DNA from: Raillietiella orientalis
Taxonomy: Eukaryota
Reading direction: 5' to 3'
Assembly: GCA_036172245.1 (NCBI GenBank)
Contig: JAYWIR010000032.1
Location: forward strand, 1,736,001-1,800,000
Length of the DNA: 64,000 bases
Shown: positions 1 to 64,000 of the stretch, in pieces
Position numbering within the stretch: the stretch's first letter is position 1
Layout of the letters: every line of letters begins with the position of its first letter
Program-made: the position numbers and the translations under genes
The notes under the pieces: model-generated
Databases searched by the model: none
Told to the model about the DNA's origin: nothing
The model's input: only the letters and a program-made list of their open reading frames with translations

Positions 1-1194
1 AGTTTTCGTCATCTCGGTAGAGCACCTGCGTCACCTCGCGGGGAAGCTGCGCCGCTTCGCTCGAGCGTCGCGTCTAACCCCATTCCGGGACCTGCGGGAG
101 GGGGACTAGGGTCCGGGTCATTTGCATAATGGAACGGCGCGGTCAATCTCGATCCCTTCTTCGTGTCAAGGCGAGCAGCCTGCTTCCGATTCCACGTACG
201 AAAGTGATCCGCTCGCCATCTTCTGCGAAACCGCTTCTCGCTTTCACTTTGCCCGTGGAACTGAAAGCCGGCGACGGGGCCAATCGGGTGTCTCCCGTTC
301 TCCGGGGTATGAAACAGCCTGCCGCCTTTCTCGCTGCACCAAACACAGCGCCTGGGGGATGGGGGAGGGGGAGGGGGGAATTTGAAAAAAAAAAAAAAAA
401 AAAAAAAGTGAAAAGAAAGAAAGACAGAGTGGATGGGAGAAGCAGATCGAGGACTGGAGCGCAAGGCAACCTGATTCGGCCCAGCTGCGCAAAACGGCCT
501 TCGGGAAATTCGGATTTCATAATTTGCAAGGGAGAGAAAAGGAAAGTCACGAAATAATCGCAGGAGCAGCAGAAAAGGCCCTGAAGGAAGCGCTTCCAAG
601 AGAAATCCGACCGGGTGGTGGTGCAGCAGCAAAGGTTCCCGGAGATGCCGCCGGCAGGGCTTTCCGGAAGCGTCCGTCCCCCTCCCCCGTTTTCTCTACG
701 GCGGCGCCGGGCCGCTGAGCGCGCACTCGAAGCTCGGGAAGGTGTGTGTGGGCGCGCGCGCAACCCTCCCCCCCCCTTCCCTTCGACGATGCGCGCGAAG
801 TGCTTCCGGCAGTCCGGCGCGAAAACGATTGTCTGCGACAACCGGAAGCGGAGTTTCCGCCGGGAGAGATCCGCTCGAAGAAGTGTGTAATTGCTGCGTC
901 GACTCCCTTCCGAAAGAGTGGACGGATGAAACGAGGAGGCCTCGCACCGATCGGAGGGAGTTTTTGCCCACGAAGCTGTGCCCCACCAGTGGCCTTGCAC
1001 CCGACCACGTGCTTCGCGACGAATGCCGAAGAGATGTGAACGGCGATAGACATCTCGTCGGCCGCCGAGTCGCGTGCGCCGCGCCTTCCTGGAAGGACCG
1101 CTGCCTTCCAGCGGGCGCTGCACCGCCCCTCGCCGCCGCGCAGCCGGCGTAGGATGACTGGATTTGGCCACCCCGAGTCGTCATTTCTGGTAGC

Positions 1195-2460
1195 TCACCC
1201 GTGGATCTCCTGCCGTCCGAAGAACTGACATGTCTGGAGGCAGGAATCCTGGATTGCTACTCTGGGTGTGGTCCAGAGCAATTCTTGGCGGCCAGAAGAC
1301 GTCCGAGTTGGCGGATGCCGCTCGGCGTGCGCAGGCGTAGGGGCTCCTTCGATGCTCCGAACTGTCAGGTGTCTCCTCCTAAAGAACTTGTGGTCCCTCC
1401 TCCAGGGTTCTTCGCTGACCTCTGGAGGTATCCCGCAGGACTGGACGCAGTGGTCCCGAATAGCCGTCTCGCCCTTTGCCGCAGCACTGTCTGCCCTCAG
1501 GGCAAACGGTGACAGCAGCCAACGGCAGGGTGGGAGTTCTCCTGCATCACTGCAGGAGTCGAGAAACTCCTCGATGGCTGCAAGACGGACTCGTGGGCGG
1601 ACGCCGCCACGCCTCGTTTCCGGGTGAAGGGACTCGTTCGGTGCAGGAGCCAGCTCAGTAGCCCCCCTCGAAGAACTCGTGGTCCCTCTCCTGTGTGGTA
1701 TCTGCACGGTGGAAACGGGATTCCCTGCTGTTTCTGCCATAGGGACTCCAGTGCATTCAGCGCAGGCGCCTGTTTTCGGGGGGAGCTGCATCCCCAAACT
1801 GTTCCAGGCATCTGCTATTCGACTGGCGAGGTCCCCAGGAACTGTGACAGAGGCTGTTGTCAGCGCTGCTGCATCCGGAAGACGCCAGCAAGGACTTGCC
1901 GCAGAGATCCTTCGCACGTGGTGGTCAGCAGACGGACCCCGTGGCTGCCAGCCATGTGCTGGAGTTTCGGGAGCAGCGGCGGGTGGCCACAAGCTTGGAA
2001 GCCGCCTAAGGAGCAAGGCTGAGAGGCGTCTCCATCTCGGTGAAGTGGTCGCAATGAAGATTGCCAACATTCAGCTCCAGCTCTAGGAAGCAAAGGGTAG
2101 TCCATCCCAGGGAGGGCCCCCTGACCCTATCCTCCTTCGCTTTTTTTTCTTATTTACTGTCCCTTCCCCCCCTTCCCAGAGCAGACTCCTGAATGACTGA
2201 CCTGAGTATCAACAATCCTTCCCGGAGAGCTTTCTGTCTCCTTGGGAACTGGGTTCCCACTTCGTTTGTTCTTTTATGGAATAAACGTCCCAGCGTGACC
2301 ACGTGAAAAACCTTCCATTTGGGGAGAGAAGCGCCCCCCTTGCCGCAGCTCCCTAAGGAAGGAAAACGTCAGTTGCCTACTGTAGAGGCTGGGATTCATC
2401 CGCGAAGTTGCGTGCAACAGGAAATCTCTTGGTGGGCGGGCAACGGGGCAGTTCACCGAC
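1195..2460 (+). mobile_element. 5'-truncated, degenerate L1/Tx1-like LINE: ORF2 C-terminus, 3' UTR and terminal cassette (copy A)
   Basis: Translated pieces HPWISCRP, AALSALRANGDSSQ and RRLHLGEVVAMKIANIQLQL* align by eye with the better-preserved copy at 34182-35309 (TWISCRP, ATALFHLREHLGSSQ, RWSHLGHMRTELAGILERM*). T-rich UTR, AATAAA at 2280, terminal hairpin-like motif, degenerate antisense B-box at 2391. Confidence 0.7.
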
Positions 2461-2599
2461 TCTGCACTCTCCCCCCCCCAAGGACTGCTCCTCTGTGCCG
2501 AACTTTTGAACACTCCCCCGGAACATCTGTTGCTGCCCGCGGCAGTCGTGCATCCACGCTGCCCTTAGAGTGGCAGGAACCGGTGCGACACTGATGCTG

Positions 2600-3640
2600 C
2601 ACTGGGATCCCTCATGCAACACCCCCGGTATCATTGGTCCAGAGGGAAGGACTGAACCCAACTGCAGCAGAAGCAAACAAATCCAGTCCTTCCCTCATCT
2701 CCTTGTGGGAATGCGTAGGCGAGGTGGCTGCGTGCTCGATTCTCACCTGGGTGCGGCGGGGAGTTTATTTTCACAAACTTATTACAAAGCAAATTGCGAC
2801 TGGAACAGTGGTCCAACCACGCCCAATTTAAAATAAGCCTGCCAAGTCGCCGGTACGCAGACCGGCGCGGCTCACCACGGCAGCAGAGGGGGGGGGGGGG
2901 AAATAAAAAAAATAAAAAGTAAATACACTTTGGGGGGGTTCGGGAAGGGATCACTGCCCGCTGGTGGTACTCCGGTCCATCCTCTCTAGGATGCCGGCAA
3001 GCTCTTCCTGAATGCTGACTTCCAGGTGGGGCCATATCTTTGCCATCCTGATGAATTGGACAGTGAAATGGATGGCATCCTTGTAGCTGGGTCCTCCCGT
3101 TGCTTTGCTCCAGGTTGCGACGATCCCGCGTAAGCAGCACAAGGCTGCAAGGGAGGCCGCTGGCCGAAGGGCGTTGCGAACGAAGAGGGGCTTAGAAGCG
3201 TTTCTGGAGTTGCCTCCGGGGTTCCCAGGGCCGCAGCAAAGAGTTCCCAGGGGGGCCAGAGGGCAATACAGTCTAACAACAGGTGGGGGAGGGATTCCCT
3301 ACACATGTTTGTTTGTTTTCAGATAAACGCCCCGGCGTACCCGGGTGTCAAAACAGCGCCGACTGCTGCCGTTCCAGGGGGAGGGTGCGGTTGTTCCTGA
3401 GTACTTCAGGTGCTCCACCGGAACGTCCAATAGCTCGCCCCAGTGCGAGAGTCCGTGGGGCGATGTACTCGGGGTCGCAGCGTCGGAGAGCTGGCCCGTC
3501 TTCCACTCGCCCAATTCTTTCTCCTTTCTGGAGACGCTGAGTGCTCGAAAGCCAGCGGCGACTGCCGAGGACACGTCGGTGGCTCCACCGTTCACTTGTG
3601 TTCGCCCGTTCCCTTGTTGAGAATGCCGACATCGGCTCCT
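2600..3640 (-). mobile_element. Degenerate L1/Tx1-like LINE 3' end (copy B)
   Basis: Minus-strand WKTGQLSDAATPSTSPHGLSHWGELL, CRESLPHLLLDCIALW (CCHC/zf-RVT-like) and WPHLEVSIQEELAGILERM. The 3' UTR hairpins lie at 2745-2885. Confidence 0.8.
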
Positions 3641-3689
3641 CGAAAGATTTTCCTCCAGGGGCAGGAAGGGAGGGAGGGGAGGCAGGCAA

Positions 3690-4178
3690 GAGGGAACTAC
3701 TTACAGCCGACATACTTCAGGGGGCGCAAAGGACGTTCCGCAGCAAACCGGGATCCCTTCCCGCCGTTGTCCCTGAAGGCTTTGCATCTGTCCCTTTTTT
3801 TTTATATTCTCCTCGTTTGCTTTCCCCTCCTCTCCGTCTCCGAGGCAACGCCTTTCCGCACGGGCACCCGGGTCTGCTCTTGAGCGAGCGACAATGCGGA
3901 TACGGCAGGACGGCGCGCCCTTCTGCTCCACCCCTTCCCGCGGGCTCCTCGTCCACAACGAACGCCCCGGAGAGACCGGGTGAGCGGAGGCGTTCGGTGG
4001 GCGTTCGCTCGCGCACGCGGAAGGCTGCGACCCGCAGCTGGTGAGGTGGCCTCCGTTCGCCGTTCCGGCTTCTGCAGAGGACACCACGGAAAGCGGGATT
4101 CCGCAGCCAGCAGGCAGGTGGAGAGGTTTCTTGGGAGGTGGTTGCCCAGAGACCGGGCGTTGGGTTTGCTCGGCGTTT
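3690..4178 (+). mobile_element. LINE 3'-terminal segment (copy C), about 98% identical to 26274-26762
   Basis: Colinear 489-bp match with constant offset 22584 and about 10 substitutions counted by eye. ELLTADILQGAQRTFRS resembles ELAGIFTGVQRTPSS. Terminal hairpin gccccggagagaccgggtg. Confidence 0.85.
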
Positions 4179-4299
4179 CCATCATGGGGTCGCCACGAAC
4201 GCGTAGCAGCACGAGGTGGCCTTGCGGGTGTGCTGGAGACAGGGATTTCCGGAAGAGAAGGGAGGAGCACTCTCAGTCCGTTGCATCCATCTTGGAAGA

Positions 4300-5450
4300 T
4301 GAGTGCTGAGGTCGGCAATTCCGATCCATGTCTCTACCATGCTGAAGGACAGGTCATGAGGATCCGCATGGCTGCGCGTTGAATTTGAGCGCAGCAGAGC
4401 AGCTTCAGTCCTGGTTCCCTCAGGAACCAGGACTTTGGTCCCGGGTCTGCGAGATCTGCCGGAGCTCTCAGAGAGGCGTGTGGTCCGCGGCGGAGCGCAG
4501 GAGGAGCTCCGCCTGACGGCATCCGGATCCTCCTTGCTCGGCGGCTTTCGCGAGCGCCATCTCCTAGATTTCAAGGAAAGCAGAGCTCAGCTGTCTCCTG
4601 ATGGAACCGGGCCTCCGGAAGGAGCAGGGCAGGGAGTCCCGGATACGAATCGCCTGGTTCTAAGCGAGAAATCCCAACTCTTGCTGATCGCTTTCCTGCC
4701 GCTCTGGACTTAGGTCATGCATCTTGGTCTTAAGGCGAGAACGCCGCAAGCAGTGACTTAAGATGTGCGGCGGTGCCACGCCCCGCACCCAACCACGAGT
4801 TGGCTGAAGGAGGAGCTGGCATGAATTTTGTATCGGCTGGGCACCGCCTTCGAGCTGGCGCTGAGCCAAACGCACGTGTCAACGCTGGAAAGCAGAAAGG
4901 TTTGGACCGTACCTCACACTGCATTCTCCCACCCATCCACCCCCAGAGATGGCTCCTCGACTGCGCACGCTGACACCATGCCAAAGAGACATCTGGGACG
5001 GCCCGTTTTGGTGCCACCGAGCCGGCTACGCGGAGTGTCCGACGACGATGGAAGAGCCGGAGTCTCAGAGTCGCCTGTCGAGACGCCTAAGGGCAGGGAC
5101 TCTCGCCCGCAGCTGCAGGAGTGGATGTCGACCTCTTTTCGGAGTCGAGCTGGGAACCTCTCTTTAACAAAGGGACCTCTGATCCCGTCCTGTCCATGCG
5201 GAGCGTACGAAGGGAGCTGCCGTTCGTCTCGCTGGACCAGAGGAGGGAAGCTCATGCTGCGACGGGAGGGAGGAGATGATGGCGGGATGGCAAAGGCAGT
5301 AGCGGGCTCTTTCCTTGGATGCCCCTCAGGATGGGATGCGAATGCCTCCCTGGAAACGCCTCGATCACCGAAGAGTAGGCATTTGCGGAGGAATCCCGGA
5401 AACCGCGGCATCACGCCTCTCAGGAGACAATTCCGTGGAGATGGTGGAGG
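4300..5450 (-). mobile_element. Degenerate LINE reverse-transcriptase remnant (domains ~1-3)
   Basis: Frameshifted VPLLKRG..D (compare LIPKKG..D) and downstream RT-like residues. Local inverted similarity to 14560-14720. Confidence 0.5.
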
Positions 5451-6749
5451 GCTATAGAAAAAGAGGCAGAGGCAGATGAACGAAAGGGATGGTGCACCGC
5501 CATTGAGAAGAAATGACCCTGGTTGAGATCTCTCGTTCATCTTCCCCGTTTCCCACCTCCCTCATTACCTGCGGCGGAAGATCGTGGGCGTTCCTACCAA
5601 GCACCACCTTCAACATGATCACGAGCAGCTCCGCTACCATCAGCATCAGAGCCAGAATCACTGTCTGCCGAGCAGCTGGAAGTCCTCGACCACAAGCAAC
5701 AGTTCCGGAAGGATAAGGATACGAAATGGTTCCTTTTTCATGTGTCATTCTGGAATCGATTCCCGTAGGGACAGAGAGTCCAGGAATGCAGAAATCCGAG
5801 CTCCTCTTGTCGCTAGGGAGCTACATCCTGGAATATCTCTGGAGGAGGACTGGATCCCCCCTTGATGATCTCGTAGTCTGCAGCGTTTTGTCTTCTCCTC
5901 CGCGTCGCACTGTGCGGGACGACCACCTCCCTTCTTTCCACACCCCCACGCTTCCGGTCGGCTCCTTCGAGGTCTCTTTTGCAAGACAGAAGAGAACTCG
6001 AAGGCGAAGGGTCCAGAGGCACCCTTGTCTTGTACACTAAGAAGGCGTGAACCCAGACGACTGCAGGACGGAAGAGGAAGATCGCGGCAATCTGAGAGGT
6101 GACGAGATGACGTGCAGCAGGGATCCGGAAAAAGTCTGCGTGGGTAGGAGAAGAGGATCGGTTCCGTTCTGCGCTCGGCCGCCAGCACTGCCACCAGCAG
6201 TATCCACACCATTGCCACGGCGACCACCATCATCTCCACCATCTTCATCGCTACCATCCTCACTGCTCCACTGTCGCTCCTTCCAGCCCCGCGCGTGGGT
6301 CTCTGCCGCTGTCCCCGAGAAACTGGCAGCTCGCCATCCTCTTACATCTCTCCTCTTGAGTTTTTTTCCAGGAATTTCCCCCAGGGATCATTTATTCCGC
6401 CTCCATAGATAACAGCTCATTCCTCGTTGCCCTTCTTGCAGGAGGCGACTCCCTCTTTCCTCCTCTGCTGCTCCCCACCAGCAGCGAGGGAAAAACTATC
6501 AATGGTCGTCTCTTCTGCTTCCGCCCTCCTGCGTCTGCGCCACCCCCTCCTCCCGATCAGAGTCCTTTTGACCTCAGTCCGGCCATTCTGTGGCGGGCAA
6601 ACCGGTCTTTTGGGTCCCTGGAAGCTAGAGATCCCTCGCCAGGTCCCCAACCGGCAGCAGCTCTGGGGTCTTCCAGTCTTTAGCATCCAGGCAAAGGGTT
6701 CACGGGCTGCTGCGACGTGCCATTGTCTTCTGTTGATGCTTGACTTTTA

Positions 6750-7300
6750 TTTTTCATGTTTTTGATTGGCGTCCGATTTCCCCCCTCCCCCTTGCTGGCA
6801 GCTCTTTGCCGCCGGTCTCCTCGCCTCCACCGAGCAGCTCATCTTTCTCCAAGGAAGAGCCTATCCAAGACTGCCGCTCAGGGAGACAGAGCATCGGCGC
6901 CGTGGGGCACCTCCATCGCCTCTCTGAAGGTCTATTTTTACTCTTCCGAGTGCGTCCTTGGACTTTTCGGGTAGTCAGTCCTCCCGCGCTTTTGACGGAC
7001 CTGAAAGACGTTCGTTCCTCTCTTCGGTTTCGGGAGTCCCTCCTAGGGGAATCACAAGTGCCGTACTGCGCTTCAGACGATGAAGCAGCTCTCCCTCTTT
7101 CTTCACTTCCCCACATCCCCTCTGTTATTTTCATGAGAAAACAATGGCAGTCGCCAGCCAGCAGGATGATGATGGATGACCCCAAGCCTCTCGGACTGAC
7201 CCACTCGGAGGGAAGCTTTCCTCCTAATTCTTCCGCACGGGGTCATGCCCTGTCCTCGCTAATAATTCCCGGGGAAACAGGCGCCAATGCCACCCCCTGA
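6750..7300 (-). mobile_element. Degenerate APE endonuclease remnant of LINE ORF2
   Basis: SSIIILLAGDCHC resembles the IILGGDFN motif. It lies upstream of the minus-strand RT and 3'-end pieces, consistent with one decayed element. Confidence 0.55.
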
Positions 7301-8699
7301 CGGTACACGGTGCGGCAGCAACCCAATACTCACCAGCTACTGGAGCGCAGAGTCCCGTTTGCCCCGTGTTGGCTCCACGGCGGACGGAGTCGCCCCGAGA
7401 ACCAGCTGATGCCGTTCTTCCAAGAACAGGCAGGGGACGCGTGTCCTCCGCAGTAGCCAGCTTGCACTCCGCCCGCGGCCACGTGCTGGAGCAATTTCCT
7501 CCGGGGTCGCTCCGGAGTCGGGAAGATACTTTCGTCCGGGGCAGTTCCCCTAGTGACGGAGAGTGACCCCCCCCAGCTACGGAAATTATTTTTATCTGTT
7601 TGCACGTTGTCCCTTCCGGCGACGAAACACGGACCTCGCCTCCCGCACACGGACCGTCGCCGAGGAATTTCCTCTTCGGGAATACGAGTCTGGCAGAGCG
7701 TCCCTCCCGCTCACGAGGGTTCTCTCGCGTGCAGAGTGCGCCAATCTGTGGCTCAGCAGCCCCGGAGGAGAGGCACTAGCTGCCTCGGATCCCACTGCTC
7801 CCTTTTTCGCCTCGAGAGCGCCACCTCCTTCACCCAGGGAGAGGGGGAAAGCAGCCCCTGGGGTTCCGGACCGAAGCCGCCGTCCAGTCCCTCGCCGCGT
7901 TCTCCACAGGGAGGTCTCCCCACTCCACACGGCGCGTTCCTCTCGCCTGACTGGCGGCGGTGCATCTCACGCAGGAAAAGAGGAGGCCTTTGCGGTGAAG
8001 ACCTCGCAGACCCGAAGATGGTCTTTAGGTGCCTCCGCAATTAAGAGTCCTTGAGGAGGAGCGTTGGGACGATAAGTGCAATCAAACACCGGCGGGCGGT
8101 CGTAATTAGAAACGGCATTGAATGCAGCAGGTTCGGACAGAGGGAAGCTTCTTTGCTCTTCCGAGAGCCTGAAGGGACGCGCCGAAGGATGGAGAGGACT
8201 ACTGGAACTGCATCCTCGCGGCACACATTTCGTATTCCTCGAACTGCACGTACAGTACAGCCACAAACACATACCCTTTTTCGCAGCAAGTAAAAACGAT
8301 TTCCTCTTCTTATCCCGCCCCTGAATGCGTTGATGGGTGGTCAGGATCGTCGCCAGATTCATTGCCATGACAGGAAGCCACTATCAACCAACTAACTGTT
8401 GTTTTCCGTCGTTAACCCTCACTTTCGACACGCTGATCGATTTCGCTTGTAGTTTTATACATTGGACAGAGTTTTCTACATTGGACTTCAGCCGAGAGTA
8501 CCTTCTGGAGCGCAGTCGTTGTCGAAAAAGAAAGAGCAGCAAATCGAAGGTTATTTTGAAAGGGAAGCTAAGTAATGGGGAATTCGTTTTAAAGAATAGA
8601 TTTTTGAGAATGAATCACAAAGGTGAGTGTCTTCACAAGTCTCCAGAGCTAAAGCAATACAAAATCAGGCTATGACTCAATGTATGGAAACGGAATCCC

Positions 8700-8900
8700 C
8701 TCAGTTTGGTGAGGTAGGTGAGTTCCAGTGAATAAGGTTAGAGGTTATGTTAGGTGATGTAGGTGTGGGTAGTTGAGATAGATTAATTGAGATAGGATAA
8801 ATTAAGTAGATTAAGCGCATAGGCTAAATTGGGTGTGCCTCGATGATGTAGGTTTGGTCAGGTGCTGTGTGTGCCTGTCCGTTCGATTCGGTCGGGTTGT
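8700..8900 (+). repeat. Degenerate TAGG/TTAGG-like low-complexity tract
   Basis: aggttagaggttatgttaggtgatgtagg...gataggataaattaagtagattaag; strongly G/T-skewed. Confidence 0.5.
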
Positions 8901-10761
8901 CTTTTTGTAGGTGCTTTGAATAGTGTTCTAATTTAGAGATTACTAACACAGTTGTGGAAAATTTGCAGCAGCTGCAATGTGTATCTTCCTACTACTACAT
9001 CTACTAATGATTAGAGTAAGGCGGATTCCTCTCTTGAACTAAGAAGAATGACTTAGCCTGCCTAAGAGCGATAGTAATTGAGCTCAGAAACACTCAAGAG
9101 ATCCGAACATTTAGAAGGAAACTCCCATCCAATTCATTTCTGGGTGCCTCCTGGAGTTGTAGGCTTCTTTCCGAGTTCCGTGCGGAGGGTTTGCAGCTCC
9201 TTCCCAGATCTCTCGCTGCTGGGTAAAAGGAACCGGGACGCGACCCGCGAGGCTGTCGGGCGTGCAAGCGGCCACCTCGGTTGCCTTGCCACGTAGGAGG
9301 AGGAGGAGGAGAAAGAGCTGCGCGAGGCCAACGAGCGCCAAGGTTAAAGAGGATGAATCAACAGGGAAAATCTGAGGAGACCGCAGCGGCTGACGGGTGC
9401 ACCCGCTGAACTGCTGCCAGAGACCTCTGTGATCCCTGCCGCCTCCTGATGCCTCGGGAAACGCGGCCCCCTTTATCGAGGGAGGCTCGCTCTGTCTGGC
9501 AGCGAGGATGGCGGTCATGGAAACCTCAGTCGCGCTCCAGGGTGATAACCATGTTGAAAATGCAGCCGGGATGCTGGTGCCTCTGCCAAAACCTTTACCA
9601 CGGAGTCCTTCCTCGGAACTAGAGGCACTACTGCCATCCAGACTCGGGAGTTCCCCTGCAATTGCTTTGGGTGGGCTTCCGGAAGATCCGCCCAGCTGCC
9701 ACCTACCGCGTCGTAGTGATAAGTGTGAGGACGACGCAGCGGAGCGAGCAGCTTCATCCCCTGTTGACAGAGCTACTACAACCGCAGAAGAACTCATGAA
9801 AGAGAAGCAGACAAGGCGCTTAATCCGGCATTGACCACCACCTTCTCATTCCCAGAACTATGGCCCGGAGGCGCGGCATTTCCCTTAGACTTAATTGGCA
9901 AGCAGATGCTGAAGACTTTTTTCAAACGAAGAAGAGTGTACACACATGTAGCCGCTTGGCGACCAAGTCCAGAAGGCGTTTCCAGGGAGTCCCATCCCAT
10001 CCTGAGGAACTCGTCACTGCTGTTAGGGAAGAGCCCTCTGCTGTCCTTGCCGTCCCGCCATCATCACTCGTGCGCCGCAGCGGGGGTGTCAGCTTCTCTC
10101 TTCTGGTCTAGCGAAATGCACGGCCACTGCCTTTGTCAGCTCCGCATCCCTCGACAGGGGAAAAAGACGGGCTTCCGCCCAGTGTAACCCCGCAAGAGGT
10201 CGACATCTGCCCCTACCGAGCCAGGTGGAGTCCCTGCTCACAGGGCGACATGTTCCGAGACGCCGGCTCTCCATTCCTCGGTGGCGTGCTGCCATCGTCG
10301 TGTTTTCCCTTTGGAGATGCGGCGTTGCCTTGGGATCACGCCTTCAGCGACGCCTGGTAGCGGAGGCGGCAATTCCGCACCATCCCAAGATCTTCACCAT
10401 TCAAAGACCTGCCAGACGAACTGATGGGCGGAGCGAAGGATTTCTTCTTCTCGAGCAGAGCCGCACGTTAGCAAACGAGCGGACAGGAGGAAGCGAAGAC
10501 GCTCAACATCCTCTTCCGCGACAGGAATGTCGGCGTTTGGTCACCTCACCTCGAAACTGTAAGCCAGAAAGCGGGCGGGAACCGCGTAGGTCAGGTTTAC
10601 CCTTGTCAGGTCAGGTCCAACCAGAGCATGCTGCATGGATGATTACTGAGGGTAGTGCCACGTGGATGGCCGAGGTCTGTTGAACCTGCTTTGGATTACT
10701 TGCCTGCTTTTCATTTGCTCAACAGGTTCACAACAGAGAATTGTTTTTTTTTTCCCTTTTT

Positions 10762-10840
10762 ATCTCAAGGATATTCGAGGGATATAAGCGGATATCTGAA
10801 GGATATAAAGCGAGATCTCAAGGATATAAACTGAGATCCT
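10762..10840 (+). repeat. 21-bp minisatellite, about 3.5 copies
   Basis: agggatataagcggatatctg / aaggatataaagcgagatctc / aaggatataaactgagatcct. Confidence 0.85.
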
Positions 10841-11519
10841 CGGCAACCCTCGGGGTTGTCGAGGACCGCAGTTTCCTGCACAGCGGCTTCGAGTCGGACG
10901 CATCCAGCTGGAGACTATCCATCATCTTTGCTCATCGTCTTTGCTTCGCCCCGTGTTTCCCAGTATCCCGATACCACCCATCGTTCTTGGAAATGCTGTT
11001 TCCCCTTTGAGAACCCCCTGATACTATTGGCACCTGAAGCTCATTTCAAGGTCCAGATGGTCTGAAAAAGACCTTGAATCGGTTCCCTGTTCCCGGAGAC
11101 CGGAAGGATCCAAGCAAATTCCTAGTTGACCCGCAGTCCAGCACCAACAGTTGAGTAGTGATCTGGCATTCTCGCATCCCACTCCTCGGTCGAAATTTCC
11201 ATCAATTTCGTGATCGTGACCTCAGTCAGAAGCGCTGAAATTCCTGGAGGATGGATGTGGTGCGACTCTGGCTTCAGCAGAGTGCTGGCGAGTTCAGCCA
11301 CAGATGGAGGGAGGTGGCCTCACAACGTAACAACGTGCTTGCTGCGTGCTCAGGACCGTAGGGAAAAGTAAAATGAAAGCGTCCACGTTTCTTCGGCTTC
11401 CCAGCAGAAGCATCTAAAGGTAAGAGGTTTCTGCGTGTTCCATGAAGTGGAATGGCAGGACAATGGACATCTTTTGAGTTCTTTTTCTGCCTTTGCTGTT
11501 TTCCTATCAGCTTTTTTTT

Positions 11520-12060
11520 TTTTCCGGGTTTTCTGTTCTTTGGTTCATTAAGTACCTCAAGAGCCGTCGCGTCTCCCATGCATCTCTTTAAACACCGTTC
11601 CATGCCAGCCGAGGGTGCGTGTAATTCCTCAAGATAGGAGGTGACCCGAGAGAGATCCGCCCTATGAATCTCGGAAGGGATCCTCGGAAGGGTCCGCTTC
11701 ATTTTTCCTTCTCTGGAGGGAACCCTCAAGGGAACCGCTCCTGTTTACTCTTCTAGAGAGAACTCCGCAGGGACGCTTCCTAATTTTCTCAGAAGGGCGC
11801 TGCTTCCCCGAAGGGAGCGGCACGCTTCTTCGCACTCTCTGGAGAGGTGGTGACACACCTATTCCATCAGTACGACGCGGAGGGTCCCCACACTGGGGGG
11901 TCCGCTCCTCCAATATCTGGAGAGACGGAGACACACCTATACCATCGGTGCGACGCGGGAGGTCCCCACATTGAGGCGTCCGCCCCTTCCCACAACCGGA
12001 GCGGGAACTCTACACTCCTTGATTACTGGAAGGACCAGGAGGTCGACTCCCATTTGTCCC
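11520..12060 (+). repeat. Unclassified dispersed repeat 'unit B' with ~40-45-nt subrepeats
   Basis: Shares GAGGGTGC..TCAAG.TAGG..CCTATGAA and repeated tctgga-gggaaccc-aaggga units with copies at about 12980-13450(-), 19120-19350(+), 35850-36330(+), 41950-42380(-) and 53290-53720(+). Contains a 78-bp tandem duplication at 11837-11990. Confidence 0.75.
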
Positions 12061-12139
12061 GATCTTCATCGGAGGCATCCGGTTCGAACAGTTACCAGTG
12101 CCGCCGCACCCGAATGAATGTAGGCCAACCAGAGTCATC

Positions 12140-12320
12140 TCGCGGAAGTAACTCGAACCCATGACGCACGCACTGCGTCGCTTTCTTTCGCACTATTCGA
12201 ACCCATGCCATTCGGTACAACGCGCGGAGACCACCGTAATCACAAAGCCTCCGACGCGTGCAAAACCACCACCCACACTCTCTGAGCATTGAGAGAGTGC
12301 GGACCATTTCCCCGTGAATG
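12140..12320 (-). mobile_element. Fragments of a tRNA-derived Pol III (SINE-like) head
   Basis: Two minus-strand B-box-like motifs (gggttcgagt near 12151, gggttcgaat near 12196). Context similar to 43140-43200. Confidence 0.55.
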
Positions 12321-12828
12321 CGACAGAGGCGCTGCTGCAACTTGCAAGGCGACCGCACTTTACCATCACTGCAGCCAAGGATGCAGCGGAAGGCCAGAGT
12401 TCAGAGAACATTGAGAGAACGCACTGGTAATCTTCTTGCAGAGAGTGGTCCCAATTTCTGGCACCTTCTGAATGAAAGACAGTGCAAATCTCAAACAAAG
12501 GGAGAAGCAAAAAAAAAGCGTAAACAAAAAACGGAATCGCAGGAGGTGGACTATTGGTATGCGCGAAGGAGGTGGGACACGACTCGTGAGATTAGCCGCC
12601 CAAGCGTGCAAGAAGTCCAACAGCTTTGGGACGTTTCTCCAAGCTACAGAATGGGGACTCATTGCTACCCCTTCGTGAAGGAGCGAGAAAGTCAGAAAAG
12701 AGATGTGCCCGACGAACGATCCTTGGCGAGAAGCAGCAGCACGGCGCTAGAGCATGCCCGAGGACGGCGCTCGAGGTCGGTTTCTGCCGACTTCGGGAAG
12801 CCAATATCCTCCTCTCGGATCATTGTTG

Positions 12829-12920
12829 GTTTCGAGTCCCTGCTTGCAAGATGACGCTGGTTGGCCTCTTCGGGTGCGGCAGTGGTGGATGTCGGACGCC
12901 CTCGTTGACTGGCCGGGAGT
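12829..12920 (+). mobile_element. Isolated body segment of the same tRNA-derived cassette
   Basis: gtttcgagtccct..gcaagatgacgctggttggcctcttcgggtg matches the reverse complement of 16090-16135 and 36865-36910. Confidence 0.75.
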
Positions 12921-12979
12921 GGAAGTTGAACCCTCCAGGAAGCAAGGGGCAGGTTCCCTTCGGCCTCTCCCCTCTGGTG

Positions 12980-13450
12980 CTGTGAAAGTGGAGTCGCCCT
13001 TCCCTCTGTGGGGGTGGCCCTCCATCTCATACCATGGAGATGGTGGATGGACATCTCCCCAGAGTATCAAGAAGTGCGCTGCTCCTTTCGGGGAGTGGAT
13101 CCTTCAGAGAAATCTCGAAGCGTCTCTTCGGGGTTCTCTCCAGAGGAGGAAACCAGGAGCGGATCTTTTCCTGGGGGTCCCTCCGGATAAGAAATGATGC
13201 GTGGTCCCCTCCGGGAGGTCTACACCAGGAAGAATAAGGATGAAGGGGTTGTCTTCGGATTTCCAACGAAGAGCAAGAGGAACGGACTCCTTGCCCTGGA
13301 GCCTTGCTGGATTCGTAGGGTGGTCCCTACGGGGTCACCCCTTATAAATTGAGGAGAGTTCCACGCACCCTGGGTTGGACGTGGACAGTGCTGAAAGAGC
13401 TTCCTGTCCCCTAAGAAGCCGAGCGGTTTTTCAGTACTATGGGTGGGCTG
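12980..13450 (-). repeat. Unit B copy
   Basis: Reverse complement reads cagggtgcgtgg..ccctacgaatccagcaagg, followed by the subrepeats. Confidence 0.7.
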
Positions 13451-13749
13451 CGGAGACTCCTCGAAAGGCGAGCTGCCTAGCGGAATCCGAGGGAGGTGCA
13501 GCGCAGCAGACGGCAACGATCCGTATGCGAATCTCTTCAGACGGAGACTCCACTTTCCTTCCTTCGAGTGTCGCGGGAGGAAGGATGCGATCCGCGCGGG
13601 AAGATGCCAGCCTGCTGCAAGATGGGGAAAGGGGGGGGGAGGGGTCGTTTGACCCTTTCCTTGGAGAGGGAAGCAGAGGGAGGCAGCTTCCTCGCTCCGC
13701 TGGGAAGAGGCTGCGCGCGCGCGATGCGTGTCGTCACGCGCGGTTCAGG

Positions 13750-14250
13750 GCGCCCAGTCCGTCGTCTTCAGACCTGCAGACCCGAAGGAATTCCACGTAG
13801 CTAAAGGATGCTGGTCAGGACCGGCTGAGCTGCGCCACCGATGCGGGGGGTGGAGATGCGCAATGCGCCGAATGGACAGGCGACTCGGAAACAGGGCAGC
13901 TTCCGGACCACCGAAGCTCAGCGATGCGTGCGCGCCGTCCAGATCGTCTGCGCCGATCTGGTATGACCAACCCAAGGCCTTCTCAGCCTCATAGGAAACC
14001 AGGACCACCTGCGGTGGTCCTGGTTTCCTTTGAGGGTTTGCGGAGACGATCCGGAAATGCTTCCAGAGCGTGGTCAGCACCTGTGGGGAGCAGTAGCCTT
14101 GGCAACCTTCCCGCCTGCTCCAAGTTCCCTGGCGACGACCCGACTGGGCGGGTCCTCCATATCTGCGCGTGCGCCGAGCGCGGCGACTCGACCCAGCTCA
14201 CGCGAAGGAGGGGGAGGGGAGAGAGCTGCTCGCCCCCGTCGAACGCCATC
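13750..14250 (-). mobile_element. Degenerate LINE RT core (domains 4-5)
   Basis: SRREGCQGYCSPQVL (compare RGVRQGCPLSP) followed by IGADDL (compare YADD). Confidence 0.65.
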
Positions 14251-14959
14251 TGCTGCGGAGGCTGAGAAAGACGGGAAGGGACGCAGATTGACGAGCGAGT
14301 CTCTCTAGCCTGACCTCCTCTGTGGGGCAGGGTCTCTCTCGCTGCGGATGAGGAGGAGGAGGTGATTTGGAGGAGGGGGCGGGTCCCTCATGGCTGCCGC
14401 TCACGCCGGAAGGTTTGCCGGAAGGGACCAGCCCGACGGAGCCCGGGAGAGGGGCCGTTTCTTAAATCTTCTCCTGCGCTCGGAGAGGCAGGGAGGAGAG
14501 TCGCCGCACCTCAGGGCGGCGCTCCCCAGTTGAGGGGACCAAATTTCGCCAAGAGCTTTGACCTTGAATGGGCTTGCCCACGCCGCGATCAGCCTCTGTC
14601 ATCTACCCACAGGAAGGGACGGTCAGGGGGCACGAAGAGAGAGCAGCAAGGAGGATCCCGCTTGGATCTCCTTAAGAGCTTCCACGGTGGCGTCAGTTCG
14701 GCGGGAAGAAGGCGGGAGAAAGTTCTTTGGGCGGATGCGCCTGACGCGGGTAACGGCCGGCAGGGTTGTATTCCGCTCTATGGCACCGCCTCCGGGTGTC
14801 TGCTTCGCGGCTTCCGAGTTTCGGTGTCCTGCATGGGGAGGAAGCCGGGCGCCGTGCATGCTGCGTGTCCCGACACCCAGCTAGGATCGCGTGGGTCTGA
14901 CCACAGCGAGGCAGGCACGAGCCTGGAAGGACCCCGGAGAGTCCACTTCTAATCCCAGG

Positions 14960-16075
14960 GGCCAGCCAATAGGAGCATTCGGAGAGTTGCTGGCTTTCAC
15001 CAGTGCCGCAAGTGGGCGAGGATCTAGGTGACAAATGCAGAACAGGTGCGATGTTCCCTGTACGCGCGCAATAACATCACACTACGGAGGATCCTGGAAG
15101 ATTCCTTGAAGAGTGCGTGGGCAAACGGAATCTCCCTCGCCTCCGCTCTGCCTTCCCTAAGGGAACACATGGGCAGCAGTCTGACGGCTAGGTGGGAGCT
15201 TACTGTGAAAACCTCCGGAAGGAGAAAAGCACAGGACCAATGGACGACGGGACAGGTTACCGACGCTGCGACCCCGAGTGCTCGACTTCACGGACTTTTG
15301 TTCTCGAGCATGCTACTGGATATTGAAGAGGAAGACCTGAAGTGGTTCCTTGTGCTCACGAACACCCACACCTTCCCCTTAAAGTGGCAGGAGCTGGCGT
15401 TCATGATGATGCACTGGGAACTCCCGTGCAACGCTCACCGGCAGTGGACACGGGGGAGGTGTGGACGCGCACTATGCAAGGTGCAGGGAGCGAGAATATC
15501 GCCTCAAGAATCACCTCCTAGTAGACTGTGTTGCTCTCTGGCCTCCCGACGCTTTGCTGCGACCCTTAGAAACCCGACGGCAACACCAGAGACGTTTTGA
15601 AGCGCCTCTTCCTGCGCGACACCCTCACGCCGGCAGGTCGCATCCCCAGCAGCATTGCGCTGCCCATGAGGAATCGTGACTGCATGGAGCAACGCCAGAG
15701 GAGACTAGAACGACAGGGACGCCATATTATTTTTCTGTCCTCTTCATGAGGTCAGCGTCAAGATAGCCTCATCTGGGAGCCATAAAATAGGAACTTGCGG
15801 GCACCCTTTCAAGGATGCAGAGGACGCCCTCCAGCACCCGGCGATCCCTTCCCGAACCCCCCATTTTTTTGACTGTGTGTTTTTTGTTTTACTTTTGCTC
15901 TTTTTGTTTGTCTTCCCTTCTCCTGTGCTGCCTAGGCGAACCCCGCTGTCCTGCGTGCCAGTTCCCGGCAGGTTCCTTCTTGTAGCTTGTATAAGTAACG
16001 TGGCAAGATCAAACGTTCTGCCACAGACGTGCATGTTTATTTTATAAATAAATGCCCCGGTGTGACGGGGTGTCA
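14960..16075 (+). mobile_element. LINE ORF2 C-terminus and 3' UTR (copy D)
   Basis: ORF 15028-15600 (WELTVKTSGRR..WTTGQVTDAATPS..PLKWQELAFMMMHWELP), then CARCRERE..HLLVDCVALW. Hairpins present; AATAAA at 16047. Confidence 0.85.
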
Positions 16076-16245
16076 GCCAGTGCCGTCTCACCGGAATAGA
16101 CCAACCAGCGTCATCTTGCGGGAGGGACTCGAAACGCACCGATTTCTCGGCGTTGGTCCTTCCCGGTCGGGATTCGAATCCGCGACGCTTGGCACAGCAC
16201 GCGAGCGGAGACCGCAGCAGCACTCCGGAGAGCCGACGGTTGGAA
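16075..16245 (-). mobile_element. tRNA-derived Pol III cassette, antisense to and abutting the LINE 3' end
   Basis: Minus-strand B-box ggattcgaatccc at 16169-16181; body shared with 36850-37022. Confidence 0.75.
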
Positions 16246-17139
16246 GCATCAGGAAATGAGACCGCAGAAGACGAGCAAACGCCTCGAAGGCGCGCGAGGC
16301 CGGGTCCATGGAAACGAAGCTGCAGCGAAGTACCGTGCACAACTCCGGAGCGTGAGCACAGGGCACTATGTCGGTGTCGTCGGGAAAGCCGCCACCCTGG
16401 AGAAGCTGCGGCGAGGAGAGGAGGGAAAACTTCGCCGTCTCGGGCAAAGCGCAGGTCGTCAAACCTGGATTCCGCGCAAGGCCATCCGCCATCCACCTGA
16501 TAGGTGATTCGCTCGATCCTGCCATCCGGACCAACGGTGGCGGCGGAGAGGGCGACTGCCACGCAGGGTTGGGCGCGATGCTCCCCGTCTCCCCCCTCCT
16601 TCCCCTCTGCCTCCCCACCTGCACCTCTTCCCAGCCTTGTCGAGGAGGCAGGGCACGCGAAGGAGAACGAGGGGTCGGGGGAAGGGGTGCCGGCAGCGGG
16701 TTACCCGGCAACCCCGGCGGCGGGGGGCGAGGCGAGCGGTGATCCCGATCGCGAATGAGACGGCGCGCGCGCCGGACCGGCGCAGCGACGAGCGAAACAC
16801 CGCTGCAAGGTCAGCGGAATGTCGCGCGGCAACGCGACGACCGACGGCTGCGGATCTCTGGATCGCGCGCGCGCCCGCGCGCCTCGATCCGGGGGGGGGG
16901 GGGGGGAAAGGAACCTCTTTGCGAGCTTCTCGCGCTAGAAGCCGCCGACCCGTCCGTGGCCTGCGGGCTCCGCAGCTGAAACGAGAGCGGATCGCTCTCG
17001 CTTTCGCTCAGACGGTCGCTCGACGCAACTCCGCGGACTCGCTTCTCCTTGCACTGTTGGCTCAGAGTTGCGCCAACGGTGCAAGGACAAGCGAGCGCTC
17101 TGGATGGGAGAGGAGGATGGAAAAGACCGTCGCCGCCAC

Positions 17140-17660
17140 CGTCGTCAAAGGAACGGTGACGACGACGATGACGACAATCACGGCAAGAAAAGTTATGATG
17201 AGCTCACGCATGATAGCGAAGATAAAAACCATGGCAACAGCAGCAGCAATGACGATAATAACACGAAGAATAATAATTTAGGCAACAAAAATAACTGCAA
17301 CAATGACTACGGTAGTAATAGTGACGGTTGTAATAATAATGATGGCAGCTATGATGGTGACGACGATGGAGAGGATGATAACTACAGTGATAATTACGAT
17401 AATATAGTGGCAGCGATAGCGCCACGCATGCCGACGGTAACCACACTTACAGCGGTGGTAACAGTGAAAAGCATAAGCATCGTGACAATAGAAATGATGA
17501 CAATGTCAACAATAACAATGATCATCAGGAAAAAATTGATAACAACAACAATAAAAGACAAACTATTGTTGTTGCTACTTTTGCAGCGGCGATAAGGAGG
17601 ATGTTGATGACAAGAATCACAGCAATGATTCAGCATCATGATCCTGATGAATCATGAGCG
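17140..17660. repeat. Degenerate trinucleotide (GAT/AAT/AAC/GAC) microsatellite
   Basis: Period-3 A-rich repeats throughout. Confidence 0.9.
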
Positions 17661-19119
17661 TGGTGTGGATGAAAATAAAAAACGGGAACACAGAGGGAAT
17701 CAATCATTAAGACGGAAGCCAATTATGGATCTCGTGGGCATCTTTTTTCCCTCAAGGAACCTCACTCAGGGCTCACCGGGAAAGACGGCATGGCGACGTC
17801 TTTGATGGTGCGATGTCAGCAAAGGATTTTGCGAAGGGACCAGCAGCTGTCGGCTGCCTGGAAACGAGAGGTCGCCCATCCATCAGCGTAGCAAATGGCT
17901 GGGAAGCGGAGGGAAAGGGGAGAGGGGGGGAGGCATTTAGCCCCGGCTCGCAGAGGGTCGGAACCGCGCGCAGCCGAGAGAAAGCCGAGGAGTCCCGGGT
18001 CGGTGCGAGCGTGTCTCTTGGCAGGGAGAAACCTGCGCCGGCCAGGAGGAAAGGGGGGTAGGGGTGGACGCTGCCGAGCGTCGAGTCCCGTCCGCGGCAG
18101 GGGGATCGGGAAGAGCACGGAGGGGGTTCGCGGACGCGGGAGGACAAACAGTAGAGTAGCGGGCGCGCACGTTTCCCCGGAAAGAAAGGGAAAAGTCCAC
18201 ACCGGACGGGATACATCAGGCGGCGACAGGCCCCGCCGCCATATTGCTCGTCTGCTGGGCGGGCGCAGGAAGGAGCGAAACGAAATGCAGGGGGCCGGCG
18301 TCCCTCCCTCGCCTCTCTCGGCGGGGAAATCACGCGCGCGGCCTCCCAGCGCCGGATTCCTTAGTAATTCAATGGGCAGAGATCAATTTGATCATCCGGG
18401 GAGTTAGAGGGGGAGGCAGCTCGGCCGACGCGGGCACCATCTGTAAGCGAGCGCGCGAGGTGCGGGAGACGTGCGCTTTCCCCTTCCTCGTCGCCTCGCG
18501 TTCCTCCGCTTCCAGTCGGCAGTTCTCGAGGCGGACGGCGATCCGCGGTCGAGGAGAAGGAGTGTGAGTGAGGATTTTTCGGGAAAGCTGCCACGCGAAG
18601 TACCCGGAGGCAAGAGAATCGTCGCGGGATCGCCGAACGCCTTGCCACTGGAGGGGTCGGATGCCCGCAGTAGGGCGCCCTCGTCCCGCGCATCGAGGTG
18701 CCTGAAGGAATGTCGGAGCGAGCTCCCCCTTATCCTGGTCCGGTGAGATGAGCGGCCGCTCGCTTCGGTCCCTCTACAGGGGAGGAAGACGAAGTTGGGA
18801 GGTTCGTATCTTGCCGGAGGGGGGCATGTACGTCTGGCGCGACTCTGCAAAAGTCTCTCCGTGCGAGCCTCTCTGAGGATTGCGGCGAGGCGACGAGGAG
18901 CGCGGAGGGACTCGGGTGCCACGGGGGACATCCCTGACCGTGGATGGGCAGCCCGAGGCGGTATCCGGCTTCCCAGTGTCGCCGCGAGTGCCTGGAGAGA
19001 CGTCAGTGCGTTTAGCTCGCACAGAGCCATCGGGAACTCCCGACGGCCTGCGATGACCGTCACGCTCTTCACGAGATCACTCGAAGAGCGCTTTCCCGAG
19101 TGAAGCTCTGCCCACACCA

Positions 19120-19350
19120 GCAGGGGGCCCGTGCAGCAGCCCTTCAAATCATCTCCAGGACCACCCTATGAATTCAGGAAGGAGGAAGGAGTTCATTCCT
19201 CGCTCTCGGGAGGGAATCCACTTCCTGATTCTCTCCCACAGGGGGGTAGAGGGATCCACTTCTCGTTCCCTCCTTTCGAGAGAACTCCGAGGGCACGCTT
19301 CCCGTTTCCCCGAGGGCAGTCCCCGGAGGAAGTGGATCGCTTCTGGCGTG
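19120..19350 (+). repeat. Unit B copy (partial)
   Basis: cccttcaaat..ccctatgaattcaggaagg followed by subrepeats. Confidence 0.6.
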
Positions 19351-21099
19351 CACCGGACCTTCCTCCCCCTCCGCCCTTTTTCCCAAGGGAACAAGGGATT
19401 CGCCACCGGAACACGCTCTCATCCACGTGCTTTGCGGACGAACCGCTTCCCCGCCTGTCGTGGGCAACCGCCGAGGGATCCTCCGGTGGCACCCAAGGAC
19501 GCCGTGAAGCAGCCTCCCTCCGCCCCGCGTTTGGGGATTCGGCAATCGCGCGAGGTACGCCGGAGGCGGCTGGAACCTCCGCAGGACAGACGCTGCAGCA
19601 TCCGTCCTCACCACCGGCGAACCATTCCGCTCTGATCTGTGCTGTCGTGCACCGGCGGAGGCCACCACTATCCGGCGAGGCTGAGGAGATCAGCGGCAGC
19701 CGTGCGGTCCAAGGGAATTTACAGGCAAATTCGGGCCGAAAGACGACGAAGGGAGGGAGGTAAGGTCTTCGCCGCTGGGTAAGGCGACCAGAACCGAGAC
19801 GACAGGCAGGAACCTTCCCTGCGCGCTGCTCTCCTCTAAGTGGGTCCGGCGTGTCCTCGAGAACCCCTGCGGCTGCGCCCGCTTGGGTAGCGCTTCTTCT
19901 CAAAGCCACGAGAACCCTCGTCCGTCCTTCGAACGGGATGGCGCATCCGCTATCTGCAGGGCTTCTATCGAATACTTTGGTTCTGCAGTTCCGCCGCTAG
20001 AGGAATGGAGGAGCACGCGAATCTCGCCGCGTCATGACGGTGCGAGCGTGGGAGGAGGATGGGTGGAGACAGAGGCACAGAGGCTCTCCTTGTGTGGAAA
20101 GGTGGGCGGAGATGGTAGTTTTCCCACTTACCTCTTCCCCGCGGAGAAGAGTACCTTCCATCGTCTCCTGAGCAAAGTGCGCTCAGATGTGGGTGGGTGG
20201 ACGCGTCCGTCCACTCGGGAGAACTGACGCTTCCGCCGCTGAACTGCCCGGTTGCCGAGCCAAGAGCGCGTGCCTCCAAAGGACGGCATTCGGTATTGTC
20301 CTCCGCTTCGTGAGAATTTCCGGTCCATTTCCTGGATCAGACCATGGACAGGAACCTGGGTGAGATGGGAAGCTGCGGTTGCAGCCTCAATGCGAGATGC
20401 AAAAGACTAAAACTGGAGCCTCTCAGTCTGTCCTTCGCTCTTCCGAGATCTGCTACTTCTGAGCACCCTTCTCCCGCGTTTACTCGCTGATTCCTCCTTT
20501 TATTTTTCCATCACCCAACGAGGCGGAGACCTTGATCGAAGTCCTCCTGCGAGTAGCTGTCTGGGACTCTGCTTGGCACAAGATCAACCTGAAAGAGACT
20601 TGGTGACAGCACGCTGAGGCATGGCTGCAGAGTCTGCCGATATTGGGGAGGGGTGGAGTTACAGCTGAGGTTGCTGCAGGTCCGGCATTGGAAGCAGCGC
20701 TAAAAACCCCGAAGGACGCGACATCCCTTGTGGTCCTCAGCTAAGGTTGCAGTCCCTGCCACAGAAGCAAGAGATGAGGCGCGAGTGTTTCCTTCTGGGA
20801 AAGAGGGCTTTTCCCCTCCGGTGACCAGCTCGTGGATTTCTGCTTCCCCAACACACTCCCGTGCGCAGTGATAGGAAGAGGTTGGCTGTCTTCGAAAGGT
20901 TTCAGTCCCTAAGGGATTCGTCCTTCCCATCACCTCAGAGGAGTAGGAAGGAGGAGGAGGAGGAATTGAAGAATGGAGAAGAAATGTAGGAGTAGAAGGA
21001 AGAGGACTCAATTCGTCCTGCCCTTCGCTTCCCTTTCCCTTGCTTTTCTTCCTCCCTTTTTCCTCCTCCTCTACCTTCTCTTCTTTTCTTTCTCCACTG

Positions 21100-21600
21100 T
21101 TCGGGAAAGGCACCGCCCACCAGCATATCGGGATGCTCCATGGCAGGCCGGAGGGTGGCTCCGCTCTCTTTATCCATGGACTTCGCAAGAAACGCGGAAG
21201 AGACGCAGGGCCGCCTCGCCCCCAAGTCTGAATTTCTCGCCGGAGAATTCCTGGCTCCAGCGCACTGCGGCCTTTTCCCATGACCTTTGTTTGAGGAAAC
21301 CGTGCTCGTGCGCTGGAGCTTTCGTGGATGTCCCCAGGTCCCGGAAGCTCGTGGGAAAGGGATCGCCTGAACTCGGACCTCTCGCTTCACCGGGATGCCT
21401 GAGCACTGAGAAGGGCCCGTCGCAACCCAGGCGGTTCGCTTTATTCTCCACGAAGAGATCAGAGGTTGGCGGAACGACGGGAAACTTCGGGGTGGGCTGG
21501 TTCCGAGCTCGGAGCACCGGCAGCTCCAGCTCTCTGGAGCTCTCTGGGTCGAATTCGGAACCCCGGAGGTCCTACCCTGCATATGCTCCTCCCGTCACCT
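21100..21600 (-). mobile_element. Degenerate LINE RT domain 4 remnant
   Basis: CDGPFSVLRH..RGPSSGDPFPTSF (compare NG..S..F...GVRQGDPLSP.LF). Confidence 0.5.
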
Positions 21601-23529
21601 ATGGAACCACCATGCGACAGGGAGTTTAAGTTCCACTTCTGGGAGTGCGAATGAGAGCTGCCTTCGCTCCCGAATCGGTCCCTAGCCGTAGGTCAGGCCT
21701 GATGTCCATCTAGCCCCGAATGCAGCCGGGTCACAAGAGAGAAATATTAAAAATTCACCAAACAATTGGGCTAGCCGTCTGTAGACCCGGAGGGAAGAGG
21801 GAAGTCTGGATGCCAGAACCACCGGGACAGTAGGAATGCAGGGGACGACTCTCATAGTGCTGGTTGGGGGCTGCGTCTCGAAGGGCTCACCCTCTCCACG
21901 TGGCTTCCTCTTGGTGATGGAATTTCGTTTCTTCGTCTCAAACGGACGTTCCAGCTTGCGTGGGATGAGGAGATCGCTCCGCAAATGTGCGTCGTCGGCT
22001 CCCTTGGGATTTCCTCAGGAAATTTCGGGATCGGCTCATGATCGCGGCTGCTGAGCAGAAGGAGAATCTGTCTGGAACACCAAAAAAGCACTTTGCGAGC
22101 TTTTCAGGGGTGTTCCCCAGGCCGCCTTCTACCTGCCCTGGGTCAATGTCCGCGCTGTCCAGAGAGTGACTCGTTTTGCACCTTCGGGGTCCGCACCTCG
22201 CGCAGCCCTCTCATAGCCCTCTCATCACTCAGCATGAAATACCTTCCATGCTGAGTGATGCAGTGAGAAAGGCCCGTCGCCTGCCGGCCTGAAGCGACAG
22301 CGTTCGTACTGCCCGGGGGGCATAAGTGACCCTGGATCATGGTCTTGGGCTCAGGGTCTGAGTTGTGTGCCTTGGACGTGCCTCAACTTCTCGAAACCGA
22401 GCTGGAAACCTGACGTTGGAACTCAAGAAGGCTCGTTTGAAACCCGAGAGCGGCCCTCCTGCCTGAGGGCTCTGAACTCCCCCTGATCCTGCTGCGTGGG
22501 GGATCAAACTTTCGCGAAGAGCCCCAATTCGGATGACGGGTTCTCCGGATGAGGAAGCGCGGAACCTACAGACTGATAGGGAGAAAGGGGTTTCAGGAAG
22601 GGTGGAAACTCCTGCTCCTCCTTCTCCTTCATGCACTTGCTGCTGCCGAGCACCCATCGTCACAGGATGTGGAGATTCGGCTTCCCCCTGGGGCAACTCG
22701 CCTCTCTAGCGAAAGCCCATCCGTGGATCTCCTGCCACCCAATGAACCCCAATGCCTGGAGGTTTCAACTAGCAATAATCGCGCCTCCCTTTCGTTCAGC
22801 GGCGGCGATACTGCCCGTGTGCGAGGCTCCACAATGTCTGCAGGCTGTTGAGTCCTGGCTGCATTCCAAAGATTGCGACCGGAGGATCCTTTCTCCCTGC
22901 GACATCTGTTGCCACGGCCTCTGGAAGTGATGATGCAGGACATGGTGAAGTAGTCGACGCTGGTCGTCATACCCCTCGCCGCAGCGCTGTCTACTCTAAG
23001 GGCAAGCGACGACAGCTGCTAACGGCGAGGAGAAGAGAAGGTGGAGGAATGTAGGAGGAGGAAAAAGAGAACTCAAGTCCTCCTCCCTTCCTTCACTTCC
23101 TCTTCTCTCTCTTCTTTCTTCTTCTCCTCTCCTCTTCTCTCTTCCTGTTCCTTCTCCTTCTCTTCCACTCTTCCTCTTCTTTTTCCTCTATTTTCTCTTC
23201 TCTTCTTCCTCTTTCTCTTCCTTCTCCTCCTGAACCATCGCGGGAAGAAAGACGAATGTTGGCTGGAAGACGAGCGAGTTGGTGGATGCTGACACTCCGC
23301 GTAACCTGACGACGGGGCTCCTTCGATGGACAGTGAACTTGAGTGTTGCCACCAAGGAACTCGTGGTCTCTCCCCAATGCTTGGACGTTTCAGTGTCCCT
23401 CTCTATTGCAAGCAGGCTGTGTTTCTGTTTTTGTACTGGAGATTCCGGTGCAACCGTTGTCTCCGCAGGGCCTGCACTTCCTAACTGTGGCAGGTGCGGG
23501 TGGAAGCGCACCTGCTTTTGGACTGAGGT

Positions 23530-23970
23530 GCTCTCCAGGAACCGTGGTGGAGGAGGATGGCATCAGCGCTCCTGCACCAGGAGGACACCGCCCGAGATGT
23601 GCTGAGACATTTCTTCGTTCCGAGGGGACTCTCGACGGGCGCAGTGCTCGCAACGGGGGGTTGAATCCTTGCCATCGTCACGACCCCTTACGTGCTCGAG
23701 ACGACCGCGCAGCGGAAGGAAGATTACCGGGATGGCAGCCGCCTACATGAGCACGGCCGCAAAGTGACCTCACCTGAAACAAGAAGTGAAGGAGATCTCC
23801 AACATTCAACGCCGATTTGAGGATACCTGGGAACGGTGGACACCGGGGACCCTTGTCCCCTGCCTCTCTTTACTTTTTTTTCTCATTCCCTATCCCTGTT
23901 TGCTCTGTAACTTACCGTTTTTTTTTTTTTTTTTTCATTCATTCCGGTGCATACTGAGCGAACCCAAAGA
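23530..23970 (+). mobile_element. 3' end of a more diverged LINE subfamily (copy E)
   Basis: WWRRMASALLHQEDTARDVLRHFFVPRGL resembles LWLRFATALG..LRDVLTRLFVRDAL. Poly-T in the 3' UTR at about 23917-23935. Confidence 0.6.
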
Positions 23971-24859
23971 TCCCTGCCTCAACCCTCCGGAATCCTTTTT
24001 TCCTTGTTGTTGTACCTTTTCCTCTCCTCTCGCTTCCTCTGTTCCGGTCTTTTGGGTGTCCTGACCTGCGTGTCGGCGGACACTCTTGAACTTGTTTTCC
24101 CTTCGGTTAGGAACCAGCGCGCTCCCGACTGGCTCGTCTCCATAGAAGAAGCCCCCTGGCGTGAACGGGTGGGAAACATTCTCGCAGTTATCCTCTCTCG
24201 AAGACTGCGGCAACGGATCCTACCTGCCGCGCCAACGAGCCGGTTTCGCGCCGCCGCTCCGGCTCGCGATCGGGCGGGGCTGCCGCCAGCGGGACGCGAA
24301 CTCTGACGGCCTGCAGCTTCCTCTGCAACTTCCTCGTTCCCGATTGCCAGGGAGGAGAACAGACACGGGCGGTCGGCGGCTCTTCGAAACGATCCGCTGC
24401 CGTCGCTGCCGGGCAGAACCGATCTCCTCGGGCAGTTGGTCGGCTTCATCCGCTGCTGTTTCCAAAACATCCTGGATGATGAGAGCTACCCGGGCTGCCA
24501 TTCAACGAAATCTCCTGTGAATGAGACATTCGGGATAAAAAAAGAAAGAAAGAAAAAGGCCGGCGCTCGCTTTTGCGAGCTTCCAGCTCCATCCGTTCCA
24601 GGGTAGGCGGGACACAGATCCGAGCGGGGAACTCTCTGGGAAGAGGGAGGAGCGTTTCCTGCCGGAAGCTGCCTCGGTGCCTCGCATCGCACACGAGGTG
24701 GGCGATGCGAGGGCGAGGTCGCTGCGCGCTCGAAAGCCAGCGGTCCATTTACGTTCTCCCGTCCTGTTTCTGCGGATGCCGACCAGCAGCTTCTCAAAAG
24801 ATTTTTTCTCTAGGGGCAGGAAGGAGTGAGGGGAGGAGTCGGGCAAGAGGCAATTCACC

Positions 24860-25890
24860 TGGAGGCTTTCAGGAATAGTTGCTTTATGAGGGCATCGAGC
24901 TTCTCGCTGATGTCCACCAGAATCAGCTGGTTTTGCACGGCTCTCATACCAGCCTTGTACCGTTCCGACTACTGCAGAGCTCCCTTGTTGCTTCCAGGAT
25001 GGTTTCCTTTAGGTTGGTTTCCGTGGTGACGTTCCTGAGAGTCCTCTTCATCGATGTTTTGAGGCATTCAGCGTTCCTTCTGAAGTCTTACTGGTTGAAG
25101 TACCTCTATTCCTTATGGAGAACAGCTTCCAGATCATCGGTCTACCGGAACGGTTCTTCATCCCACTCATCATGCGTTTCTCGATGTTTCCCATTTTCAC
25201 CACCGCCTTGTTCATGTCTCTCTTCTCAAAACGCCCAGGTCGTGTCTGATCTGACCCAGGGAACTGAACAGGGAGGTCAGGTGCCTTGAAGTTTCTGTAG
25301 TCTTGGAGAACTTCTTCTCGAGTTACCCTTCTACCTTGAGGAGCACTTCCTCTCAGCAGCACTGCAACTCGTGCACCACCTTCCGGTAATCCCCTTGCAA
25401 GGATCTCTGTGTGGAGCGCAAGGCGCTGTCTTAGCTGTTGATGGCAGCCTCCGTCTCCGAGCAGCTGTTTGGTGAGCACCACCTTCATATCCAGTATCCC
25501 TTCGAGAGAACGGAGGTCCTCCTCAATGCAACTCCGTCCTTCCCCCATCGGCACCTGCAAATGCACATCGGAGTCCTGGAACGTTTCTTCCGCCTCCCCT
25601 GTCAAGATGTGTATGCTGCTGTCCAGGTCCGAAAATTTTCGTCCTGGACGCGCTGGCATGCACGTTGGATTCCAGCTCTTTCACTCTGTCCCGGACCCTG
25701 CGGAGCTCGCTCGATAGCGCCCGCAGCCTCTGCTCCAGCGATAGGCAGCGGCCATCCACCTGGCTCATCTGCTCATTTTCATCAACTTTCTCTCGATATC
25801 CAGCATGATGTTGGCGACGGAGTTCTTCAGCGCCTTGTGGACCTCCTTCGGTAGCTCGCTGTGCAGCGGGTTGAGACTGCCCATTCATTC
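24860..25890 (-). pseudogene. Frameshifted coiled-coil-rich ORF, possibly a retrotransposon ORF1 remnant
   Basis: Heptad-like LEQRLRALSSELRRVRDRVKELES and LVDISEKLDALIKQLFLK spread over several frames. Family not identified. Confidence 0.4.
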
Positions 25891-25899
25891 AGGAGCGGC

Positions 25900-26762
25900 G
25901 GACAAGAAGCCGGCAAAGAGGAGAGGGAGTTCGGGTCGCTCGTGCGGTGGCGGCTTTTGAACTACCCCCTCAAGTGCGGGGAAAATTCGGCCCTTCAACC
26001 TCACCTGCTTGTACGTCGTGCTCCCCTTTCCGGAACGTTTCGCGAGCGCGGCCCACAGGTACCTAGTGGACAATCCGCCCACTGGGAACCGGAGACACAG
26101 GCACTTTCGCACGCCTCTTCATGCGGAACGCACCGGCGCCAGCCGAACGTCTCTCGAAGCTGCCTGCTGCCTTCGTGAAGTAGTGAGCCGGAAAAGGAGC
26201 ATGGGCAGGGGTGGACCTCTGGCAGTAAGAGGGGGGAAAGATGACCACACCCAGGAACAAGCCCTGGCGTCAGGAGGGAACTACTTACAGCCGACATACT
26301 TCAGGGGGCGCAAAGGACGTTCCGCAGCAAACCGGGATCCCTTCCCGCCGTTGTCCCTGAAGGCTTTGCATCTGTCCCTTTTTTTTTATATTCTCCTCGT
26401 TTGCTTTCCCCTCCTCTCCGTCTCCGAGGCAACGCCTTTCCGCACGGGCACCCGGGTCTGCTCTTGAGCGAGCGACAATGCGGATGCGGCAGGACGGCGC
26501 GCCCTTCTGCTCCACCCCTTCCCGCGGGCTCCTCGTCCACAACGAACGCCCCGGAGAGACCGGGTGAGCGGAGGCGTTCGGTAAGCGTTCGCTCGCGCAC
26601 GCGGAAGGCTGCAACCCGCAGCTGGTGAGGTGACCTCCGTTCGCCGTTCCGGCTTCTGCAGAGGACACTACGGAAAGCGGGATTCCACAGCCAGCAGGCA
26701 GGTGGGGAGGTTTCTTGGGAGGTGGTTGCCCAGAGACCGGACGTCGGGTTTGCTCGGCGTTT
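25900..26762 (+). mobile_element. LINE 3' end with terminal cassette (copy F)
   Basis: KCGENSALQPHLLV, LEAACCLREVV; the last 489 bp are duplicated at 3690-4178. Confidence 0.75.
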
Positions 26763-26899
26763 GCTCGACGCCCCCTGGACAGTTTCTCGCCACTGGGACC
26801 ACGAGCATCCCGTCAGTCATGACGCCGAAGTTCCCATTTCGTCACGCTGGAGATCGTCCCTCCCGAATGGATGCAGATGCAGGCATCGATCCGAAGGTT

Positions 26900-28190
26900 C
26901 TCCCTGGCAACGAGGCTGCGGAAAGAGCGCATTGGTGCCTCCTCTCGCGCTTTCCCACGAAGGAACTGGAGAAAGACGTGCGCCCACCCTCTCGGGTGAC
27001 CGTTCCCTGCGCCGTCTGCCCCGCACAGTCGCGTCTCTGCTGAGGGATCACGAGTGGAAGTCCTGCCGCCAACCACGTAGGAACGCGCCATGCACCAGGA
27101 GTTCCTGGAAACCTGGGAGCGCTTGGGAGATCCAGACGTGAGCCCAGCATCCACTGCGAGGCAGCACAGGGTGCTGTGAATCTCCTCCTGCATCGCCAGG
27201 ATGAGGGAAACCTGGATACTCCTGCAGCGTGGGAGGTGATCGGCCGGACCGCGGGGGATCACCAACCTCCGCCGCATGATGCGGAGCGCTCCTGCTCGAG
27301 TAGAAAGCGACGCCTGAGGACCTCGGCCGGGGTCCGAAGGCACCGGTCGAGCCGCTCGGCATCTCTAGCGGAAACTCCGAGACCTCGGGTATGCTGGTCG
27401 ATGCATCCGCTCTTCCTCTTGGCAACCAGCAGACCGTCATCTTGCTGGTGCACCGGAATATTCCTCCTTCCCTCCACCCCCGAAACCGGAGGAGGAAGAG
27501 GAGGGATAGAAGAGGGGGTGGAAGAGAAAGGGTGGAGGATGAATGAAGGAGGAAAGGAAGAGGGGAAGGAGAAAAGGAGGAATCTGGATCGCAGCCATGC
27601 AACAATGAGTGTCTTTAGGTGCCGGCGCCATCTGAAGACTCGAGCGTTTCCCTCCTGATGACCTTCGGTGCCCCTTAAGACCCTCTTATGTGCACCAGCA
27701 AGTGATGATGTTCACCTTCGGGGAGAGGAGCGGACAGCCCGGAAGTCTCCGTACCCCGGCAGGGGGGAGGGTGCTAAAGGGGAGCACCCGCCGTCTACCA
27801 GCTCCTCCTCCGCACGTGCTGCCGGAGTGCCCCGGGGGCCCATCATGGCACTTCAGGTTGCCCGATGCCGGCGCTCCCAAGGGTCTTTCCTCACTCAACC
27901 CTCCGCGCTCACCAACCGCCTTATCCTGGCGGCCTACTGCCACCTCGGGGCAGCCTCAGAGGCCGCAGGCGGGCTCTGTTCAGGGCGGGCCCCCTTGACT
28001 TCCCCTGCGAAGAACGCGATGCGGTGGTCCAGGCCGTGATGAGCTCCGAGGGGGTCTCGGAACGGTCGCGGTTTGACCAGCTCGAAGCCCGGAGGCAGCG
28101 TCTCCCCTCCTCCCTCTCTCTCTGCCCGTCGCAGGCCCTTGGGGATCTCTCGCCACTGCGAGGCTGGTCCACCTCTACTCTTATTTATTC
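26900..28190 (-). mobile_element. Degenerate LINE RT remnant (domains ~3-7)
   Basis: QQDDGLLVA (DD motif) and QEYPG (compare KYLG) in the expected order. Confidence 0.45.
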
Positions 28191-28309
28191 ATCTACCATT
28201 CGATCTTCCCGCTCTTCCTCCTTTCTTCCCTACTTCCGCCCTTACTGAGGATGGCTACCTTTCGTTGCGGGACGGTACATCTCGACTCCTTCCTCACTCC
28301 AAGGATGTT

Positions 28310-29120
28310 ATTGATTTATTTTTCGAAAAAAAAAAAAAAAAAAAAAAAAATGCTACCTGCCAATCTCAAAGATGCGGGGGAAATCATGTAGGACGCTTGC
28401 CGCAGGGAAAAAATAAACGCGCGCAGGAGGATGCTATTTTCCGGGCAACGTTTGCAGTCCTGGAAGGAGGGAGGACCAAGGGATGGTCGGAGCGGTCAGC
28501 TGCGCGCCGCGTTCCAAAGATGCAGGAGGCTCCCCTCTTCGCCGCGGGTGGGTCCAGTTTGATTCTTCTTCCCGATCATAGAGGGGGCGAGTCGTCGCGG
28601 CAGACTCCCGTCTTTGCCGGCCGGCTTCCGACTTGCGTGGGGTGATCCTTCCCCCGGGACGGGTAAACGGGAGCGCATCGGCGTGCGGCTACCGGGAGGC
28701 ATCGCTGACCGCTCTAAAGAGAGCTGCAAGTCCAGAGGGAGAGGGCTTCCCTTCGTACCCCCCCTTTCCTCCGCCTGGCGCAGTCCGCGGATGCCGGCTC
28801 TCGTTTCCCGGGTAACTCCAGCGCTGAAGGAGTGACGCGGCGCACTGCTGCTGCTCGAGGGAGCTGCACGGAACGGTCTACAAACGCTGGAAGCGATCCA
28901 TGGATCTGCGGGCGGGGTGTCCGGAAGCCCCACCCAGCAGTCCCGGGGACTTCTGGCAAGGTGCGCCGGTCGCTGTCCCTTCTCTGGGTTTCGTTGCTCT
29001 GCATGCGAGGCTGAAAAAGTCCCACTCTTCCTGCCGGCAGCTGTCGCTTTGGTTCCATCCAGCGCGGCAGCTGAGGGAGGGTGGCCAGCGACTAGATGCC
29101 ACTCTTTGGAGTCCTTCCAG
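28310..29120 (-). mobile_element. Degenerate LINE 3' end (copy G)
   Basis: SPRDCWVG and downstream similarity to the ORF2 C-terminus. The plus-strand A-run at ~28326-28350 reads as poly-T followed by AATAAA in element sense. Confidence 0.5.
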
Positions 29121-32100
29121 GTCCCCCTGAAGAAAAGCTGCAATGCCAGAAGGAAGGGCGGGAGAGGAGAGCCCATTCTGTACCGGACTATAAAAACAAG
29201 GAGTTCCCACGCGTCAGAGTGAGACATGTTGTCCGGTGACGGGGGACTGAGAATGATGGGGTCAGGATGATATTCACCCTCAGGGCAACACAGACTTACG
29301 GAGATGCCATCATGAAAAGGGCGTGGAAAGGCAATGCTGAGATGCTTTTGCACGAGAAGCAGTGAGCGGACGATGTAGGAGTATGGAAAATAGGAAGGCA
29401 CCTACGAAAATAGGGAAAGTAGAAACTTCGGCTCGGATGTGGCGTAAAAATCCGCCACAGCTGGTGCCGTGTATTCATCTGATCAGCGGAGGAGTTTCTA
29501 GAGTCCGGAGTTTCGAGAGCATCAGGCGTCTGATGGTATCCATGGGTGCTTTTCGCGTTTCTCCTTTTCTGGGGCCGATAGAGGGCTTTTCGGCGTCGAG
29601 GAATTTGATGCAGCTCACGGAAAGTGTTAGTGCGAGGTACACGACATCTTCTTGTGGACGTTTTAGCCAATGTCAGCGATACGCCCGAGGTGAGAGAAGC
29701 ACCGGTGTGGAAATGGTTGGTATACGGTGGGATCGGAATTCAAGGAGTGAGGCCGAAGACACCATGAGTCAGAGGTGTTCCGTGCCATCTCGGACATGGG
29801 TGAAACACAAGATGTGGCGCGCTTAGGAGACCTTTCGTCTCCCAGGAATCGAGCAGCCTCTTAAGTGATCAGGTCGTGTCGAGACGCTTGTCGCAGAGAA
29901 AAAATAAGCACGCGCTGGAGGACGCTGTTTCCCGGGCAACTTTGGGAATCCCGGAAGAAGCGGGCGAGCCACCCCACTCTCAGCTCGGCTGTTCAATAAG
30001 ACCGGAAAGGTGAGGTCTCAAGACGCGAAGAAGCAACCGCACCGCGTCTCCTCTGAACCCTGCGGTGGCAGAGGTCGAACCGAGCACCCTGCTTTCCTTC
30101 GCTAACACGGCAATGGATGCCAAGTCAAAAGAGGAATCCGGAAGGAGAAGCGACCCCGGTGCATCCCAGATCGGAACTTTGTTGTCTTCTACGTGTGCAT
30201 AGAGCTCTTCCGAGAGAAGAATCGAACGGCTCCCCACGCAGAAGGACGTTCCCGCTCTTGCGAGTACTGCCGCTCTTTGAGAGATCTGAGTAAACACCCA
30301 CTCTCTTTTCGACAACCCTGAGACTCCCATTCGGACCTGATCTTCTCTTCCCATCGACTCTGATGCTTGTAAAGGAAAGGTGATTGTAGCAAGAGTACTC
30401 GCGTTCCTAAGGACATCCCACTTTGATCTTAGCCAAAAGACCGAGAAGCGGACCGCCTGGAGATGGCTCTACCTGGTATACGAGGTAGCTGGACATCCCC
30501 ACACCTCTCCTTATTCTGCTCTACTTTGCAACTCAATACAAAAGCAGGTAAAGAAGAACCAAGAACTCACCAACACCTCTTCCGGGTTGCCTTCAGCCGC
30601 GATGCAGGCGGCCGGCGGCCGGGCTGAAAACGTGAGCCTCCTTTTCGTTGAGCCTTGGAGATGCCTGTGGGGCATCTCCAAGGAGATGGGGGTGTCACTG
30701 TGGAGCGAGTCTGGCCTTGCTGCAGACTCTTCACACCAGGAGGCGTAGCAGCATTGTTGACGGGATCGGAAAGACGGTTTCCTTCGGTCACCGCGACCTA
30801 TCCTAGAGCCCTCAGGGACTCACCCTGGGCTCTAGGATAGTCCGAAAGCAGCGCCAGCGGCGCTGCTTTCGGACTCCTTCCTGCTGACTGCCCCCAAAAG
30901 GTCGGAACCGCTCAGCTGCTCCTCCGACTGCCGACCCGTTCTGGAGGACACCGGGGATGTGGCACTGTACTCGCTGCCAGCGAAGAGCCAGCGCGTGGTC
31001 CGAGGCGACCAGTCTCACGCGGGACGAAGTTGGTGCTGCGGCTCTGAGACTCCATCTGGCAAGGAGACGTTCTCTGCAGCACCTCTGGCACTGCTCACGC
31101 GTTCCGGAGGCGCCACCGAGACCAGCCTTCCCCCACGGGAAGCTCCGACCTCGGACTCGGATCCCCCCCCCTTCAGGTTCGTCACAGAAGCGAACAGGGC
31201 GGTGGGAGTGGACAACCGGCCCCCTCCGCCCGCCGTAGCTGCTCTCGCGCAGAAGGGCGTGGGAAAAAACAGCGCAGAGGGGGGCGCGTGCACAAAGGGC
31301 AGCAAGGATTTGCATCTCCGCCCGCGGAGCGCCCGTTTTCTCTGCATTCTTCGGGCCGGGAGGGGCATTTGCATGCTTATTGTTTAATCTTCGCGGGGAG
31401 AAACACCGCACTCTCCTCCGGAATCCATACATTCTAAATGAATCAGAAGGAACGCCATCATCGAAGCGCGCGAGACCATCCCTTTATTTCCTTCTAATCT
31501 CCACAGGAAGAGATTCCGCGCCTCTCCGGAAAGGAAAATACATTTTATCCCCTCGAGTATTTCCAGCATTTATTTCTGTCAGGAATGTCCATCGAGGCTG
31601 CAGCAATCATGCAAAATATTGTTACACGATTCCTTTTGTGAGGCGCTTCTCCCTCTCTGAGCTGGCGGAGGGAAGAGGCGAGCCGTCCTCCGCCAAGCGC
31701 AATGAGGAGAACCTGCCCTATCCGAGGTGTTTTCCAGAGAAGAGGCACGCCAGATTTATGACAGCGCATCCGAAAGTACGATTTACATAATATTTCTGCC
31801 GATTGGTTCATAAAACGCAGAGGCGCAGTCGACCGTTCTTCTCCTTGGAAAAACGCGCGCGCGCGCTCAAGAAAAAAAGGAGAAAAAAAAAAAGGGGGAT
31901 GGAGGGGGAAAGGAAGCGACAATACTGTTCCAGGAGCAGGAAGAGAAAGAAGGGAGAATGAGGATGAGGAAGGGAGGGGAAGGAGACTGAAAGGATGAGG
32001 ACGAAGGGAGGAGGAGGCAATCAAGCCTTCAAAAGCAACTGCCAGAATCCGGTCTCAAGCAACAAGGACATATTCACTTCTATCTTCCTCTCCTTGCCCT

Positions 32101-33289
32101 CCTCCACTTCCCTTTCCCTTGCCCTTCATTGTGGTGGGTCACTGGAGATGCGAATGGATCCAGAATCGCCGCTCCGTCGCCATCACGAACAAGGACACCA
32201 AAGGGAACACCTCAGAGGAACGAACCTCCGTGATCTTTTGGTTTGTCCGGGTGTGCTGCCGTTGTTCCCCATTCCCTTCTCGTCCTGCAGGTTGCACCGA
32301 TGACCATAAGACTAAAAGATGATCTCAATGATAAATCATCGGTGCTTGCGATCCTCTTGTGCATGTCGGCATTCAATCAGTCACGCTTCTTTTTCAATCA
32401 CACGTGAGCACATCATGAAAACGTCTCCACGCCAACGCAAACACATACACACACACAAGTACAGATTCTTAAGATCGATCAACACCTGATTTCACGTGAT
32501 CCGTTCCTGGTGTACCGATCAAAATACAAAGTAATTTTATTAGTGCTGCTTCTCCTGGAACTCTCCTCCAAGCTTCGCACTTTGCGAGGGGGCGTGCGCG
32601 TGTGGCAATTCTGTAAAATAAATTAGCGGTAGCTATTAGTGACCTTTGTTTGAATTAATGGTTTTTGCTACACACATGTGCTCACGAAAGGAGGTGCGAG
32701 AGGAAAAAACGTTTCCATGGCAATGATTCGCTGCTTGACGGTTTAAGTTCACCCAAGTAGCTCTCCGCAGAGCAAGTGCAGTTCAAGCGATGTTGTGCGT
32801 GCCCTGAAGCACGAGCGACCGTGCAGAGAGACTTCGAGACCAGGTGCTTATTATTTCATCGCAGTGAATTCTGGGAAGGTTTCTATCCACCATGTCCTTG
32901 TGGGTCTGCCGAGGGCTCATCCACAGCTGTTCATCGCTGCTGCCAGCAATACAAAACTCTGCCCCTCCCCCCTTCCTCCCCTTACTTCCCTCCATGCTGA
33001 GGATCTCGAGTTTCTCGAGCATTTCTTCGGGTTCCAGATCTCCAGGATTCCAACCACTGGTGCTCTCAGCGAATCCAATACTCTTTCGCGGGAGAAACAA
33101 GAAGGACAGTTTCTTGTAGGTGGTCTTTCCTTCCATTCTCGCGTCTTCTTTTGGTCCTATTGCCGCGTTTTCACACTGACAGACGACGTCTAGTTATGGC
33201 GGCTTGTCTTCAGCCCCGGAGAACTGGGTGCGGTTGGCTGAGATTCATCTCGTCTCTTGCATCTAACAGAATCGGCATAGACAAGCTCA

Positions 33290-33520
33290 CAACCCGCAAT
33301 GAGTACGACTACAATGAGTAAGGGCCCGGGTAGTCTTCAGCACCGGGGGCCACTCGAGTACATCCATGGGGATGCTCAGCAGCTCGCCCCAGCGCAATAG
33401 TCCCTTTGGTGGGGCACTTGGGGTCGCAGCGTCTGTCAACTGGTCCGTGGTCCAACCATCTTGGTCCGACAGCAGGTGGTGCATGGAGGAATCTCGTGCA
33501 AAGCGCACTTCACCACTAGA
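33290..33520 (-). mobile_element. Inverted LINE ORF2 fragment
   Basis: GWTTDQLTDAATPSAPPKGLLRWGELLSIPMDVLEWPPVLKTTRAL closely matches the translation of 34730-34870. Confidence 0.9.
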
Positions 33521-33599
33521 CACGGGGGAGAGTGGACACGGAAGAAGGAAGTGAGCGAAGAAGATCTCCCCGCACCTGCTGTTGGACCTTGCTGACCTC

Positions 33600-34160
33600 C
33601 GGCCCCTTAGGGTCGCCTGGCGACGATCCTAGGTATACCGGTGAGCGGCCCAGGGGCATTTGGAAACGCCTCTTCGCGCTTGCCGCTCTGCCGCCAGCCG
33701 CGCCCCTCGCAGTTCTCTGCAGTGTTCGCGGGATCACGGCGGACTGGAACACCAGGAGAGGAAGCCAGAATGGCAGGGATGCCATCCACTGGGCGCGAAT
33801 CTTCCTGAAGACCGCCTCAAGATGGCTCTACCTGGGCACTATCTGGCTAGAACTTGCCAGCATCCTGAACAGGATGCTGGCAAGGACATCGGGCAGCGCG
33901 CTGTGATCCCTCCCTCGATCCCCCAATTATCTTCCCCGTCTATAATTTCCCCCCCTCCGTTTTGTGCGTTTATTTTTCGGGGGTTTTTGTTTCCCCCTCC
34001 CCCACACTGCCGAAGCGAACCTCGCCGGTCTGCGCACAGCTCTTCGGCAGGTTTAGTGAACGTGGTAGAACCAACGGTTCTACCACATCTCCCTGTATTT
34101 TTCTAATGCTCATATAATAAATGCCCCGGCACAACCGGGTGTAAAAGCACGCTGGAACTG
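33600..34160 (+). mobile_element. LINE 3' end (copy H)
   Basis: AAPLAVLCSVRGITADW..LKTASRWLYLGTIWLELASILNRM. Hairpins at 34007-34050, 34062-34086 and ~34123-34142; AATAAA at 34116. Confidence 0.9.
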
Positions 34161-34179
34161 CAGCCGAGGCCCCGAGTCC

Positions 34180-35575
34180 GTTTGAAGGACTTGTGTGCCC
34201 CTCGTCGCGATGGAGGCCTCGGCCTCCTCACGCTGGAGCGGCTGGAACTGCAGCTGCAGTTCAGGACTCTAGCCCTAGTAGCGAAGCTATGGAGCACCAG
34301 CTGGTGCGAGCCTGCACGACGCCTGGTTCAGCGAGCTAGCGGCTGCGCGGGACTGTCTACCTTCCTAGCGCGCCGCAAACGCCGGTACCTGTTCCACTGC
34401 GGACTGGAACTTCGGCGAGTGGCGAAGCTGACCAGAACGAACACCTGGATCTCCTGCCGGCCCGCGAACGGTACGTCCTGGCTGCAGGAAAGCCTTCGCA
34501 CGTGGGCCCAGATCGAGGAAGCGAGCCCGGAGTTGCGGCAGCGAATGCTGCACTCCTATCATAAGAGCCGCTCGCTGCAGGACATCATTGTGCAGCCCAC
34601 CTTGAGCGCATGGGCTGAGAGGACCTCCCTTGCCACGGCTCTGTTTCACCTCAGGGAGCACCTGGGCAGTAGCCAGCCGGCGAAATGGGAGGTCCGGTGT
34701 AGTACCTCTGGAAGAGAGAGAGAGCAAGGTGGTTGGACCACGGGTCAGCTTGCTGATGCCGCGATCCCAAGTTCCCCACCGAGAGGACTGTTGCGCTGGG
34801 GCGAGCTGCTGTGCATCCCGCGGGATGAACTCGAGTGGCCCCCGGTGCTGAAGACTACCCGGGCCCTCCCCCTGAAGTGACAGGAGTCGGCGTTCCTGGT
34901 GTTGCACTGGGGACTCCCCAGCAACGCCCGCCGTTCGCACTGGACGAGGGGGGCTGTGGACCCAAATTGTGTCAGGTGCGGGGAACGGGAAACCCTCCCG
35001 CACCTGCTTCTTGACTATGTTGCCCTCCGACCTCTGTGGTTGCGTTTCGCAACGGCCCTAGGAGCAGCCACGATCAACCTTAGAGACGTTCTGACGCGCC
35101 TCTTTGTGCGTGACGCCCTTCGGCCTGCCGCAGCCCTTGCAGCCCTCTGCTGCCTACGAGAGATTGTGGCGGCCTGGAGCACCGCCACTGGTGGACTGAA
35201 CGACAGGGACATCATCTGCTCCGCCCTACGTTTCCTAAGGACGGCAGCCAGATGGTCCCATTTGGGGCATATGCGGACCGAACTTGCCGGCATCCTGGAA
35301 AGGATGTAGAGGACGACTCCAGCGGAATGTGATCCCTTCCCCAACTCCTCCCTGCTGCTTTTGTAAATAGTGTTTTCTTTTTGTTTTTATTTGTCCTTTC
35401 CCCCCCCGCTGCCGAGTCGAACTCGCCAGCCTGCGTGCTGGCTACTCGGCAAGTTCAGATTCTTCATTAGAACATTTTTTAGGACGCTGTAGGGGCAATA
35501 GCCCTACACTTGCTTGTTTGTTTTTACTAAAAAAATAAACGCTCCGGCGCACCCGGGTGTAAAAGCACGCTGGAG
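34180..35575 (+). mobile_element. Best-preserved L1/Tx1-like ORF2 C-terminal half and 3' UTR (copy I)
   Basis: LCAPRRDGGLGL (post-RT GGLG motif) through CVRCGERETLPHLLLD (zf-RVT-type CCHC), with one in-frame TGA at 34878-34880. Structured UTR. Confidence 0.9.
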
Positions 35576-35849
35576 GCCACTTTACCTCCTCCGGAGGGAT
35601 ATCGAGTAGCTCTCTCTAGCGTTCAAGTCCGTGGGGTGAGACACTCGGGGTCGCAGTGTCCGTCACTTCCCGAGTTGCCCATTGTCCCCTCCCCCCCCCT
35701 CAGCCCCAGAAGTTTTGTTTTTGCTGCCATGCAGCACGTTACTTCTCACCTCGCTTGGATAGCACTGTCCTTTGCGTCCCTCAGGAAGGGCGGCAATGAA
35801 GATCATGGAAATCCTTTTGGTCTCCTCTGCCTTCGCTGCTTTCCTTCCA

Positions 35850-36330
35850 GCCTTTTTTTTCTTTTTGGTTCGTCAAGCACTCGACAGGTGTTCGCCTCCA
35901 TGGTGCGCGCTCCCACCCGAGGGTGCGTGCAACCCTTCAAGTTAGGGAGTAACCTATGAACCCAGCAAGACTCCGGAGGGAGGAGTCCGTTCCTCTTACT
36001 CTTGGTAGGGGAACCTCGAAGGGAACCCTTGTCCTGGTTGTCTCCGAAGGGAACCCAGAAAGGATCCGCTCTGGGAATTTCTTCTCCGAAGGGTATCTGC
36101 AAGGGAAGCTCTCCTTGTTTTCTTCCCGCTGGAGAAACCTCGAAGGGAAACTCGCCGATTTCTCTGAAGGGCTCTTCTCGAAGAAAGCAGCTCTCTTCTT
36201 ATTACACTCTGAAGAGGCGACTCCCCGAGGGAAGCATCAACCAGCTCCATGAAACGGACGGCTGCATTTTCGCAACCGGAAGGTGGGGGTGGGGGGGACC
36301 ACGAAGGACTCCTTGATTCCTGGGACGAAT
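35850..36330 (+). repeat. Unit B copy
   Basis: gagggtgcgtgcaacccttcaagttaggg..cctatgaaccc followed by about 6 subrepeats. Confidence 0.75.
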
Positions 36331-36384
36331 TCCGGAGAGTTAGCTCCCAATCTGGGCCAGTCTACGGGGGCATCCGCGATTCCA

Positions 36385-36850
36385 CCAGTGCCGCACTAGC
36401 AGCGCTTTGCTGCCTTTCCAGGATCGTAGCTGCATGGAGCGATGCCAGAGGAGGCCAGAACGACAAGGACGCGTATTCTGCGTAATTCTGCTGTAAACGT
36501 ATATTCTGCTGTCCTCTTCATGAGGACAGCGTCAAGATGGCTCCATCTAGGAGCCATAAAACAGGAACTTGCCGGCATCTTTACGGGGGTGCAGAGGACG
36601 CCCTCCAGCACCCGGCGATCCCTTTCCGAACTCTCCATTTTTTTTGACTGCATGTTTTTTTGTTTTACTTTTGCTGTTTTTGTTTGTCTCCCTCTCTCCT
36701 GTGCTGTCGAGGAGAACCCCGCTGTCCTGCTTGCGAGTTCCCGGTAGGTTCCTTCTCGTAGTTACAACTAACGTGGAAGGATCAAATATCCTGCCGCAGA
36801 TGTGTGTGTTTATTTTTTGTAAATAAATGCTCCGACGTGACCGGGTTTCA
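36385..36850 (+). mobile_element. LINE 3' end (copy J), close relative of copy D
   Basis: AALAALCCLSRIVAAWSDARGG..RWLHLGAIKQELAGIF; UTR colinear with 15670-16075. Confidence 0.9.
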
Positions 36851-37022
36851 ATTAGCGCCATCGCACCGGAATAGACCAACCAGCGTCATCTTGTGGGGGG
36901 AACTCGAAATGCACCCATTTCTCAGCATCGGTGCTTCCCCGTGCGGGATTCGAACCCGCAACGCTTCGCACATGTGCGGGGACCGCAGCCACGCGGCTGC
37001 CAACGTCGGCCAGCGGCTAGAA
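36850..37022 (-). mobile_element. tRNA-derived Pol III cassette, antisense to the LINE
   Basis: A-box-like tggcagccgcgtgg and a T-arm gcggg-ttcgaat-cccgc with a perfect 5-bp stem. Confidence 0.8.
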
Positions 37023-40000
37023 GTGCGTGGATCTGACCAGTGGCCAGAAAAACTCGGAACAATTCTTGTTAGCAAGTGTTTGCGTCCTAAGGAACTAGAT
37101 TCTCCGAAGCTACTTAATTTTTGAGTAAACTTTGCTTTCCTATACGCCAGCATATGTATACACATGCATGAGTGTATGCTATGTGTACATAACATTTCAT
37201 CCAATCAGTATGAGAACTCACACACCAATGTGAACATACGTTTTTCTGCCAGTACACTCACGAAATGTGTATCTATTTTACGTACACACTGGTATGCAAC
37301 AGGTATTGGCTGAGAACCATCTCACGCTCTCCTGCGTTCATAAACGTGGGTGCCTTTTTGTGGAAACGGTCATTTTGCATCTTGTGGGTGCCCAACTCGG
37401 CATTCTCACACGCTCGTGCCGCCACTACTCCGCTCGCGCGCATTTTTGGAAGACCAGTTGTTGAGATCAATGAAAGACTCGATCTGGAAAGAACACATAA
37501 GAGAGGTCTACACCGTGTCAGAGCCTACACGGCAAACAGACCTACACGGACACTGCTTCCGATTCGCTCCTTCGTGTTACGATTACGAACGGCGGCTGTC
37601 GGGACGCCGACCCGTTCTCCACGGCACCTTCAAATGGCCGAAGTGCCCGCTGCCTCTGAAGTTTGGAGCGCGAAAGAATTCCTGCAGGAAATGCCACCCT
37701 TCCAGGGTAACCTCACAAAGAAGAGAGGAGGAAGAGAAAGAAGGGAGGGGTGGAAGAGGAAAGGAGGAGAAGGAAGATCTCTGCATCATCTGGCTCGTGC
37801 GACTGGAGATCGGAACATACGAATACCGGGCAATTAAAAGCCACCGCGGATTCTCTACGTGCCCAAGGACGAGTTATAAATGCGAGCTTATTGAAAGAGG
37901 AAAGGGAGGGAGTTGTTGTGCTGTGAAAGGTTTTAGCACGTTTTGGAACTTGCATTCCCAAAAATCTCAAGGTACGTGAAGACAGCAGATTGCTCGGAGG
38001 AACATGCATCTCGAAAATTCTACGAAGGAAGGGCAGGGGAGAACGAGTGCACATTGAGTGAACGATCTCGTTCTAAAGAGTCCAAAGATCTCTGTCGGCC
38101 AAACACGTCATTATTTTTTAGCAATAATTCAGTTCTTCTTGCAAGAGCGAAGACAATTCACCCCCTCGAACTATTCCTTTCGTTCACATCAACTTAACTT
38201 TCGAGGATGCTCAACGTCAACAGGTGCTCCTAGACGGATAGCTAATCTGTGATAAGATGAAAGGAATGTACTTCATCCAATGTGTAAATTGTCAGGACAG
38301 CGACTTGCATTGGCGAGTGGGAGACGAAAGATTCGTTAGGACAGTCTGAGTAGAGAGTTCATTTGTCCTTAAATCATGCGGCAAGAACGGAATGGTCTGC
38401 CCCACTGCCATGAAGATGTACGCGCAGCATCTGAAAAACGAAGCAGGCATTCCGTCTCGCTCGTTCACTTCGAATGCGAAGCACAGAGCAATCCAGAAGA
38501 GCAGTCTGCCACGACAAAGAAACCGGGATGGCATTGCAAAAGTAAATAACGAATAATAGGTTCGATCCCCGTCGCAGAGAGCAGACAGCTTCCAGAGGAG
38601 CATCGGGACTGAAATACCGAGAAGATGCTGTGTTTTCTCTCATTCCATTGGCTAGGAAAACGACCATGAAAAATAAACATGCAGGCTTATTCCACATCAA
38701 TTAGTATACAAATTTATTTTCATATGCAAAGCTAATCCTATTTATTAACGTACATATTATTAGCAGTAATATTACTGCAACAGGTATATTTAATAAGATT
38801 CAGTGGCATACATTTTATTAATGTAATCAATGAGTTGATCTAGATCATAAGAAATATACACGCTTATTATGTATACTATGTATATGCATGTGAGCAAAGA
38901 TTAGCACGTGGGTTAATACTCATCATGAGGATTACGAAAAGGAAATATCTACTCCTCTCGTGTTTTGGCGTTCGATTTTGCGCGAGACCAAAGCACCTCC
39001 CCGCACACATAATATGTGATAATGGGTGAAGCCGAATCGCTGAAGCGAGGCAGTCCACAAGCATCTCTTTGCGTCAACTCTTTATGGAACATGACGCATG
39101 CTGTTTTCCTTTTTTTTCGGAGCATATGTGCTCCCAAGCTCGTCGCGAGAGCACTTGCGTGTGTGGCGAAGACGTGAATCACATAGAATTCAGAAACGCC
39201 CGCACTTGCAAATTCATTGCCCGGCCTCGTGGACGAGAGCATATGTGGATGAAATCTCGCCCCCCTCCCTCTCCACCAACCTTCTTGGCGAGTGCTGTGT
39301 TAAGCATCAAGGTGATGTCCCGAACCGAAAGATTCTTCTGCTGCCTCACGTCTTGAAAAATCAATCGTCACCCTGCAGGACCCTCACCTCCTCCCTTCCT
39401 CATCTTCCATTCCTCTTCCCTGTTTCTCCTTCTCCAGCTCCTCACTCTCATCCATCCCGGCTCAAGACAGAAAGATTTGCTCCACCTCCTATAAAGACCT
39501 CGGTGCTTGATATTCTTATTTTTTCTCGTGCTAAAGTTTCCTCCTTATCTCTGTTCTCCGACATTTCTCGTTCTTGCTTTCTTCCGTTTCTAAGCATTAA
39601 GTTTCCAAAAGTTTTAGGGAACCCATTCAGGAAAAACTACCCTATCAGTTCGATCACGATCCCAGTAACTCCTAAAGTCTTCCGCGAGTGATCAATCTTG
39701 CTGCTTCCGTTTTTATTGTTTTTCGTTTGGTGCCTGACAAGAAAAAAATTAGGGAGGACGGGCCGATGTTTCCCGGTGCTTGACCGTCCAACTCCATTTC
39801 ATGTCGAGACGTTACGAAATACTCGTCGGATGCTGAACTCTTCAGCACGCTACTGCTTGGACTACCACCCTCCTCAAACAAAGGACTCAGCCTTACCATC
39901 GGAAAGTCTCGTCAGCAATTAAATCGGAAGGCAACAGAGAAAGAATAGAAATTCTTTTTTTCAGCTCTCTCTGGGAAGTCAAGAGTGCAGTCTCCCGATG

Positions 40001-40499
40001 GACTGCGTCCTATGGAGTGAAGCAGGTTAGGCCAGGCAAGGAACGGACTTCCTAATCTCCGTGGCGCAGTAGTGGGGAGTTCACCCCCAGGTATGTCCTG
40101 GATGTCCTGTCCACAGTATGTACGTATCACGGTGGACTCTTCGCAGACGCACTAGTGAGGGGTGCTCTGGAGCATCCGCAAACGCACGCAGGTAGCGCTG
40201 CTGTCTCGGGAAGCACACGCGTGCTCCACGCGGACTACACTTTGATCTTGGCCAAAAGTCTGAGAAGCGACGTGCGGAGTGCTTTTTGCACGTTCCCAGT
40301 CCGTGATGGCATCTCGGGATGAACACGAACAGGGGTGATGCGTGAGTGGACAATCCTGTAACGGCACTGGGTAACTATGACCACCGGGAAGCCCTTCCGG
40401 CCGCATCACGGCTAGAGTGACTCCCTATGGGTTCCTCCCTCTCGCATGCGGTGGAGCAAGGAGTTCAGGTAGGGATGTCCATACGGGGTGCGGCCAAGT

Positions 40500-41950
40500 G
40501 GCAGCCGGGATGCCGCTGAGCAGGAGAGGCGGAGGCTGCAATCAAAGGAAATGGAGGATCGCCAACGGCGCAGCTGGTCGTCGAAAGAGTCCCGACGCAA
40601 GACAAAAATCTTCGAGAGAAAAGCTCCTGATGAGGAAGATAATCCTGGAGCATTCGATGATATTCCGAGATATCAGGGATACTTGATGTCAGAGCGTAGG
40701 GTTTGCCCCATTTATTCCCTAAGAAAATGGCTCTCTCTGAACTCCTCAGTCCGGCATGTGTCTCATTAAAACTACGTAACGGACCGTGATGATGATCATT
40801 CAGCACGGATGCTCACTGTCGGGAAAAGGACTCCATCAAGTACCCGGATGTCGAAGGAACACATTTTCCGCGTTATGGCTCAGAACCCGAGCTCGAAGTC
40901 GGTCCGCACTTTCCTCCTCCTCTTTACATCAATTCATCTGCTTTCCCCGCCCGCACCGTTCCTTCGTGTGGCGCTCCAGCCGACCGCTTGGCAACGTCCA
41001 GTTCTGTCCTGTTCCAGGGCGAATGAAGTACAGGTACGACATGACTGACGCTTCCGGATAATCTTTCTGTGGCTGCTGCATCCTAGGCACTTGCCTGACA
41101 TTTCCCTCTTCAGTGGCCAACAGCTTCTGCTGTCGCCGAGATGGATGTGGCAGTTGCGGTTTATCACCCCAGCGCCACTTCCAGCGGTCCATCAAGCGAA
41201 TCGTCCCCCTGCGTGAGCTGGGAAAGTTGACTCAATTGTCTCCCGGAGGATAACCCTATCTGTGGACCCAGAGCTGCGAATGGGAATTCTGTTTCGAGCC
41301 GGCTCGCGACGAAGAAAATCGGCTCCAGTCTGACCCCGATCAACCTCGAGAAAGAATACTGCTGAGCTCCCTAAAGAGCACCTGAGACAAGAAAAGTCCA
41401 CGACCCGTGTGGAGGGAGGGAAGACATCGTTCCTTGTTCAGAGGGAAATATTCCAGATTCTCCGGTCATGCACTTCTTCATGCGGCGCACCTCATTTGGA
41501 CTCCAGTATGTGAGCGGTGTCCACCAGAAACGCCACCGACCCCTCGTGTGGGAGATGCTGGTCGGGAGATGCGTCCCTTCAAGAAGAGGTCCCGGACTGC
41601 TGCCAGATCTGGTGCTCCGAAATGAACGGGAGACAACAGTGGCGGGTGCTGTCTGCTCCCACAGAACGCGTGACCCTTTCGGTTTCTTGCTTGGACGTGA
41701 AGCGGCAGCCTCCGCGCGCCACTGCCGACCCCAGAGCCGGCAACGAATCGCCACGTGATGGACGGTCCGCAAAGGAGGCTTCGTGGTTAAGGCTTCCGCG
41801 GCAGAATACTGCGGCAGAAACTGACGCCACTGAGTCGTTGGGTTCCGAGGTGCTCCTGCAATGGCGCTGATTGGCCAAGACATTCGGGCGAAGGACCGGC
41901 GGTGGTTTAAGCCGAGAGGCCCATGAAGAAGGCCAGAACTCCAGAATTAT
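40500..41950 (+). mobile_element. Degenerate LINE RT region (domains 3-7 and GGLG region)
   Basis: PGAFDDI (compare KAFD), IIQHGCSLSG (compare QGCPLS), KYRYDMT (compare YADD.T) and CVPSRRGPGLLPDL, in order. Confidence 0.6.
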
Positions 41951-43017
41951 GCAAGGGATCCCTCTGCGGGAAGCTGCAGCGCCCCTTCTGAATTTCGGAA
42001 GCGTCTCTTCGGGGTTCTCTTCAGAGGAGTGAACAGAATCGGTTCCCTTGAGGGTTTTCCTCCGGAGTAGATGACATGGAGAAGACCATCCCCCTTCCGG
42101 GATGCTCCCTCCGGAGAGAATGAAGGAGGAGATTTCCTTCTGGGTTTCCCTTCGGAGACAACCAGGGTGGGAGGTGCGGTCCCCCCTCGCCAAACGTGAG
42201 AGGAGTGCACTCCGAGCCTTTCTGGATTCATAGGGCGGACCTCCTTCCTCCTCATGCCTTCCCTATCTTGAAGAATAACATGCACCCTCCGCGGGTGGCG
42301 TGGAAACGTGTTAAAGAGCCACGTGCGCCACGAGGCACGCGACTGGCTCTTCAGGTACTTAGCGTACCAAATAAAAAAGAAAATCTGAAAAAGATGCTGG
42401 GAGGGAACACAGACCCAAAAGAGCCGGCAAAGGAGAAGGGCGTGAAGGAAGGGACGGAAGCGGTGGAGGATCGACCTGTTCCCCTTGCAGCGCCGCCGCA
42501 AGGCTGCTGGGAGGCTCATTGACGGGCACTGTCACCTCTCGGGAGAAGAAGTTCGTCTTAGGGGAATGCGAAATGGAACCGAGGATGAGAGAGAGGAAGA
42601 GGAGAGGGAGAAACAGAGAAGGAATGGAGGGGGAGGAAGGCTGGAAGAGGAAGGAGGGAGGAGAAAAAAGGGAGGGAGAGGGAGGGAGGAGATGGAGGAA
42701 GGTTGGAGGAAGATAGCAAGAGGGCTGCAAAGAGGAGGAAGGGAGGAGGCGAGAAGGAGGAAGGGAAGAAAAGGAGGAAAGTTGAAGAAGGAGAAGGGGG
42801 ATGATGAAAAAGGGAAGAAGAGAAAGGGTAAAAGAGGAATGGGAGAGGAAGAAGGTTGAAGGAGAAAGGGATCAGGAGGATGACGAAGAGAAGGATGGGA
42901 GGTAGAGGAAAGGAGGAAGACAAAAGAGGAAGAGGATGAAAGTGGTAGGAAGAGGAAGGGAAGAGGGAGATTGGAGGAAAAAGGAAGGAAGTGACGATGA
43001 GGGCCCTTCAGGGTGGC
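41246..43017 (+). repeat. Left arm of a 1772-bp near-perfect inverted duplication
   Basis: Mirror of 52653-54424: paired ORF coordinates all sum to 95670, and I saw only about 3 substitutions. Confidence 0.95.
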
Positions 43018-43019
43018 TC

Positions 43020-43220
43020 TGTCCTGAGAGCTGACAGCAGACGGACAGCTCGAGCTCCAAACCCGCACCGGAGCCAAATGGAGACGCTCCTGCGACGTTG
43101 GGGATCTCACTCGCAGATTGGCGTCACTCACGCTTAGCCGCACCCATTTCCCGTGAGGGATTCGAACCCACAACGCTTAGTGGTACGCGCTGAGATCGCA
43201 GCCATCTGGCCGCCAACGAG
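43020..43220 (-). mobile_element. tRNA-derived Pol III cassette, not attached to a LINE tail
   Basis: A-box-like tggcggccagatgg; B-box gggttcgaatccc at 43157-43169. Confidence 0.75.
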
Positions 43221-44639
43221 ATGAGTTCTCTGGCACTGGGTCCCTTTCTACCGCATCGGATGCTGGATAATACTAAGAATGCGATTAGGAAGGGTTTAGA
43301 TTGCGGCAGTCTGAGGTAACGACACCTCGCTGTAGACAGAACTGGAGTCAATGAGCAAGCAGAAAAGCATTCTGACGAGGCCCAGAATCCAGGAAGGGAC
43401 GGAAGGGAAAACGGAGATGTGGGAATGCGACCCGAGTATCCAGACGCTCCGGAGTTCTGCTGCTGCTGCAGCCACGCAAAGGAGTCGCAAACAGGATCCT
43501 TCCTTGTGGTTGCCGTGGTCGAGTAGGCACCACGGGTCGAGTCGCATTTTGGGTCATTCTTGTCTTCTTGCTGGCTGTCATGATGCCTCTGAGGCGAGCA
43601 TCAAGAAGGTGGAGGTCAGAAGGTACTTGACTCCATTGTCAAGTAACCAGCCACCCTCCAAGGTGAGCTTTTCATCTGGGCTTGATCGAGTACTCCAAAA
43701 AGAGAAACCAGGTCGTCTATCCTGGACATCTTCCTTCCCTTTAAAAGCATGGAAAGAAGAGGAACCAAATACCAGAAGGATGCTGAAGGAAGAGCAGGTG
43801 GCTCCCCGGCCAACAACAGATCATCCCCCCCCCGTCTTCAGGCTCCCGGAGGGAATGCTCGGGCGGCGTCTGCTCGCTCCTAAGTGGCATCATCCGTGTT
43901 CTACAAAACCACAGCCTCTTGCAGTGAGCGATTGGCTTCCGCGTTGCTGACGCTCTTTGAGGAGGGGGGAAGGGGGGGATGACGAAGGGATCGTCCCCGC
44001 AGATGATGCCGCAGTGGGAATTCCGATCGCGGGAGAATGAGACCGCGAGGGAAGTAATCCAGAGTGGTCCTGCCCACTCTCACGTGAAAGATTCGAACCG
44101 GAGATCTCATTGTGATGAGCGAAAAAAAAATTTCACGAGGGAATTGCAATGTATTAGTGATCTCCTTATGAAAGGTCGATTCGCGGAAGATGGATGGTGA
44201 AGAGGCTGAGGGTACGGATATCAGCCAGATGAGCCCCATGGGACGAGAGGAGGAACGCACTTCCATATCCCGGAAAAAGTTATCCCGGAGTATAGGGGAG
44301 AGGGAGACACGGCTGCTGCTGCTGCAAGTCTCCGCGGAGGCCTCTCCTACGGCTGCTGCAGCCGCGTCGATTTCGTCACGGCGAGCGTCGTGGGCAACGG
44401 CTGCAGAGGTGGAGATCTCTCAGGAGCGCTGCGAGGTTGCCGAAATGCAGAGGATGCAGATCGCACGGGCATTTTCCCGGAGCGGTTCCCGTTTTCAAAG
44501 TCGATTCCCGACCCGCGGGATGGAGAGAAGGGTCTTGAGGACGTGTCTGGCACGTTCATTTTCGGCTTTGCCCCTGTTCCGCGCGACCGCCGTCTTCGAT
44601 CCTCAGCGACAGGGATTGAACTGGTAGACCGGGACCTAC

Positions 44640-46560
44640 CGACCGGGAGACAGCTCTTTGAGAGACCAAGGTTCCGGCGAAGTGCCGCCAGCGCAGGGAC
44701 ATCACTGACTGTGGGGCGACTTTTCGTTTCAGGGATTCAGGTGGAGCAAAAAGATACGCAGGGGTTTTAACCCGGTCACGCCGGGACGCCTGTCTTAAAG
44801 AATACGAAACGAACCATAAGATTGAGGAGAAATGAATCCCACAAAGTAACAAGGAAAGTCCCCCAAAAAGAAAACAAACTTCATAAGGGATACTCTTTGA
44901 TTTCGGGATGTAGCCATTTTGCCGCCTCTCCACGCTGTGGATGGGGTTATCATTCGGTTGCGCCGAGGTGTTTCCTTTCAAAGAAAAAAGGGACCATGTG
45001 AGAGTAGAAGAGACTGAGCCTATACCAAGTTCGACAATCCATTGGAGGGCTCCGAGGAGGTCCCAAACCTCACCAAGGGCTTCGTGTACAAGAAGAGAAG
45101 TGAAAGAAAAGAGAAAAAGAAAACGACCTGGAAAGGTGGGGGTCATATCCCGCGATGTGTGATCCTCTGCATCCTTCGTAGAGGCAAGCCGGCGAACTCC
45201 TCTTGGCACCCTGGCAACTGGTGCCATATCGCCGCGATCAGCGGGAACCGGAAAGCAAAGAGGATGTCGTGACGTCCTCCCTCGGCTTCGTTCCCGGAGG
45301 CGAAGGCCCCTCGCAGGCAGCGTGGCTGCGTTGCGATGGCGGCAGCTGGCGACCACACACGAAGATGTTTGTCGGGCTGTCCGCTAGGGAAGGGGAGGAT
45401 GCGGAGGAACCTTCTCATGATTCCCAGAGGGCAACGCAATGTACCGGCAGTTGCGGCAGGATGGTCTCTTTCTTCCAGCACCTGGCGCAGTTGGCACTGG
45501 CTCTCCCCCTCGTCTGGTGGTGGGAGGCTCTCTTTGCAAGAGAGCACCCTAATGCAACATCAGCAGCGCCGACTGCTGCTGCAACCTGAGGGTGAGGGCG
45601 CGCATTCTTAGTAAACACCAGAGGTATCTCCAGCTCTTTCCGTGGAACGCAGAAGAGTTCACCCCAGCGAACAAGTCCTTTTGTTGCAGTTTCAGCTAGC
45701 TGACGCGTTATCCAGTCTCCCCGAGGGCTTCCTTCCGCCCGAGATCTCGCAGGAAACCTTCCACTTGGCCAGTAGGCAGATGCCGTGAATCTCGAGAGTG
45801 GACGCCACCACTGTGACCAAGGGGGTGACTGACGAACCAGTGAGCTTACTGACCATCGCCTTCACGGTTCTTCCAGAACTGAATAGGTAAAGGGACTGGC
45901 CGATCCCTAGTGCTTCCATCTCTCCATCGCATGACCATTCGCAGCTGCTTCTCGGATGGTGCAGTACAGCATCGATACGGGTCCAAGATCGAGAGTTCCT
46001 GCGGCATAAGCAGCCGTGGCGGAAGCAGACACCAGGGGGGGGGGGGGGAAATGTCTCCAGGAGCCGCTCGCTGCCTCAACTGTGCTCTGCCTCATCTCAC
46101 TGTCCAACCATCCTGGCACAGTTTTGGGAACGCATGTCCTCTAGTCCAATGGTGCCAGAGTTGGATGCGCAAGAAATCCCAGAACAAGAAGCACGGAAAC
46201 TGCACAGGATGCTGCTGCGAGTCACCAGCACATCCAGGAAAATACCGAGATTGTCCGTCCACCAGAGAAGTCCTTGGGAGCGAGCACATGTATGTCGTGG
46301 AGTCCGGAAGTGTCCAAGCCGATCATCCACTTGTCCGTTGGCTGACTCCTATGCGGCAGACAGCCTTCTGGTGGGCTTAGCCAGTTGGGCCCGTAGGGAG
46401 AAGAGAGCCGAGACTAGGGACCTGGAGGTGTCTCATGCCCACTCTTGGGGTTCGTCGTATCTCCAGCAGCTTTGTCCTTGTAGCCAAGGGCCAGGTTTGC
46501 AAGCCACGTTCAACAGTAAGGGTGTCTACCAAGAGAGCACCTCCTCCCAACCTAGGTCAT
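44640..46560 (-). mobile_element. Degenerate LINE 3' half (copy K)
   Basis: KWKVSCEISGGRK and ANCARCWKKETILPQLPVHCVALW; terminal hairpin motif (cgtcccggcgtgaccgggtt) at ~44769-44788. Confidence 0.75.
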
Positions 46561-46781
46561 AGTTTGGCACTAGGTGAACCTAACCAAGCCTAATCTGAAG
46601 CAGACCTAAAGGATTAGAGGAAGGAGCACGAACAGCTCCTCTTCCATAACTCCTGCGCCATCCGCCATTTCCTGTGCATAGCCAACCACAGATCGTTCAG
46701 GAACTGTCTCAGGCGAGACTGGAGAGACAAGCCTGAACTATCCATGTGCTCCTGAATCTCCTGAAAGAATCCTTATCGGCT

Positions 46782-47358
46782 ATTAGAAAGGCTTCCGATC
46801 CGATCCGGTAGATGCCCCAGGCTGTTGGATCCTGAAAGATCGTCCCGATGTCGATGCCACTCAGAGGGAGATTCAGCGGACCGTCCGAGGGAGATGGAAG
46901 CTGATCTCCCGGGAAACCAGCCCGTTCCCTCCAAGGACGTCTCCGGATAGGTAATTAGGACGGATGGACGAGCAATGCCCGTTAGGGAATCCAGCGGCGG
47001 CGTTGCGGGAAGAGTTCGTGAAGAGATGATGGCAAGAAGGCCGACAACTTGGTGTTTCGCCTATCAGTCCAGGCGTCAGCTAAAGCCTTGGTTACTGGGT
47101 ATGCCCGCGATCTCCTCAACGAAGACATCTCGAGGGAGCTGAAAGCGCTCCTGCTGCAACGTTGCTAAGATGAAGCGCTAGATGGTGCTACCTACCATTC
47201 GGCACAGCAGGGACGTTTATTGGACAACCTCCTTGTGCGTCCTGCGTCCTTCAACGAGAAAAAGGGTCAAGTTCCGAAGCCCCTCGAAGAGATGTGATGG
47301 AGGAGAAGCAGCTGATCGATCCGCGAGGTTCCACGAGGAAAGGACCTCCGCCTAGTCA
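46782..47358 (+). repeat. Left arm of a 577-bp inverted duplication
   Basis: Mirror of 50025-50601 (coordinates sum to 97383); mismatches seen only near the outer end. Confidence 0.95.
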
Positions 47359-48450
47359 ATTTGTCCTGGAAAACGATGTTCGCCTGGTCACCCATTTCAT
47401 TTCATCGTGATGATGAACCGCTCCTATTGGATGACGGCCTATGACAACACTGGGAAGATAGAGATTGAAATTTTAAGAAGATTTGGCGGAGCTGCAGCCT
47501 TACTATGGCTTCATATTAGGACAGTAGGAGAACTACAGCTTGAAGGCAAAGCTCACGTTTTTCCGGAAGCAGGGTATCAGGCGCACCAAGCTGTGGCAGG
47601 AAACTATTTGGACATTCTTTATTTGATGACTGAAGAGAAAGTTCATATTCTTTTCCAATCTGAAAGGATTGAGGGAAATAGACTGTTATGGTGATGAGAT
47701 GATGGGAAGCTTCGCATCTGGTTTCTTGTGCGTCGAAGTTCCCCTGTCCGAATGCTGCTCGACTTCAATTCTCCTCTTTATTCTTCGGATGCCAAAAGAC
47801 TTCTCTGAGAGATCCAGCACAGCGTCGGCTTCAAGAGCCCCTGAAAAGCTCTTCGTATGAATTATGGAAGCGCTGATTGCTTGAACATTCGATTTTAGCT
47901 CACTGCACGGTCCCCACGCTGAGGTTTCCTTCGTGCCGGAAATTCTTGGCTCTCCTCCAAATCGGAGACTAACAAAGAACTAAAGTAGAAGGAAAACTTC
48001 CCTGTATCTGTGAGGAGGAGATCATATCGAAGGAATCTGGAACCTTCAATTTTTTTTTGATAGCAAATGCAACAGCTGACCAAACGTCTTGGAAGCGGAA
48101 TCACTAAAGCACTCGATGTTGACAGCGAGCGAGGCCAGGGCAAGAGGCTGGTGTGTATGCTGAGCATGAGGTCATCGGAAGAACGATCTGCGAGCATCGA
48201 AGTTCAAGGAGCACATATCAGCAAAAATCTGAGTGTCGACTGCAGCGTGAGGGTAGAAGAGGGAGTCTTGGATTCCATACCGCCTTTGCGATGATGCAGC
48301 TCACGAAAAAAATGCGATCACGCATTCCGAAACCCAAGGGATGGAAATTCTTTCCTCAGCCGAACATTTTATGGCATTCGATCGCGAGTTTCTGTTTGCA
48401 TCTTTTCCCAATTCCCAGGACGTCTTTCCGTCCTAATAAAAGCGGGAACA
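47200..48450 (+). mobile_element. Heavily decayed mariner/Tc1-like transposase
   Basis: Ordered, frameshifted matches to mariner motifs: YLMTEEK (WVPHELT region), CYGDE (IVTGDE), LCDDAAH (DNARPH), and KGWKFFPQP..CLHLFP (GWEVLPHPPYSPDLAPSDYHLF). Confidence 0.55.
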
Positions 48451-49479
48451 GGAAAACCTGGAGTTCGCGAGAACCTAAGGGAATGCGGTTGTTTGAATAA
48501 AGAGGGCGGGTGCTTTTCACGACGTGGCGATGAAGCGCTCGAAGCGACTTCGATGGCCGTGGTCAGATGGGACACCTGGATCGAACAGAATCGCACATTC
48601 TTCCCGTAAACAGAGAAAAAGGCACGTTTGCCTGCGGAAGATCTTCACGGGGGAACAATGGAATGTTCCTTGAATTTTATCGAGAGGCAAACAAGAGATG
48701 ATCCGAGAGCCGCTTTTCCCACGCCCAGAGGACCAAGGTTGCAGAATCGCAAGAGATGCGATTTCACAGCGATTTTTACAGCCCATAAGGCACTTCGGAG
48801 GGGGAGACCATTTTGCAGGGAAGAGTCCAATTAAAGGCCCATGGATACCGTAAACAGTGGGGAATTTACTAGTCGGCTCATGACTGGAATCAGTTCCGCG
48901 AGCTCTCGGGCTAGTCGGGAGGCCCAAGAAATTTTGGTTTCCTACTGGTCGGCTCGGAGTTATTGATCAGAGCACTCAGCAGAAGAACTTAATTTTCGAG
49001 TGGCGAGAGGACGAAGCAGAGGTAGGAGCGCGCTGATTAAGATATGTTGACTTCATGGCGAACGCGGTGCGTGATTCGTTTAGTGAGCGAGGATGAAGCT
49101 CCAGGGACGGAGCATTAAGAAGTCTGTGAATCTACAGAGCACAATAACTTTTCATTTTATTTATTTTTTCTGCCCTCCTCGCTCGATCTTGATGCGGATG
49201 CTGACCTCTCTCATTGCTTTCCTGCCCATGACTAGCATGAGAAAGGGAGAATCACATTCTCTTCGTATCTCGAGAGATGTCATTATGCAAATGCCGTGAG
49301 GAAAGCACGGGATTTTCATCGAGGCGAGGATCGAGAGGAGGTGCAAGTTCCAGCTGCGTCGGATACGTGAAAACGCGGCGAGGGAAGACGGGAAGGCCAG
49401 GAGCGGGAAGAACTTGTCTCTCCCGCTCCTGGCCTACGAGAAGCGTGACCCGAGCGGCTCACCTAGGGGGAGCGAGGAG

Positions 49480-50180
49480 CCCAAGAGGTGTTGCCGGAGG
49501 TCCGAGTTGATGAGGGAAAAGTGAACCCGCAATGGCAAAGAAGCTCAAGGTCACTATGAGAGCTTTGCAACGGAAGTTTACACCGCGGAAAACGAATTTT
49601 CTGTGCGGTTTCCTGAAGTGACTTTTCGCGAGATGATTTCGCCTCCGGAACAGCGCTCGCCTAAAAGGAAAGGCTGCTGCGTGCTGCTCTGGAGGTTGCA
49701 CTCTCGTCGCTGAAGATTACAAGAGCCACGCTTTTTGCTGGCGTTTGGGTCCCGGAACCAGGAACCAATTGGTTTTTTAATGGTGGGAGGCTCGTGCGCT
49801 AGTGGAAAATGAGTTCCCATCAAAGAGGACTGACTTCACGTTTGAGCATTCTGTGCAACCCCTTGATGCGAGGGATCGCTTTTGCCTGAGAGAATACCCG
49901 CATATTTTCAGAATAAATTGGTTTCCTTTGTTCCCTGACAACTCTTTCTAAATCTTCTCTATCTTTCCAGAGTTGTCGTCTGCCATCACCCAAGAAGTCC
50001 ATCATGACGATGGCACGGAATGGGTGACTAGGCGGAGGTCCTTTCCTCGTGGAACCTCGCGGATCGATCAGCTGCTTCTCCTCCATCACATCTCTTCGAG
50101 GGGCTTCGGAACTTGACCCTTTTTCTCGTTGAAGGACGCAGGACGCACAAGGAGGTTGTCCAATAAACGTCCCTGCTGTG
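49480..50180 (-). mobile_element. Second decayed mariner/Tc1-like transposase, an inverted paralog
   Basis: HTH-like GRRQLWKDREDLERVVREQ..LHRMLKR, then LVIFSDES (first catalytic D motif). DNA similarity to 47380-47470. Confidence 0.55.
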
Positions 50181-50601
50181 CCGAATGGTAGGTAGCACCA
50201 TCTAGCGCTTCATCTTAGCAACGTTGCAGCAGGAGCGCTTTCAGCTCCCTCGAGATGTCTTCGTTGAGGAGATCGCGGGCATACCCAGTAACCAAGGCTT
50301 TAGCTGACGCCTGGACTGATAGGCGAAACACCAAGTTGTCGGCCTTCTTGCCATCATCTCTTCACGAACTCTTCCCGCAACGCCGCCGCTGGATTCCCTA
50401 ACGGGCATTGCTCGTCCATCCGTCCTAATTACCTATCCGGAGACGTCCTTGGAGGGAACGGGCTGGTTTCCCGGGAGATCAGCTTCCATCTCCCTCGGAC
50501 GGTCCGCTGAATCTCCCTCTGAGTGGCATCGACATCGGGACGATCTTTCAGGATCCAACAGCCTGGGGCATCTACCGGACCGGCTCGGAAACCTTTCTAA
50601 T
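50025..50601 (-). repeat. Right arm of the 577-bp inverted duplication
   Basis: Reverse complement of 46782-47358. Confidence 0.95.
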
Positions 50602-51049
50602 TGCTTTGATGCTTGAATGCTGTCGAGGATACTTATTCTTGCAATGAAGTTGAATGCAGTCTGTCTTTGAACTGACCAGGACTAAAGGGTTTCTTCGGGT
50701 GGTTACGATGCTCAGCTTGCGTATTCTTAGCCATATTAGAGTCGTAAACCGGAGGGACGACTGAGTGCTCCATTGCTTTCAAGAATGCAGTCCCTTCTCA
50801 GTGGATCATTCTTCAAGACGGAGCCAAGGAAAAAGTTGATGCTTAGCGAAGCTTTTCGTGGCGGGCTGAAGGATTTCCGAGTAGCACCTTTTCGGAAGCC
50901 TCTTAAGCATCATGAGACTTCAGCCCAGAACCTGGATCCGGGTTTTCGGGATGCAGAAGTAGCGGACAGACGCTGCTTCCTTTTGGAAGGGAGCAAGCTA
51001 TCTGGAGATCTTAGACCAGATCAGAGAGCTGCTGCACAATTGCTTTGCT

Positions 51050-51400
51050 ATTCTCTCTCGGACATTCCGTTTCCTGAACCATTCCGTTGGTTGGTATCAC
51101 GCCACCAGCGTTCCCTTGTGACTGAGCTGGGAGTTTGATGCCATAACCATGAAATGAATGGCTCCTGAGACTTCTGGGCCCATCTCTTGAGCCCATTCGT
51201 ATCTCTGAATGTTACCAAAGAGATTCTCCATTCGCCATCCAACCTAAACATCAGATCTCCCTCCAACGCTCGAGATTGCAGCGCCCCTGTCGCCAGTAAG
51301 GACTGGTGATCCGAAACTGTACACCCGGACGACCTGTGTTCATTCTGGGAGAACGTGCACCAGGGCAACCCACTGGCTCCAAGATAATTCCTCCCTTGAT
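51050..51400 (-). mobile_element. APE endonuclease C-terminal remnant
   Basis: TVSDHQSLL (SDH motif) followed by MFRLDGEW. Confidence 0.5.
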
Positions 51401-52652
51401 AATATCATATGAGGCATTTTCACTTCTCCACGTGAGAGAGGTGAACAATCTTGGCACTTCCTCGTTTTCACGTACACGAACCTCCTCAGCGGATGGATTG
51501 GCAGCAGATCAAGGGAAGAAGCCAACGGGTGTCCAGAATCCCCTGCGCCCATCAAGCGGGTTGCACGGGGATGTCGGCTGGATTCGTCGATCAGAAAGAA
51601 GCCAGCAGAGTGGTGGGTTTTCGTTGTGCCCGAGCTGTCGTGTCGAAGAGTTCGTGGCGAGCTTGCCTTGCTTCTCGCACTCGGGCCGTGACGACTAATG
51701 GACCAGAGAGTGTGAATTTCCTGGAGTTCACGTTCTCACGCGATTTTTCAGTAAAAAAACCTCGAAGATAGCTTTAACATAGCAGATAGCTTTCACTTTC
51801 GTTCGTCTAAGTATAGCAGGTGCCGGAGGGAATGGTCATGATGCGTGTGGTCAGCAGAGCTTCCTTGGCCTGAAGACTGTCGAAGGGGGTGAAGAGGGGG
51901 TGCAGCATTGAGTTTCATTTGACTGGTTGCAAGGTGGTGGAGCCAGTGGAGCTTTACACGGCGCAACTTTCGAGCTCTTGCACCTTCGGAAACTGCGGTC
52001 GGTTTCCCATGGGGCTAGGACTATCCTCTCGGCTGGCGACGGTTGCGTGCTCATCGTGAAGCGACAGACGGGCTCTCACGGAGGCGTCCGCCCACGAACG
52101 GGGCGACGACCCTGCTCGCGTCTGGCTGATGCAGATGCCGTAAAGCTCTCCTTCCTCTTCCTCCCCCTTTTTTCTCATGTCCTTTCGCCGTGCACTTCTG
52201 AACTTTACCAGACCTCTTCATGACCTTTCCATTGCCGGATTTGAGACCCGTCTCGCACGCTTCTGTATCTTCTGATGACGTGCACAGACGCGACAACACA
52301 CCTGGCAACATTCGGCGCGCTCATGCCGTCCAAAAAACTTCCTGCAAAGGAGAGGTTTCCGAAACGCTCTTCATGTCGTCAGGTCTTCTGGACAGTCTGC
52401 TCTGAGTCCGGTTCAAAGCGTTTCCACGAAGCCGTTTATTGTCACTAAAACATGCAGGATTAGTTGGACCTCAGGCCCAATCAAGCCACAAGCACTAGGG
52501 AGCGATTGCTGTGCGACCAGCCTGTTGACCAGTGAGGTCTGCTTTGGGATGGTGAAGAGGAGGAAAAATTTCAACTTGACAAATGACAACCTTCCTGATC
52601 TAGCTAAGAAAGCGGCAGTGAGCCCCCGTGTCTGAGCAACCACCATATCCGC

Positions 52653-54424
52653 GCCACCCTGAAGGGTCCTCATCGTCACTTCCTTCCTTTTTCCTCCAAT
52701 CTCCCTCTTCCCTTCCTCTTCCTACCACTTTCATCCTCTTCCTCTTTTGTCTTCCTCCTTTCCTCTACCTCCCATCCTTCTCTTCGTCATCCTCCTGATC
52801 CCTTTCTCCTTCAACCTTCTTCCTCTCCCATTCCTCTTTTACCCTTTCTCTTCTTCCCTTTTTCATCATCCCCCTTCTCCTTCTTCAACTTTCCTCCTTT
52901 TCTTCCCTTCCTCCTTCTCGCCTCCTCCCTTCCTCCTCTTTGCAGCCCTCTTGCTATCTTCCTCCAACCTTCCTCCATCTCCTCCCTCCCTCTCCCTCCC
53001 TTTTTTCTCCTCCCTCCTTCCTCTTCCAGCCTTCCTCCCCCTCCATTCCTTCTCTGTTTCTCCCTCTCCTCTTCCTCTCTCTCATCCTCGGTTCCATTTC
53101 GCATTCCCCTAAGACGAACTTCTTCTCCCGAGAGGTGACAGTGCCCGTCAATGAGCCTCCCAGCAGCCTTGCGGCGGCGCTGCAAGGGGAACAGGTCGAT
53201 CCTCCACCGCTTCCGTCCCTTCCTTCACGCCCTTCTCCTTTGCCGGCTCTTTTGGGTCTGTGTTCCCTCCCAGCATCTTTTTCAGATTTTCTTTTTTATT
53301 TGGTACGCTAAGTACCTGAAGAGCCAGTCGCGTGCCTCGTGGCGCACGTGGCTCTTTAACACGTTTCCACGCCACCCGCGGAGGGTGCATGTTATTCTTC
53401 AAGATAGGGAAGGCATGAGGAGGAAGGAGGTCCGCCCTATGAATCCAGAAAGGCTCGGAGTGCACTCCTCTCACGTTTGGCGAGGGGGGACCGCACCTCC
53501 CACCCTGGTTGTCTCCGAAGGGAAACCCAGAAGGAAATCTCCTCCTTCATTCTCTCCGGAGGGAGCATCCCGGAAGGGGGATGGTCTTCTCCATGTCATC
53601 TACTCCGGAGGAAAACCCTCAAGGGAACCGATTCTGTTCACTCCTCTGAAGAGAACCCCGAAGAGACGCTTCCGAAATTCAGAAGGGGCGCTGCAGCTTC
53701 CCGCAGAGGGATCCCTTGCATAATTCTGGAGTTCTGGCCTTCTTCATGGGCCTCTCGGCTTAAACCACCGCCGGTCCTTCGCCCGAATGTCTTGGCCAAT
53801 CAGCGCCATTGCAGGAGCACCTCGGAACCCAACGACTCAGTGGCGTCAGTTTCTGCCGCAGTATTCTGCCGCGGAAGCCTTAACCACGAAGCCTCCTTTG
53901 CGGACCGTCCATCACGTGGCGATTCGTTGCCGGCTCTGGGGTCGGCAGTGGCGCGCGGAGGCTGCCGCTTCACGTCCAAGCAAGAAACCGAAAGGGTCAC
54001 GCGTTCTGTGGGAGCAGACAGCACCCGCCACTGTTGTCTCCCGTTCATTTCGGAGCACCAGATCTGGCAGCAGTCCGGGACCTCTTCTTGAAGGGACGCA
54101 TCTCCCGACCAGCATCTCCCACACGAGGGGTCGGTGGCATTTCTGGTGGACACCGCTCACATACTGGAGTCCAAATGAGGTGCGCCGCATGAAGAAGTGC
54201 ATGACCGGAGAATCTGGAATATTTCCCTCTGAACAAGGAACGATGTCTTCCCTCCCTCCACACGGGTCGTGGACTTTTCTTGTCTCAGGTGCTCTTTAGG
54301 GAGCTCAGCAGTATTCTTTCTCGAGGTTGATCGGGGTCAGACTGGAGCCGATTTTCTTCGTCGCGAGCCGGCTCGAAACAGAATTCCCATTCGCAGCTCT
54401 GGGTCCACAGACAGGGTTATCCTC
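52653..54424 (-). repeat. Right arm of the 1772-bp inverted duplication
   Basis: Reverse complement of 41246-43017. Confidence 0.95.
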
Positions 54425-55767
54425 GAAACGACAATGGGTGCCTTGGGAAGGGATCTCTTGAAGCTAGGCTGTGCTGATTCCGGCTGTCTTTTTCTTCTGA
54501 AGGTCTCCGACGAGTTCATCTCATCGCTTCGGATGCAGAGATGCATTCTCATGCCCGTACTTTGCGCAGGAGCAACATGATGGTCAAAGATGACGACGGA
54601 GACGTGATCGTTTCTGGTTGAAAACTTTAGTCAGGAAGACCGTTGCACCCGGAAAGGCGAAGGAGATGAGGAGTGCGTCCCTCAGAGGGCGTTCGCCGCA
54701 CGCCTTCCGCTAGGCGTGCGGTTCGCAACCGGATCCCAGGCTGCAGGTTCACTCGCCAGGCTGGGGTCCGGGAAAAACCTCCAGCGTCTCCGGATGGCAT
54801 CGTTTTCCTCTTCCACCTCACCAGCGCGCCACTCCTCCGATAAATCCTTCATCCGAGGGCAGAAATCTCGTGCGGTCCATTTCCTCCGGACGATCTCATG
54901 GAAGCTCGCACGCGAGGCACGCCGTATGAAACACGCATGATTACGTGAAGCTCATAGATGCCGTCGCGCAATCATCATCATCTTTCCGATAATGCGGCGT
55001 TCGGCCATTCCCTCCTTCGAAAACGCTCAGACTGTGACTTCCAGGGAAAACGGACCAATGATAAACGCGATCTCTAGGAAGATAAATAAAAGAAACAACG
55101 CTGGAGGAGAAAGAGGGTGAGAAAGGAAAAAAAGGGATAGAAACAACGTCTTGATGAAGTGGGGAAGACCTAGAAATAGCTCAGTAAGTAATTGGTCCCG
55201 CTGGAGCGGAGCCAAATTATAGGCCGGGAACAGAGTGCGATTGATTCCGGCCTGGAGAACAGCGAAATGTCCCGGCGAAAGAGAGGAGACGTTCCACCTC
55301 GGTCGTTCCAGCGGGAACGAATCCCAGGCGTGGTGCCATGAGGAATTCTCCAAGATATCCCATCTCCTTCCAGCAGGGAGCAAGCCGAAATCCAGGAAGC
55401 GCCCTTCGTTCGTCTGCCGGTAGCAGACTACTCCCCTTCCTTCGCCCGGAATGCAGTACTTTCCTGGAGGCGACTCGTAAGCTCTGTACAGCCCTCTCGT
55501 GCGCTTACTGCAGTCGGGAATGCCAATGGGGATCGGAGGTTGGCTGATTTCCGCCTGTGGTGGACCACATCCGGTCAGGACGGCGCAGAGGAAATCCGAC
55601 TGGTCGCCTTCGCGCAAGACGGTCTCAAAGCTCGACCGCATGTTCGGACGAGAGGCCAATCGATCTTCGCGAGTCGGCCAGCCTCCGCTGCTGAACGTGC
55701 GCAGTAGATCTGTCTTTGGCCAGCAGCGACCACCCTGGACTGGTCAAGCACGCGGTTGAGACTGCGA

Positions 55768-56193
55768 CAAAATTCCTTCCCTGCAACTCCGAAGCCTTTC
55801 GCGTGGTGCGGCATCCTGCCAGTGAGGTGACCGATGGTCAGCTTTGTGAAGATGGGGGATCATCGCCGCCATCAGCTGAACCGTTAGTCTTTTCCACCGC
55901 CTCCTCCATCATGATCATCATCTTAACGTCTGGCAGGGTCGCCTCGAAGAAAGAGGAAACAGCGGAGTCTCGTTCTTCAAGTCGAACCATCAGAGAGCAC
56001 TTGGAGGAGAAATGGCCTCGACCTATCCTCAACCTTCGAATGGGTCGGGCGTTCTCGGTCGCCGAAGTGTCGAACTGCCTTATTCACCATGCCTCTCCCA
56101 GTGGGCCACGAGGATCGGCAACACCAAATGCTGGGTCACGAAACCCGTCACGTCCCGAGAGAAGGGGTGGGTTGTTATGGAAAGCAGGAAGGT
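55768..56193 (+). repeat. ~425-bp repeat, direct copy of 61436-61853
   Basis: Colinear match; ORFs 55716 and 61502 share near-identical translations. Confidence 0.9.
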
Positions 56194-57925
56194 GGTCGCC
56201 ATGGAAGTCGGAATCGTCTAAGGAATGGACTGTGGAAGCAAGCGACCTTGGAGCAAGCGACTGATCCCCGAGGACTGAGCCATCTGTGCCTTCTGGCGTT
56301 CCCTCCACCGAGAACGGCAAGTCTTGAGGTTCCGGCGAGCAGGTAGGTCGCTAAGAGGAAGAGTTCGAACGCGAGCTCTCTTGGAGTCACCGCGGTCGGT
56401 GCAGATCTTGGTGGTGGCAGCAAAATGCTTCAGAGACAATTTGGAGTCCTGATGTGGAGCAGGATTTCACGAGAAGAGTTCTGAATGTAATGTCCCGGAA
56501 GTGATAAGAGGACAGGAAGGATTCCGGCGAAGGAAAGGTCACACATCTTGGACCTGATCCTAACTGAGCGTTTGGGAAGGACTCCCGATTTTCTGACGGA
56601 AACTGTCCGAAGCGATTGATTCGTCGCTTCGGGAAATTTCTTGCCTTCTTCCTTCGAAAACAGCTTGGCAACAGAGGTGTCCTCGAACCAACCAGGACTC
56701 CAGGGTTTCTTCAGCTGATTATGATGTTCAGCGGGCATGTTCTTCGCATGCGGTGGTTCCCACCGTCGGCTGGAGAGAAAGAAGCACAAATACGACCAAG
56801 TGCTTTTCGAAGAGCGTTTCCACGGCAGCATACGATCTGCATCGCACGACTGCGAAGACCCTCTTTCAATTCGTACGAATCGCTTTCTGCCTTGGAGTTC
56901 CACCTGAAAGTTCTTCATCCGCTGGCATCCGATCTGGATGTCGGAATGACCCCTGCAATTCAAGGTTGCACCGCATCAAAGCTTCTTCTCTCTCCCCCCT
57001 ATACCCCGGAAGAGCCTCTTTTGGGTGCTGTTGGACCCGGCCACAGTGGCATGACGTGCTGGAAGTCCTTGTGAGTTGCCGAAAGACCTTTGGATTGACG
57101 TCTCGCTTGTCTTTCATGAGCCTTGAAGGGGCAAACTGTAAGGGAAGTGCTGACGCAACGCTGCGAAGATGGTGTCTTCCCCCGTGCTCGGGCCAGCCGA
57201 AGCACGGGAGGAATTGTGGAAGAGACACACCTCCGGAGGGCTCGACCTAGTATCCTCCACACAAGCAGGAGAGCGGTGCGGGAAGGCTCGGAGATGGAGT
57301 GAGGACAACGGTCTAGGACCAGGAGGTGGCCAGTTCACTGACGGGACTCAAGAAAGGGTCCAACGTCACCTGAGGGCTTGACAGTGAGTGCTGCAGCAAC
57401 TCGAACCCACAGGCCAGCCTCCGACCAGTCGAGGGACCGATGGTGAGATGCTCGCAGTTTGAACCGTGCTTCATTCAGCATTAGTTCTTTCGAATCAGAA
57501 AAGAAGGAATTCAAGAACGATGCAGTCAACCACCTCGCCCCTCTAGGGATAGGAATGGGATGAAGGACTGCTCCTTCTGTTCAAAGCTTCTGCCTCTTCT
57601 CATTTCCTCTACCCTCCTCTCCTTGTTTTCTCCGGCGTTTAAGAGTCTGGGAACGCCTCTTTCGTTTGCAGGCAAACTCGCTTCAAGATGAATTTAAGAT
57701 CTCGGAGTTGGACACTGCTGGAAGACATCAGGAGAGGTCATCACAAAGAAAATATAGGAGAAGGAAGTGTCTTTTGAAATCTTCTCAACAGCATCGCCAT
57801 GGATCGGGAGACATCTCACGAGATTGACCTGGGATTCTGCCACTCCTGGTCTGTCAGTGCTTCGGGAAGACTTCCGGATATACCGGGATCCAAGCCAGGA
57901 AAGGAAAGAGTTGTAGAGAAAATAA

Positions 57926-57931
57926 TTTATT
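57926..57931 (-). promoter_or_regulatory. Candidate polyadenylation signal of the plexin gene
   Basis: AATAAA on the minus strand about 110 nt after the stop codon, followed by a T-rich tract. Confidence 0.5.
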
Positions 57932-58041
57932 GGCTGCCTCTGTCTCTCTGCGGAAGCAGCGACCCCACTTCATGGGAAGGACGATATGAGGTCGTTTGGG
58001 GGCGAGGAAAAGTCTTCTACGGGTCTTACGTCTCCCTCCTG

Positions 58042-58772
58042 TCACATCCCTGGGTGACAGGGTCCGAAGCCCCGGTCGGAGAAGAACGCGCCGAACTCGC
58101 TTGCGTGAGACAGGAAGTACGCGTGGAGCTCCTGGAGTGACGGGAGCCTGTCGGTTGGACGGAGGCACCGGGCCGACGGGAAACAACCGGAGAGTTCGTC
58201 TCTGCCCACGGGAGTCTGGAAACTCCGGTGGCGGTAGAAACTTTTTATTTTTTCCCGGAGGCGCCAGGTTTCTGGAGCGAAGAGCTGTCTGCTGAAGCGA
58301 GCGTCCTTGCTCAGAACAACCGGGTGGAAGGAACAGGAGTCAATGAGCACCTCGGTTACGACGCAGAGGGAGCTCTCGACAGCGTGGTTGGGGGCGGTGT
58401 TCAGACACAGGTGAGGGGCTTTGAGGGCGGCGACCCAGAAGCGCAGGAACAGGCTGTTGGACTTCCAGGCGTGCAGCACTTCTTCCCTGGACTCTGGAGA
58501 CAAGCAGGCGCAGGCCTTGTCGAACATCTGGAAGAGCCAGCGCAGGGCTCGGCTGTACTCTTGAGGGTCAAGGATGCATTCGAAGAAGTCGTTGAAAGCC
58601 TTTAGGACTGCCGCCTTGGTGAACAGCATCTTGGTGAGGTACACTTCGGGCACCGCGGAACGGAAACTACCGCAGGAGAATGGTCTCTCCTGGTCGAAAG
58701 GACTGGAGAGGTGATACAGCCTCCGACCTCCACTGCTTTCCGAGAATTCCACTTCAGGTGCCTTCGTGGGAC
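58042..58772 (-). CDS. PLXN: Plexin terminal exon (GAP C2 segment)
   Basis: Acceptor gaccag; LYHL, EVYLTKMLFTK, WKSNSLFLRFW, TGA stop. Confidence 0.9.
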
Positions 58773-61700
58773 CTGGTCAGAAAGGCAGCCCAGCGAGATC
58801 TCTAGCGCTCGGAGGAATGAGGGGGGGAAGGACACTTGCTGTTTCTGGATTCCGGAGGAGACCAGACCAGGAAGACGCAAGTATCCTGCCGGATGCCGCA
58901 GTGTTCCAATGTGTTGATCCTAGTCCACCCATGGGCACTCCTGGAGCTGTCGTCAACGTCTTTGAGGACGATGCGCTGTCCATCGGGCGCTATCCAGACT
59001 GTAAGAAAAACCGGGCAGCGTCGACCACCAGCCATGAGGGAGCTGGGGTAGGTGCCGCACCCACCGAGCTGGAAGCCGCGAAACTCCCGGTTCCTGGATG
59101 CCGTAGCGCCCTCGGACAGCGCATCCAGGATCTTCATCTTCACCTGACTGATGGAATCGCACGTCAGCACTTCGCAGGCGAACTCTTCTGAGAGAAGGTG
59201 CTCCTGGAAAGAGGAGAGAGCCATTTTCTGGCCGAGGTGAAGGAGCCCTCCTCAGATAGGCACCCGTCTTCTTCTACCGTACCTGCTTCTGCCTGCCCGT
59301 GCTGTCGTTGGGGTGGGGCTTCAGTATCCTGCAGGTGAGTTTCTGAAGGAGAGATCGAAGATCAGTGAGGCTGACCAGCGTCAGGCAGGGCGCAGAGTTT
59401 CTCCACATTCATCATGAAGGGTTTTCTTTTCCGGTAGGAAGGATAAGGACTTCGTGGGGGGGGAGAGGAGAGGAGATGGTTACACAGATGCGCTCGTATT
59501 GTCCTCTGTCTTTTTCTTCTGCTTACAATTGGAGCGCGTTGTGACGGTCGCTCGCCTCCTATGGGCAGTTGCGCACGGTCCGCGGTGGTGTGGGTAAGTT
59601 ACGAACCCACTTTCGAGGAGTCCGTGCTGGCACTGATGGAGTTCGTGGTGGTGGCGTCACTGTTGATGGTGTTAATGGCAATGATGTTCATGTCGATAAC
59701 GCTGGTGGAGGTGGTGGCACTGTTCATGGTGATCTTGATGATTATGGCGATGTTCCTGGGCCGTGCTGATGATTGTGGTGGTTATGATGTTAGTAGCGAT
59801 GACCTGTAGACCGGAAAGGGGGGTCGCGATTGCCAGCTCGCCTGGTATGTTCCCACTCGCGCACCCAGGTAATGCTGCCCAACGGCACAGCGGTGGACGA
59901 AAGTCTTCTCTTTCCCTTTCTCCGAAGACAAAATGCCAACTCGCGGAAATGATCCACCGACGACTTCGTGCGCGCGCTCCACCTTGTCCAAGCACCCGAT
60001 CCGCCCGCATCTGAATCCCTCCTTCAGCTTTTTTGGCACGGAGGTTTCGTCGCCACGCCGGGATCCGCGGTAGTGGAACACACCGGATGTTCGGGTGGGT
60101 GTGCCGAGCGCAGGATCGTCGCTTCCGGGTTCCCTGCGCACGCCCTTAGAGTTTGCTCCTTGGAGGGTGGTTGAACGCTGCGAGGAGCGATCAGGTGATC
60201 AGGCCACCGGCCTCCACCCCTTCCTCGAGACAAGGCGAGGAGATCCCCTGGAGGAGTCATCTCCAAGGTCACGTTCACCAGGAGCCACCTGGCGCCCAAT
60301 CTCGTGCTGTTCCCTCACGTTTTCATCCTTGGCCACTTGTGTGAGGAACGTGGGAAGGAATCAAGGAAAACTTCCGCTCCTTCCAGCGAGCGCAAGAATG
60401 CGGAGGAGAAGGGAGAGAGGGAAGGGATGTGAAGGCTCGGATCTCCTTTCCCCCCAAGGCTTTCGGCTCGCGGGAGGAGGCGCGGATCCTTACCAGGGGA
60501 TGCGACTGGACGTTCGTCTTGAGCAACCTTTTCTCCGAGAGGGAGTACCTGGCCTCGTAGGTGACGCAGTCAACGGGGCCCCTGCCCACTTGCTTGTGCA
60601 GCGACCTGCAGAGGACGTACAGGCTGGTGCCAGAGGGACCCTTGAGGCACTCGTAGAGGAGGATGGACACCCAGTTGGCTAGCATCTTTTCGGCAACGCC
60701 TTCGGTCCTCCTCAGCATCACGTGCGGGTGCCTGGTGCAGAGGGACTTCCCGATCAGCTTGGCGAGGACGACCTCCAGGATTTCGGTGAAGTAGTCCATG
60801 TCTTCGGTCAGGCAGATCGTCAGGTGCGATGCCAGGTTCATCCTGAAACGGCGGGTTCAGGTGTCAGCGTCTCCTCCTCTGGTATCCGGTATCGCGCGGA
60901 AAAAGCGCCACCGTGGCCCGGGCGAGGCAGTTGCTTCGGTATGGCGAAGAAGCGCGGTGGCCACTTTTGTGCTCGGCGTATGCCGCTGGATGAGCGCGAG
61001 CGAAGGAAGGGGTGCGATGGCGACCGATTCCTGCTTCAAAAAAGAAAAAAAAGACCACGTCTCCATCCTCCGATGTTAGCTGGATGGTGACTCTGCTTGG
61101 TCATCCCGAAACAAACCAACTCGCTGGACGCGCTTCGTCTCCAAGAATCCGTAGCACGCGGATGGAGTTGCTCGGGACGAGAGGCAACAACAGGCATATA
61201 CGCAGCGCCATTGCTCACTTTCTCTGCAGCTGCAAGCTTTCGTCTGCTTCCAGGACGTTGATCATCATCATCAGGAACTCCTTGGTCCTCAGGAGCTCTT
61301 TGAATCGGCTCAGATGGAAGCCCTCTGTCGCGCTCGCAGTAGCATGGTGACCTTGCTGGAAGAGAGGAGAGGGAGGAGGAGCATCAGGAACTGTTTAGAA
61401 CATCGACTAGACTGAAGCAAAAACTGAATCTGAGGCAAAATTCCCCCCTTGCAACTCCGAAATCTTTCGCGTGGTGCGGCATCCCTCCAGCGAGGTCACC
61501 GATGGCTAACTTTGGAGGATCATCGCCGCCATCAGCTGAACCGTTAGTCTTTGCAACCGCCTCCGCCATCATGATCATCATCTTAGGGACTGGCAGGGTC
61601 ACCTCGAAGAAAGAGGAAACAGCGGAGTCTCCTTCTTCAAGTCGAACCATCAGAGAGCACTTGGAGGAGAAATGGCCTCGACCTATCTTCAACCTTCGAA

Positions 61701-63935
61701 TGGGTCGGGCGGTCTCGGTCGCCGAAGCGTCGAACTGCCTCATTCGCCAGACCTCTCCCAGTGGGCCACGTGGAATGGGAAAACCGAACGCTGGGTCACG
61801 AAACCCGTCACCTCCCGAGAGAGGGGATGGGTTGTTATGGAAAGCAGGGAGGTAATGCAACCTCGGAGAGATATGCGGCGAGGAAACGCGCGTGTCTCTC
61901 CGTGCCGGTACGCCACGGGGTGAGGGGAACCACCCATCCCGCGGTATGCCACATCTCCAGTGTTCAGCATGCTCAAACCCTCACCCCAACCATCCTTTCG
62001 TGGGCGGTGGATTTCTGACGTCAAAGCTCCAGGTAATCCAACATCCCCTACGTTCCTGGAATCGCAGGCGAGCGAGCCTGGACCCTAGTAGTTTCTCGGA
62101 GACGTTCCCGCGCATCCTTGGGGAGCTCTGCACGTATCCTCAAGGTCACCGTGTCTTCCGAGAGGACGTGACTGAAGGAATCTCGTGACCTTGAGTGACT
62201 TCCGCTTGGTATCCTCACTCGAGACGGCTCGAGAGAGCACCTGGCGGTCTCTGCCGGAGCTTCGAGTGGCCGGACGGCGGAAGCGGTCGCGACTGCATCT
62301 CAGCGGTGGAACGGGCGCATGATGAACGATCTGCTTTCTTCTTTTCGTCTCCATGAGGACCACCCACGACTTTCGTCGTCGGAGTCCTTCCCGACGTGCT
62401 CCTCAGGGACGAGGTGACCTGGAAGCCTGGCAGTAGCACCGCATGACCACTGTCCACCTCTATGTGATCGGACGGGCACGCGTGAGTGTTCGATGGGAGA
62501 AAACGTAGACCAAGAACCATCCGGAAAGCAAATTTATCGGGATGCTTAGAAAGATGGATGGCCCGAGGCGGTGTCCAGACTTGGATTTGGATTCCTGCCG
62601 CGAGGTCTGTCGGGGCGATTTCAGGAAGTGGGATCGCTCACCCCCGATCTTACCCCCGTTGCTGCGGCTACGGGCTCTCGCCTACAGGATCCCGATCCCA
62701 GCGTCCGAAGACTACTCAACCTCGCCAGCTTCCTTTGCTGGGCTTCTCTCAGCCCTCGCGTCGTTTCCCTTCCCTCCCCTTCTTCCTCTTCTTCCTCCTC
62801 CTCCCTGCTCCCGGGACTCACCTGGGACGAATCCTGAGGTCCGGCGTTTCGCGCGGAGCTGAACAGCATGTTGGCAAGGTACCCGGGCAGCTCCCTGAGA
62901 AGGTCTTCCGGTACGCGGATCGCTGGAACGTCGGCCGACTCCGCCTGGAGCTCGGCGAAAGCTGGAAAGTCGCGCGGGAAGTGACGTCGCTCAGAGCGAC
63001 AAAGAGAGGTCTGTGGCCCCGCTGCAGGAGAGGAAGGAAGAAGGGAAGAGAGCAGCTCGGGAACGCTTCCTCGCTTCCCCGGTCGCATTCATGGAGAATC
63101 TCTTCCCCCCTTCCCCCATTGGGAGCACCGAATGTGACGTCACCGCCAGCGCATACCCCCTGCTCACCTTGCTTGTATTCCATGCCGACTATCTGCTCCA
63201 GGGATTCCATCTGGGACCTGATGGACTTGAAGTCCCGCTTCGCGCGGACCGACTTGCAGACGTACATCGACAGGGAGAGGAGGAAGAGGAGGAGGGATAG
63301 GCTGGCTCCAGAGATGATGGCGACGGACGTCAGCACCGAGCCGTCCTCGGTCGGCCTGTCTCCGTACTTTAGAAACCCCAACGGGAACTTCAGCGTGCCG
63401 CCGATCTTCAGGACGACGAGCGGTAGTGCCTCCGCGGTCTCCCTACCGTCCTCGTCGGTCGGAAAGGGCTGGTGCTGCGGGGGGACGCACAGGAGCCGGC
63501 GGGCCGTCAGGAAGGTGACGTTGCACGGCGACGTGCCGACGGTCACCGACACGTCGTCATCCTCTGCTGCCGCGTTGAGGCGGTCGCCCTTCGGGGGGAA
63601 ACCGAGAAAGGGAAAGGAGCGGGGCACTTGTGGGTCTTAGGTGAGCGGCCCCCGCTACTGACTTCGATGACCAGGGAGTCCCCGCTGTACAGCTTGATGG
63701 GGTCGGAGAACCGAAGCACGATGGGATCCTCCACGTAACGGATGCGGTAGCTCGTCACGATGGTGTTTCCGGCGCGGCCGTCGCTCGTGGAGAATCCGAA
63801 GAGGAACGTCGATCCCAGTCTCTGTTGCTGCTGCTGCTGCTGCTCCGCCCTGCTGGCGCCGTTAGCCGTTAGCTCCAGGTCTCCAATGGGAGGGGAGATG
63901 CACTCCATCTCCAAGTCGCCGACCACCTCGCAGGT
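58042..63935 (-). CDS. PLXN: Plexin (semaphorin receptor), 3' part of a multi-exon gene; subclass unresolved
   Basis: Nine phase-compatible exons give about 802 aa: IPT domains, TM helix, AFAELQ, MLRRTEGVAEKMLANW, GPVD..TYEARYSLSE, CDSISQVKMKILDA, WTRINTLEH, PEVYLTKML, WKSNSLFLRFWV. The gene continues beyond 64000. Confidence 0.95.
58840..58998 (-). CDS. PLXN: Plexin exon (RBD, second part)
   Basis: Acceptor ttacag; WIAPDGQRIVLKDVD..WTRINTLEHC; probable GC donor. Confidence 0.8.
59065..59203 (-). CDS. PLXN: Plexin exon (RBD)
   Basis: ttccag|EHLLSEEFACEVLTCDSISQVKMKILDAL..|gtgggt. Confidence 0.9.
59283..59342 (-). CDS. PLXN: Plexin 60-nt exon
   Basis: cttcag|KLTCRILKPHPNDSTGRQKQ|gtacgg, phase 0/0. 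Confidence 0.75.
59640..59800. repeat. Degenerate GAT/GGT trinucleotide tract in a plexin intron
   Basis: gatggtgttaatggcaatgatgttc... Confidence 0.8.
60494..60842 (-). CDS. PLXN: Plexin exon (GAP C1 segment with the RR arginines)
   Basis: tttcag|..NLASHLTI..HPHVMLRRTEGVAEKML..GPVD|gtaagg. Confidence 0.95.
61219..61355 (-). CDS. PLXN: Plexin exon (start of the GAP domain)
   Basis: ttccag|QGHH..FKELLRTKEFLMMMINVLE..|gtgagc; matches the plexin F..LL.NK.FL...I..LE motif. Absent from the ORF track. Confidence 0.9.
61436..61853 (+). repeat. Intronic copy of the ~425-bp repeat
   Basis: Direct copy of 55768-56193. Confidence 0.9.
62822..62961 (-). CDS. PLXN: Plexin exon (juxtamembrane AFAELQ)
   Basis: ttccag|(A)FAELQAES..YLANMLF..|gtgagt. 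Confidence 0.9.
63168..63588 (-). CDS. PLXN: Plexin exon (last IPT domain and transmembrane helix)
   Basis: GDRLN..VTVGTSPCNVT..LLCVPP; hydrophobic VAIISGASLSLLLFLLSLSMYV; donor gtgagc. Confidence 0.9.
63663..63935 (-). CDS. PLXN: Plexin exon (IPT domain)
   Basis: ctccag|TCEVVGDLEMECISP..YVEDP..LVIE|gtcagt. Confidence 0.85.
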
Positions 63936-64000
63936 CTGGAGGAGAACGGGAGACCGATGACCTCAGTGCAGCGCCTTCGGGTGAGAGAGATCCGCACCCC

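Follow-up and report, generated by a model that had tools for sequence, protein, structure and literature searches.

LINE families of the Tx1 clade prefer particular transposons as targets: the available part of Kojima (2015, PMC4494074) places Tx1 in Tx1D and Tx1-Mar in Mariner-N4_AMi, and it describes Tx1-9_AMi as inserting into Harbinger elements, approximately 300 bp away from their 5' end. TRE3 elements of Dictyostelium are found approximately 100 bp downstream of tRNA genes, with a range of 14–228 bp for Dd_TRE3-A, according to the portion of Spaller et al. (2016, PMC5006619) available to us. In the L1 lineage, stringent-type LINEs are described with 3' stem-loop recognition in the accessible text of Ohshima (2012, PMC3472496).

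We analyzed a stretch of 64,000 nucleotides of Raillietiella orientalis DNA (hereafter the window). A first-pass annotation had interpreted one locus in it as an L1/Tx1-like LINE fused at its 3' end to an antisense, tRNA-like Pol III cassette, and had offered two explanations, namely a LINE lineage inserting at a fixed position downstream of a Pol III unit or a LINE with a convergent Pol III promoter of its own. Judging from the junction sequences of the two copies concerned (D and J), we consider it probable that the apparent fusion is a nesting junction, in which the LINE inserted twice into an older repeat, here called R, at one site for which it may have a preference.

The arrangement resembles the transposon-targeting Tx1-clade LINEs, as far as these are covered in the available part of Kojima (2015), in that a LINE recurs inside another repeat family, where it occupies a preferred position and keeps one orientation, with short duplications and 5' truncation; APE, RT, and zf-RVT domains are also shared, here in the relatives of the D/J LINE. 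It differs from those cases in comprising two events, in having a SINE-like target with a tRNA-like end instead of a DNA transposon, and in that other subfamilies of the same LINE lie elsewhere in the window; its membership in the Tx1 clade is putative. The resemblance to TRE3, as presented in the accessible portion of Spaller et al. (2016), is one of geometry only: the LINE 3' end points toward a B-box-bearing unit and lies roughly 100 nt downstream of it. TRE3 uses working tRNA genes and a wide distance window, whereas the unit here is a decayed repeat end, and the two insertions have one nucleotide position and one duplicated sequence in common. A terminal palindrome and the lack of a long poly(A) are shared with the stringent-type LINEs of Ohshima (2012, available part), but the palindrome stem shows no compensatory changes here, and its recognition by the reverse transcriptase is only putative.

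Results

Copies D and J and their junctions

A blast search of 15001–16600 against the window aligned the two copies over 15673–16218 (D) and 36423–36989 (J), with 79.8% identity over 575 columns. The basic layout was as first annotated: both copies have AATAAA (16047–16052 in D and 36822–36827 in J) and a conserved palindrome, followed by a cassette of approximately 170 nt, the opposite strand of which has a B-box at a distance of 122 nt (D) or 123 nt (J) from the AATAAA. The 13-mer complement of the B-box was exact in D (16169–16181) and had one mismatch in J (36945–36957); a third match, at 43157, had no adjoining LINE tail.

Copy D is a 5'-truncated LINE at 15011–16076 on the plus strand, as determined from the LINE 3' profile match (15001–16075) and from reading the junction. 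It contains the remnant of an ORF2 C terminus to approximately 15597, a 3' UTR, the AATAAA, the palindrome at 16055–16070, and the end "...TGTCAG". The ORF of another copy, I, matched D at 15007–15384 in tblastn (44% over 127 aa, E 5e-23). The left part of R lies directly beside D at 14925–15010 (minus strand) and ends in a target copy, CCAGTGCCGCA (15000–15010). The R profile gave no match on these 86 nt at E values up to 10, and the flank was found by alignment at the junction: blastn of 14925–15010 against 36323–36395 gave 62.8% over 86 (E 0.001), and when the flank was aligned with the ends of R-left in J, X, and Y, its scores corresponded to z values of 8.7, 5.1, and 5.3, respectively, with none of 400 random windows scoring as high. 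On the other side of D, the right part of R, which is the cassette, occupies 16077–16245 (minus strand; R profile 16077–16218, columns 704–845, E 9e-28). It opens with a second target copy, CCAGTGCCGTCTCAC (16077–16091), and includes the conserved core GACCAACCAGCGTCATCTTGC at 16099–16119 and a tRNA-like end at approximately 16146–16245, in which the minus-strand 11-mer of the B-box at 16170–16180 has one mismatch. A very GC-rich stretch with a run of 16 G (16891–16906) lies approximately 650 nt past this end of R.

Copy J, also 5'-truncated and on the plus strand, lies at 36397–36851 (LINE 3' profile match 36384–36850, columns 648–1097) and comprises only 455 nt of LINE, being cut much further in than D. 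The left part of R beside it, at 35805–36396 (minus strand; R profile columns 4–709), ends in the target copy CCAGTGCCGCAC (36385–36396); its segment 35943–36396 aligned with the R copy X at 13329–12874 (63.6% over 481, E 9e-34). Translation and blast showed that GCCGCAC at 36390–36396, at the left junction of J, fits the R target and the LINE ORF alike. The right part of R, again the cassette, occupies 36852–37012 (minus strand; R profile 36846–37043, columns 691–899), opens with the second target copy TTAGCGCCATCGCAC (36852–36866), and has an exact minus-strand 11-mer of the B-box at 36946–36956. The profile matches of the two flanks of J overlap in columns 691–709, which is not independent evidence of a duplication since the flanks were joined as one row when the profile was built.

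The order at the junctions is CCAGTGCCGCA, LINE, and CCAGTGCCGTCTCAC in D and CCAGTGCCGCAC, LINE, and TTAGCGCCATCGCAC in J. The target stretch of R, CCAGTGCCG...CA(C), is thus present at both junctions of D and of J, with approximately 9–15 nt duplicated, and it is single in the uninterrupted R copies Y and X. Mapping target-site duplications had been proposed in the first-pass annotation as the way to tell element from target, with duplications at the hairpin meaning that the cassette is the target. The duplications were found at the palindrome, and by that test the cassette is therefore the target. Duplications outside a carried segment and unrelated upstream flanks, which would mark a 3' module or a transduction, were not found at D or J.

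Source of the cassette

Homology searches indicated that the cassette of approximately 170 nt is the right-hand end of R, a separate dispersed repeat of approximately 800 bp. A profile built from the two cassettes (D 16053–16270 and J 36828–37045) and run with nhmmer against the window gave significant matches only in D, J, Y, K, and X, the last three of which appeared without an adjoining LINE tail. The 21-mer core of the cassette occurred four times in the window, compared with an expectation of 0. To the left of the cassette, as seen in the orientation of D, Y, X, and a further copy, S, continue without interruption into approximately 600 nt of non-LINE sequence.

Y is an empty copy at 11463–12262 (minus strand), in which the left part and the cassette are contiguous (cassette profile 12094–12235, E 2.2e-12; R profile 11410–12260). 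The empty copy X, at 12825–13501 on the plus strand, has the opposite orientation and is without the tRNA-like end (cassette profile 12887–12829, E 1.5e-7; R profile columns 50–770); Y 11577–12161 and X 13406–12827 aligned in inverted orientation with 60.5% over 625 (E 6e-20). S, which is empty and diverged, lies at 53201–53949 (minus strand) and has a second copy at 42469–41721 within an inverted duplication of 99.8% identity. K, at approximately 43050–43222 (minus strand), consists of a tRNA-like end and a diverged body with no LINE tail beside it (cassette profile 43147–43218, E 3.4e-8; R profile columns 779–862), and its minus-strand B-box is exact at 43158–43168. R sequence was also found at 19158–19344.

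The extent of R was read from the points at which homology stops: Y and J part at 11463 and 35805 on one side, and on the other side the five copies D, J, K, Y, and S cease to be homologous near 16245, 37012, 43222, and 12262 in the first four. R-right is the best conserved part across all copies (74–91% identity), and in Y, J, and S the sequence close to the far end of R is A-rich. Within Y, two tandem units of 77 nt at 11833–11987 are 82% identical.

Two other assignments were considered and dropped. R was not taken as a SINE with a LINE-derived tail, since the continuation of LINE ORF sequence was seen only at the J locus (35805–35564) and not behind Y, X, or S; this LINE ORF sequence beyond R was treated as another nesting, and the AATAAA–palindrome tail of the LINE was not found at the far end of R. 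Reading X together with 13400–15010 as the 5' part of LINE D was set aside because no homologue of 13400–15100 was present elsewhere in the window and the stretch did not match P0001, the reverse transcriptase protein described below. When metagenomes were scanned with a degenerate 20-mer taken from the core of the cassette, 26 loci were returned, and these were taken as chance matches; the cassette profile aligned at these loci to the 20-mer and a few flanking bases only (at most 37 nt, best E 0.005).

B-box and tRNA likeness of R

Two of the five R heads, those of J and K, have an exact B-box; the motif differs at one position in D, has degraded in Y, and is lost from S. Degenerate B-box-like motifs had also been reported behind the LINE copies A (2391), B (2649–2659), and C/F (4095), and these were at chance level: the cassette profile detected no homology behind those tails, nor behind the tails of H, I, and M, the B-box 11-mer with at most one mismatch gave 18 matches in the window against 22 expected, and the B-box consensus with at most three mismatches gave 1425, or about 11 per kb per strand. 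The motifs assigned to A and B both lie inside a LINE ORF fragment (2320–2706, profile columns 122–531) between two convergent tails.

The A-box-like motif previously noted in J proved weak, and the Rfam tRNA model covered only the T arm of J, with 14.6 bits against a gathering score of 29. K matched the Rfam tRNA-Sec model with 17.5 bits (E 0.33, gathering score 47). No sequence in the window reached an Rfam gathering score, and ARAGORN with default settings detected no tRNA gene in the window; neither program thus identified a working tRNA gene as the target. Relaxed ARAGORN calls on the cassettes were discarded as noise, given that -ps70 also gave 297 calls in the window. The folding energies of the R heads were not unusual (z from -0.76 to 0.41), and the consensus fold of R contained no cloverleaf.

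On these comparisons, the most fitting description of R is a SINE-like repeat whose last 100 nt or so form a weakly tRNA-like end. It has several features of tRNA-derived SINEs, including a B-box at one terminus, a D-arm-like hairpin upstream of it, an A-rich far end, a dispersed distribution, and no coding capacity that we could find. It is unlike them in that tRNA models stayed below threshold, the cloverleaf is absent, and no tail shared with a LINE was found. Approximately 800 bp is also long for a SINE.

The LINE family in the window

The LINE tail motif was matched eight times in the window, compared with 0.07 expected, and the tail alignment contained these matches together with the degenerate tail F and its duplicate F2 (n = 10). 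We confirmed that no LINE copy here ends in poly(A): none of the ten aligned tails had more than five A, most finished with 2–5 A, and the tail of a classical L1 was accordingly not seen among them. The 3' end of the family consists of AATAAA, the conserved palindrome, and at most a few A, and that of the D/J subfamily reads AATAAATGC, palindrome, and TCA. The palindrome showed no covariation, since compensatory changes were absent and the 84.4% of cells that were paired equaled the shuffled alignments. The tails A, B, C, F, F2, H, I, and M stop at one common point past the palindrome and adjoin sequence other than the cassette; by the cassette profile and the tail alignment, the cassette is absent from eight of the ten tails.

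The copies begin at different columns of the LINE 3' profile (D at approximately 10, H at 392, J at 648, and C at 1036). In copy H (33320–34144), an inverted 5' piece (33465–33320, columns 236–381) lies beside the direct part (33468–34144, columns 392–1097), a layout that, as read from the sequence, would be expected from twin priming. Variable 5' truncation, short target duplications (11–15 nt at D and J), and the inverted 5' piece of H were thus observed as hallmarks of target-primed reverse transcription.

Several further junctions involve LINE sequence on both sides. The tails of H (34117–34160) and A (2281–2320) are followed within a few bases by the next 5'-truncated LINE in the same orientation, forming head-to-tail pairs. 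The tails of C (3297–3357; 54 nt of LINE only) and I (35535–35600; 1.4 kb) adjoin antisense LINE ORF sequence. The C and I junctions lie approximately 46 nt apart in LINE coordinates, corresponding roughly to D 15408 and 15362, and the inversion junction of H falls within that stretch; a single shared site for the C and I tails in antisense LINE was rejected on account of the 46-nt separation in the alignment. The degenerate tail F lies inside a direct duplication of 492 bp with 97.8% identity (3687–4178 and 26271–26762), near 3957 and 26541.

We scanned 126 ORFs of at least 140 aa and 102 ORFs of 75–139 aa from the window against Pfam. None of the 228 contained a reverse transcriptase or endonuclease domain, and neither APE nor zf-RVT was above the Pfam threshold. 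A decayed C-x2-C...H motif is visible in the ORF of I (34107–34877), which is 66% identical to P0001, a 619-aa RVT_1 protein (PF00078), over 57% of its length. I alone matched P0001 in the window, and the RT core of P0001 had no match anywhere in it. Among 84 relatives of P0001, PF03372 (APE) was present in 15 and PF13966 (zf-RVT) in 13; identity to these other relatives was at most 30%. The Atlas search returned eukaryotic RVT_1 clusters, with a "Transposon TX1" cluster at rank 22 (score 0.88). Because the relatives carry APE endonuclease, reverse transcriptase, and zf-RVT, it is plausible that the LINE is an L1/Tx1-like non-LTR retrotransposon.

Genomic setting

The window is GC-rich and eukaryotic, with a GC content of 0.45–0.64 per 2-kb step. 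A plexin-like gene with several large exons was found at 58045–63636 on the minus strand, where Pfam detected Plexin_cytopl (E 1.2e-39 and 1.3e-38), Plexin_RBD (1.8e-17), and a weak TIG domain; part of this gene is flanked by a direct repeat of 432 bp with 88.7% identity (55762–56193 and 61430–61853).

The inverted duplication that contains the copy S is 1772 bp in length (41246–43017 and 52653–54424, 99.8% identity), with approximately 9.6 kb between its arms; it holds one R copy and a purine-rich low-complexity block, and the R copy K begins approximately 30 nt past its inner end. An inverted repeat of 580 bp with 99.3% identity (46779–47358 and 50025–50604) surrounds approximately 2.7 kb and could represent the termini of a young foldback or terminal-inverted-repeat element.

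Discussion

According to the mechanism that we propose, the LINE would insert by target-primed reverse transcription into the older R repeat of approximately 800 bp. The cassette itself was never a part of the LINE, being the right-hand end of R with its tRNA-like terminus of approximately 100 nt. D and J would have arisen separately, each by insertion into an R copy of its own, with nucleotide position and orientation the same in both. The D/J subfamily would then prefer that R sequence, a preference for which Pol III factors are a less probable cause than the endonuclease or pairing between the 3' end and the nicked target. The antisense B-box would reflect merely the orientation in which the site is used and would have no function for the LINE.

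The part of the earlier interpretation that concerned a fixed site held up insofar as D and J lie at the same nucleotide, in the same orientation, and approximately 90–100 nt from the B-box. The part that placed them downstream of a Pol III unit did not, as the target is a site in a decayed dispersed repeat and not a tRNA gene. Only two of the ten tails in the window are located there, and the presumed support from A, B, and C/F is attributable to chance.

D and J most likely go back to two separate insertions that used one site and one orientation, because the two copies are truncated at different 5' points (15011 and 36397). Both copies of the D/J subfamily are at this site and in this orientation, these being two of the ten tails of the wider family, which, with n = 2 in a single 64-kb window, hints at a target-site preference of the D/J subfamily.

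The best surviving alternative, which we regard as unlikely though worth weighing, requires no site preference: a single D-like insertion occurred in R by chance, the filled R copy was duplicated, and the 5' 640 nt of J were later deleted between short direct repeats. The GCCGCAC at the left junction of J, which suits the R target as well as the LINE ORF, fits this history, and an overlap of 7 nt is also what a later deletion between short repeats in an older D-like insertion would leave; that deletion, however, would need to begin exactly at the old junction. Identity between D and J is on a par in the LINE parts (85–88%) and in R-right (82–88%), as for copying as one unit, and other recent duplications are present in the window. 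Against copying as one unit, R-right is the best conserved part of R in every copy. The R-left parts of D and J are 75% identical, compared with 76–84% to X or Y, and the individual values (D-X 81%, J-X 82%, J-Y 84%) place D and J no closer to each other than to the empty copies. R continues for 86 nt to the left of D as opposed to approximately 590 nt to the left of J, and the outer flanks beyond R (16246 onward and 37013 onward) share no real homology. Two independent insertions thus remain our preferred explanation of this pair.

Involvement of the Pol III machinery was considered in two forms. In the broader one, to which we give little credence, the LINE subfamily may have specialized on the Pol III-type, tRNA-like body of a SINE as a safe landing place, recognized through bound factors or through the sequence that these preserve. 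If true, a TRE3-like strategy would have evolved independently outside the dictyostelids, and the LINE 3' end would stand head-on to Pol III transcription. The narrower and still more doubtful form holds that TFIIIC/TFIIIB at the B-box of the R head guides the LINE to a set distance downstream, with its 3' end toward the head, as in TRE3. The 3' end does face the R head, the site is approximately 90–100 nt from the B-box in D and J, and the available part of the TRE3 study (PMC5006619) gives a comparable approximately 100 bp downstream of tRNA genes; D and J, however, share the same nucleotide and the same duplicated sequence (n = 2), in contrast with the widely scattered distances of TRE3. 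Integration set by distance instead of sequence is therefore not what the two copies show, a weak indication with n = 2. Moreover, the R head is no recognizable tRNA gene (no ARAGORN call; Rfam scores of 14.6 and 17.5 bits, below the gathering scores), eight of the ten tails in the window lie elsewhere, and the relatives of the LINE look L1/Tx1-like, a group known for sequence-directed targets in the accessible part of PMC4494074.

It is highly improbable that the cassette belongs to the LINE, whether as a 3' module of the element (serving as convergent Pol III promoter or as reverse transcriptase handle) or through 3' transduction from a source adjacent to R. D and J do share tail and cassette as one block of approximately 550 nt in a LINE without a long poly(A), but upstream of both LINE 5' ends lies the stretch of R that in empty copies runs straight into the cassette, and the target duplication is located at the palindrome. 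Had a transduced copy landed in R, a second R-right would be expected behind the cassette, and none is present there; eight of the ten tails, moreover, are without the cassette. The earlier suggestion of a LINE with its own convergent promoter or tRNA-like handle was consequently abandoned, as the cassette runs into non-LINE sequence in the empty R copies, the left part of R immediately precedes the truncated LINE in each of the two copies, and 9–15 nt of R are duplicated at the two junctions.

In annotation, the cassette needs to be masked together with R instead of with the LINE; otherwise, the finding is ordinary transposon nesting in a repeat-rich stretch. It removes the idea that the LINE has an antisense Pol III cassette or tRNA-like handle of its own, and replaces it with a checkable one, a LINE subfamily that would re-use one site of 12–15 nt in a SINE-like repeat. 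If a genome-wide count agrees, this would be a new target-preferring LINE, of a lineage in which identity to the nearest database relatives does not exceed 30%, and the filled and empty R sites would provide a clean set for dating both families.
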